DNA of 64,000 nucleotides, taken from the IMG/VR virus record IMGVR_UViG_3300020177_000966; one strand, 5' to 3'. This document shows, in pieces, positions 1 to 64,000 of the stretch (the first letter of the stretch is position 1; each line of letters begins with the position of its first letter). The notes below the pieces were generated by a model, which did no database searches, was not told the origin of the DNA, and saw only the letters and a program-made list of their open reading frames with translations. A program made the translations under genes and the position numbers. The stretch comes from a virus. Taxonomy: Duplodnaviria > Caudoviricetes.

Positions 1-136
1 AAGTTGCAGGTTCGTTATGTGCTAAACCGTAGTTGTAAGTTAGTAAACAACTATGTACAATATCGCCAAACCCTGGACAACCGTAAGGCAAGTGTTTAAT
101 ACGAGTGCTCATGTATCTCATTACTACATGTTTCAT
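1..136 (-). CDS. Partial CDS (runs off window start); possible glycosyltransferase N-terminus
   Basis: Translated by hand: ATG at 136 overlaps the TGA of the upstream gene (ATGA). MKHVVMRYMSTRIKHLPYGCPGFGDIVHSCLL..., open to position 1. The GxGD motif resembles the N-terminal loop of GT-B fold transferases. Confidence 0.5.
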   Translation of the reverse strand, partial: MKHVVMRYMSTRIKHLPYGCPGFGDIVHSCLLTYNYGLAHNEPAT

Positions 137-918
137 TTTATTGATTCCATTAGTGCAGGTACATTTTCTCCGTGCGCTGGCAATAAATCTTTAAGGAAAA
201 AATGAACAAAGTATGCTTCGGGCAATCTTTTATCATCAATTCCTTTGTACAAACCATTCCATTTCCAATTCATATTAAGTGTAGGAATTTTTTCTTTTTT
301 AACCCACCAGTTTAGTAACATTTGATCCGTGGACCATTTACGATAGCCAACTCCATCGACAAAGTCTTTAAACTCGGGTCTACTTAAAAATTCCTTTGGT
401 GTTTGATCTTTTAGATATGGAAGAAACTTTTGACAATTAATTACCATTAATCCCATATTATAGAATTCAGCACCTAGTTCGTTCCATTTCCAGTCTACAT
501 CTGTACATGGTTCAAATGCAGACTTGCTGTATTTTTTAATTTTTGATTTGTATTTTTTTGCACACGGTAGTTCACGTTCTGCAACCGCGCCAAAGGCATA
601 TTCACTTGTTAGCTCTTCGAAAATATTTGGTGCTGTTGGTCTGATATAAATGTCGCTGTCTACAATTGCAACTTGGTCATATTTGTATAGATGCGAAAAT
701 GCATTTTCTTTTTCAAAAATTGGTAGATACCCGAGGCGTTCAACAGCTTCTTTACTGCGCCCGGTCCGTTCAATATCTGGTCTAATTTTTAAAATAGGTT
801 GTGTTTGAACTACATGATCAATATTGTATTTTGCACAATACTGTCTTACACTTTCAATACAATGCAAGTATAGTTTGCTTTGGGCACCAACTGCTACCTG
901 ATAAATCATACGCTTCAT
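133..918 (-). CDS. Glycosyltransferase, GT-A fold (GT8-like / nucleotide-diphospho-sugar transferase)
   Basis: DxD motif (VDSDIYI), YNMGLMVIN, DQMLLNWW, WKWNGLY and VHFF match GT8-like signatures. Confidence 0.75.
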   Translation of the reverse strand: MKRMIYQVAVGAQSKLYLHCIESVRQYCAKYNIDHVVQTQPILKIRPDIERTGRSKEAVERLGYLPIFEKENAFSHLYKYDQVAIVDSDIYIRPTAPNIFEELTSEYAFGAVAERELPCAKKYKSKIKKYSKSAFEPCTDVDWKWNELGAEFYNMGLMVINCQKFLPYLKDQTPKEFLSRPEFKDFVDGVGYRKWSTDQMLLNWWVKKEKIPTLNMNWKWNGLYKGIDDKRLPEAYFVHFFLKDLLPAHGENVPALMESIK

Positions 919-1487
919 GATAGATCCTTTGTAAAACTTACGTTTGTTTCATATGTGACTTTACTATACTTATCAAAGCGCATATCCACAATACCGTCGC
1001 ATAACATCCAGTCTGCTGGCATGACTCCATTAGTATGCACCCAGTCTAGTATCTTTTTTGCCCCAGTAGGCGTAATGCGATATGCTCTAGCACCTTCAAA
1101 CCAGTTACCTGCTGGTATAGGTTTTGCCTTGTTAAAGCCTTCAAATTTATATACATCACAATCTTCATATTCTCCCATTGGCTTTTTAAATACAACATCG
1201 TGCTCAAAAATACAAATAGGTGTATTAATGTTAACACACTTTTTCCATAAATTATATTGGCTTAAAAAGCATCCTTGTGTGCCAGGACGAGCTAATAGTC
1301 TTTTTGCTTTCTTATGCTCGATTGGATATAGATTATTTTGTTCGAGTGTATTAGTAGTACCTAATACACCTTCGTAGAGACTAATATTCCATCCATGTTC
1401 TCTACCTGTTTGTATCGCCCTATTTGCCATCTTGACACTAATAGGATATGATGGCAAGTAAATGACAAATCCATCATTTACTGCCAT
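915..1487 (-). CDS. Glycosyltransferase family 25-like (LPS biosynthesis type)
   Basis: FVIYL, GCFLSQYNLW, ICIFEHDVVF, GARAYRITPTGAKKIL and PADWML follow the GT25 pattern. Confidence 0.75.
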   Translation of the reverse strand: MAVNDGFVIYLPSYPISVKMANRAIQTGREHGWNISLYEGVLGTTNTLEQNNLYPIEHKKAKRLLARPGTQGCFLSQYNLWKKCVNINTPICIFEHDVVFKKPMGEYEDCDVYKFEGFNKAKPIPAGNWFEGARAYRITPTGAKKILDWVHTNGVMPADWMLCDGIVDMRFDKYSKVTYETNVSFTKDLS

Positions 1488-2337
1488 AATTTAACTCTCG
1501 TAATTCTTGTTCAATTTTAACTTTCCAATGATTTGGTAACCAACGTAGTTGAGCCGCTTTATAACGTTTGTCATTTTTCTTGCCGCCTTTACCTGTTGAA
1601 AAGATATCATCTTTTTTTAGACCCCAAGCATTCCACTTATATGGAATACTATGATAAGGTTTGTTTAATTCGTTATTCCATTGCGAGATAGTCTGCCTGA
1701 GAATATCTTGATCAATAAACCAATAACATCCGTCATCAAACCCTTGTTTCATGTTATCGCTAAACAATTTTCTAAAAAGTTGTCCGTCGTCATTGATTCC
1801 TAATGTTAACGCACTTGCAATAAACACATTTGTATCTTTTGGTTTAGGCATAATGCCAACGTGACAAGCAAGATTCATAAATGCTGATTGATGAAATCCG
1901 TTTCTTAAAATACTATCGCAGTCAATTTGAAAAACGTGTTGAGTTTTATTAGGAAATAATTCATCTAATCTCATAAATCTAACACTTGCAAGATAAGTTC
2001 TTCTTGCAATATAATCTAAATCAGAAGTCTTAAAAATATCAATGCCGTCTTTCATGCGCTTATGATTCTTTTTTAGATTAGTGTAAAATTTATTATCGAC
2101 ATCTTCCCATGTATACGTAAACTTATATTTGGATTGTAAATCATCTAACACAAGTTTATTCATGTTTCCTTCATTTATAATATGACAGTGTACGTGCATC
2201 CAACCTAGTGTTCTATTAATACTTTGTTGTAATGCAAATCCGTGTCGATCAAAATAATCGTAATCACAACTAAAGAATACAACACAGCTTTCACTTGCTG
2301 GCGTTAAACTTCCATATAATCTCGGTAACTCAAACAT
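1474..2337 (-). CDS. Putative glycosyltransferase-like protein
   Basis: QIDCDSIL (DxD) and WFIDQDIL motifs; lies in the GT cluster. Confidence 0.5.
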   Translation of the reverse strand: MFELPRLYGSLTPASESCVVFFSCDYDYFDRHGFALQQSINRTLGWMHVHCHIINEGNMNKLVLDDLQSKYKFTYTWEDVDNKFYTNLKKNHKRMKDGIDIFKTSDLDYIARRTYLASVRFMRLDELFPNKTQHVFQIDCDSILRNGFHQSAFMNLACHVGIMPKPKDTNVFIASALTLGINDDGQLFRKLFSDNMKQGFDDGCYWFIDQDILRQTISQWNNELNKPYHSIPYKWNAWGLKKDDIFSTGKGGKKNDKRYKAAQLRWLPNHWKVKIEQELRELNYGSK

Positions 2338-3004
2338 CTGGTGCCATTCCGGGTCGATAACCTATTACTGCATTTTTTTCGCCGCGGCCTATTTTTCTAA
2401 TCATTCTATATCCTAATGGACTTAAAATTTCTCTAATACTATTAGCATGATACCCATAACGTGTTGGGTGGTCTTTACATTCATATAAGATTATAGGCCT
2501 ACAACGTTCAATGGTTTTTATTCCGCCCATTGCTACAAACGGTTCATATCCCTCAGCATCAATTTTAATAAAATCTACATCTCGCAGATTAAAAAAATCT
2601 AAAGGTTTTACAGGAATTGAACCTGTACTGTTTGGACGAACGTGTGTACTGAAACTTTTATTTGTCGTGTTAATTTCAACAGTTTCTTCTATTGCTCCTA
2701 AACCAACAGGATATGTTGTAACATTATCAACTTTTCTAACAGCAAGATTATGTTTCATACAGTTGTAAATCTGAGGATTAATTTCAAATGCATGAACGTG
2801 TTCAAAACTTTTTGCCATTTGATATGCTGTAATACCTACATGAGCTCCTACATCAACGGCAACTCGCCATTTTGCACACGAGCTCATTGCTGTTGCAAGT
2901 TCTAAGTTTTGATAGTTATTAATGTTACCTGCGCCTTGCTTTTTAGCAGACTTTAAACAAATGTCACCTTCAATACTTCTCCATCCATCAATTTCTACAT
3001 ACAT
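2330..3004 (-). CDS. FkbM-family SAM-dependent methyltransferase
   Basis: VDVGAHVG (motif I), VHAFEINP, DFIKIDAEGYE, RPIILYE. Confidence 0.85.
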   Translation of the reverse strand: MYVEIDGWRSIEGDICLKSAKKQGAGNINNYQNLELATAMSSCAKWRVAVDVGAHVGITAYQMAKSFEHVHAFEINPQIYNCMKHNLAVRKVDNVTTYPVGLGAIEETVEINTTNKSFSTHVRPNSTGSIPVKPLDFFNLRDVDFIKIDAEGYEPFVAMGGIKTIERCRPIILYECKDHPTRYGYHANSIREILSPLGYRMIRKIGRGEKNAVIGYRPGMAPDV

Positions 3005-3005
3005 A

Positions 3006-3776
3006 TTATTTTACCTGATATTTAAATGTGCATTTCCATGCAGTTCCGCTTGCAAATTCATTTCTTGAAAATTGACTCCATGCAATATGTTCAAGCATTT
3101 CTGAACGATCAAAATTAGTTTGTCCTTGCCAGTGTTCTACAGCACTTTGACCTAGTATTTTTATTGGCTTTCCTAAACATAGTGCTTCAACTGCCGCCAT
3201 ACTATGGTATGTGATTACTTGTTTTGCATTAGACATCAACGGCAAAACTTCTTTAAATCTTTGTCTACGCTTACCTTCTTTTTCTCTAATAACTAATTTA
3301 GTTGGTTGACTCTCATAATACTGTATAGTATCTCGTCTCCAGGTATCATAATCCTGTCCCAAGTATTTAAAAATATTACTATTGTTGGGCATTACTAAAA
3401 GATTATATTCTCCAATTGGATTCCAGTCTTGCCATAAGTTATCGTCAAATTCTAAAAATTCGCGCCGACTATGCGGTACAGGACAAGGCTTTGTATTTTG
3501 TAATGAGTTGTAACTGATTCGATAATAGAACGGAGTCTTGTGTCTATGATTGCCAATATAACCATTATCAATATGAAAGAAATTTAATTTAGGATTAGCT
3601 CGAATAGCATCAAATACCCAATCATCAAAAGGATGACTAAATGCAAGAAATCGATCTTCTTGTATTTCTTGAGGAGATTCTATTGTTATTGTATCGCACA
3701 TTCTGTACAAATACGTAAAAAGTTGTCCTCTTACTTCTTTTGAATTTTTAGGTACCTGAAACTTATATTGATGCAT
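3006..3776 (-). CDS. Putative polysaccharide-modifying GT-B-like protein (capsule biosynthesis KpsC/KpsS-like C-terminus)
   Basis: VITYHSMAAVEALCLGKPI motif is typical of this group. Start placed at ATG 3776 (MHQYKF), overlapping the uvsY stop; the ORF track starts at 3791. Confidence 0.5.
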   Translation of the reverse strand: MHQYKFQVPKNSKEVRGQLFTYLYRMCDTITIESPQEIQEDRFLAFSHPFDDWVFDAIRANPKLNFFHIDNGYIGNHRHKTPFYYRISYNSLQNTKPCPVPHSRREFLEFDDNLWQDWNPIGEYNLLVMPNNSNIFKYLGQDYDTWRRDTIQYYESQPTKLVIREKEGKRRQRFKEVLPLMSNAKQVITYHSMAAVEALCLGKPIKILGQSAVEHWQGQTNFDRSEMLEHIAWSQFSRNEFASGTAWKCTFKYQVK

Positions 3777-4224
3777 CTTCCATGCCCGCAACTCTTAGTT
3801 TAACGACATTGGTAATTTGCCATTGTTTTTGATCAAGTGCTTTTAACACACCTAACCATTTGTTCCGCATAAGTGCAAACTCGTTAATAATCTTTTCATA
3901 GTCAACTACGTCTGTTTCACCGTCAACGTATTTTTCAACGTCACGACTAGATAGAGCTCGCTGATAATTTTCAAGATATTTTTTAAAATATGAGCTACGC
4001 AATCTGCGTAGCTCAATATTTAGGTAATTAAGGATTGCTTCAATTTCTTGAAGTTGATTAAACCGATGCTCAACAATGCCAGGCATTTCCGCCGCGGCTC
4101 GTTCTACATTGCCTGATAACTTACACTCATGCCTAGCTTTCACTAATTCAGTTTCAAAGTATGCAATCGCATCTGGAATCTTATTAATGTTACGGCTAAC
4201 TTCGCTGTACCATCCCATAATCAT
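3763..4224 (-). CDS. uvsY: UvsY-like recombination mediator protein
   Basis: Helical 150-aa protein with KKYLENYQRALSSRDVEKYVDGE and LKALDQKQWQITNVVKLRVAGMED; two genes downstream of uvsX. Confidence 0.85.
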   Translation of the reverse strand: MIMGWYSEVSRNINKIPDAIAYFETELVKARHECKLSGNVERAAAEMPGIVEHRFNQLQEIEAILNYLNIELRRLRSSYFKKYLENYQRALSSRDVEKYVDGETDVVDYEKIINEFALMRNKWLGVLKALDQKQWQITNVVKLRVAGMEDASI

Positions 4225-4454
4225 TCATCCCAGCCGTCATCTTCGACATCATAATCATCTGGTTCTTCATCTAAGTAGTAAGAGATTGCACTATCTAAGA
4301 TATCACATGCTCCCATTGAGTCTCTAAAATGTGTATCGTCTGCACCGTAATCTGCACATACATCTACAAATCTTTCGGCTACAGTTTCGATCTGTTTTTT
4401 ATCAACTGCTTCTTTAAACGTATTCCAAATGTCAACGATTAAACCACTGTCCAT
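4221..4454 (-). CDS. Small acidic hypothetical protein
   Basis: 77 aa, coupled between uvsX and uvsY, acidic C-terminus. Confidence 0.7.
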   Translation of the reverse strand: MDSGLIVDIWNTFKEAVDKKQIETVAERFVDVCADYGADDTHFRDSMGACDILDSAISYYLDEEPDDYDVEDDGWDE

Positions 4455-4457
4455 ATA

Positions 4458-5543
4458 TTACTCCTGTTCTGTAATTTCAATTTCAACATCGTCATCAACG
4501 ATGTCATCTTGGGTATTTACCACAGGAGTCATTTTCTCGTTATATTCCGACATAATTAAATCCATCTTCTCAGGAGACATCCATGCCTTACGATAATCAA
4601 GATGTTCATTGCCGGCTAAGTCAACATACTTGAGTCGATTGCCTTGCTTTTCTAACAAGCCTTTTTTCTCAAATAATTCAATAAGACCGCTATAAGGATT
4701 CATACCAGTTTCATAAGGAATCTTAACCTGCACACCTTCGAACGGTTTTGCATAGCGTGTCTTCATTACTTTACAACCAGCACGGATACCCATAACATCT
4801 GAGATCTTGTTGCCGTCTTCGTCTTCTTTAAGTTTCAACTTCTTCATTGCAACTACAATCGAACTTGCATAGATAAAGCCTGAACCACCTGAAATCTTGT
4901 CATCTGGGTCAAACATATCTTGCGATGCATATGTGTGATTAGTACACACTAGTCCAACGTTCAACGAGCCAATCATGTTAACAGTATTACGTACAAGTGA
5001 TGTTAGTGCTTTAGGCTTACGACCCATATCACCTTTCATATCACCTTTGTTAAACTGATCAACATCTGTAGGCGTTAGCAACATACCTAGTGAGTCAATT
5101 ACAAACAATACTTTAGGACGGTCTTCTTCCGCCATTGCTTTGTAGTCTGTAATAAATGTTGAAATGGTTTTTGCTACATCGTCAATCATTGACATATTAA
5201 GTTTAAGAAGTTTTTCTTCACTTGTGTCAACTTCGAGAGCCTGTAGCCATGCTTCATCAAGTGCGTTCTCTGAGTCAATTAGTACTACAAAGATGCCTTG
5301 ATCTTGTGCGTGTTTTACAATGTTACCTGAGCAAAAGTAAGATTTACCTGCTCCTGATTCACCTGCAAACACAGTTACCTTACCAAGCGGAACACCTTTA
5401 TGAAAGTCTCCTGAGATAAGATAGTTTAATGCATATGATCCTGTTGAAATCCAATCAGTAGGATCGTTAAATCCAGCACTCATGCCTGAGATACTTTTAG
5501 TCAAGTCCTTGCGGAACTTACTAACATCAAATGATTTAGCCAT
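4458..5543 (-). CDS. uvsX: UvsX/RecA-like recombinase
   Basis: Walker A GESGAGKS, IDSENALD, Walker B LFVIDSLG, GGSGFIYASS; GGAG Shine-Dalgarno upstream. Confidence 0.95.
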   Translation of the reverse strand: MAKSFDVSKFRKDLTKSISGMSAGFNDPTDWISTGSYALNYLISGDFHKGVPLGKVTVFAGESGAGKSYFCSGNIVKHAQDQGIFVVLIDSENALDEAWLQALEVDTSEEKLLKLNMSMIDDVAKTISTFITDYKAMAEEDRPKVLFVIDSLGMLLTPTDVDQFNKGDMKGDMGRKPKALTSLVRNTVNMIGSLNVGLVCTNHTYASQDMFDPDDKISGGSGFIYASSIVVAMKKLKLKEDEDGNKISDVMGIRAGCKVMKTRYAKPFEGVQVKIPYETGMNPYSGLIELFEKKGLLEKQGNRLKYVDLAGNEHLDYRKAWMSPEKMDLIMSEYNEKMTPVVNTQDDIVDDDVEIEITEQE

Positions 5544-5570
5544 TGTTTCTCCTATATTAAAGTTAGAAAG

Positions 5571-5606
5571 TGCCCCCAGGCTGCCTATATAGCAAGCCTA
5601 GGGGTG
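5571..5606 (-). terminator. GC-rich stem-loop between gp32 and uvsX (weak terminator, or mRNA processing/stability hairpin)
   Basis: Minus strand CACCCCTAGGCTTGCTATATAGGCAGCCTGGGGGCA forms a long stem, followed by an imperfect U tract (CTTTCTAACTTT). Confidence 0.5.
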
Positions 5607-5614
5607 TTGTTATC

Positions 5615-6598
5615 TTATTGCGATTGACGTGCTCTAATCATTGACAGAATATCTTCTGCCTTGTTTTCAGTCTTAGGTGCTTCCTCTGTTGCAGGCGCTA
5701 CTTCAGCTACTGGTGCTGGAGTTGCTTCTGCTGTTGGAGTAGGTGCTGCCTGAGATGCTACTGGAGCCGGAGTACTTGCCGCAGGAGTGTTTGGATCACC
5801 TGTACGCTGTGCCATACCTGCTGGACGGAAGTATTGACCCCAACGATCCATGTCAAATGCTTCACCGTCTACTGACGCTTCAAACATTTCTTTCATCACT
5901 TTAATTTCAACTTCACCTGGTTTCTTTGGAAGGAAGTCTGACAAATTAAACAATCCATGTGTATTGATTGCATTCATTTCAGCATCACCTAATGGACGCT
6001 CTCTACGAGCCCAATTTGATGTGCCATAGTCAGCATAGCCGCCTTTAGATGTCTTATTAAGACGGAAGTCTACACCAGCAGTGTAATCTGTTGGTAATTC
6101 TTCCATGTCTGGATCCATAAGTGCCGCTTTAATAGTTTGGAAAATTTGTGGTCCAATGATAAATCTACGGATTGGATTTTCTGGAGTTGTATCCTCTGAC
6201 AAAGGATTGTCAGTTACAAAACCTTGGAATACGTATGAACGTTTTTTCCAATATTTACGACCCATGTCTTCTAGACTAGGATCCTTAAACCAACCTCGAA
6301 CTTCGTTTAGAATTTCACAAGTTTCGCCATACATTTCCATACATGGAATTTGTACTTGCACAGGACGCGAATCAGTCTGACCTTTTACACCTGCAAAAGG
6401 AAGTTTGATCATCAAACGTTCTTTCCAGAAGAAAGTGTTTGTATCGTCGCCATCTGGAAGGAAACGGAACGTTGCGCTCTCGCCTTCTTTGATATTCCAA
6501 AATGGGTAAATTGCGTTGTCGCCACCTGATGAGCGGTTGTTGCCTGTGCCGGCTTCTTGTTCTTTGAGCTTTGCTCGGATTTCTGCTAATGATGCCAT
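5615..6598 (-). CDS. gp32: Single-stranded DNA-binding protein, T4 gp32-like
   Basis: IRFLP-type motif (FRFLPDGDD), YWKKRSY, GVDFRLNK, GYADYGTSNW, Ala/Pro-rich linker near the C-terminus; GGAGG SD; upstream of uvsX. Confidence 0.9.
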   Translation of the reverse strand: MASLAEIRAKLKEQEAGTGNNRSSGGDNAIYPFWNIKEGESATFRFLPDGDDTNTFFWKERLMIKLPFAGVKGQTDSRPVQVQIPCMEMYGETCEILNEVRGWFKDPSLEDMGRKYWKKRSYVFQGFVTDNPLSEDTTPENPIRRFIIGPQIFQTIKAALMDPDMEELPTDYTAGVDFRLNKTSKGGYADYGTSNWARRERPLGDAEMNAINTHGLFNLSDFLPKKPGEVEIKVMKEMFEASVDGEAFDMDRWGQYFRPAGMAQRTGDPNTPAASTPAPVASQAAPTPTAEATPAPVAEVAPATEEAPKTENKAEDILSMIRARQSQ

Positions 6599-6685
6599 AG
6601 TTAATGCCTCCTAAATGTTAATGCCTATGTGCAAGAGTAACATTATTGCTACTCTTTGTGCCTTTTTTTGTATAGCACAGTTACT

Positions 6686-6714
6686 ACTATACAGTCTTAC
6701 TTATATAAAGTCAA
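6686..6714 (-). promoter_or_regulatory. Sigma70-type (early/middle) promoter of the gp32-uvsX-uvsY-GT operon
   Basis: Minus strand TTGACT-N17-TATAGT (-35 at 6714-6709, -10 at 6691-6686). Confidence 0.8.
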
Positions 6715-6741
6715 GTATTATTTTGACTTTTTTGAAAAAAT

Positions 6742-8979
6742 TTATCGTACGCCTGCTAGATGCTGAATACGAGCCATTTCTTCGTCTTGCCCGCTCACTA
6801 ATTGTGACATTACTGATTGAGCTTCATCTACAGCATGATCACCATACTGTTTTTGAACTTGTGTTAATACTGCTGTTTCACCTTTTGGAAAACTATTGCG
6901 AGTATAATCATACATACTTTTAACAAACTCTTCAAGCGGAACATCGTTGTTCGTTTCGCTTCTCTTGTTCATCTTGTCTTCGATACCTTCTTTTTCGTCT
7001 TTGCCGCCAAACAAGTACCCTAATAATTTAGAACCGCCAAAAATTGCCGCAATTACTAGTCCTACTGGGAGGGCATATTTTGCTGCCATTGCACCAATTT
7101 CGCCAATATTTGGAACCATTCCTGCTAGTTGATCTCCTAGAGCCGCTGTTAAGTCACCTGCTGATGTTACAATTTTATCACCAGCTGCCGCAATAGCATC
7201 ACCTGCCGCGCCCATTAATTGATCGCCTGCTAAGTATGCTCCGCCGCCAATTGCTCCAACAGTGCCAGCTGCCTTAGCCGCAGGCTGTACTACGTTTCTA
7301 CCAACTGCTCCAGCTGTTGCTGCCGCGCCTTTACCGATTGCTTGTCCAGTAGTTCTTGCCGCTTGGCCCACTGCTGGTGCCGCTGCCTGAGCCGCTGTTC
7401 TTGCACCTTGGGCCGCTTTGCTTGCTCCGGACGTTGCCGCGCGAGCAATGTCATCTAGTCCTTGTCTTGCGCCTGCACCAACGGATGGTAAAAGTTTTGC
7501 CGCGCCTTGTGCAATCCATCTTAGTGGATTTTCAGCAAGTACTTGTTCTGCCAATTTACTATCCATGTTAACTGTAATTGTTTTATTATTAAAATTAAAT
7601 TCTTTTAAACCAACAATTGACGAAATTGCCATTTGTTCTTTAAACATTTCAAATTGTTTTGTTTTTTCCATAGTAGGATCCTTCTCGTGTTTCGCATTAC
7701 TAATAATTGACTCTAAATGTGCCTCGTATGCACTTTCCATATCGTATTGTCCGTGATCCCAATCATCACCGCCATGTAGATCTTGATACTCGTCATATGA
7801 ACTAGGTTGTCCGTCGTCATCATCCTCGCCGCCCATGCCTGCTAGATCGTCAAAAACTTCACCTTCAAAATTTCTGTCGTTCATGTACTTACCATAGCCC
7901 ATGTCAATCATCATATCATGAATTTTGTCTTCGTCTTCGACGCTATTATAACGCACACCTTGGTCAAACAATTCTCTTGCAACTTGATTAGCAAGGTCGT
8001 CTCTTTCGCCTAATAGTTCATCTGGACCAATTTCTTCAACTTTGTTTGCTTCACTTACTAGTTTATAGATATAAGGAAATACACCTTTTAATTCTTCGTT
8101 AAACTGTTTAATAGTTAATTCATCAATCCAAGTATTTGAAACATCTTCTGGAACATCTTCTAGCACGGCTGTTTTAAAAGTACTAACACTTTCTTTATAG
8201 AAGTTTTCTCTTTGAAGCATTTCAACAGTCTTTTTAACTGTATTAAGTCTTTCATTAACTATATCCATATACCCTAGTAAGCCTTCTGCCATTACACTTG
8301 AGCGATTCATGTATGTTTTAAATTTACGTAGGTTTACTAGTTCTTCAGAAAGTCCTGTAATATGTTTACCAAAGTCATCGTAAGGTGTTCCGCCTTCCGC
8401 AACGTGTCTTGTCATTGCTCTTGCACCGTTTAGATGACGATAAGGATATTTAAATCTCTCTCCGCCGTCACTTTCGATATAAATGCTATGTACGTTTTGT
8501 GTACGTCCTGCGGCATTTTCGTGGTTAACTGGGCCAGCATGTTTTACTACCATTCTTGCTGTTCCTACGTCTTGGTAACTAGTTCTACTAGTACCATACA
8601 TCTTTGATTCGCTCATTTGTTTCTCCGTGCTAAGGTATTCATAATCTCGTTTATCTAAGTTTGATTTATTAATATCTCTTGTATCAAAATTAAGCATTCT
8701 CTTCTTTGCAAATTGTCTTAACTCTTTTAAAAAATCAAACCATTTATCTTTTAAAACATTCTCATCTTCGCCAAAAAGATTTTTACTATACATAATAGTT
8801 AAATCTTTTTCATTCAATGATATATTTACTTTTTTACCGCTTGCAAAAGTAAATTCAAAAAATCTACCTGTATTAGGCTGATTAGTAATAGTGGCACTTT
8901 CATCGCCCACTGTTACACTAGGAAATCTACCCCTAATCTTATTAAATAATTCTTCTGCAACTGTATCAAGGTTTTTCAT
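6742..8979 (-). CDS. Large hypothetical protein (probable virion/head-associated) with Ala/Gly-rich and hydrophobic C-terminal region
   Basis: 745-aa ORF directly downstream of the terminase, preceded by a TAAATA late-promoter core. Confidence 0.6.
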   Translation of the reverse strand: MKNLDTVAEELFNKIRGRFPSVTVGDESATITNQPNTGRFFEFTFASGKKVNISLNEKDLTIMYSKNLFGEDENVLKDKWFDFLKELRQFAKKRMLNFDTRDINKSNLDKRDYEYLSTEKQMSESKMYGTSRTSYQDVGTARMVVKHAGPVNHENAAGRTQNVHSIYIESDGGERFKYPYRHLNGARAMTRHVAEGGTPYDDFGKHITGLSEELVNLRKFKTYMNRSSVMAEGLLGYMDIVNERLNTVKKTVEMLQRENFYKESVSTFKTAVLEDVPEDVSNTWIDELTIKQFNEELKGVFPYIYKLVSEANKVEEIGPDELLGERDDLANQVARELFDQGVRYNSVEDEDKIHDMMIDMGYGKYMNDRNFEGEVFDDLAGMGGEDDDDGQPSSYDEYQDLHGGDDWDHGQYDMESAYEAHLESIISNAKHEKDPTMEKTKQFEMFKEQMAISSIVGLKEFNFNNKTITVNMDSKLAEQVLAENPLRWIAQGAAKLLPSVGAGARQGLDDIARAATSGASKAAQGARTAAQAAAPAVGQAARTTGQAIGKGAAATAGAVGRNVVQPAAKAAGTVGAIGGGAYLAGDQLMGAAGDAIAAAGDKIVTSAGDLTAALGDQLAGMVPNIGEIGAMAAKYALPVGLVIAAIFGGSKLLGYLFGGKDEKEGIEDKMNKRSETNNDVPLEEFVKSMYDYTRNSFPKGETAVLTQVQKQYGDHAVDEAQSVMSQLVSGQDEEMARIQHLAGVR

Positions 8980-8984
8980 ATTAA

Positions 8985-8990
8985 TATTTA
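8985..8990 (-). promoter_or_regulatory. T4-like late promoter core (GATAAATA), 5 nt before ATG
   Basis: TAAATA-TTAAT-ATG(8979); overlaps the terminase stop codon; no SD. Confidence 0.6.
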
Positions 8991-10577
8991 TCCTAAACCG
9001 CCTGTAACGAAGATCGGCATCGGCGGCTCGTAATCTTCATAATCTGTATCAGATTGGTTAAATGTGTTATATATTCTCGGATCCCAATCTTTTAATACTG
9101 CCATCATTCTAATAGCTAATAATGTAGCACTTATTAAGTCATCTGTGGCGCCTGTTTTTGCTTTAAAACTAGTACCTGTAGCAACAAATCCTTTAAGTTC
9201 TGTAATTAGTGCAGAACTATTAATCTTCATTTTATCGTTTTCAATCATAGTTTTTAGTCTGCTACATGCTGTAATTTTAGTGCCGTGTGTAGTATTAAAT
9301 CCTTTACGGAACTTGCGAACATGTCCTTTGCGAATAGGTTCACTTACAAATAATCCAGGTATATTTTCTTCACCAAAGTCATTAATAACAATAAGTGCGG
9401 CTTCGCCAATACTATTGTTTTCAACGCTCCAATATATATTAGTACCAGATGTGTTACAACTATCTTTAATATGCTGACAGATATCTTTTAAAATTCTAAT
9501 TTGTGCAGGAATAGCAGTTTCATTATGCCTCCACTCTGCAATTTGTCTGTAACTAGGTAATTCAAAAACTTGTATTGCGGCATAATCTCCGCCGGTACCC
9601 ATTGCTGGATCAAGTGCAACGGCATAATTTTGATCTGCTGTTGGTTTTGAATACCATCTAGTTTGACCCATATTCATTAATGGAGGAGTCCCTTCCATTC
9701 CAGCTAATTTGATAGCATTAATTAATGTTTCATCATATACTAAGAACTCACATCCATACTCACGACGGAAACGTTCTTCACCAATACGTCCAATTTCTTG
9801 TTTTTTCCATTCGTCATCACGATCAGGATGTTCGTCCCAATTACATGTAAATCCATGGAAGCCGTTTACACCTAATTCTTGTTCATTGCCGTATTCATCA
9901 AATTTATTTTGTGACTCTTTCCAAATCATTGCAAATGTATCTTCATCACTGTTTGGTGTACTTGTAATAATAGCGCGACCACCTGTTGCTAGTGTAGGTG
10001 AAATAGCAGTCCAAAACTCAGTAGCAATATTAGGACCAACAAATGCAAACTCATCACAATATAGCAACGAGATACTCATACCACGGCCAGTATTTTCAGT
10101 TGTTGTTGCACTAACAATTCTACTTCCATTTTCAAACTCAATGCTACCTTTGTTATAACTTGTAACACCTGCTCTAATATAATCCGGACAGCATTCATAA
10201 ACATATCGAATACGTTGCATAATTTCTTGTGCACCTGTATACTTGTGTGCGGCAATTAGTATTGTTTGATCTGGGTGGAACATTGCATACCATGCTAGAT
10301 ATACTGCGGCACACGTTGTTTTGCCCGTTTGTCTAGGCAACATGTTAATATTAAATCGAAAATCATGATAACTTTTTAGTAGACGTTCTTGATAGTCAAA
10401 CGGTGCAAACAACAGTTTTCCTTTTACGGGGTGCTGAATGAATGCAAACTTTTTAGCAAAGTGCATATAACCGTTTGTTGGATCCATACACTTTGCAAGA
10501 TCTTCAATCTGTGTGTCAGTGAATGTTTCTTTTTTATTCGCCTTCTTAATTAAGACGCCGTCTAATGATGATGCCAT
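8988..10577 (-). CDS. gp17: Terminase large subunit (T4 gp17-like)
   Basis: Walker A PRQTGKTT, Walker B LLYCDEFAF, IITSTPN, nuclease motif ALDPAMG, and DDLISA. Confidence 0.95.
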   Translation of the reverse strand: MASSLDGVLIKKANKKETFTDTQIEDLAKCMDPTNGYMHFAKKFAFIQHPVKGKLLFAPFDYQERLLKSYHDFRFNINMLPRQTGKTTCAAVYLAWYAMFHPDQTILIAAHKYTGAQEIMQRIRYVYECCPDYIRAGVTSYNKGSIEFENGSRIVSATTTENTGRGMSISLLYCDEFAFVGPNIATEFWTAISPTLATGGRAIITSTPNSDEDTFAMIWKESQNKFDEYGNEQELGVNGFHGFTCNWDEHPDRDDEWKKQEIGRIGEERFRREYGCEFLVYDETLINAIKLAGMEGTPPLMNMGQTRWYSKPTADQNYAVALDPAMGTGGDYAAIQVFELPSYRQIAEWRHNETAIPAQIRILKDICQHIKDSCNTSGTNIYWSVENNSIGEAALIVINDFGEENIPGLFVSEPIRKGHVRKFRKGFNTTHGTKITACSRLKTMIENDKMKINSSALITELKGFVATGTSFKAKTGATDDLISATLLAIRMMAVLKDWDPRIYNTFNQSDTDYEDYEPPMPIFVTGGLG

Positions 10578-10582
10578 AATAC

Positions 10583-10588
10583 TATTTA
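10583..10588 (-). promoter_or_regulatory. Late promoter core 5 nt before the terminase ATG
   Basis: GTTAAATA-GTATT-ATG(10577); no SD. Confidence 0.6.
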
Positions 10589-10591
10589 ACC

Positions 10592-10618
10592 AAAAAAATA
10601 CCCGCCGAAGCGGGTATT
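10592..10618 (-). terminator. Rho-independent terminator with C(UUCG)G tetraloop
   Basis: Minus strand AATACCCGC-TTCG-GCGGGTATT followed by TTTTT; lies after ORF 10644-11531. Confidence 0.9.
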
Positions 10619-10643
10619 GAGTTAGTAGTAGTAGAGTTTATTA

Positions 10644-11531
10644 TTACTTATTTTGAAATTGTTTGTAAAGTGCTGATAACTCTTCTTTAATTTTATCTTT
10701 TATTGCCATTGGATTATCTCCGCCTGCTACTGGTGGATATGATTTTTTAGACTTATTAATATCGTTACCGCCTCTAACCATATCTGAAGCTGGTCTATAA
10801 TCTTCGTCTGGCTCGTTTTCGTAATCTTCGCCTGTTAGTTTGTCACCAATTTTTGAACCAACCACTGAGCCTGCTAGTGCTGGAATTGCTCTGCCTGCCG
10901 CGCCACCAATTGCTCCGCCAACTGGTCCGCCAACTGCTGTTCCTAATGCTGTTCCTGCGGCACCTAATGCGGCACTTGCTGGTGCGCCTGCTACTTGTCC
11001 AGCCGCTCCGCCTAATAATCCGCCTGCTAATGATCCACCCATTCCTGCTTGTAGATCTTGGTCACCCGGTACATCATCTTTTCCTGGAATATTTGGATCG
11101 TCATGATCATCGCTTGTTAGTGCTGAACCAATGCCGCCGCCTACTGCCGCGCCAATTGGTCCGCCTGCCATTGCACCTAAGCCTGCTCCTACAGCAGAGC
11201 CAAGTGCTCCTGCTTTTAGATCTTGGTCTCCTGGTACATCGTCACGTCCTGGGATGTTTGGATTATCTATAAATGCATTTCCTACTGGTTGCGGATTCAT
11301 ACCTGCATTACGCATTAATGCCATTAGTTCACCAACTTGACTTGCGTCATCTGCTGTCATGCTAATATTCATTGATGCTGATTCATTAATAACTTGCTTA
11401 GTTGGTTGTTGATTTACTTTGTTCAACCCTTCTAAGATCTTTTTCATATCGTTATAATTTTCGTCACCTTTGAAAGGTTTGTTGCCGACGGCTGCCGCGT
11501 CCATATTTTGTAAGATTTTTTTCATATCCAT
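10644..11531 (-). CDS. Hypothetical protein with duplicated acidic module and glycine-zipper segments (possible internal head/ejection protein)
   Basis: NIPG(R/K)DDVPGDQDL(K/Q)AG occurs twice, each followed by a GxxxG-rich hydrophobic stretch. Confidence 0.6.
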   Translation of the reverse strand: MDMKKILQNMDAAAVGNKPFKGDENYNDMKKILEGLNKVNQQPTKQVINESASMNISMTADDASQVGELMALMRNAGMNPQPVGNAFIDNPNIPGRDDVPGDQDLKAGALGSAVGAGLGAMAGGPIGAAVGGGIGSALTSDDHDDPNIPGKDDVPGDQDLQAGMGGSLAGGLLGGAAGQVAGAPASAALGAAGTALGTAVGGPVGGAIGGAAGRAIPALAGSVVGSKIGDKLTGEDYENEPDEDYRPASDMVRGGNDINKSKKSYPPVAGGDNPMAIKDKIKEELSALYKQFQNK

Positions 11532-11532
11532 A

Positions 11533-12093
11533 TTATTTGCTCCCTATCGGTGACACTGAATTTTCTTTATCACTAATATCTTTTTGATTTCCTGATTTTA
11601 CTTCTGCAATAGGATCATATTCTTGTTCCTTTCTTGCAGTTTCTAGTTCTTTGAGTAAATCCATTACTCTGTTTGTACCAACAGTATTTTGTGCCTTTGG
11701 ATCGGCTTGTTCCATTTCTAATGTTTCTAGTTTAGATACATATGGACTACCATCGCCTGTTTCTTGATAGCTGTCAATTGGGTCGTTTACATTACGTACA
11801 ATTACATTAGCTCTGTCAATACCGCAACACATTGGAATGTATTCCTCTAATACCTGTGGTGTAGTAGGATAGTTTAATGCAACTTCGTAATATGTAACTT
11901 CACAATTAGATAACTGTGGAAAATCTAGCGGACGTTCTTGAATTGGTGTTTTCTTTCCGGCGCTCATTGACGCTACACTGTAACGCTTTAACGCGGTCTC
12001 AATTGAATCGGCAAACCCGTCAGGTAATTCTCCTGCAACTCCAACTTTAAACTCGTAAATCTTTTTTGCTTCTGCTAGATATTTTTCAAACAT
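11533..12093 (-). CDS. Hypothetical protein (head/packaging module)
   Basis: 186-aa ORF with a TAAATA core at 12112-12117 and a purine-rich SD-like leader (AAGGACGGA). Confidence 0.65.
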   Translation of the reverse strand: MFEKYLAEAKKIYEFKVGVAGELPDGFADSIETALKRYSVASMSAGKKTPIQERPLDFPQLSNCEVTYYEVALNYPTTPQVLEEYIPMCCGIDRANVIVRNVNDPIDSYQETGDGSPYVSKLETLEMEQADPKAQNTVGTNRVMDLLKELETARKEQEYDPIAEVKSGNQKDISDKENSVSPIGSK

Positions 12094-12110
12094 GTTTCCG
12101 TCCTTATAAA

Positions 12111-12599
12111 TTATTTATCCATATTCTTAAGTTTTTCAAGTAAACTATTACGATCTGTTATAATATAGCCTTCACCAGAAATAACGCCGTCATCACCAGT
12201 TCCGCCTTCTTTGTCCATTTTTTCTTTTTTAAGTTGCAGGTCAATCATTTTTAGTTTTTTATCTAACTTAGCAACTTTAGCATCAAGCGATGTTTTAAGC
12301 ATGCCGCCTGCTACTTCAAATACTCTACTAGCATACCGACTTTCAACATTCATACCTAAGTCCATTAGATCATCATATGCTTCCATTGCTTTGTCAGCGA
12401 TTTCGTTAAGCTCTTTATCAGCCATTTCACCTAGCCCTTTTACTGCGGGCAATGCACTAGCAATTTTATCAAACTCTGCGATATCACGCATCGTGTTATT
12501 TTGTTGCTCAACTACTTCTTTTTTTTCTTTCTTTTGTTCTTGCTTGATTAGTTCTTTACTATCAGGCAAGTCAAGAAGTTCTTCTAATTTTTTGGTCAT
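12111..12599 (-). CDS. Probable terminase small subunit (T4 gp16-like)
   Basis: Helical 162-aa protein; segments ESRYASRVFEVAGGML and IITDRNSLLEKL resemble the recalled T4 gp16 pattern; two genes upstream of the large subunit. Confidence 0.55.
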   Translation of the reverse strand: MTKKLEELLDLPDSKELIKQEQKKEKKEVVEQQNNTMRDIAEFDKIASALPAVKGLGEMADKELNEIADKAMEAYDDLMDLGMNVESRYASRVFEVAGGMLKTSLDAKVAKLDKKLKMIDLQLKKEKMDKEGGTGDDGVISGEGYIITDRNSLLEKLKNMDK

Positions 12600-12628
12600 T
12601 ATATACTCACATTAACTGCTACTATTAT

Positions 12629-13063
12629 TTATCGTTTTCCTTGATGGAACATATCTTTTTCTGTGATAACTCTAAATGTTATTCCTTTTGATTTACAATA
12701 TGCTCTTGCGGCTTCCCATTTTGCCATATTTAATATTGCATGTGCTTGATTATGTTTACTGTTTCCTGCCTTTTCCATCATAGTTTGATTATCAGGTTTA
12801 ACTTCGATTAGTTCAACCATATTTTTACCTTTTTTAGTTTTGTATTGTATAAAAAAGTCTGGAACGTATATAGTAGCTTTACCTGTAAATGGATTGCGAT
12901 AAGGTATTTTTATCGCTTCACTTGCCCAAGTTTGTATGCTAGGATTTTCGTCGCAGAATTTCATAAAAGCAAATTCCCATCCACTTCTATATGTTGGTGT
13001 TTTGCCTCCTACATATTTTTCAGGATTTTTAAGAGTATATTTGCCTTGAGCAAACTTAGCCAT
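12629..13063 (-). CDS. gp4: Head completion protein gp4-like (TnsA-type nuclease fold)
   Basis: KNPEKYVG, YRSGWE, WASE, IPY, YVPDF, LIEVKP, AKWEAA, FRVITE. Confidence 0.9.
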   Translation of the reverse strand: MAKFAQGKYTLKNPEKYVGGKTPTYRSGWEFAFMKFCDENPSIQTWASEAIKIPYRNPFTGKATIYVPDFFIQYKTKKGKNMVELIEVKPDNQTMMEKAGNSKHNQAHAILNMAKWEAARAYCKSKGITFRVITEKDMFHQGKR

Positions 13064-13067
13064 AACA

Positions 13068-13454
13068 CTAACCTAAAATGTTTCTAGCTTCTAGATAATT
13101 ATATTGATTATCAGTTTTAAATCCAATAGAACTTGTTTTTTCTCTATTAAAATTTAATACTTGAGCAACAGTAGCACTTAGCTGTAGCTTATCAAAACCA
13201 GATAATGTATCTAATAATTCAAACACTTTAATGTTATCAAGTTTTGCTTGTTGAAGTAGTATTGCGCCAGTTGACGCTGCCGCCGCGGGGTCAAACCCTT
13301 TTTGTTCTAAAAATCCAATTACTGCATCTACTTCGTTTGCAGGATATGATAGCTGTTTAGCATAGTATGTATTAAAATATTTTTTAGTGTTATCTGCACT
13401 GTCAGTTACCTTCTTAGGAGGTAAATTTCCTCTAATTGATCCGGTATCACTCAT
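13068..13454 (-). CDS. Hypothetical protein (baseplate region)
   Basis: Start placed at ATG 13454 (MSDTGS), overlapping the upstream stop; the ORF track starts at 13508. Confidence 0.6.
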   Translation of the reverse strand: MSDTGSIRGNLPPKKVTDSADNTKKYFNTYYAKQLSYPANEVDAVIGFLEQKGFDPAAAASTGAILLQQAKLDNIKVFELLDTLSGFDKLQLSATVAQVLNFNREKTSSIGFKTDNQYNYLEARNILG

Positions 13455-14634
13455 CGTATTCATCTCCTGGTCCAGCCTTTGCGTTAGGTAATCGAGTCTT
13501 ATTTGCAAACGCTGAAAGTATTCCGCCTGATGGATTACTACTGCTTGTTGCTTTTGCTCCTAAACTTACTGCGGCGGCTGTTGCTAATGTTCCTAGTTGT
13601 CCTATTCCTCCACTTGGGAATGAAACACCTGCTACTCCACTTACGTCAATTCCTTGACTACGTCCAAGTGCGCCGACTGCACTACCTAGTAGTTCTTGTC
13701 CAATACCTTTTGCATTTAATGATTTTCCGTTTCCAATCGCATTCGCGGCTTTAAGTACAGTTCCGAAACTAACGTTACCTCCGGTAATATCGTCAAGTAC
13801 TCCCATTCCTCCAGCAAGTACGCCTCCTACTCCCAATAAACTAGCGGCGCCGCCGCCTGATAAACTATTAGGACTTGGCATTTTATCGTAATGGTTTATA
13901 GCAAATCCTGCTGGTTGGCCATTTTTAACAGGACCTCTACTGTAGTGAACTGTTTCATATTCAATCTGCATAGAACTTTCTACACCAGTACCTTGATCAC
14001 TGTAATCCATTGTATCATGTGTCCAAGATGCTATTAAGGGATTTACTAATGTAAATGCAGTATAACGCTTCCTTGACATTTGATAGATTGTAATGTGATT
14101 AAAGAACGGAGTTAAACTATCGTTATCAAATCCATACCTATATTGCTTTTCGTTAAATAATGAACTATTATCATAATGTCTGTTTAATGGCTCAACTCCT
14201 CCGGCAGGTCCAACTTTTGCATAATTGCCATCTCTATAATAATACCTATAATATGCTTCCCATAATGCTGTAGAAATACCAAGATTGTCGTCATGGAAAG
14301 TAATTCCTACAGGAGTATAATCAATTCTTTTTTGTATTACTTTTTTTCTATTGTACTGATGTTTTACATCTGTTTGGATATTAAATCCAGGTAATTGTGC
14401 TGTTTTTACTAACAAAGAAATTTCGTCTTTGTGTCGTTGATCAAACTGAGGTATAATTGCTGCCGCTTGAGGATTAATACTAAAAGACACGTGATAAAGA
14501 AATTTAACTTTAGGAGCAAGTCTGTGATTGTCATCAACAAACGTTCTAGCCGCGTGGGCAAAATCCGCAAGATTACCTTTAGGATTTAAAGCACCCGATG
14601 CTACATTATCTAAAAAACCGTTTAAGAAACTCAT
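13447..14634 (-). CDS. Tail tube-like baseplate protein (gp54/gp48-like tube initiator)
   Basis: KTAQLPG...QYNRK...YTPVGITFHDD...W...YY gp19-fold pattern; adjacent to the tail tube gene; TAAATA-N5-ATG start. Confidence 0.65.
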   Translation of the reverse strand: MSFLNGFLDNVASGALNPKGNLADFAHAARTFVDDNHRLAPKVKFLYHVSFSINPQAAAIIPQFDQRHKDEISLLVKTAQLPGFNIQTDVKHQYNRKKVIQKRIDYTPVGITFHDDNLGISTALWEAYYRYYYRDGNYAKVGPAGGVEPLNRHYDNSSLFNEKQYRYGFDNDSLTPFFNHITIYQMSRKRYTAFTLVNPLIASWTHDTMDYSDQGTGVESSMQIEYETVHYSRGPVKNGQPAGFAINHYDKMPSPNSLSGGGAASLLGVGGVLAGGMGVLDDITGGNVSFGTVLKAANAIGNGKSLNAKGIGQELLGSAVGALGRSQGIDVSGVAGVSFPSGGIGQLGTLATAAAVSLGAKATSSSNPSGGILSAFANKTRLPNAKAGPGDEYDE

Positions 14635-14639
14635 GCAAA

Positions 14640-14645
14640 TATTTA
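14640..14645 (-). promoter_or_regulatory. Late promoter core 5 nt before ATG
   Basis: GCTAAATA-TTTGC-ATG(14634); no SD. Confidence 0.6.
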
Positions 14646-14680
14646 GCCTTTTTAATTAAGTGTGTAGATAATTCGGTCAT

Positions 14681-14704
14681 AAAAAAAGGGACAATAAAGT
14701 CCCT
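14681..14704 (-). terminator. Rho-independent terminator after the tail tube gene
   Basis: Minus strand AGGGAC-TTTATT-GTCCCT followed by TTTTTT. Confidence 0.8.
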
Positions 14705-14725
14705 AATTTTATTATTTTTTTAAAA

Positions 14726-15355
14726 TTAACTAGCGCCGCCGCCTGTAATAGCAGTGTTAATTGTACGTCCAATTGCTGTACCAATACCAGTACCTTGTGG
14801 TGATTGGATTGCATTATCGTAACGTATAGAAAGGGCAACAGTAACAACTTCTGAAGTTGCATAATTTAAGCTATTGTAGTTTGCGCTTTCTAAATAACAT
14901 CCGTATAATTCAAATGTTTCTAGTACGCTTGCCGCGTTCGCTCCGTTACCGCCATCTAAAATTTCAATTCTAGTAACAAACTTGTAGTCTGCACCACTTG
15001 CCGCACTTGACTGCTCAAAGAAGTCAAATTGTTTCTGAAGTTGTTCACCAACAAGTTTTTGTACATTGTTGGATACATCTTCACGCAAGTTTAGTGTAAT
15101 TGGTTCCCAAGTATGCTTACCTGCTAAAAATACTTTTGAGTTGTAAATGTCAACTGTCATTTGTTCAAAACTAACATTAGGTCTTGTTACGTCCATAACT
15201 TGTTTTGTTAGTTCGGTTGACGGACTTGATACCCCAAAGTTTTCTAGTGATACTCTAAAACGATATTGTAATTTGGGCATCAATAGTCCCTGATTAGATG
15301 CACTTGCGTTACTATCTAATGGTACTGTTAATTTTGAAAGTGTTGATATTGCCAT
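14726..15355 (-). CDS. gp19: Tail tube protein (T4 gp19-like)
   Basis: Directly downstream of the sheath; RFRV...VTRPNVSFE...AGKHTWEPITLNLRED...FELYGCY...LSIRYD; TAAATA at 15375-15380 and GGAG SD. Confidence 0.85.
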   Translation of the reverse strand: MAISTLSKLTVPLDSNASASNQGLLMPKLQYRFRVSLENFGVSSPSTELTKQVMDVTRPNVSFEQMTVDIYNSKVFLAGKHTWEPITLNLREDVSNNVQKLVGEQLQKQFDFFEQSSAASGADYKFVTRIEILDGGNGANAASVLETFELYGCYLESANYNSLNYATSEVVTVALSIRYDNAIQSPQGTGIGTAIGRTINTAITGGGAS

Positions 15356-15385
15356 TATATGCTCCTGTTACTTTTATTTATCCGA

Positions 15386-18300
15386 TTATAGCCCTGAAAT
15401 TTCACCAGTGTTTTTCAGTCTTAACGGAATGTAAATAAATTCAACTGCTTTAACTGGTTCAATAGCAATGTCTACGTACAATTCATTTCTATCAATTCTA
15501 CTTGGAGTATTGTTAGATTCATCACATACAACTAGGAAGTCATACAATGCTCTTTGTGATACTAACTCTAGCATCAAGCTATCTACTTGCGCCTTGATTT
15601 CATCACGTGTGATTTTATCGTTAGGCTCAAAAATGTATGGCTTAGCAAGTTTCTTAAGTTGTGAACGTAAGTAAATTACTAAACGTGCTACGTTAATTCT
15701 ATCCAACGCACTTGCATTTCTTGCACGAGTCTTTTGACCGTAGTTAACAAGTCCTGCTCCTGTTAGGAATGTAATTGGGTTAATATTAAGTGAATATAGT
15801 GTATCGCGCTGACCTTCGTTTAGTGCAATTGACTTAAATTCGCCTTCTGCATCAATGTATCCTGCGGCTGTTGCGTTAGTAATACCACCACGTCTTGTAC
15901 CTGCTGGTGCAAACCATGGATAGCTAACTTGATCACTTAGTGCAAGTGTTCTAATAATACCGTGACTTGGTGGAACAATAATGTTGTTACCAGCATTATC
16001 ACTAGTAAACAAGCTAGGATAGAACATACCTAAATATTCGTCTCTGCTTACTGCACCATCATCGTTATCTTCAACTGCTAGTGCAACGTTGTTACCCCAG
16101 TCATTTAGTGTTGTAGCATCGGATGCTAGTCTCATTGGACTATCGCCAACGATAAATGCTGTTAAACCTCTATCGTAATTTAGGCTTACCATTTCACCAA
16201 TTAGTTCTGGATAACCTGGAGTTGCCATAACGTTGAATAGTCTTGATTCGTCATCGCGGATATCTTGGTTGCTGTTAACCATTGCTTGTAGTGCTTGGAT
16301 AACAACTTTACGCTGTGCTTTACGTCCAAAGCTACCTGCACCATTTGGTTGGTTAGCTGACTCTGTTACCCAACGATGTGGATAGTACAATGCCATACTT
16401 ACATCACCTTGACGAACGTTTTTAGCTGTAGTATCTACATAATTACGTACAAATTTCTTAACATTAAATCCACTTCTGCGTAGATTCCATAGCAACATAC
16501 CTTTTGGATATAATGCAGGATCTGGTGCATCTGTGTCTAGATAATCACTTACTAATAGTTCAGGAATAGTTCCACTTGGTGCTTCTGTAGCTGTACCGCC
16601 GCTTGTACCAAAACGTGCATCAGCAAACAAAATACCATCTTCTGTAGTTTGATCACCTTCGTCTAATGCAATCCATTTTTGTAAATCTGCATTGTACTTG
16701 TGTACTTGTGGATAGTTCTCTAAATCTGCTGTACTAATCCATAAATCGCCAGTTACTAATGGAGATGATCCATCTGTCTGTTGAGTAGGTTCAGTTGCAG
16801 AAACAATTGGTCCTGTTGGATCAGCATCTGGATAAACATTTGCATATCCCTTCCAAATGGTACCGTTATGTACCATAATGTCAACTTCATCAACAATTGA
16901 ATTGTACCACAATGCTCCATCAGTTGTTAGTGCTGTTGGTGCATCTGGTCCGGCAGTTTGTGTTAGGATTCTCCAATTTGAAGCATGGAAATCATAAACA
17001 CTATCGCCTGCTGGAGCCGCATACAAGTTTGCTGTTCCTGCTTTAGTTGAATAGTTGTAAGCCGCAAAGCCAATGTCGCCTAGTGCGCTATTTGTATCTG
17101 CAATACGGATTTCGCCTCCATCGTTGTGTTCAATTACAACTCTGTTAGAAGCATCTACGCTTGCTACAATGTTTTCAAATCCTGCTGAATTAATTGCGCC
17201 AGCAATTTCATCTGCATCAGTAATTGCTCCTGCAACAGTAATGCTAATTGCCTTGCCGCCTTGGATGGCTGCTTTGTTTGGATCGCTTTCTGCCATTGTA
17301 AAGCCGTATGTTCCTGCTGTAAGACTACTTGCAGTAACAGGACTTGAAACAATCTTTGTTGCTCCTGAAGTTGATCTAGCAAAAATTGTAAAGTCTAATT
17401 CTTCATTTTCTGCTTCTGTAGTATGAGACTGGACATAAACTGTACCTAGTGCTAGGTTAATTCCGCCGCCTGTTTTATCTAAATTGTAAAGTGCTTCCTG
17501 GTGTGTTTTATACACAGGAGCCGCTTTGTCTGCCCAAAGTTTAGTTGTTGAGTTATAAACTTTAACTTTCATCTGAGCACCTAAATTAGCTTCAGTCATT
17601 TTAAACCAAACTGAACCTGTTGGTCTAGGCTGTGTATCAGATGATTTAAATCCTGGAACGTTAGTGTGCGGTGCAATAATTAGTTGCGGTGCGTAATATG
17701 TTCCAGCTGTCAAACCTAAGTCTGCTAGTAGTGTACCTGATGAACCTGCGGCAATTTCAATTGCTCCGTCAACATCACTTCCACCGTCAGTAATAGAACT
17801 ACCATCACTGTAAATGTATAGCTTACTATCGACAACTCCAGCTGTTACGCCAGTAATGCCTGCGCCGTTAATATCAGCTGCCATTTGTGTAACATTTACG
17901 CCAGTAACGGCAGTAGTTGTACCATTAATAATGATAGTTTCACCATTTACTAGTGTTGGGTTAGTTGCTGTTCCCTTAATAGTTGGATGACTTGCAACCC
18001 AATCAGCTGTTCCTACTTTAACCCATGTTCCTGAGGAATTCTTGTAGTATACTTTGTTAGTAGTAGTTGTTGTTACTACTGCATAGTCGCCTACTTGTCC
18101 TACACTAGCTTTTGGAAGTCCTGTATTTGATCCGCCAACTAGATTAGTGTTAGAAGTAATTACCAATGGAATCTTATTTGTAAATGACTGTCCACCAGTA
18201 ACAGTCACAGCATTTGAATTCCATTCAAAAATTCCGTACTTTGTTAGGGAAGTATCAAACCAATATGTTCCGTTTGCCGGAGCTGCCGCTGGCGCACTTG

Positions 18301-18667
18301 CGCTTGGCTCTAGTTCACCTAAGTCAACATCTGCTCTTACAACAAACGCTCTGTTTGAAACTCCTAAATATGAGTAAGCCGCTTGTAGACCATACTCGTT
18401 AAGTTCCCCACCGTTTACTGGGTTATTGTTTGCATCAGTTTGAAAGATTGGATCTCCAAACGTATCTGCTAAATCTCTTTGTGAGGTAATTAAGAATGGA
18501 ACGCCTGCGTTCGCTTTTGTTGTACCTCTTGCTGTACCTGTTCCTGCCGCGTTTGCTTTGTCCTGTTTAGACGCAACAAACAACATTGGAGTAGTACCTG
18601 GTTCTGCTGGTGTGTAAAAACTTTCATCGATTACACTGACTTGTACACCTGGTGATATTAATGCCAT
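15386..18667 (-). CDS. gp18: Tail sheath protein (T4 gp18-like) with large internal insertion
   Basis: N-terminal SPGVQVSVIDES; C-terminal PWFAPAGTRRG, INPI, YGQKT, DRINVARL, VVCDESNNTP, IEPVKAVEFIYI. Confidence 0.95.
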   Translation of the reverse strand: MALISPGVQVSVIDESFYTPAEPGTTPMLFVASKQDKANAAGTGTARGTTKANAGVPFLITSQRDLADTFGDPIFQTDANNNPVNGGELNEYGLQAAYSYLGVSNRAFVVRADVDLGELEPSASAPAAAPANGTYWFDTSLTKYGIFEWNSNAVTVTGGQSFTNKIPLVITSNTNLVGGSNTGLPKASVGQVGDYAVVTTTTTNKVYYKNSSGTWVKVGTADWVASHPTIKGTATNPTLVNGETIIINGTTTAVTGVNVTQMAADINGAGITGVTAGVVDSKLYIYSDGSSITDGGSDVDGAIEIAAGSSGTLLADLGLTAGTYYAPQLIIAPHTNVPGFKSSDTQPRPTGSVWFKMTEANLGAQMKVKVYNSTTKLWADKAAPVYKTHQEALYNLDKTGGGINLALGTVYVQSHTTEAENEELDFTIFARSTSGATKIVSSPVTASSLTAGTYGFTMAESDPNKAAIQGGKAISITVAGAITDADEIAGAINSAGFENIVASVDASNRVVIEHNDGGEIRIADTNSALGDIGFAAYNYSTKAGTANLYAAPAGDSVYDFHASNWRILTQTAGPDAPTALTTDGALWYNSIVDEVDIMVHNGTIWKGYANVYPDADPTGPIVSATEPTQQTDGSSPLVTGDLWISTADLENYPQVHKYNADLQKWIALDEGDQTTEDGILFADARFGTSGGTATEAPSGTIPELLVSDYLDTDAPDPALYPKGMLLWNLRRSGFNVKKFVRNYVDTTAKNVRQGDVSMALYYPHRWVTESANQPNGAGSFGRKAQRKVVIQALQAMVNSNQDIRDDESRLFNVMATPGYPELIGEMVSLNYDRGLTAFIVGDSPMRLASDATTLNDWGNNVALAVEDNDDGAVSRDEYLGMFYPSLFTSDNAGNNIIVPPSHGIIRTLALSDQVSYPWFAPAGTRRGGITNATAAGYIDAEGEFKSIALNEGQRDTLYSLNINPITFLTGAGLVNYGQKTRARNASALDRINVARLVIYLRSQLKKLAKPYIFEPNDKITRDEIKAQVDSLMLELVSQRALYDFLVVCDESNNTPSRIDRNELYVDIAIEPVKAVEFIYIPLRLKNTGEISGL

Positions 18668-18706
18668 TTTGTAGTTCTCCTGTTAAAATAAAACAACTGT
18701 TAAAAG

Positions 18707-18714
18707 TATTTATA
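18707..18714 (-). promoter_or_regulatory. Exact T4 late promoter consensus TATAAATA upstream of the tail sheath gene
   Basis: Minus strand TATAAATA, then a leader with an AGGAG SD. Confidence 0.75.
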
Positions 18715-18782
18715 TGATTTGATTAAAAAAGTATGGAGAAACACCGAATAAAAGGTGGTGTAAAGGTATGGTAAATAGTATT

Positions 18783-19121
18783 ATGAGACCTTTGTGTAAA
18801 TGTGGATACAGGCCGGCGGCCGTAAACTATAAAAAAGACGGTAAAACTTATTATAGGAAATCGTGTGATACTTGTTTACATCACGGACAGAAAAAATGGG
18901 GTATTCCTAAATGGTATCAGAACGGATATCGTCAAAAAGAGCAATGCGAAAAATGCGGATTCAAATCACTACATAAAGAACAATTTAATGTATACCATAT
19001 AGATGGTGATTTATCTAACACGTTGCACAGTAACTTAAAAACAATATGTGCTAACTGTCAGAGGGTACTACAGAAGCAAGGCGTAAGGTGGAAGCAAGGC
19101 GACCTTGTACCTGACTTTTAA
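18783..19121 (+). CDS. Zn-finger/HNH-like protein
   Basis: CKCG, CDTC, CEKC, then HIDGDLSNTLHSNLKTICANCQ. Start placed at ATG 18783, after TAAATA(18772-18777)-N5; the ORF track starts at 18768. Confidence 0.7.
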   Translation: MRPLCKCGYRPAAVNYKKDGKTYYRKSCDTCLHHGQKKWGIPKWYQNGYRQKEQCEKCGFKSLHKEQFNVYHIDGDLSNTLHSNLKTICANCQRVLQKQGVRWKQGDLVPDF

Positions 19122-19677
19122 GATCGTCAAGAGTACCTTCGTTATAGATATTAAAATCAAATGGAACTTTGGCCCAAGCCCATTCTGACATATGTACGTC
19201 TGTTGGTTGTATATCTAAATCAATGTATTGTCTAAACCATAAAGGATCAGGTCCACGTTTTACACACCAAACATTTCCGCCAAGCTCTTTGATCATACTT
19301 GCTTCGTTTTCAAAACGACAGTCTGGTACTACAAAATTAGTTTTAGGATTATCTAATACTGTTTTTTTAAAAAAACTAACCCAAACTCCGTCATAGAATC
19401 CATTTCTCATACAATCTGTGCCAAATTCTTGTAGTACTAATCTAGGTGTAATTGTGCGGCCAGTTTCTTTTGACCAGAAATTATCCGGTTGTTCTCGCCA
19501 ATATCTGCTTTCAGCAGTGTCGCCTTCAAGCATGTCTCTATCCCAATCAAACAAAAGTGATACAGCATCTTTAAGTTTATCTGCGAAACTAATCTTTTGG
19601 AAATTGTGTTCTTCTACAAGAATATCAGCAACGGTACCTTTACCACTACCAATTAATCCACAAATACCTATAATCAT
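19051..19677 (-). CDS. gp1: Deoxynucleoside monophosphate kinase (T4 gp1-like)
   Basis: IIGICGLIGSGKGT P-loop, SFADKLK, TPRLVLQEFGT, VPDCRFENE, HMSE. Confidence 0.9.
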   Translation of the reverse strand: MIIGICGLIGSGKGTVADILVEEHNFQKISFADKLKDAVSLLFDWDRDMLEGDTAESRYWREQPDNFWSKETGRTITPRLVLQEFGTDCMRNGFYDGVWVSFFKKTVLDNPKTNFVVPDCRFENEASMIKELGGNVWCVKRGPDPLWFRQYIDLDIQPTDVHMSEWAWAKVPFDFNIYNEGTLDDLKSQVQGRLASTLRLASVVPSDS

Positions 19678-19702
19678 GACGAATCCTTACAAATTTACAT
19701 AT

Positions 19703-19731
19703 ATTATACATAATAATTTATAAAGTGTCAA
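19703..19731 (-). promoter_or_regulatory. Perfect-consensus sigma70 promoter for the dNMP kinase
   Basis: Minus strand TTGACA-N17-TATAAT (-35 at 19731-19726, -10 at 19708-19703). Confidence 0.9.
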
Positions 19732-19739
19732 CCTTTATG

Positions 19740-20501
19740 TTAGCCGATTGTGAATCCGTATCCTGTGCCGCCTGGTACAGCCATTGCTACATCGTTTTCT
19801 AACTTTTCTAACTCGGCAGCGGCTTCTGCTTTAAGGGCATCACCATTAAGACTACTACCACCTTGTGGTCCTGCAATGGTAGCAAATTTACTACGTGCTT
19901 CGCCTAGCATATATTTGCATTTTGCAAGTGTGTAATCTTTAATCCACTGGCTTGCTAGATAGTCGTCTAGCAGTTCAAAGTCGGGTCTATAGTTATACAC
20001 ATATAGTAGTAACTCTTCTTCTGCTCTTGATCGTTGTAGAATTGTAAGTTTTTTGTTAGATCTATTCCATTTAAATTCAATGAATGATCCAAACATGCGT
20101 CCTACTAGTTCTTGGTATCCTGCAAACATTGCATACGTAGCAAGACCGCCCATATTAGAAGAACTTAGCAAATAGGTATTTGTGTAAGCCATATTGAATG
20201 GTTCGAACAATGTTCCGCCATCGCCACCGCCTGTTCTTGACCCTATTGATCTGCGGAAAATTTGTCTAACTTCCATAACTTCGTCTGGTAATATATAATC
20301 ATTTTGATCAATAACTGTTGGCAAGAAAAAATACGATTCTTCAACACTGTTATCAGAACGCTGTCTAAATTTTGCAAGTGCTGTATTTAATGCTGTTTCG
20401 TAGTGATCCGGATCTAATTCAACGTCAATCATGCCGCCGCCTAGATTAAGTTCTACATACTTGTAAACTTCTTGTCTTTTTGTGTTAATATTATTAGCCA
20501 T
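19740..20501 (-). CDS. gp13: Neck protein (T4 gp13-like head-tail adaptor)
   Basis: LGGGMIDVELDPDHY...AL..F; WIKDYTLAKCK..LGEARSKF...GG..LNG..LK.EA..E...LE. Confidence 0.8.
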   Translation of the reverse strand: MANNINTKRQEVYKYVELNLGGGMIDVELDPDHYETALNTALAKFRQRSDNSVEESYFFLPTVIDQNDYILPDEVMEVRQIFRRSIGSRTGGGDGGTLFEPFNMAYTNTYLLSSSNMGGLATYAMFAGYQELVGRMFGSFIEFKWNRSNKKLTILQRSRAEEELLLYVYNYRPDFELLDDYLASQWIKDYTLAKCKYMLGEARSKFATIAGPQGGSSLNGDALKAEAAAELEKLENDVAMAVPGGTGYGFTIG

Positions 20502-20522
20502 GTTCTTTCATCTCCGCTATAC

Positions 20523-20542
20523 TATTTATGCAACGATAAATA
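20523..20542. promoter_or_regulatory. Back-to-back late promoter cores for the divergent gp13 and gp14/15 genes
   Basis: TAAATA on the minus strand at 20523-20528 and on the plus strand at 20537-20542. Confidence 0.6.
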
Positions 20543-20550
20543 ACATTACT

Positions 20551-21714
20551 ATGCCAAGACTCAGTTTATATAAACCCGAAAGAGGGAAAGATTACGATTT
20601 CTTAGATAAGACTATAACAGAGATGTTTACTGTCGGAGGTACCGACGTATTTGTTCACAAATACTTAGGTCCTAAGAACCCAGAGGAAGTAGATGCAACT
20701 GCTGATCAACCTCGTTATGATGCTGTTAAAGAAACTAACATACAAGATATGTTGTTTATGGAAAACAGAGATAGAAAATACGATCCAAACATTTATACTA
20801 TGAGAGGAATCTACAACGTAAGTGATGTAGATTTTGACATGAGTCAATTTGGATTGTTCTTACAAAACGATATTGTTTTTATGACAATACCTATTAATTA
20901 CAGTGTTAAGGCACTGGGTCGAAAAATTATGGCAGGAGATGTAATTGAATTGCCGCATCTAAAAGACGAATTTGCATTAAATGATTATAGTGTAGCATTA
21001 AAAAGATTTTATGTTGTAGAAGATGTTAATCGTGCAAGCGAAGGATTTAGTCCTACTTGGTATCCGCATTTGTATCGTGTTAAAATGAAACAGATTATGG
21101 ATAGTCAAGAGTTTAAAGAAATTCTTGACTTGCCAACTGAAGAAGGTAGTTCACAAACATTACGTGATGTATTATCAACTTACGAAAAAGAAATGCAAAT
21201 TAATAATGCAATTATTTCGCAAGCTGAAGCAGATGCAGATATGTCAGGTTATGATACTACAAGTTTCTTTACATTACAAGTTGATGAAAATAATATTCCA
21301 GAAGTAGTTAGAGCTGATCAAAATGACATTGATGCTAGTATTGCTAGTGGAAATTTAGATGCAAGTAGAGTTAATCAAACACCTGATAGAAATGGATATC
21401 AGGGATATTTGATTGGAGACGGAATTGCACCCAATGGTGAAGCATTTGGTAGCGGAATCAGTTTCCCTACAACTAGTGTTGAAGGCGACTATTTCTTAAG
21501 AGTTGATATGTTTCCAAATAGATTGTTTAGATACAATGGATCAATGTGGGTTAAAATGGAAGATAAAGTACGTATGACGCTGAGTAATACTGATACTAAG
21601 AAAACACAAAAAGGTAGCTTTATTAATAACACTAATACTGATACTATTGGCGGCGAAGAGACTGTTGAAAGACAAAGTATTTCGAAAGCACTTAGACCAA
21701 AGGCGGATAATTAA
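20551..21714 (+). CDS. Neck/head-closure protein (T4 gp14-like) with C-terminal extension
   Basis: QDMLFMENRDRKYD, SQFGLFL, GDVIELPHL, YVVEDV, WYPHLYRVK. Start placed at ATG 20551 (MPRLSLY); the ORF track starts at 20482. Confidence 0.7.
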   Translation: MPRLSLYKPERGKDYDFLDKTITEMFTVGGTDVFVHKYLGPKNPEEVDATADQPRYDAVKETNIQDMLFMENRDRKYDPNIYTMRGIYNVSDVDFDMSQFGLFLQNDIVFMTIPINYSVKALGRKIMAGDVIELPHLKDEFALNDYSVALKRFYVVEDVNRASEGFSPTWYPHLYRVKMKQIMDSQEFKEILDLPTEEGSSQTLRDVLSTYEKEMQINNAIISQAEADADMSGYDTTSFFTLQVDENNIPEVVRADQNDIDASIASGNLDASRVNQTPDRNGYQGYLIGDGIAPNGEAFGSGISFPTTSVEGDYFLRVDMFPNRLFRYNGSMWVKMEDKVRMTLSNTDTKKTQKGSFINNTNTDTIGGEETVERQSISKALRPKADN

Positions 21715-23249
21715 TGCAACATTTCTATGATGGTCAAATAAGAAGATATGTTACACAATTAGTAAGGTTGTTTAGTAACTTTTCGTATAAAGACGGCGAC
21801 GGTAAAATAGTACAAGTACCTGTTTTATATGGAGATATTACACGTCAAGTAGGACATATTCTTAGAGACAATTCCGAAAATAAAGTTCCGAGTGCACCTC
21901 GTATTGGTGTATATATTACTGGACTTGAACAAGACAGATCAAGGACAGCTGATTCTACATATACTAATAAAGTTAATATTCGTGAACGTGCTTATGATGT
22001 CGAAAATAAAGAGTACTTAAACACTCAAGGAAAAAATTATACAGTCGAACGTATTATGCCAAGTCCATATACACTTAACATAAATGTAGATATATGGTCA
22101 ACTAATACAGATCAAAAATTACAAATACTTGAACAGATATTAATGCTGTTTAATCCTAGTTTAGAAATACAAACTACAGACAACTATATTGACTGGAGTA
22201 GTTTAACTAGTGTTGAACTTACATCTATGAGTTTTAGTAGTAGATCAATTCCAATTGGTACAGAAAGTGATATTGATGTAGCGCAATTAGGATTTACAAC
22301 ACCTATCTATATTAATATGCCAGTTAAAGTTAAAAAGCTCGGTGTTATTACTGATGTCGTAATGAGTATATTTGACGAATCAAGAGGAAGTATTTCGTTA
22401 GGTACATCACAACCAGAATTACTTGCATGGACTGATACAAATCGTCCTGCAATGAGAGGTACAGATCCTAATAACTTTACCCCGGCTGGCAATGGTCCGT
22501 TTGATACTAGCAGTCTTACAGGAAACGTAATGGCATCTAGTTGGGGTAGTTTTGATATGCAAGTACTCAACGGAATTGCACAACTAATATATAAAGGTAG
22601 ACTTGGTGGAGTATCTTGGCCTAAATTCTTAGAAGGAGCTCCAGAAGGACCTGGCTTTCAAAACGGACTTACACAATTACAAGTACAACGAGTTACAATC
22701 GAAGGAGAATCAGTTACTAATAGCGTAAATGGTGTTGTCACATTAAACTCTCTTGATGATACACAATTATTAGTGCAATGGGACCCAGACACTATACCTA
22801 CAAATACTGATTTTCCAACTGTTAGCGGAAGAAACAATACTGGAAGTGTAGATTTAATTATCGATCCTGAAAAATATAATCCAGATGTAGATCCAACAGA
22901 TGCTGGAGCAAGAGTACTATTACTTGGCAATCTAAATAACAGTGAAAATGTTGGCGGATTAATGACATTTGGCCAAGATCCAAATGACGGAAGTAGTAGA
23001 GACCCGTATGATGGTCCAGATGCTTGGAAAAATGCAGACGGTACAGATTTTGTAGCAAACGAAAACGACATTGTAGAATGGGATGGATATCAATGGCATA
23101 TCGTATTTGATGCTAGTGCAGACCCAGGTACAACTACAAAGTATGTTACTAATCTTAACACTGGAATTCAGTACAGATGGACCGGATCTGATTGGATTTT
23201 ATCGTTCGAAGGATTATACCGAAAAGGAACATGGCGACTAGCATTCTAA
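21714..23249 (+). CDS. Tail sheath stabiliser/terminator (T4 gp15-like) with C-terminal extension
   Basis: HFYDGQIRRYVTQLVRLFS, VPVLYG, PSPYTL, QILEQILMLFNPSL; coupled to the gp14-like gene (TAATG). Confidence 0.8.
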   Translation: MQHFYDGQIRRYVTQLVRLFSNFSYKDGDGKIVQVPVLYGDITRQVGHILRDNSENKVPSAPRIGVYITGLEQDRSRTADSTYTNKVNIRERAYDVENKEYLNTQGKNYTVERIMPSPYTLNINVDIWSTNTDQKLQILEQILMLFNPSLEIQTTDNYIDWSSLTSVELTSMSFSSRSIPIGTESDIDVAQLGFTTPIYINMPVKVKKLGVITDVVMSIFDESRGSISLGTSQPELLAWTDTNRPAMRGTDPNNFTPAGNGPFDTSSLTGNVMASSWGSFDMQVLNGIAQLIYKGRLGGVSWPKFLEGAPEGPGFQNGLTQLQVQRVTIEGESVTNSVNGVVTLNSLDDTQLLVQWDPDTIPTNTDFPTVSGRNNTGSVDLIIDPEKYNPDVDPTDAGARVLLLGNLNNSENVGGLMTFGQDPNDGSSRDPYDGPDAWKNADGTDFVANENDIVEWDGYQWHIVFDASADPGTTTKYVTNLNTGIQYRWTGSDWILSFEGLYRKGTWRLAF

Positions 23250-23251
23250 GA

Positions 23252-23257
23252 TAACTA
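23252..23257 (+). promoter_or_regulatory. Variant late promoter core (GATAACTA) 5 nt before the NUDIX ATG
   Basis: TAACTA-GTTAT-ATG(23263); same geometry as four other sites; no SD. Confidence 0.5.
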
Positions 23258-23262
23258 GTTAT

Positions 23263-23712
23263 ATGAACCATGAGATAATTTGTAGCGGAGCATTAATTTA
23301 TTCGCTAAGTACGAAACGATTCTTATTATTACACCGCACACAAAGCAAACAAAAAAATGTTTGGGGACTTGTTGGCGGCACTAACGGTAAGGATGAACTC
23401 CCTTGGCCTGCTTTGCAACGAGAAATTCACGAAGAAGTAGGTGGATTACCTAATATAATCAAAACTATTCCCCTTGAAACATTTGTTAGTACTGACGAAA
23501 AATTTAGCTTTCATACGTATCTAGTAGTTATAAAAGAAGAATTTTTACCTGTACTTAATGCCGAACACGATGGATATGCATGGGTTAGTTTTGGAAAGTG
23601 GCCTATGCCTTTACATATGGGATTACGTAGCACTTTGCAAAATAAATCAAATCAAACAAAATTAAAAACAGTTTTTGATTTAATAGGATTTTTAGAAAAT
23701 GAAGAAAATTAA
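23263..23712 (+). CDS. NUDIX hydrolase
   Basis: Exact NUDIX box G-TNGKD-E-LPWPALQ-REIHEEVG; also LNAEHDGYAWV. Confidence 0.9.
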   Translation: MNHEIICSGALIYSLSTKRFLLLHRTQSKQKNVWGLVGGTNGKDELPWPALQREIHEEVGGLPNIIKTIPLETFVSTDEKFSFHTYLVVIKEEFLPVLNAEHDGYAWVSFGKWPMPLHMGLRSTLQNKSNQTKLKTVFDLIGFLENEEN

Positions 23713-25210
23713 AAACATTACTATAGTAGGTGGTGGATCAGCGGCATGGCTTGCGGCTACTTATATTCAAAATAACTTTTGGGATTTACCTGTTACAGTA
23801 ATTGACAAAGAAGTAGGTAATCCTATTGGCGTTGGTGAAGCAACCGTTTTAACTTTTCCGCATTTTTTAAGAAAGTGCGGAATTAATCTACCCCAATGGT
23901 TTGCTAATATTGATGCAACTTATAAATCAGGAATTGAATTTCCTGGATGGCGGAAGCCAGAAAACAATGTGTGGCATCCTTTTTACTTGAATAGAAGTTA
24001 TTTCACTCAAGGATGTACAGCGTATGATCTTTGGGCGCAACACCAAAATTTAGATTTCAAAACTACATCTGTACCTACATACGAAGTTAACATGATGAAT
24101 AAATTAGATATGTGGGGAGCATTTGAAACCTTAGCGTATCATATTGATGCAGGTAAATTAGTAACTGAATTACAAAGAATTTGTCAAAATAATGTAACTG
24201 TAATTAAAAGTGATGTTGTTAAAGTAAACAAAGACGGAAATAATGTAACCAGCGTAGAACTTAAAAATGGTGTTGTTCATCATAGTGATTTTTTTATTGA
24301 TTGTACAGGATTTGCAAGTATACTTAAAGAAGCAGACAGGGTAGAACTGCTAGGTGAAGGTAGATTGTTTACTAATGCCGCTGTTGCTGGACACATTCCA
24401 TATGATGATTTTGAAAAAGAATGTGTACCATATGTAAAATGTCCTGCTGTTGATCATGGATGGATTTGGAAAATTCCAGTACAATCACGTATTGGTTCAG
24501 GACTAGTATTTAACAAGGATATTACAGACGTAGAAGAGGCAAAACGCTATTTCTGTGAGCATTGGAATAATCGAATCAAACCAGAAGATTTAAAATTAAT
24601 TGATTGGGTACCTTACTACAGTAAAAACTTTTGGGAGGGCAACGTTGTTTCGATTGGATTAAGTGGTGGATTTATCGAACCGCTAGAATCAACTGGACTT
24701 GCTAGTATGACTACGGGTGTTGAGAAACTAATGGATATGATCCCTCAATACGCTTATAATGATACTAATATAGAAACCTACAATAGAGAAATGGAAGTTT
24801 GGTATAATGACGCTGTTGATTTTGTAAACAGTCATTATGCTGACACAGAATGGGATACGCCATTCTGGAATTATGTAAAAGAAACACATGTAAAATCAGA
24901 AAAACATCTATGGTATGAGGATTGGTTAAAAGATCCACAACGTAAATTTTACACTCCTGTCCAATCAAGAACATTATTCCATCCGCCTAATTGGCACTTA
25001 TGGTTAATACAAATGGGTTATCCTGTAAACGTAGATTTAAACTATATGCCACCACAGGAGATTGATTTTTTGTTACATGATTTTCAAAAAGCAGAAGAGA
25101 TTAGAATGCACACTAGTTTAAAGCATACAGATGCTATCAAATCAACTAACTTAGGACTAGATTGGTTTCAGTTAGCCCAGGCTAGGGGCGATAGAGGATC
25201 GCTGGTATGA
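23699..25210 (+). CDS. Flavin-dependent halogenase (tryptophan halogenase family) 1
   Basis: GGGSAAW, IGVGEAT, DATYKSGI (catalytic Lys), AYHIDA, FIDCTGF, GWIWKIP (WxWxIP), FIEPLESTG. Confidence 0.9.
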   Translation: MKKIKNITIVGGGSAAWLAATYIQNNFWDLPVTVIDKEVGNPIGVGEATVLTFPHFLRKCGINLPQWFANIDATYKSGIEFPGWRKPENNVWHPFYLNRSYFTQGCTAYDLWAQHQNLDFKTTSVPTYEVNMMNKLDMWGAFETLAYHIDAGKLVTELQRICQNNVTVIKSDVVKVNKDGNNVTSVELKNGVVHHSDFFIDCTGFASILKEADRVELLGEGRLFTNAAVAGHIPYDDFEKECVPYVKCPAVDHGWIWKIPVQSRIGSGLVFNKDITDVEEAKRYFCEHWNNRIKPEDLKLIDWVPYYSKNFWEGNVVSIGLSGGFIEPLESTGLASMTTGVEKLMDMIPQYAYNDTNIETYNREMEVWYNDAVDFVNSHYADTEWDTPFWNYVKETHVKSEKHLWYEDWLKDPQRKFYTPVQSRTLFHPPNWHLWLIQMGYPVNVDLNYMPPQEIDFLLHDFQKAEEIRMHTSLKHTDAIKSTNLGLDWFQLAQARGDRGSLV

Positions 25211-26682
25211 AAATAGTTATTGTCGGTGGAGGCACTGCCGGCTGGCTAGCCGCGCTAATGATTTCAAAAATACGTTCTGAACATAAAGTTACTGTAATTG
25301 AAAGCTCTAAGATAGGTATTATCGGTGCTGGTGAAGGATCAACTGGATCACTAACTAACATTGTACAAAATGAGATGTGGGATCTTGGATGTAATGAACA
25401 AGATTTTATTAAAGAATGTGATGCTACTATTAAACTAGGTATTAAACATATTGGGTGGAACAAAGATCCTAGTAAGTTTTACATAGGTCCAATTGACGGT
25501 AGCCCAACATCAAATGATCGGTCTGATCTTATTTTTCAGCATGCACTAGGTTACCGAGATAATAACTTATTACATATTTCAACAGAATTAGGTTATAAAA
25601 TACATCATAATAAAAACAGTTTTGTAGAGCCAGCAGGAAATCACGCTTATCATTTTGATGCTCACAAAGTAGGACAATACTTTAAAAAGATTAGTAATGC
25701 TGAACATATTGACAGTGAAGTAAATGATGTTATACTTAACAGTGAGTCAGGATACATTGAAAAACTAAATTTATCTAATGGTCAATCTGTAATTGGAGAT
25801 ATGTTTATTGATGCTAGTGGATTTAATCAAGTGCTAATGAAAGCAGTAGGTGGAAAATGGAAAAGTTATAAAGAAAACTTGCCTGTAAATAGTGCCTTAC
25901 CATTTTTATTACCGTATGAAGATGATGAAATTATTGAACCTGTTACTAATGCATGGGCGCAGAACAATGGATGGTGTTGGCAGATTCCGACAAAGAATCG
26001 GAGAGGATGCGGATATGTATTTTGTGATGACTTTGTTACCCCTGATCAAGCACATGCTGAACTAGAGCAAACAATTGGACGCAAAGTTGATCCAATTAGA
26101 TTATTAAAGTTTGATAGTGGCCGTCAAGAAAAGTTGTGGATTAAAAACGTATTGTCAATTGGCTTGTGTGCGGCGTTTGCTGAACCGTTAGAAGCAACTA
26201 GTATTCATACAACTATTTTCCAATTAAAACATTTTATATTTGGTTGTTTAGGATCACATGTCCAAGAAACATGTAATGATGCACAAGTAGAAAACTACAA
26301 TAAAGTTAATGGACACTTGTACGATACAATGAAAGATTTTCTTGTAGCACATTATACCTGCGGCAGAAATGATACAGAATTTTGGAAACATATTGATAGC
26401 GGTGCAACAAAAACTGATTTTGTAAACTCCATTCACGAAATATGCAAACACAGAGTTCCTAATGCTACACTATTTCCAAGACAAGAAGGAAGTGCCGGAT
26501 GGCCACTATGGAGTTTTGTTTTAACTGGTACTGGCGCATTAACAGATATAGTTGCACGTAAAGAATTGAACTATAATAATGATGTAGTGTTAAGTGATAG
26601 TGCATATCTATACCATGTTCAACAACATCATATGAAGTCAGAAAATTTACCCGATAACACAAAATATATAAGAGGAATGTAA
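25207..26682 (+). CDS. Flavin-dependent halogenase (tryptophan halogenase family) 2
   Basis: GGGTAGW, IGAGEGS, DATIKLGI, AYHFDA, FIDASGF, GWCWQIP, FAEPLEATS. Confidence 0.9.
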   Translation: MKIVIVGGGTAGWLAALMISKIRSEHKVTVIESSKIGIIGAGEGSTGSLTNIVQNEMWDLGCNEQDFIKECDATIKLGIKHIGWNKDPSKFYIGPIDGSPTSNDRSDLIFQHALGYRDNNLLHISTELGYKIHHNKNSFVEPAGNHAYHFDAHKVGQYFKKISNAEHIDSEVNDVILNSESGYIEKLNLSNGQSVIGDMFIDASGFNQVLMKAVGGKWKSYKENLPVNSALPFLLPYEDDEIIEPVTNAWAQNNGWCWQIPTKNRRGCGYVFCDDFVTPDQAHAELEQTIGRKVDPIRLLKFDSGRQEKLWIKNVLSIGLCAAFAEPLEATSIHTTIFQLKHFIFGCLGSHVQETCNDAQVENYNKVNGHLYDTMKDFLVAHYTCGRNDTEFWKHIDSGATKTDFVNSIHEICKHRVPNATLFPRQEGSAGWPLWSFVLTGTGALTDIVARKELNYNNDVVLSDSAYLYHVQQHHMKSENLPDNTKYIRGM

Positions 26683-27953
26683 TGATCAAAGTTTATGGCG
26701 ATGTAATGTTAGATCGATGGATTATCGGAGAAGCATCTAGGATTAGTCCGGAAGCACCTGTACCAGTATTGCTCGAAACACATCAAGAATTAAAACCAGG
26801 AGGCGCTGGCAATGTTGCATTAAATATTTCTAGTTTAGTTGGTGAAATTAGTTTATACGGTGCCATATCTACAGATAAAGAAGGATATCAGCTCGTCGAA
26901 TGTTTTGATAAAAATACAAATATTGATTTTAATGTAGTAATGGATGCAAATGTAACCACTAGTAAAAATAGAGTAGTAGGACAAAATGGACAACAGATAG
27001 TACGATGGGACAGAGAAGAAAAATATTCTAATAATACTGCATTTGAAAAATTATTAAAAGAAATTAATAAAGACGATGTTGTTGTAATAAGCGATTATGA
27101 TAAAGGTGTAATTAGAAAAAATACTGTACAAACCTTAGTATCTAAAGGATGTAAAGTAATTGTTGATCCTAAACAATCACCTGATTTTTATGATGGTGCA
27201 TTTTTAGTAAAACCTAATATGAAAGAATATACTGAATGGTTTGGTGAATTTAAAAAAGAATTAGCTATTGTACATCTTAAAAATCATAACTGGAAATATC
27301 TCGTAGTCACAGACGGTGCAAACGGAATGCATGTACTATGTAACGATTTAACCTACAGGCATTTTAAAGAACCTGTTAAAGAAGTTGCTGATGTTACTGG
27401 TGCTGGTGATACTGCATTGGCAGTAATTGCATATGGAATTAACGAAGGTATGGATATTTTTAAAGCATGCGAACTTGCATGCTATGCAAGTGCAAGATCT
27501 GTTGAACATCGTGGAGTGCATGTTGTAACAATGCGTGATATTAAAAGAAAAGTAATATTTACAAATGGAGTGTTTGATGTACTACACGCCGGACACTTAG
27601 AATTGTTAAAATATGCAAAAAGTAGAGGTGATAAATTAGTAGTTGGTGTTAATAGTGATGCTAGTGTTCAAAGATTAAAAGGTTCTAATAGACCAATTAA
27701 CGATATTGCTACACGTATTGAACAACTTGAAGTGCTTCCTTGGGTAGATGAAGTAAAGGTATTTACAGAAGATACCCCAGAAAATTTGCTCAAAATAGTC
27801 AATCCAGACTTGATTATTAAGGGCGGAGACTATATAATAGAGACTGTAGTTGGTCATCAAGATTATAATGTAGAAATTTTTCCTACAGTTAAAGGAAAGT
27901 CAACCACAAATATAGTAGAGAGAATACATGAAAATTTTAGTAACAGGACATAA
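26682..27953 (+). CDS. hldE: Bifunctional heptose-7-phosphate kinase / heptose-1-phosphate nucleotidyltransferase
   Basis: GDVMLD...RISPEAPVPV, GGAGNVA, DVTGAGDT (PfkB kinase); TNGVFDVLHAGH, VGVNSDASV.RLKG..RP, KGGDY, GKSTT. Confidence 0.92.
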   Translation: MIKVYGDVMLDRWIIGEASRISPEAPVPVLLETHQELKPGGAGNVALNISSLVGEISLYGAISTDKEGYQLVECFDKNTNIDFNVVMDANVTTSKNRVVGQNGQQIVRWDREEKYSNNTAFEKLLKEINKDDVVVISDYDKGVIRKNTVQTLVSKGCKVIVDPKQSPDFYDGAFLVKPNMKEYTEWFGEFKKELAIVHLKNHNWKYLVVTDGANGMHVLCNDLTYRHFKEPVKEVADVTGAGDTALAVIAYGINEGMDIFKACELACYASARSVEHRGVHVVTMRDIKRKVIFTNGVFDVLHAGHLELLKYAKSRGDKLVVGVNSDASVQRLKGSNRPINDIATRIEQLEVLPWVDEVKVFTEDTPENLLKIVNPDLIIKGGDYIIETVVGHQDYNVEIFPTVKGKSTTNIVERIHENFSNRT

Positions 27954-28764
27954 AGGCTTTATTGGAAGTCACATTGCAAATTATATGTTGCATAAAGGGC
28001 ACGAGGTTGAAGGTTTTGAATATGTTGAAAACGTTGTTCCGGCAGTAGATCAATATGATTGGGTAATTCATACTGGTGCAATTTCAGATACGACAGAAAG
28101 AGATATTGAAAAAGTTTGGGCTCATAATTACGAGTTTACGCTAAGGCTATTGCAAGTTTGTGATAATTACGGCACAAATATTCAACTAGCAAGTAGTGCA
28201 AGTGTGTATGGTCCATATACCGATTTTAATGAAGATGCGCCAAAATATCCGCAAACACCTTATGCTTGGAGCAAATACTTAGTTGATAAATTTCTAGTTG
28301 ATCATGGAATTTATCAACCAGACTCATTTCAAATGAATGTACAGAGCTTCCGTTATTTTAACGTATACGGTCCTGGAGAAGGTCATAAAGGTGATCAAAT
28401 GAGTCTTGTAAGCAAGTTTCAGCGTCAAGCAGAACAAGACGGTGTTATTAAACTTTTTAAAAACAGTGATCAGTATAAACGTGATTGTGTCTGTGTATAT
28501 GATATAGTGCGTATACACGAACAAATGATGGAACAAGATGTTAGCGGTATCTATAATGTTGGAACTGGTAACGCAATTAGTGTAGAAAAAGTTGCTCAAT
28601 TAGTTGCTGAAAAACATAATGCAACTATTGAATATATTGATATGCCTGATAAACTTAAAGGACAATATCAAGAATATACATGTGCAGATAATGCAAGATT
28701 ACATAATACAATTCCAATTAGACATTGGATTACTGTGGAGGAATATTTAAATGGAGCCAACTAG
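27928..28764 (+). CDS. hldD: ADP-L-glycero-D-manno-heptose 6-epimerase-like NAD-dependent epimerase
   Basis: GHKGFIG, ASSASVYG, YAWSK, FRYFNVYGPGEGHKG.QMS, RDCVCV; adjacent to hldE. Confidence 0.85.
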   Translation: MKILVTGHKGFIGSHIANYMLHKGHEVEGFEYVENVVPAVDQYDWVIHTGAISDTTERDIEKVWAHNYEFTLRLLQVCDNYGTNIQLASSASVYGPYTDFNEDAPKYPQTPYAWSKYLVDKFLVDHGIYQPDSFQMNVQSFRYFNVYGPGEGHKGDQMSLVSKFQRQAEQDGVIKLFKNSDQYKRDCVCVYDIVRIHEQMMEQDVSGIYNVGTGNAISVEKVAQLVAEKHNATIEYIDMPDKLKGQYQEYTCADNARLHNTIPIRHWITVEEYLNGAN

Positions 28765-29170
28765 ACTTGAAGGCAAAGTAGATAAAGGTTGGGGATATGA
28801 ACTAATCTGGGCAACTAATGACAAGTACTGTGGTAAGATTATGGTGTTTGATCGCGTTGGGGCAAAATTTAGTATGCATTTTCATAAAGAAAAAGACGAA
28901 ACATGGTTTGTAAACAACGGAAGATTTTTGTTAAAATGGATCGATACTGAAACTGCTGAATTTAAATCGCAAGAACTTACTGAAGGAATGACTTGGCATA
29001 ATCCTCCTCTTCAACCTCATCAAGTAGTATGTATGGAAGCAGGTAGTAGTATTACAGAGGTAAGTACTCCTGACAGTGTAGAAGATAATTATAGAATTAT
29101 GCCAGGAGATAGTCAAAAAAAATCTCAGGCAATACCTGAGATTCTTTCCGATGAAAGTACGGGCTGTTAA
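28751..29170 (+). CDS. Cupin-fold protein (sugar-phosphate isomerase-like)
   Basis: KGWGYE, FSMHFHKEKDETW, PHQV, EVSTPDSVEDNYR. Confidence 0.7.
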   Translation: MEPTRLEGKVDKGWGYELIWATNDKYCGKIMVFDRVGAKFSMHFHKEKDETWFVNNGRFLLKWIDTETAEFKSQELTEGMTWHNPPLQPHQVVCMEAGSSITEVSTPDSVEDNYRIMPGDSQKKSQAIPEILSDESTGC

Positions 29171-32100
29171 GCCTGTGCTTCACCCCATTTAATAATAATA
29201 TTAGCATTTACAGGTTCACCTGACGTTTTATAAACGTTTAGTGCCAATACGTCTGGTCCGTTCGGGAACGTACCTCTACCACCTAATGTAGTATTTGTAA
29301 GTTCTTTCAACTGTCCTAAATCTAGTGTAGCTCTTTCTCCAGGTTGCGCAATGAACGAGAATACTGTTTCTCCTGGTTGTGCATACGGAGGCTGTTGGAA
29401 TGTAAAGTTAAACAAATCTCCTGGACTAACTGTACCATTAAACGAGTTATTAAAGTTAACTTTAAAGTATTCAATACCTCCTGATCCTGTAACACCAAAA
29501 GTTAACGGACCTTGAATACTGTTAACCGCTGTACCTGAAGGCATAGTAATATCAGGTTGGTTAGTTGGATCTCCTGCCGCGTCGCCTAATGCTGTGCCTG
29601 CTCTTGCACCTGATGCGTCCCAAACAGCTTTAGTAAAGAATGCATAAGAAGCGTTATCTAGATCGCCACCTTTTTCAAATGTTTGTATAGCACCGTTGCC
29701 ACTGTTATTATTTGAGTTACGTGTAAAGTAAACTAAATATCTTCCGTAAATAGTCTGGTCTACAATTTGTTGAATTGTAGTTCCTGCTGGGAAGTATTCG
29801 TTGCCGCCGCCATCTGCATTTACAAGATCACCTGTAGATAAGTTAGCTTGTTCCCAAGATACTTGGTCAAAGTATGCATAGTTTCTATTTGTTCTAAAAG
29901 CCCACCATGGCATTAACTGCGCTGACGTTGTAACTTTTGGCATAACTGCCGCTGTAGTATATGTAGCAGTATCACCACTGTTCCAGTTAACACTACCGCC
30001 CGAAGCAACCTGAGCAAAACTTGGCTGTCCACCTTGTGCTAGTCCTGACAATCCTGTCCAACCAATATCGTTTGGATTGAGTGGGTAGTTTTGTGGATTA
30101 AGAATACCTTCAATAACAATACCACCGTAAATTGGTGCGTTAGAGTTGGTTGGATCAAGTCCGTCTGAGGTAATTTCTAGACCTTGCATAAGTAACTGCG
30201 CTCTGTTTAGTAGTTCTCTATCTCCTAAATCTCCAACAATAGCATTTGAAACACTAGGTGCTAGACGTAGCAAGAACGCTGTTTGTCTTGTTGTTGTCAC
30301 TGCCAGTCCTGTTTCTGTGTATGAGAAGATATAACCACGATCTTCGTCGAATCCGCCATCTGTAATAAACGCAGAACCCCAGTGACTAATAAGCGGAGTA
30401 ATTGTATTACTAATTAATACAACTCCTGTTCTAATCTCATGATTACTTGCTGGACCAGCTTGATATTGTCTATTGGCTCCAGCTTGGAAATTACTTAAGA
30501 ATGTCCCACGTGTACAGTTTAGAAGTCGTTTAGCAGTATGATCAATTGATGAATATGTAATAATTTCGTTATCAATATACACTGTACCGTTGTTTGGGAA
30601 GAACTTCGATTCTACTAACGGAATATAATCTTGAGTAGTATCCATGCTTTCCGCTAGTGCAGTAGTTGCACCTTCGTTAGTAACTTCATAACGCACAGGC
30701 AAGTTACCTGAACGCATAAATGCTTCTGTGTTTACGTTTGAGTTACGCATTCTGTGACAGAATACAAAGTTACCATCAGCACCACGTAGCATCCAGTCAA
30801 TAAAACCAGCACCATACCAACTGTATTGAATACCAATCATCTGCATGTATCTAACATCCATATTGTATCCACTTGGCCCTGTGCCGTCTAGTCTGTCTAA
30901 GTTCCATTCTTCTTGTAGAACTTTTTTATCTGTAATTAAGTTAATTTTGGCTGCACCTATTGAGCTAACACCTCTATAGTCTGGTGTTACAGTAATTTGT
31001 GAGTTTGAGTCAACGTTAGCAACAACGTGTGTCATACCTTTTAATACAATTCTATCACCAGCTTTTAACTGATCTCTAAATCTTGTATTAGTACCGTAAA
31101 GAACGTTATTATCCGGTGTAGCACTTACTGTTCCAGCTAATTGTTTTGTACTTGTTCTTTGGGCTACACTTACATTTTTACCGTCAAATTCCCAGTAAAT
31201 TCCGTTTTGATCGTCAAAGATGCCGGATCGTACTGTTGCACCATGCCAACTAACTACACTCATCTGTGCGGCAAATCCAAGTGTGGCTGTTGTACTTCCT
31301 AGTCTTCTTAAATTCTGACAGCGTAGTGTGCGCTCATCTACAATTTGTGTCACTATATATTCGCCGTTATACCCAGCTGTTTCAACTCCAATAAGTCTAA
31401 TTTTACCACCAACTTGTGCGCCGTGATCATTGTCGTCAGTAACGATAGTAATAGTATTTCCTAGTTCTGTGCCTGTTGATGTTACAGTACGTACATCATA
31501 ACTTGGAGCAAACAATGCACCAGTTGTGTACATAATACCTTTACCTGACTGATATCTAATATATTTTTTACTCTGACGAATTGCTTGCGCACCGTGTTGT
31601 GGACCACCTGTGCCTAACTGCACGCCGCCGTCATATGGTCTGTGAATAAAGAAACTGTCTGGACGCATATAAATGTTACCTTGAATCTTATCAACAGTAC
31701 TATCGCCGGCTGTGGCTTCTAAAATATTTCCTGGGGCTCTAGCATTGTATCTAAGTTTCTTAGTGGTCGGAATATTAATTGCAATAAACGAACCTGATGC
31801 TAACGAGTGATTATTAGTTCCTCCATCATCAGATGCAACGTCAACAATAAATGTATCACCTGGAACAATACCGTGTGCATACGGCCATGTAATTTCAATA
31901 GTTGCAAGTGCTTCAAAGTCGACTGCAGATCCTGAAGTAATTGTTTGAGTACTAAAGTCAGTAAGTGTAACACCGTTAACTAAATTTAAACTGCCGCCAC
32001 CAGCGCCTGTTCCTTCAATAGTAACAGTGTTTAATCCGCCACTGCCGTCAACGTTTGTTACTAATACAGTAGCATCATTTGTAGGTGAAATACCTCCAAG

Positions 32101-35100
32101 TGCTGTTCCTTCAATAGTAATTTTGTTACCAATTTGATAAGCTGATCCCGATGCATTAATTGCAATCGTATATGTTCCTGCTGTTCTAGTAATATTTAAT
32201 GTGCCGCCTGCACCAGCATGTGCTTGATTAGTACCTGCAACACCGCTAAATGATGTTGGTAGTGCAGGAGCACTGCCTGCAATAGTTACGCCTGTAATAG
32301 ATCCATCAGTTCCACTTACAGTAGCAACAGTTATAGTAGCATCGTTAGCTGGAGTTGTTCCACCTAATTCTGTTCCGGCTACTGTAAATGTTTGATCTAA
32401 ATGATAGTCTATACCAGCTGTATCAATAGTTGCGCTATAATTTATACCGTCATTTGTAATGTCGAATACTGCGCCTGATCCTGTTACATTTGATAATGTT
32501 TTAGATGTAAATGTGCCGCCATTAAATGCTGTCGGGATTGAAGATTCATCAGCACCTTCTAATCTTACATCAAGAATTCCGCCAACACCATCTACTGCAA
32601 CAACTCTTAAATACAAATCATTAGCAGGAGTTGCGCCGCCTAAATCGGACCCTAAACATACTAATGTATCAGCTGTATTATATCCTGTTCCTGCTTGTGA
32701 AAACTGTATACCATATGATGTACCATCAACGTTAATAGTAAATTCAACATTAGAACCTGATCCCCCAGTAAACGATAAACCAACTCCACCGAACTGATAA
32801 CTTCTAATTTGACTAGGAGGCGTACCTTGACTCCAAGCTACGTTATCTGCTTCTACAGTAGTAATAGAGCCACCGCCGCCAACAGATGTAATTTTACCTA
32901 CAAAGTCGTTGCCGCCTGATGCTTGATTACCGTCTTGTCCAGATCCGCCTAAGAGCTGACTACCTACAATACGGATCCTATCATTAATAGCAAATCCTGA
33001 TGTATCGTTTGGTGAATTAATATCTACTGTTGTAAAGCCGCCTGATTCGTATGAAATATCAAAATTTGTTGTACCAAAATCGCCGGCAGCATTGTTATAT
33101 GTAGATGTTACTGCTAAGTAAGAAATGCTTCCGCTTAGTGCTGTTCCGCTAATACTTGCACCAGTAATACCACCCGTACCGTTAACAGTAGTAATTACAA
33201 TAGTAGCATCATTTGCTGGTGTTTGTCCACCTAAGTTGTCACCTGTAACTAATACAACGTCACCTGCAACATATCCGCTACCTGCTTGTGCAATACTAGC
33301 TATGCTATAGTCAACTCCGGTTCTAGTAATATTAAACTGTCCGTTGTTACCTACTGGAGAAGCAATTGATCCTGAAACACCTGTGTATGTTTCTGTGTTT
33401 CTAGTAATTGCTGTGGTAAAACTTCCACTCATACTAATTGTATTACCTACAATATTGTTAACAAAGATAGCATCATTACTTCCGTTATTTGCCGCTAGTC
33501 CTGGAACAATTCCCACAGTAGTAGCAACTTGAATATCTGTATTACCTGGGGCAACATCAGCCGTTAATTGTAAAGGTAGTGCTAACCCGTTAGGTGTACT
33601 TGAAATAGCTGTAACCTGTGTACCTACAGGAAATGCCGGGTCATTAATTGGAGCGCCAACTTCTGGTACGTCGCCTGTAAATGCAAGTCTATTTTCGCCT
33701 GGTTGAGCAGTTAAACTTAGTGACATAGTACCTGCTGTACCATTACTAAACACATCAAATGCAGGCTGTCCAATACTAGCACCAGTATAAAACGCACCTT
33801 GTCTTAATTGAGTATATGTTGTAGAAAGAATTTCACCGTCAGTTGTACCAACTTTTGCTTTTGCATAAAAAGTAAATGTGGTATTTGTTGGAACTTCAAT
33901 AATAATAAACGAGCCTTCAGCTCTTGCCGCGCCAGCAACACCGTCTTCTAGTGCTTTAATTGTAATTGGTGTGCCAGGTATAAAACCGTGTGCACCAATT
34001 GTTGTAACTGTAATTTTACTTGATCCAATTCCTTCTGTTCCTGCAGAAGCGTCTGTTTGTACCTTTTGTACTTGTGTATCTGTGCCTGGAAGTTCATATA
34101 CACTTGGATACCCTCTCATCATGCCAATAGCTGACCACTTTGTAGGCTGTAAGCCGTATTCAAAGTCAGCGTCAAGCATTGATAACGGAGGAGCAATACG
34201 CATACGTTCAATGGCATCTGTACCAAAGTCATATGGTCTTGTTCGTTGTTCTGGACTATCAATAAAGATTTGAAGTTCGTCACTTTCGCTCATAGACGAT
34301 GTATTAAACGTAAGATCTAAAATAGTTACCGAGTCGGTAGTCTGTAAATACTTTGGAAAATCGCCGTCTGCATTATAATTTGCATCAGTTGAATCAAACT
34401 TTTCAGTATATCCGCTACTATCTCTAGGAGTAACATCATTTTTACGTGTAACTATGCCGCCTTTGGTTACATCTGTAAAGTTATAAATGACTTCTGTTTT
34501 CGTTGTGTTCGTTACAATTAACAAATCACTTGAATCATAATTGCCTTGGAATCTAATATGTCCTAAACCTTTACGTTGGAATGTTGGTAATGCACTTAAT
34601 CCTGATGTTAATACATTAACAACAAGTCCAATTAATGTTTGAATAACTGTGCCAGCTGCCGGTTCGGCAGTCTTTGATAAATCAATTACTTGTGCAACAT
34701 TGCCTTGATACGGTGTTGATTGTGGAGAATTACTAAACACATGATTGATAATTAAATCACGTGTAAATTCTTTTGCTTTAACTTCTGCTACTCTATCTCC
34801 GTCAACCTGTGCAACTTCTTTTTCAAAATATGTATTTGCAATTCTATATGTTTCAGAATTTCCAGTATATCTTAAATCAAATGCGTAAGCATCAACGTTA
34901 AATCCTGTGTCTCTTTCACATTTTTCTTTATTATATGTGTAACCAACAAATCCTGTAGCACCCTGTCCTACTTGTGCTTGGATCCATGCCGCAACTTCGG
35001 CCTTAATAAATTCTTTATTCTGTGTTAAAAGTGACCATGCATTTGGATAGGTGTTGTCGTCTAGACCCAATCCTGGATAAAACTTGTAATTATAAATCTT

Positions 35101-35112
35101 TTTCTTTGCCAT
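29167..35112 (-). CDS. Very large virion structural protein (1981 aa) with internal beta-rich repeats
   Basis: Gly/Thr/Ser-rich; about five G.GY..GD......LGG.TPAND repeats; located among baseplate/fibre genes. Confidence 0.7.
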   Translation of the reverse strand: MAKKKIYNYKFYPGLGLDDNTYPNAWSLLTQNKEFIKAEVAAWIQAQVGQGATGFVGYTYNKEKCERDTGFNVDAYAFDLRYTGNSETYRIANTYFEKEVAQVDGDRVAEVKAKEFTRDLIINHVFSNSPQSTPYQGNVAQVIDLSKTAEPAAGTVIQTLIGLVVNVLTSGLSALPTFQRKGLGHIRFQGNYDSSDLLIVTNTTKTEVIYNFTDVTKGGIVTRKNDVTPRDSSGYTEKFDSTDANYNADGDFPKYLQTTDSVTILDLTFNTSSMSESDELQIFIDSPEQRTRPYDFGTDAIERMRIAPPLSMLDADFEYGLQPTKWSAIGMMRGYPSVYELPGTDTQVQKVQTDASAGTEGIGSSKITVTTIGAHGFIPGTPITIKALEDGVAGAARAEGSFIIIEVPTNTTFTFYAKAKVGTTDGEILSTTYTQLRQGAFYTGASIGQPAFDVFSNGTAGTMSLSLTAQPGENRLAFTGDVPEVGAPINDPAFPVGTQVTAISSTPNGLALPLQLTADVAPGNTDIQVATTVGIVPGLAANNGSNDAIFVNNIVGNTISMSGSFTTAITRNTETYTGVSGSIASPVGNNGQFNITRTGVDYSIASIAQAGSGYVAGDVVLVTGDNLGGQTPANDATIVITTVNGTGGITGASISGTALSGSISYLAVTSTYNNAAGDFGTTNFDISYESGGFTTVDINSPNDTSGFAINDRIRIVGSQLLGGSGQDGNQASGGNDFVGKITSVGGGGSITTVEADNVAWSQGTPPSQIRSYQFGGVGLSFTGGSGSNVEFTINVDGTSYGIQFSQAGTGYNTADTLVCLGSDLGGATPANDLYLRVVAVDGVGGILDVRLEGADESSIPTAFNGGTFTSKTLSNVTGSGAVFDITNDGINYSATIDTAGIDYHLDQTFTVAGTELGGTTPANDATITVATVSGTDGSITGVTIAGSAPALPTSFSGVAGTNQAHAGAGGTLNITRTAGTYTIAINASGSAYQIGNKITIEGTALGGISPTNDATVLVTNVDGSGGLNTVTIEGTGAGGGSLNLVNGVTLTDFSTQTITSGSAVDFEALATIEITWPYAHGIVPGDTFIVDVASDDGGTNNHSLASGSFIAINIPTTKKLRYNARAPGNILEATAGDSTVDKIQGNIYMRPDSFFIHRPYDGGVQLGTGGPQHGAQAIRQSKKYIRYQSGKGIMYTTGALFAPSYDVRTVTSTGTELGNTITIVTDDNDHGAQVGGKIRLIGVETAGYNGEYIVTQIVDERTLRCQNLRRLGSTTATLGFAAQMSVVSWHGATVRSGIFDDQNGIYWEFDGKNVSVAQRTSTKQLAGTVSATPDNNVLYGTNTRFRDQLKAGDRIVLKGMTHVVANVDSNSQITVTPDYRGVSSIGAAKINLITDKKVLQEEWNLDRLDGTGPSGYNMDVRYMQMIGIQYSWYGAGFIDWMLRGADGNFVFCHRMRNSNVNTEAFMRSGNLPVRYEVTNEGATTALAESMDTTQDYIPLVESKFFPNNGTVYIDNEIITYSSIDHTAKRLLNCTRGTFLSNFQAGANRQYQAGPASNHEIRTGVVLISNTITPLISHWGSAFITDGGFDEDRGYIFSYTETGLAVTTTRQTAFLLRLAPSVSNAIVGDLGDRELLNRAQLLMQGLEITSDGLDPTNSNAPIYGGIVIEGILNPQNYPLNPNDIGWTGLSGLAQGGQPSFAQVASGGSVNWNSGDTATYTTAAVMPKVTTSAQLMPWWAFRTNRNYAYFDQVSWEQANLSTGDLVNADGGGNEYFPAGTTIQQIVDQTIYGRYLVYFTRNSNNNSGNGAIQTFEKGGDLDNASYAFFTKAVWDASGARAGTALGDAAGDPTNQPDITMPSGTAVNSIQGPLTFGVTGSGGIEYFKVNFNNSFNGTVSPGDLFNFTFQQPPYAQPGETVFSFIAQPGERATLDLGQLKELTNTTLGGRGTFPNGPDVLALNVYKTSGEPVNANIIIKWGEAQA
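32010..33290 (-). repeat. About five copies of a ~50-aa LGGxTPAND repeat inside the 1981-aa protein (approximate bounds)
   Basis: LGGQTPANDATI, LGGATPANDLYL, LGGTTPANDATI, LGGISPTNDATV, plus one degenerate copy. Confidence 0.75.
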
Positions 35113-35115
35113 TCT

Positions 35116-35676
35116 TTATGCTCCAAATGCTACCGCAAGAGCTGTTGCTGTTGCGTCTACATATCCTTTACTTGTTGCGTGTCCTGATTGTGTAGGTTGT
35201 CTACTTAAAACAACATTATCTACAATATCCAAATCTCCATTTAACTTTGCGCCATTAAAGTTAATATTACTTGCTGAACTATCAGGTGCTGTTGTCATAT
35301 CAATAGTATATGCTTTTACCTGTACAGGTTCAATATAACCAATATCAACATGATCAATTGATCCTGGTAGTAATCCTACGCTGTTAATTTTTACTACACC
35401 GTTAACTACATTAATTGCTTGCTGACCTAAATACGAAACTCTAAGAGTTCCTCCTGTTACGGCTAAGGACTCAAACACATTTGTAATTACAGGGCCGTCG
35501 TCATCTCCACCACCAGGTACTTCTTCTGGCGGCACATATGCCACAAATGGTGTCCCGTTCAACAAAATACTTTGAACGTTAATGACCGGTGCTGTTATTT
35601 TTCCAGTGCTATCGACACTAAAGTTTGGACTTTCAAATCCATTCTGTGCTTGAAATTTATCGTTTATTACTGCCAT
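35116..35676 (-). CDS. Small virion structural / fibre-associated protein
   Basis: C-terminal HATSKGYVD fibre-type motif; in the structural gene string. Confidence 0.55.
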   Translation of the reverse strand: MAVINDKFQAQNGFESPNFSVDSTGKITAPVINVQSILLNGTPFVAYVPPEEVPGGGDDDGPVITNVFESLAVTGGTLRVSYLGQQAINVVNGVVKINSVGLLPGSIDHVDIGYIEPVQVKAYTIDMTTAPDSSASNINFNGAKLNGDLDIVDNVVLSRQPTQSGHATSKGYVDATATALAVAFGA

Positions 35677-35684
35677 AACTTACC

Positions 35685-37172
35685 TTAAATTGCGCTCAAT
35701 TGCTTAATTGTAATTGTTCCTCTCATAGCTGAATGTACTGTACATTGGTATGCATAGTTTCCGCTAATATTAGCCGGAATCTTCCAATATAATGTTCCGC
35801 TTGTTTTTCCTTGTGCATCTGATCCTATTGATTCTGTACCATCAGTTGCAACATGTACTAATCCTGTGTCATATGCACTGCCGCCACTTGTTTCAATTTG
35901 GAATGGATGACTTGCTAATGAAGAATTATTTAGATCAAATGCAATAGTACATCCTGACAATGCGTAAATAACTGGATCTTCTGTTGCTCCATATTGATCA
36001 AATTTATATCCGTTACTACTATCTGCTGTAACTGTTAAAGTTGTAATAGCACCGTATGCCATTCTATCAATTGTTTGGGGAACATCAATCCAATTTGTTC
36101 CGTTGTATGCCATAACCGAACCGTTAGCCGGTGTTGTAATTACAACATCAGTTAAGCTATCTAGACTATTAGTTCCGGAATAATCAATTGTAACTGTATC
36201 TCCAGATACAGTTGTTGTAATATTTGTTCCGCCTGCAATAGTAAGTGTATCTGTAGTGTTATCTGCTTCAGCAAGACCTGTGTCAGCTTGTACATTACTA
36301 AATGCATTTTGGTTTGCTTCACCTGAATTTGGCGAGCCAACATAATTAATTGTTAAAGTATCTCCTACAATTGCAGTTGCAATATTTGTTCCGCCTGCAA
36401 TAGTAAGTGTATCTGTAGCACTATTTGCTGTAGTATTTCCAACATCGGACGCAACAGTTTCAAATAAATTTTGTACACTACCTGAACTAACTGTTGTAAA
36501 TGTAAATCCGCCTGCACCATCAGTAGTTAATACTTGTTCGGCACTACCGTCTTCGATACCTAAATCAGTTAGTGCTGAAGGAATAGTAGGTTTATTGTTT
36601 AAGTTATTATAATTTGTAAAGTATGCACTGTCAAACCCGTCCAATGTATCAGCATCTAGACCAGCGCCACCTGATGAAACGTCAGTACCTGGTGCCCATT
36701 TGCCGCCATCCCATTTCAAAACATTTCCAGTTTGTGGTGGTTGCGAGACTGTGTCTACATCAGTTAAGCTATTAATGTTACCAATGTATGCAACTGAAGC
36801 TAAAGGACTAGTGTAATTTGTAATTGCTCCGCCACTTGTATCCATTAATAATTTATGCCAAGCTCCTGCGTGTGCAACATGTACAGTACCAGTTTGGTGA
36901 TTGTGCATCAATGCACCGTGATAAGTTGAAGGACTAACTTGGTTTAGTTGGTTAGTTGTAGCAACATGAAATGCAATTTTATTAATTTTTGTGTCGTCGT
37001 TAGGAACATCAAGCTCTAAGTTTGAGTTTACAATATCTTTTAAGTTTGTGCCGTCGCCTAGTGCGCCGTACACTTCGTCAATGTTTGCATTAACTTTAGT
37101 TGCGCCAGATCTTAAACTGTCGCCAGTACCGTCGTTTGCCGCTGTACCTATATTAATTGTTGATTTTGCCAT
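35685..37172 (-). CDS. Baseplate wedge/fibre protein (gp9/gp10-like N-terminus) with C-terminal cupredoxin-like domain
   Basis: N-terminal INIGTAANDGTGDSLRSGATKVNAN; C-terminal HPF...YQCTVHSAMRGTI. Confidence 0.7.
   Translation of the reverse strand: MAKSTINIGTAANDGTGDSLRSGATKVNANIDEVYGALGDGTNLKDIVNSNLELDVPNDDTKINKIAFHVATTNQLNQVSPSTYHGALMHNHQTGTVHVAHAGAWHKLLMDTSGGAITNYTSPLASVAYIGNINSLTDVDTVSQPPQTGNVLKWDGGKWAPGTDVSSGGAGLDADTLDGFDSAYFTNYNNLNNKPTIPSALTDLGIEDGSAEQVLTTDGAGGFTFTTVSSGSVQNLFETVASDVGNTTANSATDTLTIAGGTNIATAIVGDTLTINYVGSPNSGEANQNAFSNVQADTGLAEADNTTDTLTIAGGTNITTTVSGDTVTIDYSGTNSLDSLTDVVITTPANGSVMAYNGTNWIDVPQTIDRMAYGAITTLTVTADSSNGYKFDQYGATEDPVIYALSGCTIAFDLNNSSLASHPFQIETSGGSAYDTGLVHVATDGTESIGSDAQGKTSGTLYWKIPANISGNYAYQCTVHSAMRGTITIKQLSAI
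36219..36418. repeat. 38-bp perfect direct repeat (36219-36256 and 36381-36418)
   Basis: AATATTTGTTCCGCCTGCAATAGTAAGTGTATCTGTAG twice, 162 bp apart, encoding TDTLTIAGGTNI. Confidence 0.9.
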
Positions 37173-37175
37173 TCC

Positions 37176-37688
37176 TTACACCTTATCAAATGTTATATTT
37201 GTATTATCAAAATACGTTGTTGTTGCATCAAAAGTATTTATTCCAGATGCTTCCTCTGAGGATACATCTGCGACAATAGCAGGAGGAGTAAGTTGATGTA
37301 TTGTCCTTGCATAAGTTGCATGGTAAATTAATTTCGCTCCTGTCCATGTTCTTGATGTTGGAGACACCATGACTTTACAAATACTTTCGTCTACAGTTAC
37401 ATTTATACTTACTAATTCTTGGTTAATGCTAGAACGCCCAAAGATAGATGCAACTGCTCTATCGGGTCTAGCAACAACAGAAAGTTGCATAATTTCTTTT
37501 TCATTTGAATCAAATTCTACAGTGATTTGGTAAATGGCGCTACTAAAGTCGCCAACGTGCCATTTGTCCATTACACTGTTGTTATGAACTCCAATCCAAT
37601 TTCCTTTGTAACTAAAACTACTCTGCTGGGGTAGTAAAATAGTGTTGTTTAGCCCTTTTGAGAATAGACCGTTTAATGTTTTATTCAT
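37176..37688 (-). CDS. Hypothetical virion-associated protein
   Basis: 170-aa ORF with TAAATA at 37707-37712 and a GGAG SD. Confidence 0.6.
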   Translation of the reverse strand: MNKTLNGLFSKGLNNTILLPQQSSFSYKGNWIGVHNNSVMDKWHVGDFSSAIYQITVEFDSNEKEIMQLSVVARPDRAVASIFGRSSINQELVSINVTVDESICKVMVSPTSRTWTGAKLIYHATYARTIHQLTPPAIVADVSSEEASGINTFDATTTYFDNTNITFDKV

Positions 37689-37743
37689 TTCACATGCTCC
37701 ATATTGTATTTATCGTTTTGAAAATATATGTAGCACTATAATT

Positions 37744-38307
37744 TTATCGTAGATCAACTAAGCTATGAGCAAATTGATAAAGATTATCAAACACTTCTGT
37801 TTGTTTTTTAAGGTCTTTATTAGCAAAAGAATCTAATTTTTCAATGGTTTCTTTTCCGTGTCCAGTACGCAACAATACTGGGCGAGCTTTAGCTTTAACT
37901 GCGGCTTTAAGATCTGTAATTTTGTCACCAACGTATACACCGTTTTTCCAATCTACTCCAACTTCGGCAGCGGCACGTTTAAACATTCCTATATTGGGTT
38001 TTGCATAAATGTCATCTTTTAAATTAGTAGTTGAATAATATAATCCATTAATATTTTTACAACCAACTTCGCCTAATAACTGTAACATATAGTTATGCAC
38101 TACATCAACATCAACTGCATCACAAATACCTTTCATAATGCCGGCTTGATTTGTTAAAATAACAACATCATATCCTTTGTCTCGAATCATTTTTATTGCT
38201 TCTAAACTTCCTGGAATAGGTTTAAATTGTTCAGGTTTAGTTACATATGTACCAATATCTTCGTTGATAGTTCCGTCTCGGTCTAATCCAATTACCGGTG
38301 TACTCAT
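37744..38307 (-). CDS. gmhB: D-glycero-D-manno-heptose 1,7-bisphosphate phosphatase (HAD family)
   Basis: GLDRDGTIN, VILTNQAGI, KPNIGMF, YVGDKITDLKAA, LLRTGHG. The Cys-based Zn motif of E. coli GmhB is not evident. Confidence 0.85.
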   Translation of the reverse strand: MSTPVIGLDRDGTINEDIGTYVTKPEQFKPIPGSLEAIKMIRDKGYDVVILTNQAGIMKGICDAVDVDVVHNYMLQLLGEVGCKNINGLYYSTTNLKDDIYAKPNIGMFKRAAAEVGVDWKNGVYVGDKITDLKAAVKAKARPVLLRTGHGKETIEKLDSFANKDLKKQTEVFDNLYQFAHSLVDLR

Positions 38308-38310
38308 TTA

Positions 38311-39171
38311 TTAAGGTCTCCATCTATCATCTGACCAACCTATCTTATCAGAATTAAACCATTTTAAATCTTCTAAGTAGATAAGATCTTTATCTATATA
38401 CTGTTGTTTCCAAAAATCTACAAATTCTTTTGTCTCGGAAGTAAGTGATTCAACATGTGTGTCAACAAACTCTGCGGCTTCGTGTGTTAAAGGATGAAGT
38501 TCTGGCAGTAGCATATGTTGCGAGTCTGCTGTTCTATCAGGAACACTCTTAGGTCTGGTATCTGCAAATGCTTGATCAGTTCCAAAGTTTAATGCATTTA
38601 GTATTGGTGGGCAAGATGTTTGTATGTCGTCTTTATATGATTCTAGTACTGCCCTAACATCCTCTAACTCTAATTTAGAATTAGTTTTATTAAACTCAGG
38701 CGATAGTTCTTCCCAACCTTCTACTGGTTCTCTAAATGCTGTTGATACTACTTTACACCCAATACTAGACAATGCTTTATGTGTTGAACTTATAGTAGCA
38801 CAGTCTCGCATAACACAATGAATCATATCAGCCCATTGCCATTTAGTTTTGTAATAAAAATTATTAAGCACCATGCCTTCGTTATCTAAAGTTAACCCGC
38901 TAAAGTTACCTGGTGTCCACCAACCATGACCCATATGATATCTATCTTCACGAAACATACTGCTCCACTGTAATAATATAATATCATCTTTATTAAATTT
39001 ATGAACAGTGTTTGCTTCCCACAATCTCATATTAATATATTGATTGCCCGCTCCACTTCTAGCCCAGTTACTTCCTTGATAACCTTTAGATTTATATTGA
39101 TGAATTAGAATATCTGCCCAGGTTGGATAAAAGTATTGGGTTAGACTACACCCGAACGCAAATATTCTCAT
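38311..39171 (-). CDS. Hypothetical protein, SGNH/GDSL-hydrolase-like
   Basis: FAFGCSLT, ARSGAGNQYI, LQWS, LHP resemble SGNH blocks. Confidence 0.4.
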   Translation of the reverse strand: MRIFAFGCSLTQYFYPTWADILIHQYKSKGYQGSNWARSGAGNQYINMRLWEANTVHKFNKDDIILLQWSSMFREDRYHMGHGWWTPGNFSGLTLDNEGMVLNNFYYKTKWQWADMIHCVMRDCATISSTHKALSSIGCKVVSTAFREPVEGWEELSPEFNKTNSKLELEDVRAVLESYKDDIQTSCPPILNALNFGTDQAFADTRPKSVPDRTADSQHMLLPELHPLTHEAAEFVDTHVESLTSETKEFVDFWKQQYIDKDLIYLEDLKWFNSDKIGWSDDRWRP

Positions 39172-40646
39172 ACTAATCTCCGCAATAAGTCTAACATTAT
39201 CTTATGCGGAATAGATTTAATTTGATCAAATTGAATTTTTTGCTGGCATTGACGATTAACAAATTCTTGTGCGTCAGGTGGTAATGTATTGTATTGTTTT
39301 AAAATACTATTAGTATCAAATAACCCTAATCCATGCATTACAATTGCAAAATTATATTCATTAAACAGAATTTTTTTTGTATGAGAAGTTAAATCATCTT
39401 CAATGGGCATTCTGTATTTCCACATTTTTAAATTTTCTTCAAGGGTAGAAGGTAAAGGAGTTTCTGCAACAGCTCTCCAAAAAGGAGTATCACGTCTTGG
39501 TGTAATATAATGTAGTGCAATAAAGTCTCTAATATTTTCCATTATTGCGTTTACTTCTACATTATATCTATTAATTGTTTGATTATTGTAATTGACGATA
39601 CGCTGTGCTAATAACATACTTTGATTAATACTAGTTCCAATACTACTGGCTTCTAAAGGTTCTACAAAGTTTGCACTAAGGCCTATTGCACATACATTGC
39701 CAATCCAAGGTTTATCAATTGCTCCTGCTTCAAACTTAATATGTTTTGCTACATCGATACCATGTCCTAAATATTTTTCAACTTCTTCTTGTGCTTCTTC
39801 GGCTGTAATAAAATCACTATCAAAAATATAACCGTTGCCTTTACGGTCCCAAACCGGTATGCGAAACATCCAGCCTGCATTCATTGCTTTTGCCAAAGTC
39901 CAAATAGGTATTTCGTCGCCGCGCGGATCAATAGCATTAGTATATTCTGTTGGAAAAACTATTGCTTCTTTCATTTTTAGATATTTGCTGTAACTTTGCC
40001 ACTTACCGCCCACAGGCTCTATAAGCAATCTTCTAAATCCTGTACAATCAATGTAAAAGTCATAGTCGTATGTCTGTTTTTCGCCTTCAATTGTGTCAAT
40101 CTGATTGTTTTCGATAACATTTACTTTTATAATTTCATCATCAATGATTTGGCATCCTTTGTTTAATGCAAAATTAGTGAGATAGTTATTAAGTTTACTA
40201 GTATTAAAATGGTATTGACTAACTCCGGTATCGTTAGGACGTTCTTCAATAAATTTACTGAATGGAGTATGATTACGCCAAAGGTAATCACCTGTTAAGT
40301 CGCGAGGATCAACATTTTCACCAATAAGTTTAGCATATGCCATTGGCATTCCTAAATGTTTAGGTACAAAAGGTTCGTGTACATTTTGAAGGTAAGGTTT
40401 TTCTCCCCAATCTTCAAACATGATACCTGTTTTAAATGTTCCGTCAACTTCTTTAAGCATTTCTCCTGCTGATATGCCAACATGTTCCATAAATGCAGTC
40501 CAGTGTTCGGTAGAACCTTCGCCAACACCGATTGTTCCTATCTTTGTTGAACGTATTACATCAACAACGTAAGAAGGAAAACTAGTTTTTAATGTTAAGG
40601 CAGCTACAAATCCTGCTGTGCCGCCACCTACTACTGCTATTTTCAT
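39168..40646 (-). CDS. Flavin-dependent halogenase (tryptophan halogenase family) 3
   Basis: GGGTAGF, IGVGEGS, DGTFKTGI, YHFNT, YIDCTGF, GWMFRIP (WxFxIP variant), FVEPLEASS. Confidence 0.88.
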   Translation of the reverse strand: MKIAVVGGGTAGFVAALTLKTSFPSYVVDVIRSTKIGTIGVGEGSTEHWTAFMEHVGISAGEMLKEVDGTFKTGIMFEDWGEKPYLQNVHEPFVPKHLGMPMAYAKLIGENVDPRDLTGDYLWRNHTPFSKFIEERPNDTGVSQYHFNTSKLNNYLTNFALNKGCQIIDDEIIKVNVIENNQIDTIEGEKQTYDYDFYIDCTGFRRLLIEPVGGKWQSYSKYLKMKEAIVFPTEYTNAIDPRGDEIPIWTLAKAMNAGWMFRIPVWDRKGNGYIFDSDFITAEEAQEEVEKYLGHGIDVAKHIKFEAGAIDKPWIGNVCAIGLSANFVEPLEASSIGTSINQSMLLAQRIVNYNNQTINRYNVEVNAIMENIRDFIALHYITPRRDTPFWRAVAETPLPSTLEENLKMWKYRMPIEDDLTSHTKKILFNEYNFAIVMHGLGLFDTNSILKQYNTLPPDAQEFVNRQCQQKIQFDQIKSIPHKIMLDLLRRLV

Positions 40647-40653
40647 TTTTATC

Positions 40654-41229
40654 CTATTGGTCGAATGTGTACCAACCTGTTATAATATACTTAACACCTT
40701 TGTAGATAGGATTACCTCGATGTGGATGCGTAAACGATGTAGGAAAAATACAAAGTTTTCCAGGCTCAGGTTTACATTTAACTCCTTGGTATAAGAATTC
40801 AGTTTCACCGCCTTCTTCTACAGCATTTAAGTAAACGGTATATGCAAGCACTCTCGAACCTGTACTAATATCAGCATTTTCACAATGCCACATATGATAA
40901 CCTTGATGAGGTTTAGTTTTTTGAACACTCATCCCTTTAGGACTATGTTGCATAACATGACCTAAACTTTCATATTTTTTTCTATACTTTTCTTCATATA
41001 TTTTATTTAATTGTGTATAAAAGAACAAGCATAAATCTTCATCAGCATGATACATCGAATTATGATTAGCCCAATCCATGTATATGCGTTCATCTTGATT
41101 CTTTATACTACTTTGTAAAGTAGTTATTTGCTTTGAAGACATTTCTTCGAATCGTTTAATTACTTGTCTACACCAGTCAATTGGAAAAGCGTTTGGATAT
41201 TCTTCGATTCCATCAAAATTACCTTCCAT
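40654..41229 (-). CDS. 2OG-Fe(II) oxygenase (prolyl-4-hydroxylase-like)
   Basis: YHMWHCE, YLNAVEEGGETEF, GKLCIFP, THPHRG, KYIITGW. Confidence 0.85.
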   Translation of the reverse strand: MEGNFDGIEEYPNAFPIDWCRQVIKRFEEMSSKQITTLQSSIKNQDERIYMDWANHNSMYHADEDLCLFFYTQLNKIYEEKYRKKYESLGHVMQHSPKGMSVQKTKPHQGYHMWHCENADISTGSRVLAYTVYLNAVEEGGETEFLYQGVKCKPEPGKLCIFPTSFTHPHRGNPIYKGVKYIITGWYTFDQ

Positions 41230-41237
41230 AGTCTCTC

Positions 41238-41939
41238 CTAAATAAAAAATTGTTGATTTAATCTATATAAATCATTAGTAAACATCTGCGGTTTTACATA
41301 CGCACTATGCAAAACTGCCTGATTGTACAATACCATTCTATTAAATTTCATTTGTGCAATGCCTAACAGCTTCCAGTCGCCAATACTATCTGAAATATAA
41401 CGAGTTACTGGAATTTTTCCTTGTACATCTAATGTGTGTGTTACACTAGGGTCGTCATAATATGTTTTCCCCCCAAAAGAATAAAAACTTGTTCCGCCAT
41501 TACACTCATTTGCTGTGTTTAAATAGATTGTAGATGCAAGATTCATTCCACTAGTATTATCCATATGAGGACAAACAGGAGGTAAATTGTTAGTTTGCAT
41601 AACATTTACCATAAATGTTGCATTCATAAAACTATGCTCCATATATTGTGGAGGATAAGCAGTCATTACTTCTGGAAAATACTGTCTTGCTAATTGATCA
41701 TATATCCATGACATACTAGATAATTCATAAAACGCATTAATACGATGTGCTGGATTATTGCCACGTATACGTCTATTTGTAGATGCAGGTATATCTAAAG
41801 CAAGCTGTCTAACATCATATGGATTTTCATAGAAGTCGTCTACTATTAATACTTTTACGTCACCGTAATGAACTAGCTGTGCATCATAATTTGGATTGAT
41901 AGCAAAAATTTTTTCTTCGTCGATAATTTTTTTATCCAT
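41238..41939 (-). CDS. 2OG-Fe(II) oxygenase-like protein (DUF6445-like)
   Basis: IVDDFYENP, CPHMD, IYLN, GGTSFY, FNRMVLY, LHSA, RLNQQFF. Confidence 0.7.
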   Translation of the reverse strand: MDKKIIDEEKIFAINPNYDAQLVHYGDVKVLIVDDFYENPYDVRQLALDIPASTNRRIRGNNPAHRINAFYELSSMSWIYDQLARQYFPEVMTAYPPQYMEHSFMNATFMVNVMQTNNLPPVCPHMDNTSGMNLASTIYLNTANECNGGTSFYSFGGKTYYDDPSVTHTLDVQGKIPVTRYISDSIGDWKLLGIAQMKFNRMVLYNQAVLHSAYVKPQMFTNDLYRLNQQFFI

Positions 41940-42543
41940 GATCGTCTCCGATTAATTTTTCTTTTATAATAAAGTTTGCACTAATTGTAGCACGAACTTT
42001 GTTAGATTTGTTTTCCGAAACGTAATGTTCTAAGTTACTAGGAAAATAGATAATTTCTCCCTCTTTTAAGGGAGGAGTTACCCTATTATTAAATTTAAAA
42101 GGTTCTGAACTTAGCCTAGGAAGTCCAGCTTGGTGAAAATAATCGTATTGATTCTTATAAAATACAAAATTTCCGCTATCTGGCGGAGTGTACATCATGT
42201 ATGCACAACTAATAACACTTTCTCCAGCATGATTATGAATTTCCTGATATTGATTTGAAGAATATCTATTCAACCAGCACTCTACTCTGTATTCTTTTGG
42301 TAGATCTAGATTAAAGATTTCAATATAATCATTTAATCCAATAACTGCTGATTGTATAAACTTTTGCCATGGTAATTTATCTGCTTCTCTATTACCAAAA
42401 GTAGTATCTACATTACTATACCAAGTTGGAATTTTAAAAAAGTGAGAATCATCTTCGAGTACGTCTTTAAAATCTTCTCGAATAGCATCATGGTTAGAAA
42501 GAGATGTTTTATAAACTGGTATAGAAAATAAATTAACATGCAT
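41932..42543 (-). CDS. Putative 2OG-Fe(II) oxygenase (TIGR02466-like)
   Basis: WLNRY, QEIHNH, ISCAYM, EGEIIYFPSNLEHYV, RATISANF. Confidence 0.75.
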   Translation of the reverse strand: MHVNLFSIPVYKTSLSNHDAIREDFKDVLEDDSHFFKIPTWYSNVDTTFGNREADKLPWQKFIQSAVIGLNDYIEIFNLDLPKEYRVECWLNRYSSNQYQEIHNHAGESVISCAYMMYTPPDSGNFVFYKNQYDYFHQAGLPRLSSEPFKFNNRVTPPLKEGEIIYFPSNLEHYVSENKSNKVRATISANFIIKEKLIGDDHG

Positions 42544-44372
42544 CAGTTTTTCATTTCAATTAATTTACCATATTCAGGCAAATAACAATATTCCATTTCG
42601 CTACTATAAAGTGTGCGTACTGCATCGTCTAATGTTTCAACTAAAGGCTCGCCTCCTAAGTTAAAGCTAGTATTAAAGATAATTGGCACACCTGTTTGTT
42701 CGTAAAATTCTTTAATTATTTCATAATAATGTTTATTTTGTTCTTGAGTCACTGTTTGAATACGACAAGTTCCGTCAACGTGAATAATACTTGGAATTTT
42801 TTCAGCAACACCGGGTTGGCAATTCATTGCATACATCATATGAGGCGACTGTTCCAAACCGCGCATATCAAACCATTCATGTGCATGTTCAGCAAGAATA
42901 GTTCCTGCAAATGGGCGGAAATATTCGCGACGCTTAATGCGATTTACATGATCTTTTCCATTTAGGTCTGTTGGATCATATAGAATACTTCTGTTACCGA
43001 GTGCTCTTGGACCATTTTCTGATCGTCCTTGGAACATTGTAACAATTTTTCTGTCTCTAATTAACTCAACTACTTTTTTATTGTCAGCGTCAACAACTAC
43101 AGCACCGTATTTGTTTGCAACTTCTTCAATTTCTTTATCTGAATGACAATAAGGAAATCCTTCATAAATTGTTTCTGTATACGGACGTACTTTTTTATCT
43201 TTAGTAGTTTGATGATAAACTAATAATGCGGCACCAATTGCTGTTCCAGCATCACTACTAACAGGCTCTACATATAAATTAATACCTTCTTTATTTAATT
43301 TGTCAAGATACCAATAATTAGCAACACAATTAAGTGCATAGCCACCACTTAGTACAACATTTTTGTTACCGCTCATTTCAACTGCCTTAAAAATAAGATT
43401 TAAAACTTCTTGCTGTGAACCTTCTTGTACAGCATATGCCATATCTCTACGGTTTTCTAATGTTGTAAGATCAACTCTACTGTTAACTACGTCTTGAGAA
43501 GTTTCAAGATATTCATATTTTCCTTCATTTACTACAGCCGCATTAGGATATGTAGGAATAATTACACTTCTATCACTAGTACGCCATTTGCCGCCATTTC
43601 CATCTGTATAAATTGGAGGAATCTTATCATTAGGTTTGCCATAAGGAGCAAGACCCATTGTTTTGCCAGCTTCAATTGGCTGAAATCCACAATACTGTGT
43701 TACTGCTTCGTAGGCCTTTGTAATACCTGCACTATCATCTAGCACAAGTTCATGGAATCCTTCTTCCCCTTCTCTTTCTGAAGGAATATATTGAACCCTA
43801 GTTCCAGGATAAGGACCGTTTCCGCCCTGATGTTTATATAATGTTTTAATAGCATCAGGATAAGAACAATTAAAAATACTTTCACATTCCCAAGTCATAA
43901 ACTCATCATTAAATGTTCCCGTAGAAATATTCATAGGAATAAAGGTGCCGGCACCGTCAACTACTACTGCAACTGCTGATTCAAAACCACTTCTATAAAA
44001 TGCACATGCCGCATGTAGTTTATGATGTACATAACTCATATCAATTACTTGTCTATGATTATGATGTCCGTCAGGAGTATATGCATTATCTGATCTATCA
44101 ATAAGTCCTAACTTTCTTGCAAGACCAGTATACATGTCTCCACCGCTAAAGTCAATTCTACTTGATTCTTCTAACGGTTGTGTATGAGCAACGACTAGAT
44201 AATCTAATTTATCAGTGTAATCTAAAAACTTAGTCATTGCGGCTAGTGGGCCGCCATCGTATTTTTTACGTGTTAATCTTTCTTCTTCGATAGCAAAAAC
44301 AATTTCACCGTCTTTTAATAAAACTGCGCCACCGTTGTGACCTCTTGTAATTGCTCCAATCCACTGTGTCAT
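42543..44372 (-). CDS. O-carbamoyltransferase (NodU/CmcH/TobZ family)
   Basis: EEERLTRKK, HHKLHAACAFY, VVDGAG, GKTMGLAPYG, SGGYALN, DAGTAIGAA, GPRALGNRSIL, REYFRPFA, NTSFN. Confidence 0.93.
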   Translation of the reverse strand: MTQWIGAITRGHNGGAVLLKDGEIVFAIEEERLTRKKYDGGPLAAMTKFLDYTDKLDYLVVAHTQPLEESSRIDFSGGDMYTGLARKLGLIDRSDNAYTPDGHHNHRQVIDMSYVHHKLHAACAFYRSGFESAVAVVVDGAGTFIPMNISTGTFNDEFMTWECESIFNCSYPDAIKTLYKHQGGNGPYPGTRVQYIPSEREGEEGFHELVLDDSAGITKAYEAVTQYCGFQPIEAGKTMGLAPYGKPNDKIPPIYTDGNGGKWRTSDRSVIIPTYPNAAVVNEGKYEYLETSQDVVNSRVDLTTLENRRDMAYAVQEGSQQEVLNLIFKAVEMSGNKNVVLSGGYALNCVANYWYLDKLNKEGINLYVEPVSSDAGTAIGAALLVYHQTTKDKKVRPYTETIYEGFPYCHSDKEIEEVANKYGAVVVDADNKKVVELIRDRKIVTMFQGRSENGPRALGNRSILYDPTDLNGKDHVNRIKRREYFRPFAGTILAEHAHEWFDMRGLEQSPHMMYAMNCQPGVAEKIPSIIHVDGTCRIQTVTQEQNKHYYEIIKEFYEQTGVPIIFNTSFNLGGEPLVETLDDAVRTLYSSEMEYCYLPEYGKLIEMKN

Positions 44373-45103
44373 ACTTTATTTTCCTTTATAAGTTTTAAAA
44401 CTTTACTTCTATATCTTGCATTTTCAAATGCTTCATAACATTCTGCTAACGGTGTTGGCAAAAATCTCTTTGCTTTAAGATTTTTAAATCCTAAACACTG
44501 CATTACAGGCCCGGTTTTAGATTCAAATAATTTAGCACTATCAAATCTAACTAATCTAACTTTCTCTGTTGTGTTAAATTTAAAGTAACACAACGTATCT
44601 CCTTGTTTTATGTCAAGTTCTCTAACATTTTTTTTAAATTTAAATGCAGGACGTACTGGTCTAATCCAACTTGCTATATTATATGTACCTGCTATACCCA
44701 TTGTGTCTCTTGAAAACTGACTTTCGCTATAATATGGAGGAAGCTGTGTCATTGTTAACGGTTTTTCACTAAAAAATAGAAAACAAGGATGATCTAATTG
44801 ATAAACACCTTCAGGATTTGGCTGTCCAATATAATTCATTAAAAAGTTAGGTTCAACATCATACTTAGAAACTAACTCTTGTCTTTCATAATCTAATTTA
44901 ATATGAAAATCAATAGGACTTTTTGCAGTAAAAGTATTTTTAGTTTCGTCAACAATTGCAGGACATAAACTTGCGCCTAAACCAAAAAATTCTCTAGCAT
45001 TTAAGTCTTTATATACTGTATTAGGTTCGTAGTACTTTAATTCAGATACAAATTCTTGGTTATCTGGTACATTTATAACTGGTGACCAATATACTGTATG
45101 CAT
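44369..45103 (-). CDS. Hypothetical protein (possible beta-barrel/dUTPase-like fold)
   Basis: 244 aa, coupled on both sides; CPAI, IASWIRP, GDTLCYFKF. Confidence 0.5.
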   Translation of the reverse strand: MHTVYWSPVINVPDNQEFVSELKYYEPNTVYKDLNAREFFGLGASLCPAIVDETKNTFTAKSPIDFHIKLDYERQELVSKYDVEPNFLMNYIGQPNPEGVYQLDHPCFLFFSEKPLTMTQLPPYYSESQFSRDTMGIAGTYNIASWIRPVRPAFKFKKNVRELDIKQGDTLCYFKFNTTEKVRLVRFDSAKLFESKTGPVMQCLGFKNLKAKRFLPTPLAECYEAFENARYRSKVLKLIKENKV

Positions 45104-45693
45104 TAATCAAACTCTACTTCGTAAATAAAGTCACAAACAAACGCTTTACGTTCTTGTAAGGTAGGATATACTCCGTGAAATACCTTGCCGTCCATAATAA
45201 TAACATCTCCAGCAATACACTTTACAAGATCGCTTACTAATTCTCCAGTTACTGGATTTTGCGTAATACATTTTAGTTTACCTGCTAAAGGTTTATCGTC
45301 ATGTAAATCTATAGTGTTCAAAAACATTACACTAGTTAATTTTCTTAATGGTAAATGTGTGTGCATTCCGCTATACGTACCTTCAGGATAACGTATCCAC
45401 CAACATTTTTCAAATTCAATACTTTTAAATCTATATGGAGCAAGTGTTTGCTTTATAAAATTAATATATTCTTGTTGCGAATCGACTTGGTATGCATATT
45501 TCATTTCTGGATTGTAACGTAGTATTGCGCCGCCGTGGTCTGTATGTTCTTGCAAACCTAAGTTGTCATCAAATAAAGGTAAAAACTTTTCATAGTTTGC
45601 AAACTTAGATTTTTTAATCCAATAGTCTGCAATTTGTCCTTGTGAACTTAAAAACCAAAAGTCTTTATTGCCTTGATATAACTCTTCTAACAT
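45103..45693 (-). CDS. Putative 2OG-Fe(II) oxygenase
   Basis: YSGMHTH, LTSVMFL, GDVIIMDGKVFHGVYP, RKAFV. Confidence 0.65.
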   Translation of the reverse strand: MLEELYQGNKDFWFLSSQGQIADYWIKKSKFANYEKFLPLFDDNLGLQEHTDHGGAILRYNPEMKYAYQVDSQQEYINFIKQTLAPYRFKSIEFEKCWWIRYPEGTYSGMHTHLPLRKLTSVMFLNTIDLHDDKPLAGKLKCITQNPVTGELVSDLVKCIAGDVIIMDGKVFHGVYPTLQERKAFVCDFIYEVEFD

Positions 45694-46313
45694 ATTGATG
45701 TCTCATAGTCAAAATCGCATACGAATACTTTGCGTTGATTTAACGTAGGATAAGTCCCGTGATATACTCTGCCATCCATAATAACACAATCACCTGCTTT
45801 TGGTACGTGTTGTAAGTAATTAGTTGAATATTCTAAAGGTTGTAGTGTAGTTAAAGATCCTGCTAACGGGTATTCTTGGCTAGTTTGAGTATTTGTTAAA
45901 AACAAAACTGCTGTTAATTGCTTGCCTGGAGTGTGACAATGTAATCCACTGTATGCTCCGGGTGCATAATCTACTCCCCACGCCTTTTTAAATTTGTTAA
46001 CTTTAATAGGTAATTCTGCACAACAAATTTTAATAAATCTATGAAAGTCCAATGTTGGATCTAAATCAATTGGATACGCCATATCTGTTTTATAGTGTAA
46101 ATATCCGTTACCATAATCTTTATGACTGTTGTCGTATACACCTTCTTCAAATAACGGTAAAAACTTTTTCCAAGTAGGATAATGATTACCTGTAATTACC
46201 CATGTTTCTAAAGTCTGTGCGGCAGCGATTTGCGGACGAAAGCTACTATCAAACAAATCATTAAGAAACGCTTCTGGGGAAGATTTATCTAATCTGCTTG
46301 GACTATCTGACAT
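45687..46313 (-). CDS. Putative 2OG-Fe(II) oxygenase (paralogue of 45103-45693)
   Basis: YSGLHCH, LTAVLFL, GDCVIMDGRVYHGTYP, RKVFV. Confidence 0.65.
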   Translation of the reverse strand: MSDSPSRLDKSSPEAFLNDLFDSSFRPQIAAAQTLETWVITGNHYPTWKKFLPLFEEGVYDNSHKDYGNGYLHYKTDMAYPIDLDPTLDFHRFIKICCAELPIKVNKFKKAWGVDYAPGAYSGLHCHTPGKQLTAVLFLTNTQTSQEYPLAGSLTTLQPLEYSTNYLQHVPKAGDCVIMDGRVYHGTYPTLNQRKVFVCDFDYETSIC

Positions 46314-47353
46314 TACTGGCCAGTCCTTCCTAAAATTTGAGCTGGTTGTTTATTAGAGTGTACTACTCCATGAGTTGGACACACATCTCCTTGTTCTTGT
46401 GGAATATAATCTCCTGAATAACTTCTCGGTTTACCTAATCGTTTGCGTACACTAGTAATAATTGCTTTAAAGTTATCGTCGTCTAGTTCCATAACTTCAT
46501 CATTAAATCGTTCAATTTCCTCTTCCATTGTAAGTCTAATAGGACTAAACTTACGTTTTCCTTCACCTAGATCAATAATATCAAAATCTGGCGAATTTGG
46601 ATATGAAATATTAATAGGATATGTACTTCCAATAACACTGGTGCATGTTGTACCTAATGCCTTTGCCATATGTTGTCCCAAACTATCACAACCAATAAAA
46701 TGATCAGCAATTTGAATAATACTTGACCAAACTCTTACATCTGGAATTTGTGGAACAGCAATAGGTACAGTTGGATTCTCTTCAATTTTAATAGGAAATT
46801 CACTCATTATAATTACAGCATAATCTTCACGTAATTCTTTAACAATTCTAACTACGTCATTTAAGTGAAAACTTCTTGATGTTCCGTCAACAATAAAGTC
46901 TCCCATATTTTCTGCTGTGCGGCCAAAGGGCTGAAACACTACTACTTTGTCTTTTCCTGTAACAGCCTTTACTTCTTCAACTACTTTATATCCTTGAACT
47001 AGTTCGTGTTTATTCATATAAATTTTTGGATCGCCTACTTCTCGCAATCCTTTATTATTAATTGCAATATCAAATGCTTGTGCTAAACTACATTTTTGAT
47101 TATAATATTCCCATACTCTGTATGGTTCAGGTGTAATACAATCTCTATCTTTGATATAGTCTCTAAATAAATTTTTATGCCAATGGTCATACGCTAGTTC
47201 GTGTAGATGTGGATGTCCTTTATAAAAGTCCATTCCTCCTTCACAAACAATAATAAAGTCTTGATCTTCTTCGTATAGTTTTTCAAATGCAGGAATTGAA
47301 CAAACAACTCTACCTGCACCACCGTTCATAAAATATGCTTTTTTTCGTGACAA
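46313..47353 (-). CDS. GT-B glycosyltransferase, GT9 (ADP-heptose transferase)-like
   Basis: N-terminal NGGAGR, VVVFQPFG, ADHFIGCDSLGQHMAKALG. TTG start with an AGGAG SD; TAAATA at 47378-47383. Confidence 0.7.
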   Translation of the reverse strand: MSRKKAYFMNGGAGRVVCSIPAFEKLYEEDQDFIIVCEGGMDFYKGHPHLHELAYDHWHKNLFRDYIKDRDCITPEPYRVWEYYNQKCSLAQAFDIAINNKGLREVGDPKIYMNKHELVQGYKVVEEVKAVTGKDKVVVFQPFGRTAENMGDFIVDGTSRSFHLNDVVRIVKELREDYAVIIMSEFPIKIEENPTVPIAVPQIPDVRVWSSIIQIADHFIGCDSLGQHMAKALGTTCTSVIGSTYPINISYPNSPDFDIIDLGEGKRKFSPIRLTMEEEIERFNDEVMELDDDNFKAIITSVRKRLGKPRSYSGDYIPQEQGDVCPTHGVVHSNKQPAQILGRTGQ

Positions 47354-47418
47354 AGTATTACTCCTATTGTATAGAAATATTTACTTTACAAACAAATTAT
47401 GAATGGCGGATGTGGCAT

Positions 47419-47447
47419 AAAAAAACCCCTGCATTGCAAGGGTTTTT
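47419..47447. terminator. Probable bidirectional rho-independent terminator
   Basis: AAAAAAACCCCTGCATTGCAAGGGTTTTT, a stem with A and T tracts on either side; separates the fibre operon from the GT9 operon. Confidence 0.75.
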
Positions 47448-47468
47448 ATTTTTAAATTTTATTAATTA

Positions 47469-48257
47469 TTATTTTTTGCCAGCTACTTTTTGTGCCGCTA
47501 CTTTAACATCAATAGCATATGCGCCATCTCTGTATGGATCATTAGGATCAGATGCTTCTTCCGGATCTCTCATATCCTTAGGCATATTAGGAAACATCAT
47601 AACTGCTTGCCAAGGTTCAAATCCTCTACCTTGAAGTAATGCAGGAAGATCACGCAATTTTTGTCTAAAATCTAACCATGCAGTTTGAATTGATTCTGGT
47701 GCGTCTGTTTGACCTACTTTAGCATCTGTTTCATGTAACATTTGATCACGTAAGTCTCTAACTTGTTGCCATGTTAGGTCCATCTTAGAACCTGTTGCGG
47801 CCCAATCTCTTACACCAAGATTAAATGTTTCTGTTTCAAAGTTATATGTAATGTCAGCATCGTTATACACATCACGTGGCTCTAACTCTAATGTATGTTC
47901 TACATCAGGAAATCCATCTGGTGCGTCCCATAATACTTCCCACTCTCTTGCACGTCTAAACTCAATTAAGTCTTCACGTCCACAATCATTACCAATTTCA
48001 CACAATAGTGGATTTTCTTTGCAATCAACTGTTACTCTTGTAATGTCTTGGGCCGCTGGTCTTTCTAAGTCTCTTTTTAACCATAAGCACCATCCTGATT
48101 CTTTACCGTAATCCTCTGATGATGTATCATTATTAACTTCGAAAGTTAAGAATTCAGGACCGACATATGTAAACGTTCCGGTCTTACCTTGTGTAAAACT
48201 ATTCTTTCTCCATTCGTCCCACACTGGGTATGTAAATTCTTTTCTAATTGTTCTCAT
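47469..48257 (-). CDS. Tail fibre assembly chaperone-like protein
   Basis: C-terminal WQQVRDLRDQMLHETD...WLDFRQKLRDLP...FP; directly downstream of the Cys-rich genes; TAAATA at 48277-48282. Confidence 0.75.
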   Translation of the reverse strand: MRTIRKEFTYPVWDEWRKNSFTQGKTGTFTYVGPEFLTFEVNNDTSSEDYGKESGWCLWLKRDLERPAAQDITRVTVDCKENPLLCEIGNDCGREDLIEFRRAREWEVLWDAPDGFPDVEHTLELEPRDVYNDADITYNFETETFNLGVRDWAATGSKMDLTWQQVRDLRDQMLHETDAKVGQTDAPESIQTAWLDFRQKLRDLPALLQGRGFEPWQAVMMFPNMPKDMRDPEEASDPNDPYRDGAYAIDVKVAAQKVAGKK

Positions 48258-48290
48258 TTTATATAACTCCTAAAAGTATTTATCATTGTT

Positions 48291-49127
48291 TTACATAAAT
48301 GTTATTCTAACAACACCTGATCCGCCTTGGCCTGATCCACCTGCACAACATTTTGCCCAGTTATTACAGTACGAGCTTACACCAGCTTGTCCGCCGCCTG
48401 CTGGCCAGTCAATGTGACAACCACATGAGCACCATGCTTCATTAGTTACACCTACTTGCATTTTACCAAATAAAGGTGCTGATCCTGAGAATGAATAAGT
48501 GTACACACAGTGACAGTAACCATGTCCTGGTTCTGTTCCTGATGTACCCATCATTCCAAAGTCTGCTCCAAATATACCACAAACGTTACAGTTAGAACAT
48601 GTATGTGAGTGTCTTGGTCCCCAAGCATCTCCATTACACATCCATCCTCCGCAACCACCTGTTGTACAAAAATTACTTAAATTGTGTCCGTTAACATATG
48701 ACTTACATCCCATACCTGCTGTACAAGTATGTGATTTACCACAAGGCCAACTACCGCCCGCACATACTGTGTACTGACATCCTGGACTTGTACTTACTGT
48801 TTTAGAAGCGTAATTGCCTCCGGCGCCGCCGATTGTAAACATACAATAGTTACAGCATGTGCTACCTGGGCCGCCACCGCCGCCTGACCAAATTTCAAAT
48901 GTTACAGTTGATGCTCCGTCTGGAACGCACCAATAACAACATTTGCCGTTTGCTTGCTCACAACATCCACTTTGTCTAGCACAACTATGGCATGCCATTC
49001 CGCGCTCATTGTATATCCACTGCACTCCCATGTTATTGCCGTTTCCGTGAGCAATATCTGAGTTTTGCACTGCACTATTAACAATACTGTCTGTATTAAC
49101 TTTTTTATAACTTGCGTATGTAGCCAT
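48291..49127 (-). CDS. Cys/Gly-rich putative tail-tip adhesin, paralogue C
   Basis: 29 Cys in 278 aa (counted); FEIWSGGGGG, GGAGGNY and GQGGSGVVRITF Gly-rich fibre motifs. Confidence 0.6.
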   Translation of the reverse strand: MATYASYKKVNTDSIVNSAVQNSDIAHGNGNNMGVQWIYNERGMACHSCARQSGCCEQANGKCCYWCVPDGASTVTFEIWSGGGGGPGSTCCNYCMFTIGGAGGNYASKTVSTSPGCQYTVCAGGSWPCGKSHTCTAGMGCKSYVNGHNLSNFCTTGGCGGWMCNGDAWGPRHSHTCSNCNVCGIFGADFGMMGTSGTEPGHGYCHCVYTYSFSGSAPLFGKMQVGVTNEAWCSCGCHIDWPAGGGQAGVSSYCNNWAKCCAGGSGQGGSGVVRITFM

Positions 49128-49139
49128 TAATTTCTTTCC

Positions 49140-49976
49140 TTATGCATATGTTACTCTTACTAAGCCCGATCCGCCCATATTTCCACCGGCACAACATTTT
49201 GCCCAGTTACCGCAATAACTAGATTGAGCTGTTTGGCCACCGCCTGCTGGCCAGTTAGTATAACATGCACAATTACACCATGCTTCTGCGTTTGATCCTG
49301 CAAACATTTTTCCTACAAATGGAGCAACACCTGTTTGTCCCCAGTCGCCTGATTTACACTGACATCCGCCATGTCCGCCTGACACTCCTGTTGATCCCAT
49401 AATTCCAAAATCTGCTCCAAATATACCACAAACGTTACAGTTAGCACATGTTTGTGTATGACGTGGACCCCAAGCATCTCCATTACACATCCAGCCCGGA
49501 CAACCACCTGTTGTACAAAAGTTACTTAAATTATGTCCGTTAACATATGATTTACAACCCATGCCAGCCGTACAAGTATGTGACTTAGAACACGGCCATG
49601 TTCCTCCAGCACAAATTGTGTACTGACATCCAGGGCATGTACTAATTGATCTTACAGCATAGTTGCCGCCTGAGCCACCTGCTGAATGCATACAATAGTT
49701 ACAGCATGTGCTACCAGCACCTGCGCCACCACCTGACCAAATTTCAAATACTACTTTTGATGCGCCCGAAGGTACAGACCAATAGCAACATTTACCATTT
49801 GCTTGTTCGCAACAATCACCGGCATCAGCACAGTGTTGGCATGCCATGCCGCGTTCGTTAAATACCCAAAAAGTATGGTACTTATTTCCTGCTCCTGGAC
49901 CTAATTTTTCTGCGCCGACACTATTATCTTGGAAGTTGTCTGTTGTTAGTGTTTTATAACTTGCGTATGTAGCCAT
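49140..49976 (-). CDS. Cys/Gly-rich putative tail-tip adhesin, paralogue B
   Basis: 29 Cys in 278 aa; FEIWSGGGAG, GGSGLVRVTY. Confidence 0.6.
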   Translation of the reverse strand: MATYASYKTLTTDNFQDNSVGAEKLGPGAGNKYHTFWVFNERGMACQHCADAGDCCEQANGKCCYWSVPSGASKVVFEIWSGGGAGAGSTCCNYCMHSAGGSGGNYAVRSISTCPGCQYTICAGGTWPCSKSHTCTAGMGCKSYVNGHNLSNFCTTGGCPGWMCNGDAWGPRHTQTCANCNVCGIFGADFGIMGSTGVSGGHGGCQCKSGDWGQTGVAPFVGKMFAGSNAEAWCNCACYTNWPAGGGQTAQSSYCGNWAKCCAGGNMGGSGLVRVTYA

Positions 49977-49988
49977 TATTCTTTTTCC

Positions 49989-50828
49989 TTACACATAAGT
50001 AATCTTTACAATTCCTGATCCGCCTTGGCCTGATCCACCTGCACAACATTTTGCCCAGTTATCACAATAACTAGATGTTCCAGGAGTTCCGCCACCTGCA
50101 GGCCAATTAATATGACATCCGCAAGCACACCATGCTTCGTTAGTTGCTGTTGCTACGTGCATTCCAATACCTGCGGCAGCACCTGACCAACTTGTTTGTC
50201 CATGACATCTACAAGTAGTAGTACCTGCTTTAATACCAGCAGTACCGGTAAATCCAAAGTCTGATCCAAAAATTCCGCAAATGTTACAGTTACCACAACT
50301 TGTTACAGCATGTCGCTGACCCCAAGCATCGCCATTACACATCCAGCCGCCACAGCCGCCGTCTGTACAAAAATTACTTAAATTATGTCCGTTAACATAT
50401 GATTTACAACCCATACCTGCTGTACATGTGTGTGATTTGCCACAAGGCCAACTACCACCTGCACAGACACTATATTGGCATCCTGGATTAGTGTCAATTG
50501 TTTTAATTGCGTAGTTTCCGCCGAAGCCACCAATAGCAAACGAACAGTTATTACAACAAGTATGTCCTGGGCCTCCGCCGCCACCGGACCAAATTTCAAA
50601 GGTTACTTTATAAACATTATTTGGAACACACCAATAACAGCATTTTCCGTTTGCTTGCTCACAACATCCACTTTCTCTAGCACACTGGTGGCAACGCATG
50701 CCACGTTCGTTATAGATCCATTGAACTTTTCGACAAGCCCCTGCACCGGGAGCTAACTTGTCCCTTGTAATAACTCCAGCTGGAATTCCTTCTGATGTTA
50801 TCTTTTTGTAACTTGCATAACTTGCCAT
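49989..50828 (-). CDS. Cys/Gly-rich putative tail-tip adhesin, paralogue A
   Basis: 30 Cys in 279 aa; FEIWSGGGGG, GGSGIVKITY. Confidence 0.6.
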   Translation of the reverse strand: MASYASYKKITSEGIPAGVITRDKLAPGAGACRKVQWIYNERGMRCHQCARESGCCEQANGKCCYWCVPNNVYKVTFEIWSGGGGGPGHTCCNNCSFAIGGFGGNYAIKTIDTNPGCQYSVCAGGSWPCGKSHTCTAGMGCKSYVNGHNLSNFCTDGGCGGWMCNGDAWGQRHAVTSCGNCNICGIFGSDFGFTGTAGIKAGTTTCRCHGQTSWSGAAAGIGMHVATATNEAWCACGCHINWPAGGGTPGTSSYCDNWAKCCAGGSGQGGSGIVKITYV

Positions 50829-50849
50829 TTATGTTGTTCCTCTTAAGTC

Positions 50850-51299
50850 TTATACAGTGTAAATACGCCAGCCGTATGTGTCGCCTGAAAATACCACTTC
50901 AAATGCCGCTCCTTCGGAGTTTACAGTCAAATCAGCCGCATCACCTTGAATTAATTTTCCGTTTCTACCAAGTGTTAGTGCATTGCTGTCAAATGTTTTT
51001 CTTAAATCAAAAAATCTAACAACATCGCCTACTGCCGGTGATCCTGGTAACGTAATCGTAAATGGTCCGCCGTTGGTATCACAGAACAATTGTTGTCCTG
51101 ATGCCGCGTTATACGCTGTTGTAACTGTAGTAGCGTTAAGAACACCTACTGGAAGCCATGCTGTACCGTTATACAATTCTAAGTTATTCAACTCAGTATT
51201 GAAACGGATTGAACCTGCTCCTGCATCTTGTGTTCTCTGTGCCGTAGTTCCGAAAGGAATTGTTAGACCTGGTGAACCTACTGAAATTCTTCTACCCAT
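50850..51299 (-). CDS. Small tail fibre protein (gp34 N-terminal-like repeat)
   Basis: IPFGTTAQR...GSIRFNTELNNLELYNGTAW fibre motif, then DTNGGPFTITLPGSPAVGDVVRFFD. Confidence 0.7.
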   Translation of the reverse strand: MGRRISVGSPGLTIPFGTTAQRTQDAGAGSIRFNTELNNLELYNGTAWLPVGVLNATTVTTAYNAASGQQLFCDTNGGPFTITLPGSPAVGDVVRFFDLRKTFDSNALTLGRNGKLIQGDAADLTVNSEGAAFEVVFSGDTYGWRIYTV

Positions 51300-51314
51300 C
51301 TTCTTATACCTTCC

Positions 51315-51641
51315 TTACGCCGCTGGTACGGCTGTTTCAATTCCCATTACTACTGCATTGCAGTTAGCGCCGGATGATCTTGTAACAAGCAATTTGCCTG
51401 TGTCCAATACAATACCTGTTCTTTCAAGAACGCCGTTTGGTCCGATTGATGTATCATATTCTAGATACTCACCGCCACCTGGTGTTGCACTGGTTGCTAC
51501 TGCTAATCTTATTTGAACTGTGCTTGAACTTCTATTACAAAAAGAAACAGTCACAACGCTATAAGTATCGGCAGGAACAGTATACGTTGTTGTATCCGTA
51601 TTTGCTGTAAGATCACTAATTCCTAAAATTCCTGATGCCAT
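51315..51641 (-). CDS. Small virion structural protein
   Basis: YTVPA...CNRS...IRLA motif; similar to 61878-62207; TAAATA at 51664-51669. Confidence 0.6.
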   Translation of the reverse strand: MASGILGISDLTANTDTTTYTVPADTYSVVTVSFCNRSSSTVQIRLAVATSATPGGGEYLEYDTSIGPNGVLERTGIVLDTGKLLVTRSSGANCNAVVMGIETAVPAA

Positions 51642-51673
51642 TTTATATTACTCCTATCGTTAGTATTTAGCCA

Positions 51674-54600
51674 TTAAGTTTTACTTGTCAAGTAGTACGC
51701 TAATGCAACTGGGCTACCACTTATTCCACCATTGAAATTCATCCCGGTAGTTACAGTGATTGGACTATTATCAGTTGTACTTATTGTATTACCTGTAATA
51801 TTTATTTTACCTGCTGTAACCGCGTTAACGTTCAGAGAACTACTTCCTCCACCAATTTGTGCATTGATGTATGTAATAATTGCTCTTTGTGTTGGAACAA
51901 CATTATCTGAATTAGCACTAAATGTACCATCTGTACTAAATTCATTAATAACTGCTCCGCCCTGTCCTAAGCCTACTGCTCCTAGTGACAATTCTTGTAG
52001 ACCTGCTAAACTGAATGCACTGGTATTCAAACTTGCAGATCCTGTTGACTGTTCAACGTTAAACAAACGTCCAACTCGGAAGTTACCATCTTGGTCTGTA
52101 CTTGTGTAGAACACTCGTCCGCCGCCTTGTTCTGTAACTTCGTCTTTTGGATCATTTGCATAAACTGGTGTTCCTGGATAGTTAGTACTTGATATGTTAC
52201 CTGTACCAATATCTAAGAAATCATGTCCTGTTAGACGTACTTGAGAGTATCTTCTTCTAATTGTAATGTTAGTGCCATGCTCTGGAGCAAGTTCAACTCC
52301 TAAGTCTGGACTTACTTGTAGGTTTGCAGTATAGTTTCCTGGGTTACCTAAAAGTTCTCTAACAAATACAACTTTAAAGTATCTACTATCGCCTTCAATT
52401 TGTAAGTTTGCACCTTCAGTTGGAATCTCAGTTAAACCATACACATTCATAAAGTTAGCTGATTGGTAAATGTCTCCATAACCGTCGCCGTCAACTGTTG
52501 CGCCTGCTGTTTCAAAATCAATTCCTCGTTCAGTCCATGTAGGTTGTGCTAATACACCGTTACCTACTCTAATTTCATATGGTGCTTCAGAAGTTTCATT
52601 AGGATCAGTAATTGTCAACTTTAACGTTGGGTCTGATGAACTATATCCGCTTCCTGGATTTACAATATAGAACTGTGAGATTCTATTATCTGCAACTTGT
52701 GCTCTAACTTGTGCTCCAGTGCCGCCACCGCCAATTACTACTACTCTTGGTTCAATAGTGTATGCTGTTGTAGCATCTAATGTTGAAGCAATTGCATTTG
52801 TTGGATGCCAAGTATCCCATCCTGGTGTACCGTCTGAATCTTTAACAATGTTAGCAACTTTAGTACCTGAGTTATATGATGTAATAACACCGTATTGTCC
52901 AGAACCAACTCCAGCTGTAATAACAATTCTCATACCAATGTATTTGGTGTTATTTGCTGTTTCAGTGTTTGACAAAGTAATAGTAGTTAGGCCGCCTGCC
53001 TGCGCTGTGTTTGAGCTAGTTTCATAACCTCTACCGCCAAGTGAATCAACGTCATTTAACAATCCGTCGTTATTAACATCACTTACGTTATATGTTGATC
53101 CGTCGTCTGGGTTACGGCCTCTAACTTCAAAGATGCCGCCATTAACTACATTAGAACTAGCAACTACTGCACCGTATCCATTACCGCTAATTTGATAAGT
53201 TGCAGATGTATAATTATTACCTGCGTTTGTATACTCAAAATGGATAATCTTACTACCGTCAGTTAACGCTCGACCAATTTGTGCTTCAAGTTTTCTATTA
53301 TTAACTCCGCCAGTTGTTGGAATTTCAGTTACGTCAATAAACTCTGATACTGCGCCTTTGTCACCATACGAACAGTTGCCGTTTGTTCCACGAATCTTGC
53401 CGCCATTCTCTGCTAGATAACCAATATGATTATAATAACAGAATACTGATACAAGTTCTGCACGACCTAAGTTAGTAACCCATGCACCAATACCATCACT
53501 TAGTACTTGTGTATAATCGTTAGCAACAATAGAATCATTACCACCGTTGTGCAAATTACCGTCAACTTTAATACCAATACATGCTGTTCCAAAGTTAGTA
53601 ACACCTTGTACATATGGTGAACGTGTTGTAATCCATACACGATCATCATCTGGTCCCCAACCTGGATCAAGTGAAGTATAAGCGCCTGCACTTGGACGCT
53701 TAGATCCGTATGCATTTGCCGCACTCAATGTGCCATTTAGTCCACCTAGTGTTTGGTTTCTAATACCTGTACCATCTCTTAGTAAGTACATATTTTCTAA
53801 AGTAGAACCGTTTACACTATTGCCATAAAATAATCCTGCCATTAGTGTAGCATAGTTGCTACCTTCACTTACACCGTGAATTAAATCGTAAATAAATGCA
53901 TCAATATAATGCTTTACATCCTTTTCACAAGCTACAGTATCAAAAGAATATGCTGGATAGTTTACTTCAATATATTTTGTTACATCACGTGCAATAAAAT
54001 CTTTATTAAGCATTAATAATCTAGCTGCCGCAAATTTATCTTGATCGTCAACTCTTTCGTTTCTTCCTCTAAACGCAGGAGCAGATGAATCACCACTTGC
54101 ACCATTAATCTCATAATCAATTTTGTCATATAGCTCTTGTGCTAAATCTGACAATATAGTTCCTACTGCTGAAGTACTAAGCGGATTGCTATCATTTTGA
54201 GAAACTGCGTTACCTGTTTGAGGAGTAACAGTTGTACCTTCAACAATATCACTAAGTATACTCTTCATATGTAGCACACCTGCTAAACTATATGTTGCAT
54301 CGCCAGCGGCTGTTACTGAACCTGCTGGTTCAACTCTAGTTGAACGTAATTCGTCTCCAACAATTGCAGTTAATGCAGGTACTCTAATTGGAAGTACTTC
54401 TGCATATGTTCCTGTTTTAACAAAAATTACAGCATGTGATTTTACTTGTGTAGGTAATGTATATCCTCCACCAAGTGTAATTGAGTTAGTAACTATTCCA
54501 ATCGCCGATGTAATATTTGCTAATACTCCTGCTTCTGGTGTTTTTGTAGAATCTTTAATTTGAAGATACCTATCGCCTGCCGCAACTCCATCTAAGTCTT

Positions 54601-56527
54601 GGTAGTCTGCAGGAGGTGTTGCACTATTGATAACATCTTCAACTAAGTCAATAACAAAATTAAGAGCCGCAACGTTTTGTGTTTCTGATCCAGTATCAAA
54701 CCAATCAGTACCATCATTATCTTTCATTGCTTGCGCAACTCTGCGAATATTTACGTTGCCACCTTTTCTTAAATCAATAGTAACAGCATCAACAACAAAT
54801 CCTGCTAGTCTTTGAAACTTAGCTTCGTCAAAACTAAATCCAATAAAGAATGGAGCAGTTTGTGTAATAATTTGTCTCTTAGCCCATTTAGCAGTTTCGT
54901 ATGCAATGAAAGTTCTGTTTATTTCTAACAAGTAAACTGCGTTTGGATTTTTTGGTCCTTTTTCAACTTCTTCTGCCGCATAACGAATTGTTTTCCAAGG
55001 ACGATCTAATGTCCCACCATTTGTTGGATAAGGATTGTTTATTCCGTTAGTAGCAACATAGTATACATCAGGTGTAGTAGCAAAATCTTTCCATTCTGGT
55101 AAACCTTGTGTACTTACACTTAGCACTTGTCCTTCAGAACCAATTGGTAATCTAGCTGGGCCTGAACCACTGTAGTAAAGGATGTCACCTTCTGTTGTTA
55201 GCGCACTTTCTTCAGCGCCACTTGCAACGTTTTTCCAATATGTTCCTAGCGAATCTGCTGACGGTTTATTACCAGCGGCAGATGTATGTGCTAGAATACA
55301 AATATAACTAATTAATCCTTCGCGTACTGCGTCGCCCGCATCGTATAATGTAGCATCTGTCCAAGTATCTTTCCATTCAATACCTTGAGACAATCTTGCC
55401 CAGTATGTAGCGTTTGGTGGACGGAAGCCTTGGTGGTCTGCAATACATAGATATGTATATCCACCTAATCTTACAACATCGCCAATTCTGTAATCTTGGT
55501 TAGTAGAATCATCACTCCACTCGCCTTTAAGATTAAAGCCTGTTGTAACTAAATCCCATTTTGAACTGCTCGCCGGAACTTCTGCAAAAACGTTATCATT
55601 AGCAACATATTGGTTACCACCGTAGGTTACGAAGTCGCCTGGTTGATATCTTTCATATCCTGACCATGAGTTTTCAAATTCCATACCTGGAACAAATTTG
55701 TCCCAATTAGCAATGTCAGCTTGTAGTGTACCTAGCTGTGAATCTGGATTTGTAGTAACAGAAGTATGTGATCCTGTTGCAATGTAAAGTGTAGCACCCC
55801 AAAGAACAACATCATTAACTTTATAGCGTGTTGAGTTAGTCCACTCACCTTTATAATCAAAACCTTTATTTAGATAGTCCCATTTATTTTGATCGTCTTC
55901 TAGTCCTAAAGCCTCTGTAGAAGCAGATGTATGACCTGTATTTGCAATGTATAAAGTTCCGCCGTATTTAACAATGTCGTTAACTTTATAGCGTGTTGCT
56001 ACAGCCCAATTTTGCTTCCAGTCTTGGCCTTCTGAGAAAATATCCCATTTTAAAATGTCAGCTTCTAGTCCTAAAGCATTTGTGGCCGCGGCAGTGTGAC
56101 CAGTGTTACACAAATAAATGTTTCCACCATATTTTACCAAGTCGTTTGCTTTGTAAACTGTAGAAGCTGTCCAATTGTCTTTCCAGTCAATTGAGGTAGC
56201 AAACTGATCCCATTTTGATTGATCATCTTCAAGTACAGCTTGTGCTGTATGACCGGTATTACAAATGTAAATAATACCACCATATCTTACGATATCGTTA
56301 ATTTTGTAGAATGTAGTTGTTGTCCAGTCTGACTTCCAGTCAGTACCGTCACTAAACTTATTCCAGTGATCTTCGTCATTGTAGAAATTAGCACTTGCAG
56401 TATGACCTTGTACTGCTACATAGGTTCTACCACCATATCTAATAACATCGTCTTTTAGATATGTAGTGCCAGTTACCCATGCATCTTTCCATATAAATCT
56501 AATTCTACCGAGTTTAAATTCTGCCAT
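51674..56527 (-). CDS. Large virion structural/fibre protein (1617 aa) with N-terminal Trp-rich CBM5/12-like repeats
   Basis: MAEFKLGRIRF start, eight repeats, YYVATNG...PWKTIRYA, C-terminal YSQVRLTGHDFLDIGTGN; TAAATA at 56555-56560. Confidence 0.75.
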   Translation of the reverse strand: MAEFKLGRIRFIWKDAWVTGTTYLKDDVIRYGGRTYVAVQGHTASANFYNDEDHWNKFSDGTDWKSDWTTTTFYKINDIVRYGGIIYICNTGHTAQAVLEDDQSKWDQFATSIDWKDNWTASTVYKANDLVKYGGNIYLCNTGHTAAATNALGLEADILKWDIFSEGQDWKQNWAVATRYKVNDIVKYGGTLYIANTGHTSASTEALGLEDDQNKWDYLNKGFDYKGEWTNSTRYKVNDVVLWGATLYIATGSHTSVTTNPDSQLGTLQADIANWDKFVPGMEFENSWSGYERYQPGDFVTYGGNQYVANDNVFAEVPASSSKWDLVTTGFNLKGEWSDDSTNQDYRIGDVVRLGGYTYLCIADHQGFRPPNATYWARLSQGIEWKDTWTDATLYDAGDAVREGLISYICILAHTSAAGNKPSADSLGTYWKNVASGAEESALTTEGDILYYSGSGPARLPIGSEGQVLSVSTQGLPEWKDFATTPDVYYVATNGINNPYPTNGGTLDRPWKTIRYAAEEVEKGPKNPNAVYLLEINRTFIAYETAKWAKRQIITQTAPFFIGFSFDEAKFQRLAGFVVDAVTIDLRKGGNVNIRRVAQAMKDNDGTDWFDTGSETQNVAALNFVIDLVEDVINSATPPADYQDLDGVAAGDRYLQIKDSTKTPEAGVLANITSAIGIVTNSITLGGGYTLPTQVKSHAVIFVKTGTYAEVLPIRVPALTAIVGDELRSTRVEPAGSVTAAGDATYSLAGVLHMKSILSDIVEGTTVTPQTGNAVSQNDSNPLSTSAVGTILSDLAQELYDKIDYEINGASGDSSAPAFRGRNERVDDQDKFAAARLLMLNKDFIARDVTKYIEVNYPAYSFDTVACEKDVKHYIDAFIYDLIHGVSEGSNYATLMAGLFYGNSVNGSTLENMYLLRDGTGIRNQTLGGLNGTLSAANAYGSKRPSAGAYTSLDPGWGPDDDRVWITTRSPYVQGVTNFGTACIGIKVDGNLHNGGNDSIVANDYTQVLSDGIGAWVTNLGRAELVSVFCYYNHIGYLAENGGKIRGTNGNCSYGDKGAVSEFIDVTEIPTTGGVNNRKLEAQIGRALTDGSKIIHFEYTNAGNNYTSATYQISGNGYGAVVASSNVVNGGIFEVRGRNPDDGSTYNVSDVNNDGLLNDVDSLGGRGYETSSNTAQAGGLTTITLSNTETANNTKYIGMRIVITAGVGSGQYGVITSYNSGTKVANIVKDSDGTPGWDTWHPTNAIASTLDATTAYTIEPRVVVIGGGGTGAQVRAQVADNRISQFYIVNPGSGYSSSDPTLKLTITDPNETSEAPYEIRVGNGVLAQPTWTERGIDFETAGATVDGDGYGDIYQSANFMNVYGLTEIPTEGANLQIEGDSRYFKVVFVRELLGNPGNYTANLQVSPDLGVELAPEHGTNITIRRRYSQVRLTGHDFLDIGTGNISSTNYPGTPVYANDPKDEVTEQGGGRVFYTSTDQDGNFRVGRLFNVEQSTGSASLNTSAFSLAGLQELSLGAVGLGQGGAVINEFSTDGTFSANSDNVVPTQRAIITYINAQIGGGSSSLNVNAVTAGKINITGNTISTTDNSPITVTTGMNFNGGISGSPVALAYYLTSKT
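55240..56494 (-). repeat. Eight ~50-aa W-x3-W-x4-Y-x3-D-x-V-x-YGG-x2-Y repeats (approximate bounds)
   Basis: For example WKSDWTTTTFYKINDIVRYGGIIYICNTGHT and WKQNWAVATRYKVNDIVKYGGTLYIANTGHT. Confidence 0.85.
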
Positions 56528-56563
56528 TGTTTGCTCCGTTCTTGGTATTATACATATTTATCA

Positions 56564-59500
56564 TTATCCGTTAAAGTCGTCTCGATCAATTCGAGCTCCT
56601 AGAAACATCGTTAAGGCTTGCAACCCGCCGCCTAATGGACCGTTAATAATCATTTGTGGCGCTACTGTTGCCATAGCTTCTGGATTATTTGATCCTGCTG
56701 TGTTGGACCATGTTCTATCTTCAAACTTTAACTGACCTGCTACAAGTGTGTTAGTAAACAAGTTAGATCCACCACCGTTAAATCTATTTTCGATATACGA
56801 TGTTAATGCTCGTTGTGTTGGAATAATATTATCCGAGTTCGCAACAAACGTATTATCTGTACTAAATTCTCTAATTACAGCCTGTGTTCCACCAACTCTA
56901 ATTCCGCCTAGTCTTAGTTCATCTAAACCTTCTAAGTCAAAGAAGTCAGCATTTAGTGTAACGCCGCCCTGTGCCTGTGAAACTCTAAACAATTCACCAA
57001 CTCTATAGTTACCATCTTGGTCACTACTAGTATAAAATACTCGTCCACCGTTTGACTCAACAACTTCGTTTGATTGTACTGTGTCATTTGCGGCTGTTTG
57101 TCCTTGCACGTAAAGCGAAGGATAATTAGTATCTGCAAAGTTACCTGTACCGATGTCTAAGAAATCGTGTCCTGTTAGACGTACTTGTGAATATCTTTCA
57201 CGAATGGTTGCTACAGTATTATGTACTGGTGCTGTTGATCTAGATAATACTGGACTAATTTGGAACGTAATTTGTTTGTTAGGAGCAACACCAGATTCTG
57301 ATGTTACTTTTACTAGTCTATAAACTATTGGATTACCTGCAAATCTTACGTTTGCTCCTGGTCCAGGAGTTACGCCTACACCACTAACAATCATTGTGTT
57401 ACCGATTTGTAATTCTTCACCAAAACCGTCACCTGTAATTGTAACAATAGCACTTTGATATCCTGTTCCTCTATTGTAGAATGCAGGTTGTGGAAGTACT
57501 CCGTCGTTAATATCAACAGTAAAATATGGTTCACTATATTCTTCAGGATCTTCAATTGTTACTGTTGGTGCAGTTACATAGCCTGAACCTGGATCGTAAA
57601 TTTTAATTAGGCTTAATTTTCCGTTTGCAACTTCTGCACGAGCAAATGCTGTTCTACCGCCTGTGTAAACGTTTCCTGTTCCTATTGTTTCACTAATAGC
57701 AACGAATGTAGGCAAACTATTTCTTACGCCGCCTGCGACACTTGTCATTGCACCGTTTGCAGTTCTAATAGTCCAATTTTGAGCATCTTCAGAACTAGCA
57801 GTTGTACCTGTATCGCTTAATGCTAAAAATACACCATTTGAGTATCCTACAGTCCAATCTTCTCTTCCTGAGTCGCCAACAATTTGTGCATCATTCCAAA
57901 CAGTTCCAGTATCACTATGAATAACTCTATCCGAATTGTCCATAGTTGCAACCCAACAATTGTTACCATATACTAAACCGCTATATAGTTCAATACCGTC
58001 TGTTGATACGGCTGCACCTGTTGTCCAGTTTGCACCGTTATCTGTTGATATTACAGTTGAACCATCTTGTGCTAGTGCAATCCATTTACCTGCTCCATAT
58101 GCTAAACCTACCCAAGTAGTATTACTTGCGCCAGTTACGTTGGTAGACCATCCTGCGCCAGGAACAGTAGTTGATCCTGCATCTTGTACAATAGAATTTA
58201 CATATGCATTACCGTCACCTGTAGCAATACAAATAATTGTATCATTATCTGGACCGCCGACTGCTACTTTTTTCCAAGTTGTTGCAGAAGGTAGTGTCGA
58301 ATGATCAAAGTTAATTCCATCATTTGAAAATACTAATTTATCTGATGCATCTGCTAAGCCTAATAGTAAAGGCCCTGATTTTGAAAAAGAAGTATAACTT
58401 AAATTATATGCTGGAATCGACCTTTGAGTCCAAACTGATGCATCTGATGAAACATACCAATCATCGCCACCTGTTGGAGCATAATACCATAAACCTAATT
58501 CTTCACTGTAACCGATATCGTGTCCGCCTGTTTGTATACTATTGTTAGTTTTATTAAATGTAGGAGAACTAATAGTTACTCTTGGTTCATATTCATATTT
58601 TGTAGTTGCAGTAAACGAGGTTACATTAATTTTTCCAGGAACAATATTATCCCATCCTGGAGTTCCAGTACTTTCTTTAAACACTGTTGCTACTTTTGTA
58701 TCTGGGTTGTAACCGTCAATATATCCATATTGACCTGCACCTGGACCGTCAGTTAATAAAATTCTCATTCCTACTAGCTGTGCCGCTGTTCTAACTTCTG
58801 ATGCCGCTAAAGTAATACTACTTAAATCTCCACCTTGAGAGTTATTAGTAAAAGTTTTAAATCCAGCGCCACCAACAGTTGTACTATCATCTGGAATAGC
58901 TAAATCAATTCTAGACACTGCACTAACTCTAATTTCGTCATATTTCATATTAAGGTCAGTACCGGTTGCCTGTGTTGTACTTGCTACTGCACCTGTATAT
59001 GATTGTCCAGTGTTTTTATAAGCTAGTGCTAAAATGTTTGATCCGTTTGTGAATACTTCATCGACACTTGCTTCACCGTTTTGGTTATTTACAGAAACAG
59101 TCTGTGGTGTTTCATTATTATCAAATCCTTCAGCAACACTACCAAATGTACCGTATGAATTGTTACCATTAGTTGCACGTAAAATTCCGCCATTTTCTGA
59201 CAAATATCCAATATGTGCATAATATGTAAACACACTAACTAGTTCTGAACGACCTAGATTAGTTGCCCAATATCCAATGCCATCACTTAGTACTTGCGTA
59301 AAGTCGTTAGCAACAATTGATTTGTTTCCGCCATTATGTAATGAACCATCAACTTTTAATCCGACACATCCTGTTCCAATAGCAGTAACACCTTGTATGT
59401 AGGTTGATTTATTTGTTACCCACACACTCGAATCATCTGGACCTGTGCCCGGATCTAGCGATACATATGCGCCAGCAGTCGGACGACTTGTTCCAAAATC

Positions 59501-61492
59501 GTTTGGACCAATTATAACTCCTTCTAATCCTTTTAATGTAAGAGTTCTAATTCCGCAACCGTTTCTAACATAAAACATGTTGTTTCTAATATTACTGTCA
59601 GGAATAGTTAATTGTTCTTGTGTTCCGTCTGCTAATTTCTCATCTAACACAACATCCTGAGGTGTGGCTGCTCTAATTGTTGTTGTTCTTAATTCTGAAC
59701 CAACTAGTGCAACTTTAGATGGAATACTAATAGGTAGAACTTCTGCAAATTCGCCAGCCATTACTTTTACTGTGGCGCCATCGCCTACTCTGTTTGTTTC
59801 GTCTTCAAGCAACCAATTCATTGCAAATCTAACAGTTCTAAAAGGAGCGTTGAGTGTTCCGCCTTGTTGACGATCATCAACTCCGTTACGAGAAACATAA
59901 TATAATTTTTCTTGTAAATCTAAACTATCCCATGCAGGCAATCCATTTGTAGATCTTAATGCTTGACCAGTTGTTCCAATTGCTAATCTCTGTGTATCAA
60001 TTGCTGTTGAATCTTGGTCTTCAAATGTTTTTAAGTCGCCTCTTCTAGCTAACTTATTAGTTTGTGTTCCAAGAATCATTATTTTCCAATAATTTTGATC
60101 TGGTTGATTAATATCTAAATCGGGTCTAGAAGCTGACTCAGTTGATCGATGGTATCCTAACGCAATGTATGATGTACCTTGCCATGTAACAATATCGCCT
60201 TGAAAATATTCTGTATCATCTTCCCAAGTGTCTCTAAACTGTCTGCCTTCGTAAATCTTTTCCCAATGTGTAGGATATAAATCAGGTTGTAAATTTGTAT
60301 TGTCTTGGATAGCAATGTAAAGACTTCCCGACAATCTTACAACATCACCTGTTTTATAATCAACTAATGCACTATCGTCAACGGCACCTGGATTGTTCCA
60401 ATCGTATCTAAATTTATAACCTTCAAAAGTTAAGTTCCAGTCTAACGGACTTAAACTCGGTATTGAATCTGTATTAAATGATACTGCTTTATAAATGTAA
60501 CCACCATATAGTACAGTATCACCAGGTTGATAGTAAACGTTTTGTGCCCATACCTTTTCGTATTCTGAACCAGGTAAAAATGTAGCCCAATACGAAGAAC
60601 CATAATCAATATTAAATGCGTTTGATCCTTCACCTGATGTATGTCCAACTAGACATCTCATCAAATTTCCGCCTCGTCTTACAATATCATTCTTTTTATA
60701 TCTATAATCTTGTTGCCACAATCCTGTAATAGTTTCAACATCGTCATCATCTGTAACTGTTGCTGTAACATATTCAATTCCGTCGATTGCAATTTCCCAT
60801 TTTGATTGATCTTCTTCAAGACCAAATACAGCATTATCTGCTGAAGTATGTCCAACGATACACTTGTAAACAATACCACCGTACTTAACAATATCGTTAA
60901 CACGATAGCGTGTACCAATTGACCAATTTGCTCTCCAGGTATCACTATCTGCTAGGATTGCCCAATCTAATTGATTTGCTTCCAATCCCAATGTTGATGT
61001 TGCCGCAGAAACGTGCTGATTAACTGCCTTATAAACTTTACCATTATAACGTACAAGATCGTTTGTTCTATAAAGTGTATTTGGCGTCCAGTTATATTTC
61101 CAATCAGCTGATGAAACAGCAACTAATTTCCATTTACCAATATCAGCAACTAGACCGTCTGTACCCGAAATAAACGTAGCGGCAGATGTATGTTCTTCTG
61201 TACATTCGTAAATACTAGCACCGTATTTTACAATATTACCAATAGCATAGATTGTGCTAACAGCCCAATCTCCAGTCCAAACTTTACCTTCGGACTGTTT
61301 TTTCCATTTTGGTTTTGCTGGTGTAAGGTCTGTACCTGCTAAGTCGTTATAAAACGTTGCAGATGTATGAGTTCTCAATGCAACATATGTTGCACCTTTA
61401 TATGAAATCATATCGTCAGCAATGTAATCAACCCCTCCGGTCCATTCACCCTTCCAGTTAAATCTAATTCTACTAAGTTTAAATTCTGCCAT
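56564..61492 (-). CDS. Large virion structural/fibre protein (1642 aa), paralogue of 51674-56527
   Basis: MAEFKLSRIRF start, eight repeats, YYVSRNG...PFRTVRFA, SLDPGTGPDD, YSQVRLTGHDFLDIGTGN; TAAATA at 61510-61515. Confidence 0.75.
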   Translation of the reverse strand: MAEFKLSRIRFNWKGEWTGGVDYIADDMISYKGATYVALRTHTSATFYNDLAGTDLTPAKPKWKKQSEGKVWTGDWAVSTIYAIGNIVKYGASIYECTEEHTSAATFISGTDGLVADIGKWKLVAVSSADWKYNWTPNTLYRTNDLVRYNGKVYKAVNQHVSAATSTLGLEANQLDWAILADSDTWRANWSIGTRYRVNDIVKYGGIVYKCIVGHTSADNAVFGLEEDQSKWEIAIDGIEYVTATVTDDDDVETITGLWQQDYRYKKNDIVRRGGNLMRCLVGHTSGEGSNAFNIDYGSSYWATFLPGSEYEKVWAQNVYYQPGDTVLYGGYIYKAVSFNTDSIPSLSPLDWNLTFEGYKFRYDWNNPGAVDDSALVDYKTGDVVRLSGSLYIAIQDNTNLQPDLYPTHWEKIYEGRQFRDTWEDDTEYFQGDIVTWQGTSYIALGYHRSTESASRPDLDINQPDQNYWKIMILGTQTNKLARRGDLKTFEDQDSTAIDTQRLAIGTTGQALRSTNGLPAWDSLDLQEKLYYVSRNGVDDRQQGGTLNAPFRTVRFAMNWLLEDETNRVGDGATVKVMAGEFAEVLPISIPSKVALVGSELRTTTIRAATPQDVVLDEKLADGTQEQLTIPDSNIRNNMFYVRNGCGIRTLTLKGLEGVIIGPNDFGTSRPTAGAYVSLDPGTGPDDSSVWVTNKSTYIQGVTAIGTGCVGLKVDGSLHNGGNKSIVANDFTQVLSDGIGYWATNLGRSELVSVFTYYAHIGYLSENGGILRATNGNNSYGTFGSVAEGFDNNETPQTVSVNNQNGEASVDEVFTNGSNILALAYKNTGQSYTGAVASTTQATGTDLNMKYDEIRVSAVSRIDLAIPDDSTTVGGAGFKTFTNNSQGGDLSSITLAASEVRTAAQLVGMRILLTDGPGAGQYGYIDGYNPDTKVATVFKESTGTPGWDNIVPGKINVTSFTATTKYEYEPRVTISSPTFNKTNNSIQTGGHDIGYSEELGLWYYAPTGGDDWYVSSDASVWTQRSIPAYNLSYTSFSKSGPLLLGLADASDKLVFSNDGINFDHSTLPSATTWKKVAVGGPDNDTIICIATGDGNAYVNSIVQDAGSTTVPGAGWSTNVTGASNTTWVGLAYGAGKWIALAQDGSTVISTDNGANWTTGAAVSTDGIELYSGLVYGNNCWVATMDNSDRVIHSDTGTVWNDAQIVGDSGREDWTVGYSNGVFLALSDTGTTASSEDAQNWTIRTANGAMTSVAGGVRNSLPTFVAISETIGTGNVYTGGRTAFARAEVANGKLSLIKIYDPGSGYVTAPTVTIEDPEEYSEPYFTVDINDGVLPQPAFYNRGTGYQSAIVTITGDGFGEELQIGNTMIVSGVGVTPGPGANVRFAGNPIVYRLVKVTSESGVAPNKQITFQISPVLSRSTAPVHNTVATIRERYSQVRLTGHDFLDIGTGNFADTNYPSLYVQGQTAANDTVQSNEVVESNGGRVFYTSSDQDGNYRVGELFRVSQAQGGVTLNADFFDLEGLDELRLGGIRVGGTQAVIREFSTDNTFVANSDNIIPTQRALTSYIENRFNGGGSNLFTNTLVAGQLKFEDRTWSNTAGSNNPEAMATVAPQMIINGPLGGGLQALTMFLGARIDRDDFNG
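60085..61456 (-). repeat. Eight Trp-rich CBM5/12-like repeats (approximate bounds)
   Basis: For example WRANWSIGTRYRVNDIVKYGGIVYKCIVGHTS and WKYNWTPNTLYRTNDLVRYNGKVYKAVNQH. Confidence 0.85.
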
Positions 61493-61515
61493 TTTCTCTA
61501 CCTTTTACGTATTTA

Positions 61516-61878
61516 TTATACTCCAGTTGGGTATTCATAACCTTCGTTAATTCTAGCTACAAGATTACCACTTTCGTCAATGTAGTAATTAATGTTTCTA
61601 TTATCCCATCTAAATTGCTCATAATTTAGATTAGCATAAAGTCTTTCATGGTTAACATTTCTTCCTTCAAAGAAATCTTCGCCTTGTACAAAGTCTTCAT
61701 AATTATGAGTCGGATCACCTTCTGCGTTTATTTGAACACTATCGTTGCTTTTAAGTTGATCAATTTTTACAACATATAATTCACCGTCATCTGTTCTGCG
61801 AAGACCATAAAAATATCTTGCATCTGTTTGATTTACCATTTCGCCAATGCTTTGGCCCATAAAGTTTCCGTCACTCAT
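61516..61878 (-). CDS. Hypothetical protein (structural gene string)
   Basis: 120 aa; FYGLRRTDDGELY, YEQFRWD, YYIDESGNLVARIN. Confidence 0.65.
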   Translation of the reverse strand: MSDGNFMGQSIGEMVNQTDARYFYGLRRTDDGELYVVKIDQLKSNDSVQINAEGDPTHNYEDFVQGEDFFEGRNVNHERLYANLNYEQFRWDNRNINYYIDESGNLVARINEGYEYPTGV

Positions 61879-62207
61879 TATACAATCTCCACTATACTTA
61901 AAATTACATCAATTGATGCTGTTGAATCTGATGTTACATATAATACATTATTAGCATCAAGAATAATTTTTTCACCTTTTCCAATTGGTTTTAAACTAGA
62001 TCCTGGAGGAATAGGCATGTTTTTAACCATTACTCCAATTGAACTTGCTTCGTCTCCAATTTCAATTGTACAGTTTACCATACTCTCTGTAAGATTAGCT
62101 AGGTTCATACCAATTACTGTTGTACTTGTAGCGGGCGGAACTGTATATACTGCGACTCGCTGTGTACCTATATCTTTTCCAATTACGTTTTTAAAATTAG
62201 TTGCCAT
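61878..62207 (-). CDS. Small virion structural protein
   Basis: YTVPPATSTTVIGMNLAN...IPPGSSL...KIIL; similar to 51315-51641. Confidence 0.6.
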   Translation of the reverse strand: MATNFKNVIGKDIGTQRVAVYTVPPATSTTVIGMNLANLTESMVNCTIEIGDEASSIGVMVKNMPIPPGSSLKPIGKGEKIILDANNVLYVTSDSTASIDVILSIVEIV

Positions 62208-62217
62208 TATTCTTTTC

Positions 62218-63999
62218 CTATATTGTCAATGCAAGTTTAATTGCAATCTCCTCTGCATCATTAAATGTAACAGCACCTGTTGCACCTGCTACTGACACCC
62301 AGTTATTCGAAATATCATAAATTTCAACTCTGTCTTCAACACTGTTGTACCTCATCATACCTGTTTCTGGTGTTGGGTGTCTATTAGCGTTATTACCAAC
62401 TGGAATAACAAATCCGCCTGTGCCTTCAACTTTAAAATATCCCGAACCGTTTTGTTTAAGTGTAGTAACAGCACCATCTATAGTATTAGTTATCTGATTT
62501 CCGTTGAAACTAAAGTTCTCTATGGTTACTAATCCAGTTCCGTTTGCTCTTAAATTTAGATCAGCATTTGTAGTAATTGTTTCTAAAATATTTCCAGAAA
62601 TTGCAATATCATCTACTTCTAATCGTTGTACATCAAAGCGTTCAGTAGTTACATCTGCTACTATACTTCCGTTAGCATAAAAACGTATAGTATCGTCGTT
62701 TGCGCCCGGTGTTAATTCAGCAGTAATATATGTCTGTCTATCATCTGAGTAAACGCCGCCTAAGTTAATCCAGCCTCCGTCGTATGCTTCAAATACATTT
62801 GCGTCAGTATTATAACGAATCATACCTGTTACAGGAGATAATGGACGTTCTGCTGTAGTACCTTTTGGTAGTACCAGTGCTCCAGTGCTAGTAATTTTTA
62901 CTGATTCACTACTTGGATCTAAAATAATATCACCACTTAAATTTGATATAGCATTACCGTTTAATTGAAGTTGGTCAATTATAACACTACCCGCTCCATT
63001 AGGAATAATATTAATATTACCATTACTACCAGTAGAACTAATTGTATCGTTGTCAATTGTAATATCGTCAATAATTGCTTTTCCAACGTGTGCTTCTGAC
63101 CATGCAAGACCGTTATTACCTAATTTATAAGTAACATCGGCTGCCGGAATAATATCACTGTCAATTTGTGCATTAATATTAATTACATCAGTATTTTCGT
63201 CGCCAAGTGTAATATTTCCACCAATAGTAATATTTCCTGCAACATCTAAGTTACCAGTAATATTAACATTATCAATTAAATTAATTTCACCAGTTGTAGT
63301 ATTAATATTAACATCACCACTAGTACTGTAAATAGTGTTTCCTGTAATTCTTATATTACCAGTTTCAATTTTTGTACCATCAATAATAGTTGTGTTAACG
63401 CCGTCAGTGAAAGTAATACCTTGGTTGTTGTTAAATAAGAATTCTGCATTAGTAAATGATACTTCGCCAGTTTGTTGATTAATTCTAAATAAGTCACCAA
63501 CTCTAAAATCACCTTTGTGATCAACTGTACTAAAGTAAATTTTTGCATCATTAAGTGCAACTACTTCGTTATCCTGTATAACTTCTGTTGGATCATTAGT
63601 AACTTCTTTACCTGATCCTATATATGCTAAATTTTGACCAATGGCATATACTATACTACCTGGACCATCACCATATATTCCATAGTTGCCGTAAATACAT
63701 GCACTAGAAATAGATCTTAGTTCGCCACCAAAATCGCTTTGATCAATTAATGTTAATGCTGTTGCTGTGCCACCGCCACTAAATTCAATAGTTTGAATGA
63801 AAGTGTCGTCGTCTGTAATAATTTGTGATCCGTTATTACTATCAAAGTTTAACTTTAATACTGTATATTGATCAACTACAGTTGCCGCCGTTGGCGCTGG
63901 AAAGTTTGCATTTTCTCCTATGCCTTTTCTTATACGGAAGTCGTCTATACGTCCAGCATGTCCAGTTAATCCATCATATGCGTTACCAATTATTAATGG
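62218..63999 (-). CDS. Partial large fibre/structural protein (5' end outside the window)
   Basis: Hand translation shows no stop from 63999 to 62218; the ORF track reports only the part after the first Met (62823). Contains a LamG-like GRIDDFRIRKG, then YFSTVDHKGDFRVGDLF, and two P.G....RP...GMIRYN fibre motifs. Confidence 0.85.
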   Translation of the reverse strand, partial: PLIIGNAYDGLTGHAGRIDDFRIRKGIGENANFPAPTAATVVDQYTVLKLNFDSNNGSQIITDDDTFIQTIEFSGGGTATALTLIDQSDFGGELRSISSACIYGNYGIYGDGPGSIVYAIGQNLAYIGSGKEVTNDPTEVIQDNEVVALNDAKIYFSTVDHKGDFRVGDLFRINQQTGEVSFTNAEFLFNNNQGITFTDGVNTTIIDGTKIETGNIRITGNTIYSTSGDVNINTTTGEINLIDNVNITGNLDVAGNITIGGNITLGDENTDVININAQIDSDIIPAADVTYKLGNNGLAWSEAHVGKAIIDDITIDNDTISSTGSNGNINIIPNGAGSVIIDQLQLNGNAISNLSGDIILDPSSESVKITSTGALVLPKGTTAERPLSPVTGMIRYNTDANVFEAYDGGWINLGGVYSDDRQTYITAELTPGANDDTIRFYANGSIVADVTTERFDVQRLEVDDIAISGNILETITTNADLNLRANGTGLVTIENFSFNGNQITNTIDGAVTTLKQNGSGYFKVEGTGGFVIPVGNNANRHPTPETGMMRYNSVEDRVEIYDISNNWVSVAGATGAVTFNDAEEIAIKLALTI

Positions 64000-64000
64000 T

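Follow-up and report, generated by a model that had tools for sequence, protein, structure and literature searches.

The window analysed here, 64,000 nucleotides of DNA from a marine T4-like cyanophage, carries an operon of eleven enzyme genes (G1–G11) within the late structural block, directly behind three genes for cysteine-rich proteins that resemble fibre tips. We propose, tentatively and with a probability of roughly 40%, that the operon serves in the late decoration of these fibre-tip proteins with a heptose that bears a carbamoyl group and further modifications. The genes and signals of the region, in the order of transcription, are as follows.

51315–51641, minus strand: p108, small conserved protein (first residues MASGILG), found ahead of the cassette in relatives (ORF; homologues)
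50850–51299, minus strand: p149, small conserved protein; counterparts in S-SSM7 and Sf-FS3 annotated as tail protein / Mtd N-terminal-like
49989–50828, minus strand: Cys-rich, Gly-rich fibre-tip-like protein A, 279 aa, 10.8% Cys (composition; AF2 fold)
49140–49976, minus strand: Cys-rich paralogue B, 278 aa, 10.4% Cys (composition)
48291–49127, minus strand: Cys-rich paralogue C, 278 aa, 10.4% Cys (composition)
47469–48257, minus strand: tail-fibre assembly chaperone-like protein, 262 aa (PF16778, Phage_tail_APC, 27.9 bits, above cut-off)
47419–47447, minus strand: intrinsic terminator after the chaperone-like gene (sequence and fold)
47378–47385, minus strand: late-promoter-like motif AGTAAATA, one mismatch to NATAAATA (sequence; counterpart in relatives)
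46313–47353, minus strand: G1, GT9-fold, phage-specific heptosyltransferase-like protein, TTG start (AF2 fold; phrog_8954)
45687–46313, minus strand: G2, cupin/2OG-type oxygenase, HxH motif (phrog_81; motif)
45103–45693, minus strand: G3, paralogue of G2, HxH motif (phrog_81; motif)
44369–45103, minus strand: G4, phrog_17480, with a lead to DUF6065
42543–44372, minus strand: G5, O-carbamoyltransferase of TobZ/NodU/NovN type (Pfam Carbam_trans_N and Carbam_trans_C)
41932–42543, minus strand: G6, 2OG-FeII_Oxy_5 family protein (Pfam)
41238–41939, minus strand: G7, DUF6445 protein with HxD...H (Pfam; motif)
40654–41229, minus strand: G8, 2OG-FeII_Oxy_3 (prolyl-hydroxylase-like), HxE...H (Pfam; motif)
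39168–40646, minus strand: G9, flavin-dependent halogenase (Pfam Trp_halogenase, 307 bits; motifs)
38311–39171, minus strand: G10, SGNH-like lead (language-model lead DUF6071/GDSL and motif reading only)
37744–38307, minus strand: G11, GmhB-like HAD-IIIA phosphatase (profile matches)

The sequence-only reading had described an operon of genes overlapping or at most 8 bp apart, preceded by a terminator and a TAAATA core, and all of this was borne out. The eleven ORFs run coupled from 47353 to 37744, with junctions of −1, −7, −1, −4, −1, −8, +8, +7, −4 and +3 bp. Upstream of G1, a 115-bp gap holds a G+C hairpin and T-run at about 47447–47419; it lies 22 nt past the stop of the chaperone-like gene, and its fold has z = −3.1, none of 200 shuffles folding as well. 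The TAAATA core at 47383–47378, reading AGTAAATATT, is near-consensus, one base off the ATAAATA before the window's other late genes, and each of the 18 distinct upstream regions from close relatives has ATAAATATT 26–36 nt before the G1 start. Lateness is indicated by the structural block itself and by this late-type promoter in relatives. A sigma-70-like promoter overlaps the late motif in one group of relatives, which suggests, from sequence, early expression too. Such possible early expression counts against the decoration reading, as do the mismatch in the window's late motif and the terminator between the operon and the fibre genes.

G1 is GT9-like by its modelled fold only. The AF2 model (pLDDT 89.5) has GT9 proteins as all of its best 30 Foldseek matches in the PDB (E 1e-10 to 9e-7, TM 0.47–0.62), whereas no Pfam profile, PF01075 included, matches at E <= 0.01 and NCBIfam gives only local matches of 16–18 bits to RfaQ and heptosyltransferase III, whose cut-offs are 170–467. 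The best structural matches, WaaC and WaaF (CAZy GT9; PDB 2GT1, 1PSW, 3TOV), have the GT-B fold and donor motif in common with G1 at an identity of only ~10–15%. This donor-site motif, D-(S/T)-G-x-x-H, aligns with WaaC/WaaF; D223 and H228 of G1 correspond to D261 and H266 of WaaC (hmmsearch, MAFFT) and are invariant in 58 family members. In the MAFFT alignment with E. coli WaaC and WaaF, on the other hand, their G-D pair falls on G14-R15, placing R15 at the position of WaaC Asp13, which we take to be the catalytic Asp. The counterpart of Asp13 in TibC is Asp-110 (PMC4358343). The Arg is nearly invariant across the G1 family and weighs against our reading; by sequence, the chemistry of G1 may differ from that of known heptosyltransferases, and the family may represent a new kind of GT9 chemistry.

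That G1 would transfer heptose from ADP-heptose we infer only from the co-located hldE, hldD and gmhB-like genes, of which the first two lie outside the operon with a small cupin gene.

26682–27953, plus strand: HldE-like bifunctional heptose kinase/nucleotidyltransferase (PfkB and CTP_transf_like)
27928–28764, plus strand: HldD-like epimerase (Pfam Epimerase)
28751–29170, plus strand: small cupin, kept together with hldE and hldD in relatives (profile match; relatives' loci)

The HldD-like protein is 38–43% identical to the heptose epimerase genes of S-CAM1 and S-SSM7, and in most relatives the supply genes adjoin G1 and the carbamoyltransferase gene. G11 scores above the cut-offs of TIGR01662 and TIGR01656 and below that of PRK08942 (134 bits, cut-off 178). 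The heptose theme of the earlier reading is borne out: the operon encodes GmhB and, in G1, a protein of GT9 fold, and other parts of the window encode HldE and HldD. The phage is predicted to supply most of the ADP-heptose pathway (HldE-, HldD- and GmhB-like) without GmhA. No GmhA (SIS_2) match was found in the 167-kb record, which is incomplete (46%, CheckV), and this counts against the decoration reading.

A heptose made by the phage could also be meant for the host envelope, the tailored sugar being placed on host glycolipid, capsule or exopolysaccharide and so blocking superinfection or keeping progeny from sticking to debris. This is the usual reading of the 'LPS genes' of cyanophages and pelagiphages (PMC3037559, PMC7029224, PMC7824862); LPS cores are the normal GT9 target, and the variability of the enzymes among relatives recalls O-antigen diversity. 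Cyanobacterial LPS, however, is without Kdo and heptose (PMC4390846), so that the usual GT9 acceptor, the Kdo-lipid A of WaaC/WaaF, is missing in the host. None of the 11 operon enzymes has a membrane segment, and genes for a lipid-carrier transferase, flippase, polymerase or ligase are absent from the cluster. Functions in exclusion tend to be early, whereas the operon has a late-type promoter and lies among fibre genes, and remodelling of the envelope would leave the invariant pairing with Cys-rich fibre-tip genes unexplained. We consider it unlikely; the nature of the host LPS and the lack of membrane segments, flippase, polymerase and ligase argue for decoration of the fibre.

The three Cys-rich paralogues contain 10.4–10.8% Cys, 3.2–3.6% Trp and only 2.9% Pro, and these three alone, out of 124 ORFs of 150 aa or longer encoded by the 167-kb record, reach 6% Cys. 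The AF2 model of protein A (pLDDT 75) superimposes on the fibre of cyanophage Pam3 (PDB 7YPX/7YFW) with Z 17.5 and an rmsd of 3.1 Å over 194 residues, and on the Bxb1 tail-tip protein (9D93) with Z 11.5. The fold is also that of Gly_rich_2 (PF21722), which is matched by 27 of 51 members of the Cys-rich family (best E 4e-8), copy A of the window being unmatched. Identity to the Pam3 fibre is only ~21%, and the Cys-rich side keeps a framework of ~30 cysteines per 279 residues. The neighbours had been described as a fibre chaperone and three Trp- and Pro-containing proteins of ~10% Cys; the Phage_tail_APC match and the Cys and Trp contents agree with this, though Pro is low. The analogy drawn with conotoxins and RiPPs (halo-Trp, hydroxy-Pro) found no support. 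A RiPP system was rejected, the candidate substrates being folded fibre-like proteins of 278–279 aa and not short leader-bearing precursors; profile searches found no RiPP maturase family among the 11 operon genes.

Among public viral contigs, every one of the 60 loci that extend far enough upstream has, within 4.5 kb before G1, an ORF with 8% Cys or more, and a carbamoyltransferase gene lies within 3 kb after G1 in 68 of 68. Only one of 684 other ORFs is Cys-rich, and the reverse check of the linkage gave 53/53. The chaperone-like gene is always found between the Cys-rich genes and G1, and in most loci p108 homologues precede the Cys-rich genes, as they do in P-SSM2 and S-CAM1. The linkage is kept where the Cys-rich sequences are beyond BLAST detection, as in P-SSM2 (10% Cys), L070 (14.6% Cys), and AG-345-O18 and AG-345-P14 (9–11% Cys; G1 37–38% identical). 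Unlike this core, all that lies downstream of the carbamoyltransferase gene is shuffled from one relative to the next, and the set of oxygenases, halogenase and SGNH-like gene differs among them; co-occurrence of operon and Cys-rich adhesins is invariable only for G1 and the carbamoyltransferase. As the linkage was measured in one phage lineage, shared descent accounts for part of it. G1 homologues of an N4-like Vibrio phage and an Aeromonas phage lie between tail genes; distant homologues (~30% identity) have similar enzyme sets and no Cys-rich neighbour, which counts against our reading.

G5 has both domains of the TobZ/NodU/NovN/GdmN family (Carbam_trans_N 101 bits, cut-off 24; Carbam_trans_C 199 bits, cut-off 27) and matches TobZ (E 6e-45), NovN and GdmN (range E 1e-44 to 1e-55), its HypF-type matches being weak. 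Phage oxygenase/GT pairs modify cytosine, and the oxygenase, transferase and carbamoyltransferase might together modify a base of the genome, as in 5-carbamoyloxymethylcytosine. Indeed, a phage carbamoyltransferase of G5's family carbamoylates 5hmC in DNA (PMC8670742). Enzymes of that type, however, co-occur with thymidylate synthase homologues and not with fibre genes (PMC8670742), and for G5 a dCMP hydroxymethylase context of this kind was not seen: the 167-kb record, 46% complete, has no match to PF00303 (thymidylate-synthase-like hydroxymethylase) or, in a search run without a positive control, to PF12851 (TET/JBP). With the operon in the structural and not the replication block, we regard DNA hypermodification as extremely unlikely.

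G2 and G3 are 37% identical (E 1e-43), G2 being missing from some close relatives. The Fe(II)/2OG facial triad HxD/E...H is found in G7 (HMD...H) and G8 (HCE...H), while G2, G3 and G6 have HxH; oxygenase-type Pfam matches are confined to G6, G7 and G8. G9 matches PyrH (E 6e-57) and VirX1 (E 6e-40) and has GxGxxG as GGGTAG, GTFKTG, EPLE, and WxWxIP as the variant WMFRIP. G10 has no Pfam, NCBIfam or PDB match, and shows GCSLT close to the N-terminus and DSQH at 216–219. The earlier enzyme assignments are largely right (carbamoyltransferase, halogenase, oxygenases, G2/G3 paralogy, GmhB-like phosphatase), with GT9 for G1 holding by fold and SGNH for G10 being a lead.

The closest solved relatives of G5 (NovN, GdmN, TobZ) and of G9 (free-tryptophan halogenases) act on small molecules, which counts against the decoration of fibres. 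It favours instead the idea that Iyer et al. 2021 (PMC7824862) put forward for S-SSM6a, in which the product is a soluble, halogenated compound of amino acid and sugar and serves as toxin, signal or antibiotic. Distant G1 homologues also cluster with oxygenases, halogenase, methyltransferase and sugar enzymes, with no fibre genes in view. Such a product seems doubtful to us, since scaffold synthase, exporter and resistance gene are all lacking, a metabolite made late would bring a lytic phage little gain, and the fixation of only G1 and the carbamoyltransferase beside Cys-rich genes would be unexplained.

For decoration of the fibre tips, we envisage that HldE, HldD, the cupin and the operon's GmhB would make activated heptose late in infection, the isomerase step coming from elsewhere. 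G1 would move the sugar to its acceptor, where the TobZ-type G5 would O-carbamoylate it, and the five cupin/2OG oxygenases, halogenase and SGNH-like protein, variable between lineages, would tailor the product further. As acceptor, the Cys-rich, Gly-rich fibre-tip neighbours, singly or together, would be likeliest, or else a different fibre protein encoded in this block. Donor sugar, acceptor, step order and timing are as we infer them. The GT9 fold and donor motif, supply genes, invariant synteny, Pam3-like fold and chaperone neighbour argue for this reading, as do the G1 homologues between tail genes in Vibrio and Aeromonas phages and ATAAATATT before G1. Of the decoration hypothesis as originally put, the late block, heptose genes, Cys-rich linkage and virion-fibre fold find support and the RiPP/conotoxin analogy does not. 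The conserved property of the neighbours is Cys richness, not sequence, so the two fixed enzymes might be directed at Cys; HypF S-carbamoylates HypE. It is conceivable, though highly unlikely, that G1, with Arg in place of the catalytic Asp, S-heptosylates and the HypF/TobZ-family enzyme S-carbamoylates fibre-tip Cys thiols, fed by the phage ADP-heptose pathway; this would be a cysteine-directed virion modification system encoded by a phage.

Cyanomyoviruses are among the most abundant marine viruses, and their host-range determinants are poorly understood. If the proposal is right, the phages would equip their receptor-binding tips with a carbamoylated form of heptose, a sugar that the host does not make, and would add hydroxyl, acyl or halogen groups according to lineage. 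Host recognition and virion stability would thereby gain a non-genetic layer, and genes that for 15 years have gone under the names 'LPS genes' and 'stuffer DNA' would be accounted for.

The sequence-only reading knew of no described pathway; this was wrong. The same gene set was described in silico as cyanomyovirus 'LPS genes' T4-GC 302–308 by Sullivan et al. 2010 (PMC3037559) and as the 8–12 gene sugar/amino-acid modification cluster of S-SSM6a by Iyer et al. 2021 (PMC7824862), the proposed roles being stuffer DNA or LPS in the former and capsule decoration or a secondary metabolite in the latter. These clusters share the carbamoyltransferase, halogenase, 2OG and cupin oxygenases, HAD phosphatase, heptose genes and position beside the fibre genes, and S-SSM7/S-SSM6a proteins are 58% (G1) and 66% (carbamoyltransferase) identical to ours. 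Here, however, the heptose supply genes are on the other strand and the operon has more oxygenases and an SGNH-like gene; neither paper links the cluster to Cys-rich fibre-tip genes or calls G1 GT9-like.

TibC and AAH, GT9-related bacterial autotransporter heptosyltransferases (BAHT) acting on the adhesins TibA and AIDA-I (PMC4358343), are encoded beside the adhesin that they heptosylate, and TibC, as an adhesin-heptosylating GT9 relative, argues for our reading; its chains rank 6–30 among the structural matches of G1. [quoted passage not shown] G1 lacks the barrel and the finger and shows no thumb, its AF2 model opening with a Rossmann strand (residues 4–9) and its family alignment having no conserved Cys column, and the lack of these substrate-holding parts counts against our reading. 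G1 further differs in being without the catalytic Asp and in having Gly-rich fibre tips, not beta-helix passengers, as neighbours. Phage-encoded glycosyltransferases that modify the phage's own virion proteins were reportedly described by Freeman et al. in 2023 for mycobacteriophages, a system said to involve other enzymes, other sugars and another host, and to target the capsid and tail tube.

The eleven minus-strand ORFs from 47353 to 37744, G1–G11, are coupled as the sequence-only reading had proposed, their junctions ranging from −8 to +8 bp. A test for co-occurrence of these genes with the Cys-rich ones was put forward at the same time, and for G1, which encodes a GT9-fold protein, and the carbamoyltransferase (G5) co-occurrence has been borne out. 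In 80 IMG/VR loci around G1 homologues of 52–90% identity, mostly from one phage lineage, an ORF with at least 8% Cys is found within 4.5 kb before G1 in all 60 loci having more than 3 kb upstream, and the carbamoyltransferase within 3 kb after G1 in all 68 with sufficient downstream DNA; among other ORFs, 1 of 684 is Cys-rich. In the reverse direction, starting from the Cys-rich family, G1 lies downstream in 53/53 loci, and both branches of the family are confined, in the phage collection, to records also carrying G1. The order is fixed: Cys-rich genes, chaperone-like gene, at times a DUF6445 oxygenase, G1, carbamoyltransferase. Beyond this core the halogenases, oxygenases, hldE, hldD, cupin and gmhB are shuffled; in the window G2–G4 have been inserted between G1 and the carbamoyltransferase, some close relatives lacking them, and the operon variant in the window is unusually rich in oxygenases.

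The pairing is kept even where BLAST fails to recognise the Cys-rich proteins, as in P-SSM2 (two 355-residue proteins with 10% Cys), AG-345-O18 and AG-345-P14 (9–11% Cys) and the locus L070 (14.6% Cys). Tail genes also flank the G1 homologues of an Aeromonas phage and an N4-like Vibrio phage. The tail proteins beside these homologues, with 4% Cys, are not counted in the Cys-rich family because BLASTP against the Cys-rich protein gives an insignificant C-terminal 11-mer only. Distant homologues of about 30% identity either have gp15 and gp16 on their two sides or are surrounded by oxygenases, a halogenase and other transferases; no Cys-rich neighbour is in view there, and a related-locus search from two distant representatives found no locus.

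The three Cys-rich paralogues (48291–50828, minus strand) are 278–279 residues long, with 10.4–10.8% Cys, 18% Gly and a conserved cysteine framework. Pfam Gly_rich_2 is matched by 27 of 51 family members, and the structural model, moderately confident at pLDDT 75, resembles the solved fibre of cyanophage Pam3 (Z 17.5, rmsd 3.1 Å over 194 residues) and a Bxb1 tail-tip protein (Z 11.5). From these likenesses, and from the adjoining gene encoding a tail-assembly chaperone domain, the proteins are very probably virion fibre-tip proteins. The block SYVNG-x-x-LSNFC is kept in all nine Cys-rich proteins compared, and in the copies in the window it contains an N-x-S sequon. The label "RiPP-like cluster" was rejected, the candidate substrates being folded 279-residue fibre proteins without leader or maturase logic. 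Two small genes at 50850–51641 (minus strand), p108 (starting MASGILG) and p149 (starting MGR), stand ahead of the Cys-rich genes. Most relatives, P-SSM2 and S-CAM1 among them, have at least one of the two in this position, and the two proteins are probably additional components of that fibre-tip assembly.

The gene set is already known and not new. Sullivan et al. (2010; PMC3037559) listed these genes as T4-GC 302–308, "LPS genes" of unknown use, and Iyer et al. (2021; PMC7824862) read the 8–12 gene cluster of S-SSM6a as one that makes a secondary metabolite or decorates the capsule. Remodelling of the host envelope and synthesis of a secondary metabolite are the published readings (PMC3037559, PMC7029224, PMC7824862); neither explains the pairing with fibre tips, and we regard the two as equally unlikely. 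What is added here is the two-way linkage, now quantified and including lineages that retain cysteine richness alone; the recognition that the Cys-rich proteins have the fold of the Pam3 fibre; and, for G1, an assignment at the level of fold, the Arg substitution and the exclusion from the autotransporter heptosyltransferases (BAHT) TibC and AAH.

A terminator upstream of the operon, claimed in the sequence-only reading, is present as a hairpin and T-run inside a 115-bp gap, 22 nt past the stop of the preceding gene (fold z = −3.1, no shuffle folding equally well). It is followed by AGTAAATATT and a Shine-Dalgarno sequence, after which G1 begins at a TTG codon. The late motif has one mismatch in the operon's copy, and ATAAATATT stands at the same distance from G1 in 18/18 distinct upstream regions of close relatives. 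ATAAATA fits a late promoter because it is rare in the window, with 13 copies where 34 are expected, and because nearly all copies are on the minus strand (12 of 13) and precede genes; the depletion would fit selection that removes stray late promoters. A consensus scan for sigma-70 promoters and terminators performed no better than on shuffles. In more distant relatives (L033, L035–L039, L041, L043, L049, L068, L080) ATAAATA overlaps a good sigma-70-like promoter upstream of G1 (TTGCA, spacing about 17 nt, TATAAT/TATACT), an overlap which suggests that the cassette is expressed both early and late in that group. The start codon of G1 is TTG (47351–47353), and that of its relatives (L005–L043) is nearly always TTG or GTG, rarely ATG; the conservation of a weak start codon behind a terminator points to this first enzyme being deliberately held low relative to the fibre proteins.

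The window is the reverse strand of 71923–135922 in a 167.5-kb IMG/VR viral record with the gene content of a T4-like cyanomyovirus (gp15, a gp9/10-like protein, giant fibre proteins), whose nearest isolates are Synechococcus phages S-SSM7, S-SSM6a and Sf-FS3; megablast of the operon against phage records gave no match. Close homologues of the Cys-rich protein are carried on contigs of 347 and 375 kb (P0327, P0340), and since CheckV puts completeness of the record at 46%, the lineage may be one of jumbo cyanomyoviruses of ~350 kb. Sequencing runs with the window sequence are salt-marsh metagenomes and metatranscriptomes; six RNA runs contain 60–92% of sampled words from 40000–49900, to which carried-over DNA could contribute.

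Of the remaining enzymes, G9 is a flavin-dependent halogenase with the motif variant WMFRIP, G11 a GmhB-like HAD-IIIA phosphatase, and G6, G7 and G8 match 2OG-FeII_Oxy_5, DUF6445 and 2OG-FeII_Oxy_3, respectively. G2 and G3 are paralogues (37% identity, both phrog_81). They (45103–46313) and G6 (41932–42543), all on the minus strand, have HxH where Fe/2OG oxygenases show HxD/E, and from this motif the three may belong with the three-His cupins and not with the classical 2OG oxygenases. G4 and G10 are left without an assignment, their only leads (DUF6065 for G4, DUF6071/GDSL for G10) coming from a language model; phmmer searches of PDB sequences with G1, G4, G10 and the Cys-rich protein yielded no usable match. 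No hydrophobic segment indicating a membrane span or signal peptide was found among the eleven proteins. G5 is a TobZ/NodU-type O-carbamoyltransferase, and the 5hmC carbamoyltransferase (PMC8670742) is a precedent for modification of DNA, which we consider very improbable here, no hydroxymethylase or TET homologue having been found in the incomplete record.

Genes for heptose supply, and the genes next to them, lie elsewhere in the window:

23263–26682, plus strand: gene for a NUDIX hydrolase and two further flavin halogenase genes, divergent from each other, directly upstream of hldE
26.7–29.2 kb, opposite strand to the operon: HldE-like kinase/nucleotidyltransferase, HldD-like epimerase and small cupin

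The NUDIX gene and the two halogenase genes belong to a block that converges on the fibre genes. The cupin (139 residues; 28751–29170, plus strand) accompanies hldE and hldD in many relatives and might stand in for the sedoheptulose-7-phosphate isomerase or act as a heptose epimerase; GmhA was not found in the 167 kb of the record, itself 46% complete. In S-SSM7, Sf-FS3, S-CAM1 and P-SSM2 the heptose genes directly follow G1 and the carbamoyltransferase, whereas those of the window are on the opposite strand.

The reading that we rank first, with a probability of about 0.4, is that the phage decorates fibre-tip proteins of its own with a heptose that is carbamoylated and tailored further. In its favour are the invariance of the linkage, a late-type promoter upstream of the cassette in relatives, a location within the fibre genes, soluble enzymes without export machinery, a host without Kdo and heptose (PMC4390846) and the precedent of TibC. 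Against it count the unexplained change of Asp to Arg in G1, closest relatives of the carbamoyltransferase and halogenase that act on small molecules, the terminator ahead of the operon and the sigma-70-like promoter overlapping the late motif in one relative group.

G1 matches no Pfam family. Its own family comprises 3,966 proteins (E ≤ 1e-5), and those Atlas clusters with taxon labels are viral. The AlphaFold model, built from 58 diverse homologues, is confident (pLDDT 89.5), and GT9 enzymes (3TOV, WaaF, WaaC, TibC) take all of the top 30 places among its PDB matches. In a profile search, and when aligned by MAFFT to the GT9 LPS heptosyltransferases WaaC and WaaF of E. coli, the invariant D223/H228 fall on the donor-site D261/H266 of WaaC. 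Every member of the G1 family has Arg where the N-terminal G-D loop otherwise carries an Asp, the catalytic base (Asp13 in WaaC). The TibC counterpart of this residue is Asp-110 (PMC4358343). BAHT enzymes, which heptosylate proteins, are defined by a beta-barrel and an iron finger; G1 has neither, and its membership of that group was therefore rejected. By fold and donor motif G1 would act at the donor site as GT9 enzymes do, but with the Arg and without the BAHT modules it is a regular member of neither known branch.

Follow-up and report, generated by a model that had tools for sequence, protein, structure and literature searches.

The locus described here raises the question of what is made by three adjacent genes in whose products about one residue in ten is a cysteine, and why there are three of them. 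In the 64,000-nucleotide stretch of phage DNA that was analysed (the window), the genes lie on the minus strand and are transcribed in the order p1 (49989..50828; 279 aa, 30 Cys), p2 (49140..49976; 278 aa, 29 Cys), and p3 (48291..49127; 278 aa, 29 Cys). These coordinates and counts confirm exactly the three tandem 278- to 279-aa ORFs with 29 to 30 cysteines of the initial annotation, and p1 and p2 are further supported by alignment and by PHROG matches (PHROG 4205 for p1, E 4.6e-33). Cysteine makes up 10.4 to 10.8% and glycine 18 to 19% of the three proteins, compared with a median of 1.1% cysteine among the ORFs of the window and 2.9% in the runner-up (ORFs of at least 150 aa). The paralogues are 68 to 71% identical to each other, and the alignment shows their first nine residues to be nearly identical. 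The spacers between the genes measure 12 nt, which suggests translational coupling as far as the sequence can tell, and no ribosome-binding motif was seen directly in them.

Comparative sequence data indicate that the trio are real genes: homologues number 291 at E ≤ 1e-3, the cysteine columns are conserved, and dN/dS lies between 0.05 and 0.27 in p1, p2, and p3 alike, which denotes purifying selection. The most variable block of the family is formed by residues 192 to 230, where dN/dS is 2 to 4 times higher than in the core; differences between the paralogues peak in this block and in residues 10 to 36, and the hypervariable segment pointed out earlier (residues ~198 to 213) falls inside the former. 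Positive selection was rejected, region-wide dN/dS staying below 0.3 even within the variable block. The family corresponds to PHROG 4205, of unknown function. Its relatives reach Pfam PF21722 (Gly_rich_2, gathering score 24.3 bits): a homologue at 65% identity (P0041) scores 27.3 bits over profile positions 7 to 224, 28.2 and 42.2 bits are reached by P0145 and P0168, two Cys-rich proteins that are more distantly related, and a precomputed PF21722.5 match exists in 32 of 120 close homologues. Thus, relatives pass the cut-off over nearly the whole profile whereas the trio itself lies below PF21722.4 detection, with no match of p1, p2, or p3 even at E ≤ 10 and none in a six-frame scan of the phage record. 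The NCBIfam search with the trio gave no match, the PDB sequence search with a single protein and with the family profile gave no meaningful one, and megablast of the trio region against 50,697 phage records, a set that may lack near copies, gave none. Literature searches yielded no paper dealing with the trio family, with PF21722, or with the virion proteomes of S-SSM7-like phages, and we know of no description of a Cys-rich triple-gene subfamily of PF21722 or of the related TG domain of ALK/LTK.

The AlphaFold2 model of p3 (pLDDT 71, pTM 0.72) best matches the fibre protein gp24 of cyanophage Pam3 (7ypx_A; Z 16.2, rmsd 3.2 Å over 191 aa), followed by the Bxb1 tail tip (Z 10.5 to 11) and the glycine-rich domains of ALK/LTK (Z 7 to 9.4), the next unrelated structure matching at Z ≤ 4.9. 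BFVD/AFDB matches are "glycine-rich domain-containing", collagen-like fibre, tail-fibre, and minor-tail proteins. With moderate model confidence, the predicted fold of the trio is the TNF-like beta-sandwich plus polyglycine domain of viral fibre tips, and the glycine-rich fibre-tip scaffold proposed from the sequence is hence upheld by the match to Pam3 gp24 and to other glycine-rich fibre-tip domains. Only ~30 residues precede the TNF-like domain in the model, with two 3-residue helical turns at pLDDT 40 to 59; the structural alignment begins at model residue 27 against residue 74 of Pam3 gp24, and the long N-terminal helical bundle of the latter is not present in the p3 model. The segments of lowest confidence (135 to 139, 166 to 171, and 177 to 182) contain or adjoin cysteine motifs.

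Pam3 gp24 (PDB 7YPX and 7YFW, the structures of gp24/gp25) resembles the trio beyond its fold, a TNF-like beta-sandwich followed by a multilayer glycine-rich domain. It too is a short cyanomyovirus fibre of ~280 aa with a Tfa-type chaperone gene directly downstream, and it assembles as a trimer, as the complex model suggests for the trio. Pam3 gp24 cannot assemble without gp25, the Tfa-like chaperone encoded next to it, with which it forms a 3:3 complex, and trimerisation rests mainly on the long N-terminal helical bundle (PMC9608196). The two systems nevertheless share 18% identity with no sequence-level match, and they differ in design: Pam3 has one gene and a homotrimer, docked on the baseplate wedge through the long helical bundle at its N-terminus, whereas here there are three paralogues with ~30 N-terminal residues and ~29 cysteines per chain. 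The reported disulfides of the Pam3 fibre use a single cysteine, Cys28, which links fibre to wedge. The ALK/LTK TG domain (PDB 7NX3, 7LS0, and 7LIR) has the same fold but belongs to monomeric cytokine-binding ectodomains of animal receptor kinases, unlike the trio. The T2-type gp38 adhesins, to which the trio had initially been likened, also alternate conserved glycine-rich motifs with variable segments and sit, receptor-binding, at the distal fibre end (T2/S16), and a comparison of their glycine-rich domain with that of gp24 was drawn by the authors of the Pam3 study (PMC9942802). This glycine-rich fibre-tip part of the likeness stands, but gp38 is not the nearest structure, a place taken by Pam3 gp24 and ALK: it appears among the matches listed by neither the wide PDB search nor the Foldseek search (top 1000, re-aligned), a non-listing that is compatible with gp38 likeness. 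Moreover, gp38 is without a TNF-like domain, is a single protein capping the gp37 trimer, and is not Cys-rich (PMC9942802, together with general background).

The genomic neighbourhood agrees with a fibre module, in the order fibre genes, two small fibre-related genes, trio, Tfa-type chaperone, and terminator, all on the minus strand. Upstream lies a 1,617-aa tail-fibre protein with seven CBM5/12 repeats (51674..56527; Pfam CBM_5_12 E 2.2e-39, phrog_9851 tail fiber protein E 1e-218), in the same orientation as the trio and possibly its shaft. It is followed by a 108-aa fibre-related protein (51315..51641; phrog_11338 tail fiber protein, E 4.4e-10), similar at its N-terminus to S-CAM3 gp160 and to proteins encoded upstream of the distant cassettes, and, directly upstream of the trio, by a 149-aa protein (50850..51299) with PHROG matches to N- and C-terminal parts of tail, tail-spike, and fibre proteins, the syntenic gene of which is annotated "major tropism determinant N-terminal domain" in Sf-FS3. 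Directly downstream of the trio, a 262-aa Tfa-type tail-fibre assembly chaperone (47469..48257) matches PF16778 Phage_tail_APC through residues 164 to 206 (27.9 bits; cut-off 26.6) and PHROG tail-fibre-assembly families. The same-position gene after a triplet or a single homologue has its own PF16778 match in three other loci (L076, L081, and L082), and S-SSM7, Sf-FS3, and S-CAM3 hold a similar-sized unannotated gene there, the S-CAM3 protein having been inspected at its N-terminus. Read directly from the sequence, a hairpin with a U-run at 47421..47447 (minus strand; RNA fold -15.2 kcal/mol, z -3.2) constitutes an intrinsic terminator that would end the fibre/trio/chaperone transcription unit before an operon of tailoring enzymes. 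The sigma-70/terminator consensus scan had remained below shuffled expectation and had missed this terminator, and the only copy of the T4 late promoter TATAAATA in the window lies away from the trio.

Three is a fixed number in this family. Exactly three copies are found in all 51 IMG/VR loci with complete flanks, and the 167.5-kb record of the window itself has the trio and no further copies. The same number is present in S-SSM7 and Sf-FS3 (38 to 40% identity), in S-CAM1, in S-CAM3, whose paralogues are 27 to 40% identical to each other with 24 to 36 cysteines, and, together with the chaperone gene, in L081. The metagenomic phage L082 carries two tandem cassettes, each in the order A-B-(chaperone-like)-C-chaperone; as the pairs A1/A2, B1/B2, and C1/C2 are 48 to 57% identical, the A-B-C plus chaperone cassette was duplicated as a unit. 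In the main group, the p1, p2, and p3 positions form separate clades (support 0.998, 0.982, and 0.73). At greater depth, paralogues group by phage lineage and not by position, and gene conversion or repeated triplication is needed to explain this. Single-copy relatives with longer N-termini exist (e.g., P0122, 477 aa), showing that the TG fold by itself does not need three paralogues. Altogether, the constant set of three, with the gene for a fibre-assembly chaperone behind it, argues that the trio probably forms one mixed three-chain host-recognition tip.

The complex model of p1, p2, and p3 scored 0.63 against 0.24 for the best control, a run with chain 1 replaced; 58 of 80 solved complexes attain this mark, as do 2 of 110 mismatched pairs. 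Agreement among the three runs covers at least 85% of contacts, partner pLDDT is no lower than 68, and the modelled interface comprises residues 9 to 48, 71 to 76, 108 to 110, 185 to 227, and 273 to 279. Because the paralogues are ~70% identical, this result speaks for a trimer without distinguishing a heterotrimer from homotrimers, and as the Pam3 gp24 trimer was already solved, it may only reflect likeness to that structure. Mutual information between the modelled donor strand (residues 28 to 37) and the acceptor strands of the paralogues, which was meant to separate hetero- from homotrimers, was not above background. A precedent for mixed fibres is found in virophage DSLV2, where three consecutive paralogous fibre genes, with position-specific clades as in the trio, give a 1:1:1 heterotrimer by co-purification, and whose tail proteins are linked to Synechococcus phage fibres and LPS binding (PMC12724248). 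Unlike the trio, these proteins of 196 to 247 aa adopt a T4 gp37-tip-like fold with the collar domain PF07484 (PMC12724248), are neither Cys- nor Gly-rich, have no described chaperone gene, and belong to a virophage and not to a tailed phage; PF07484 gave no match in the trio, the fold of which is not that of the gp37 tip. A more distant parallel concerns TNF-like trimers, among them C1q, whose A, B, and C chains bear TNF-like jelly-roll heads, are encoded by three tandem paralogous genes, and form a 1:1:1 asymmetric recognition head, yet C1q comes from animals and has a collagen stalk, and its heads match the p3 model only at Z ~3.2 to 3.5.

The cysteines themselves are a family trait. Twenty-eight cysteine columns are invariant among p1, p2, and p3, and every motif quoted by the initial annotation was located in their alignment (C46xxC49-x5-C55C56-EQANGK-C63C64, C91C92NxC95, C177xxC180xxC183, W232CxCxC237, and W257AKCC261). 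Among 69 homologues at 57 to 85% identity, 25 cysteine columns are at least 90% conserved; lineages at ≤38% identity (24 to 36 in the S-CAM3 paralogues) and 90 distant representatives retain 25 to 36 cysteines, which amounts to 6 to 12% cysteine. Poor conservation in homologues had been named in the initial annotation as part of an outcome that would refute its reading, and the opposite was found. In the close family, Cys 205 and 254 are gained or lost together (both in 225 proteins, neither in 11), and Cys 117 is swapped for Cys 148 (both in 0 proteins, one only in 207/25). An all-disulfide model predicts even counts, but no even preference was observed (128 proteins even and 108 odd; triplet sums 20 even and 24 odd); thus, not all cysteines can be in disulfides within the chain or the trimer. 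Cysteine coupling across distant relatives gave no usable pairs or quartets, the alignment being too unreliable. None of the 29 cysteines of p3 is in the confident interface list of the complex model.

Several other readings of the locus were weighed. The trio could form three separate homotrimeric fibres or tips in the manner of Pam3, with different receptor specificities or docking sites, and this we consider unlikely, though it is the reading that Pam3 gp24 and most phage fibres, being homotrimeric, would suggest (PMC9608196). The paralogues do vary most in residues 192 to 230 and 10 to 36, as expected of alternative specificities or anchors; homotrimers would probably pass the complex model too at ~70% identity, and single-copy relatives exist. 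However, alternative receptor-binding proteins usually differ in number, whereas the copy number never varies in the 51 loci and in five isolate lineages; L082 duplicated the whole A-B-C set and not single genes; and the common first nine residues point to one shared docking site. A single chaperone gene, moreover, serves the set in the window and in the isolates examined, L082 having two chaperone-like genes per cassette. Of the two roles first suggested for the three variants, alternative host specificities are therefore less favoured, given the invariant number and the common N-terminus, while the heterotrimer gains support from the fixed three copies, the duplication of the triplet as a unit, and the trimer model, although the model does not separate hetero from homo. 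A non-virion protein, intracellular or released, that would buffer metal or redox state during infection has its sole support in the extreme cysteine content; it is highly improbable for a fibre-tip fold, encoded inside the fibre and baseplate module ahead of a fibre-assembly chaperone gene and modelled as a trimer. We regard a 1:1:1 heterotrimeric fibre tip as slightly better than an even bet.

The chemistry of the cysteines could differ within the same fibre protein. They might mainly coordinate Zn, Fe, or Cu as thiolate sites or clusters, loaded with metal in the reducing cytoplasm, where the trio, without signal peptide, is folded. The CxxC, CC, CxC, and CxxCxxC spacings, the lack of an even preference in the counts, and the low-confidence model segments at cysteine motifs, as could follow from a cofactor missing in the model, all agree with this, as does a search of the phage record, at only 46% completeness, that turned up neither an Erv1/ALR thiol oxidase nor DsbA or thioredoxin. 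The tips of T4 gp37, gp12, and the spike bind Fe or Zn. We still hold metal sites to be rather unlikely: no Pfam or NCBIfam metal-binding cysteine family (zinc ribbon, ferredoxin-type Fe-S, or metallothionein) matched the trio; the CxxCxxC and the N-terminal cysteine cluster are remodelled in the S-SSM7 group at constant total cysteine count, which is rare for conserved metal sites; conserved His partners are absent, H133 becoming Glu or Arg in that group; and dozens of ions per fibre would presumably be costly for hosts in the metal-poor surface ocean. Disulfides appear somewhat more likely than metal-thiolate sites, approaching but not reaching an even probability, and a mixed or other chemistry takes up the remainder. 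The adjacent tailoring operon offers another possibility, in which the trio would be substrates whose Cys, Gly, or other residues are modified or cross-linked. Tailoring genes near the trio encode a GT9-like transferase, 2OG-Fe(II) oxygenases, a carbamoyltransferase, and a halogenase. The first gene of this operon (46313..47353, minus strand), a conserved neighbour of the trio, encodes a 346-aa GT9-like (heptosyltransferase-like) protein with weak NCBIfam heptosyltransferase matches only; it shares an N-terminal FxNGGxGRVxxxIPAxEK motif with S-CAM3 gp154 and with the product of L082 gene 8774-9700, and each of the three genes adjoins a carbamoyltransferase gene, so that the pair accompanies the trio in the window, S-CAM3, and L082. 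S-SSM7 and Sf-FS3 have carbamoyltransferase and oxygenase genes, and S-CAM3 adds ADP-heptose synthesis genes. Such modification is nonetheless improbable, as the terminator parts the two transcription units, gene sets of this kind in cyanomyoviruses are commonly taken to serve LPS or sugar metabolism (PMC3037559), no enzyme class among the neighbours is known to act on cysteine, and RiPP precursors do not resemble a folded fibre domain of 278 aa.

The account that we prefer, with somewhat more for it than against, is that the trio are subunits of the distal host-recognising fibre of a T4-like marine cyanophage. From fold and synteny we infer a location on the virion, and the trio would there bind the receptor; no virion proteome or structure for any phage with the trio family was found in the literature. 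Each subunit would consist of a docking segment of ~30 N-terminal residues, then the TNF-like beta-sandwich, then a glycine-rich domain of the polyglycine-II type. As in Pam3, the downstream Tfa-type chaperone probably aids folding and trimerisation, and one copy each of p1, p2, and p3 would most likely give a single 1:1:1 heterotrimer, in which the variable residues 192 to 230, at the apex and along the inter-subunit seams, would create an asymmetric receptor-binding surface. The ~29 cysteines per chain would sit within the subunit, most likely as structural staples that rigidify the glycine-rich lattice after the virion has reached oxic seawater. The full proposal of an obligate 1:1:1 heterotrimer of co-evolving paralogues, with three different hypervariable loops and ~88 cysteines per trimer acting as a dense intrachain disulfide/thiolate lock that would form in, or survive, the cytoplasmic assembly line, is more tentative, a little short of an even chance.

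The range of marine Synechococcus and Prochlorococcus strains open to a cyanophage is set by its fibre tips, and the receptor-binding proteins of T4-like cyanophages are largely unknown. The trio family, which is conserved in several genera of the Kyanoviridae and is abundant in metagenomes from the ocean, provides a concrete candidate, and the isolates S-SSM7, S-CAM1, S-CAM3, and Sf-FS3 carry the set for tests. A protein with 10% cysteine assembled in a reducing cytoplasm also raises the question of when and how such a cysteine network forms. To our knowledge, the fibres of tailed phages are homotrimers, and the only reported comparable heterotrimer is the virophage example of different fold. 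If true, a heterotrimeric tip would break this homotrimer rule and show a route to asymmetric binding sites.

The three tandem paralogues, named p1, p2, and p3 in transcription order, lie on the minus strand at 49989-50828 (279 aa, 30 Cys), 49140-49976 (278 aa, 29 Cys), and 48291-49127 (278 aa, 29 Cys), with spacers of 12 nt each between p1 and p2 and between p2 and p3. The initial annotation had placed these cysteine-rich open reading frames (ORFs) exactly, with the same cysteine counts, and all the motifs that it quoted were found in the sequences. Cysteine makes up 10.4 to 10.8% and glycine 18 to 19% of the three proteins, compared to at most 2.9% cysteine (median, 1.1%) in the other window ORFs of at least 150 aa. 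The trio shares 68 to 71% mutual identity and 28 invariant cysteine columns. Given 291 homologues at E ≤ 1e-3, cysteine columns conserved across 69 homologues of 57 to 85% identity (25 at ≥90% and 14 invariant), and dN/dS of 0.05 to 0.27 for each gene, p1 to p3 are real and constrained genes.

Pfam and NCBIfam searches with the trio gave no match, sequence searches of the PDB were empty, and the PHROGs match, phrog_4205, is of unknown function. The relatives nevertheless bridge the trio, at the level of sequence, to a known family, Gly_rich_2 (PF21722): the homologue P0041, 65% identical to p3, exceeds the gathering score over nearly the whole profile, as do two distant cysteine-rich relatives, and a precomputed PF21722 match is on record for 32 of the 120 close homologues. 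An AlphaFold2 model of p3 (alignment of 69 sequences; pLDDT, 71; pTM, 0.72) best matched the tail fibre gp24 of cyanophage Pam3 (Z, 16.2; rmsd, 3.2 Å over 191 residues), followed by the mycobacteriophage Bxb1 tail tip (Z, 10.5 to 11) and the ALK/LTK glycine-rich domains (Z, 7 to 9.4), with unrelated entries from Z 4.9 down. Predicted-structure libraries yielded matches to phage and giant-virus proteins labeled "glycine-rich domain-containing," many of which form the termini of collagen-like or tail-fibre proteins. Pam3 gp24 is a trimer that combines an N-terminal helical bundle with a TNF-like domain and with a four-layer glycine-rich domain, the last of which the authors likened to that of the S16 gp38 adhesin, and it requires the adjacent Tfa-like chaperone gp25, with which it forms a 3:3 complex (PMC9608196, PMC9942802). 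Because of this published comparison, the likeness to gp38 noted in the initial annotation was a fair lead, but the modeled fold is TNF-like plus glycine-rich, and gp38 was not retrieved in structure searches with the p3 model. As for gp24-gp25, the fibre genes in the window are followed by a gene for a Tfa-type chaperone; unlike gp24, the trio has a short N-terminus in place of the docking bundle.

Upstream of the trio, and likewise on the minus strand, lie two giant fibre proteins, adjacent paralogues of 1,617 and 1,642 aa (51674-56527 and 56564-61492), both with 6 to 7 CBM5/12 carbohydrate-binding repeats near the N-terminus, followed by 108-aa and 149-aa fibre-related proteins before p1. 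Directly after p3 comes a 262-aa chaperone-type protein, residues 164 to 206 of which exceed the Pfam cutoff for PF16778, a domain of tail-fibre assembly chaperones. Since a hairpin with a U-run (47421-47447; −15.2 kcal/mol; z, −3.2) follows, the trio and chaperone genes end one transcription unit, the adjacent tailoring-type enzyme operon being a new one. Between the p3 stop codon and the chaperone-gene ribosome-binding site, GATAAATA (48277-48284, minus strand) differs by a single base from the T4 late-promoter core TATAAATA, whose sole exact occurrence in the 64 kb is at 18707-18714. The enzyme operon carries genes for a GT9-like protein, 2OG oxygenases, a carbamoyltransferase, an HAD phosphatase, and a full-length flavin-dependent tryptophan halogenase (39168-40646, minus strand; Pfam E, 2.8e-91). 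GT9-like and carbamoyltransferase genes also adjoin the triplet and chaperone in distant cyanophage lineages (window, 37744-47353, minus strand; S-CAM3, 8591-13180; the distant metagenomic locus L082, 8774-10819), with an N-terminal FxNGGxGRVxxxIPAxEK motif common to the three GT9-like proteins and with additional ADP-heptose synthase and phosphoheptose isomerase genes in S-CAM3. The virion fibres or the host LPS might be substrates that these neighboring enzymes glycosylate or carbamoylate.

Exactly three tandem copies were found in all 51 related IMG/VR loci with complete flanks, and the 167.5-kb record of the window holds none beyond p1 to p3. CheckV estimates this record (167,518 bases) to be 46% complete, and close homologues (P0041, P0043, and locus L055) lie on contigs of 262 to 375 kb, so the carrier may be an unusually large (jumbo) cyanomyovirus. 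Three copies also occupy the same slot in S-SSM7, S-SSM6a, and Sf-FS3 (38 to 40% identity), and three are present in S-CAM1 and in S-CAM3, where gp158, gp157, and gp156 (329, 302, and 300 aa; 36, 35, and 24 Cys) are only 27 to 40% identical to each other. In L081, another distant metagenomic locus, three cysteine-rich Gly_rich_2 genes precede a chaperone gene. L082 holds two complete tandem cassettes (1335-8710 of Logan contig ERR10509552_136842), each in the order A, B, chaperone-like, C, chaperone; the pairs A1/A2, B1/B2, and C1/C2 are 48 to 57% identical, so the whole set was duplicated as one block that preserved the A-B-C composition. Each cassette may have two chaperone-like genes, as a 204- or 219-aa protein resembles in its C-terminal part the short 78- or 91-aa chaperone. 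Single-copy relatives also exist, with long N-terminal extensions and likewise with a chaperone gene directly after them. A tree built from 44 distinct triplets separates p1, p2, and p3 into position-specific clades in the main group and, at depth, groups the paralogues of one lineage together; this clustering and the identical tracts of 25 to 49 nt at 48316-50414, mosaic among different paralogue pairs and extending to synonymous sites, suggest gene conversion among copies whose number has nonetheless stayed at three throughout.

The invariant copy number, the duplication of the cassette as a unit, the first nine residues common to p1, p2, and p3, and the single chaperone gene lead us to favor slightly a heterotrimer, as raised in the initial annotation. 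A complex prediction with 23-row alignments per chain scored 0.63 for p1+p2+p3 versus 0.24 for the best control, a result that does not separate a heterotrimer from homotrimers. The mark that this model passed was attained by 58 of the 80 solved complexes and by 2 of the 110 mismatched pairs used for reference, and the model has at least 85% of contacts agreeing between runs and a partner pLDDT of at least 68; because the Pam3 gp24 trimer is already solved, the pass may only reflect likeness to it. In the model, the N-terminal strand of each chain (about residues 31 to 37) packs against strands 71-76, 108-110, and 273-279 of its neighbor, residues 216 to 227 of the three chains come together at the axis, and much of the variable block 192-230 lies in or near the seams. 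Mutual information between paralogues, computed to discriminate hetero- from homotrimers, gave no signal. A recent precedent for a tripartite heterotrimeric fibre, albeit of a different fold, is virophage DSLV2, in which the products of three consecutive fibre genes copurify as a 1:1:1 heterotrimer (PMC12724248).

The high cysteine load is ancestral and selected: the S-SSM7 and S-CAM3 lineages retain about 25 to 36 Cys per protein, and in an exhaustive profile search all 90 full-length representatives except the off-family P0210 and P0254 have 6 to 12% Cys, the positions being partly reshuffled between lineages and the total held. In the close family, Cys 205 and Cys 254 are both present in 225 sequences, both absent in 11, and never found singly, and Cys 148 takes the place of Cys 117 (one only in 207 and 25 sequences; both in 0, neither in 4), as would be expected of bond partners or ligands of one site. 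None of the 29 Cys of p3 is in the confident interface list of the complex model, which places the network within each chain. Odd cysteine counts are as frequent as even ones, so some cysteines must, judging from these counts, exist as free thiols, bind metal, or form links with other proteins. No metal-binding family signature was found in Pfam or NCBIfam searches, nor a conserved His partner, and the phage record, itself only 46% complete, yielded no gene for a thiol oxidase, DsbA, or thioredoxin. We infer that disulfides are the leading candidate, at a little under an even chance, that metal binding is rather unlikely, and that a mixed or other chemistry accounts for the remainder. The snow-flea antifreeze protein and the beetle beta-helix antifreeze proteins are stiffened by structural disulfide staples. 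By this analogy, and because Pam3 virions contain disulfides (PMC9942802), we lean toward structural disulfide staples that would rigidify the glycine-rich lattice once it is outside the cell.

Altogether, the fold and the pairing of fibre with chaperone are already known. As far as the searched libraries and literature show, what is new is a large cysteine-rich branch of the TNF-like plus glycine-rich fold in cyanomyoviruses, its obligate set of three paralogues plus a chaperone, and the short N-terminus that replaces the Pam3 docking bundle.
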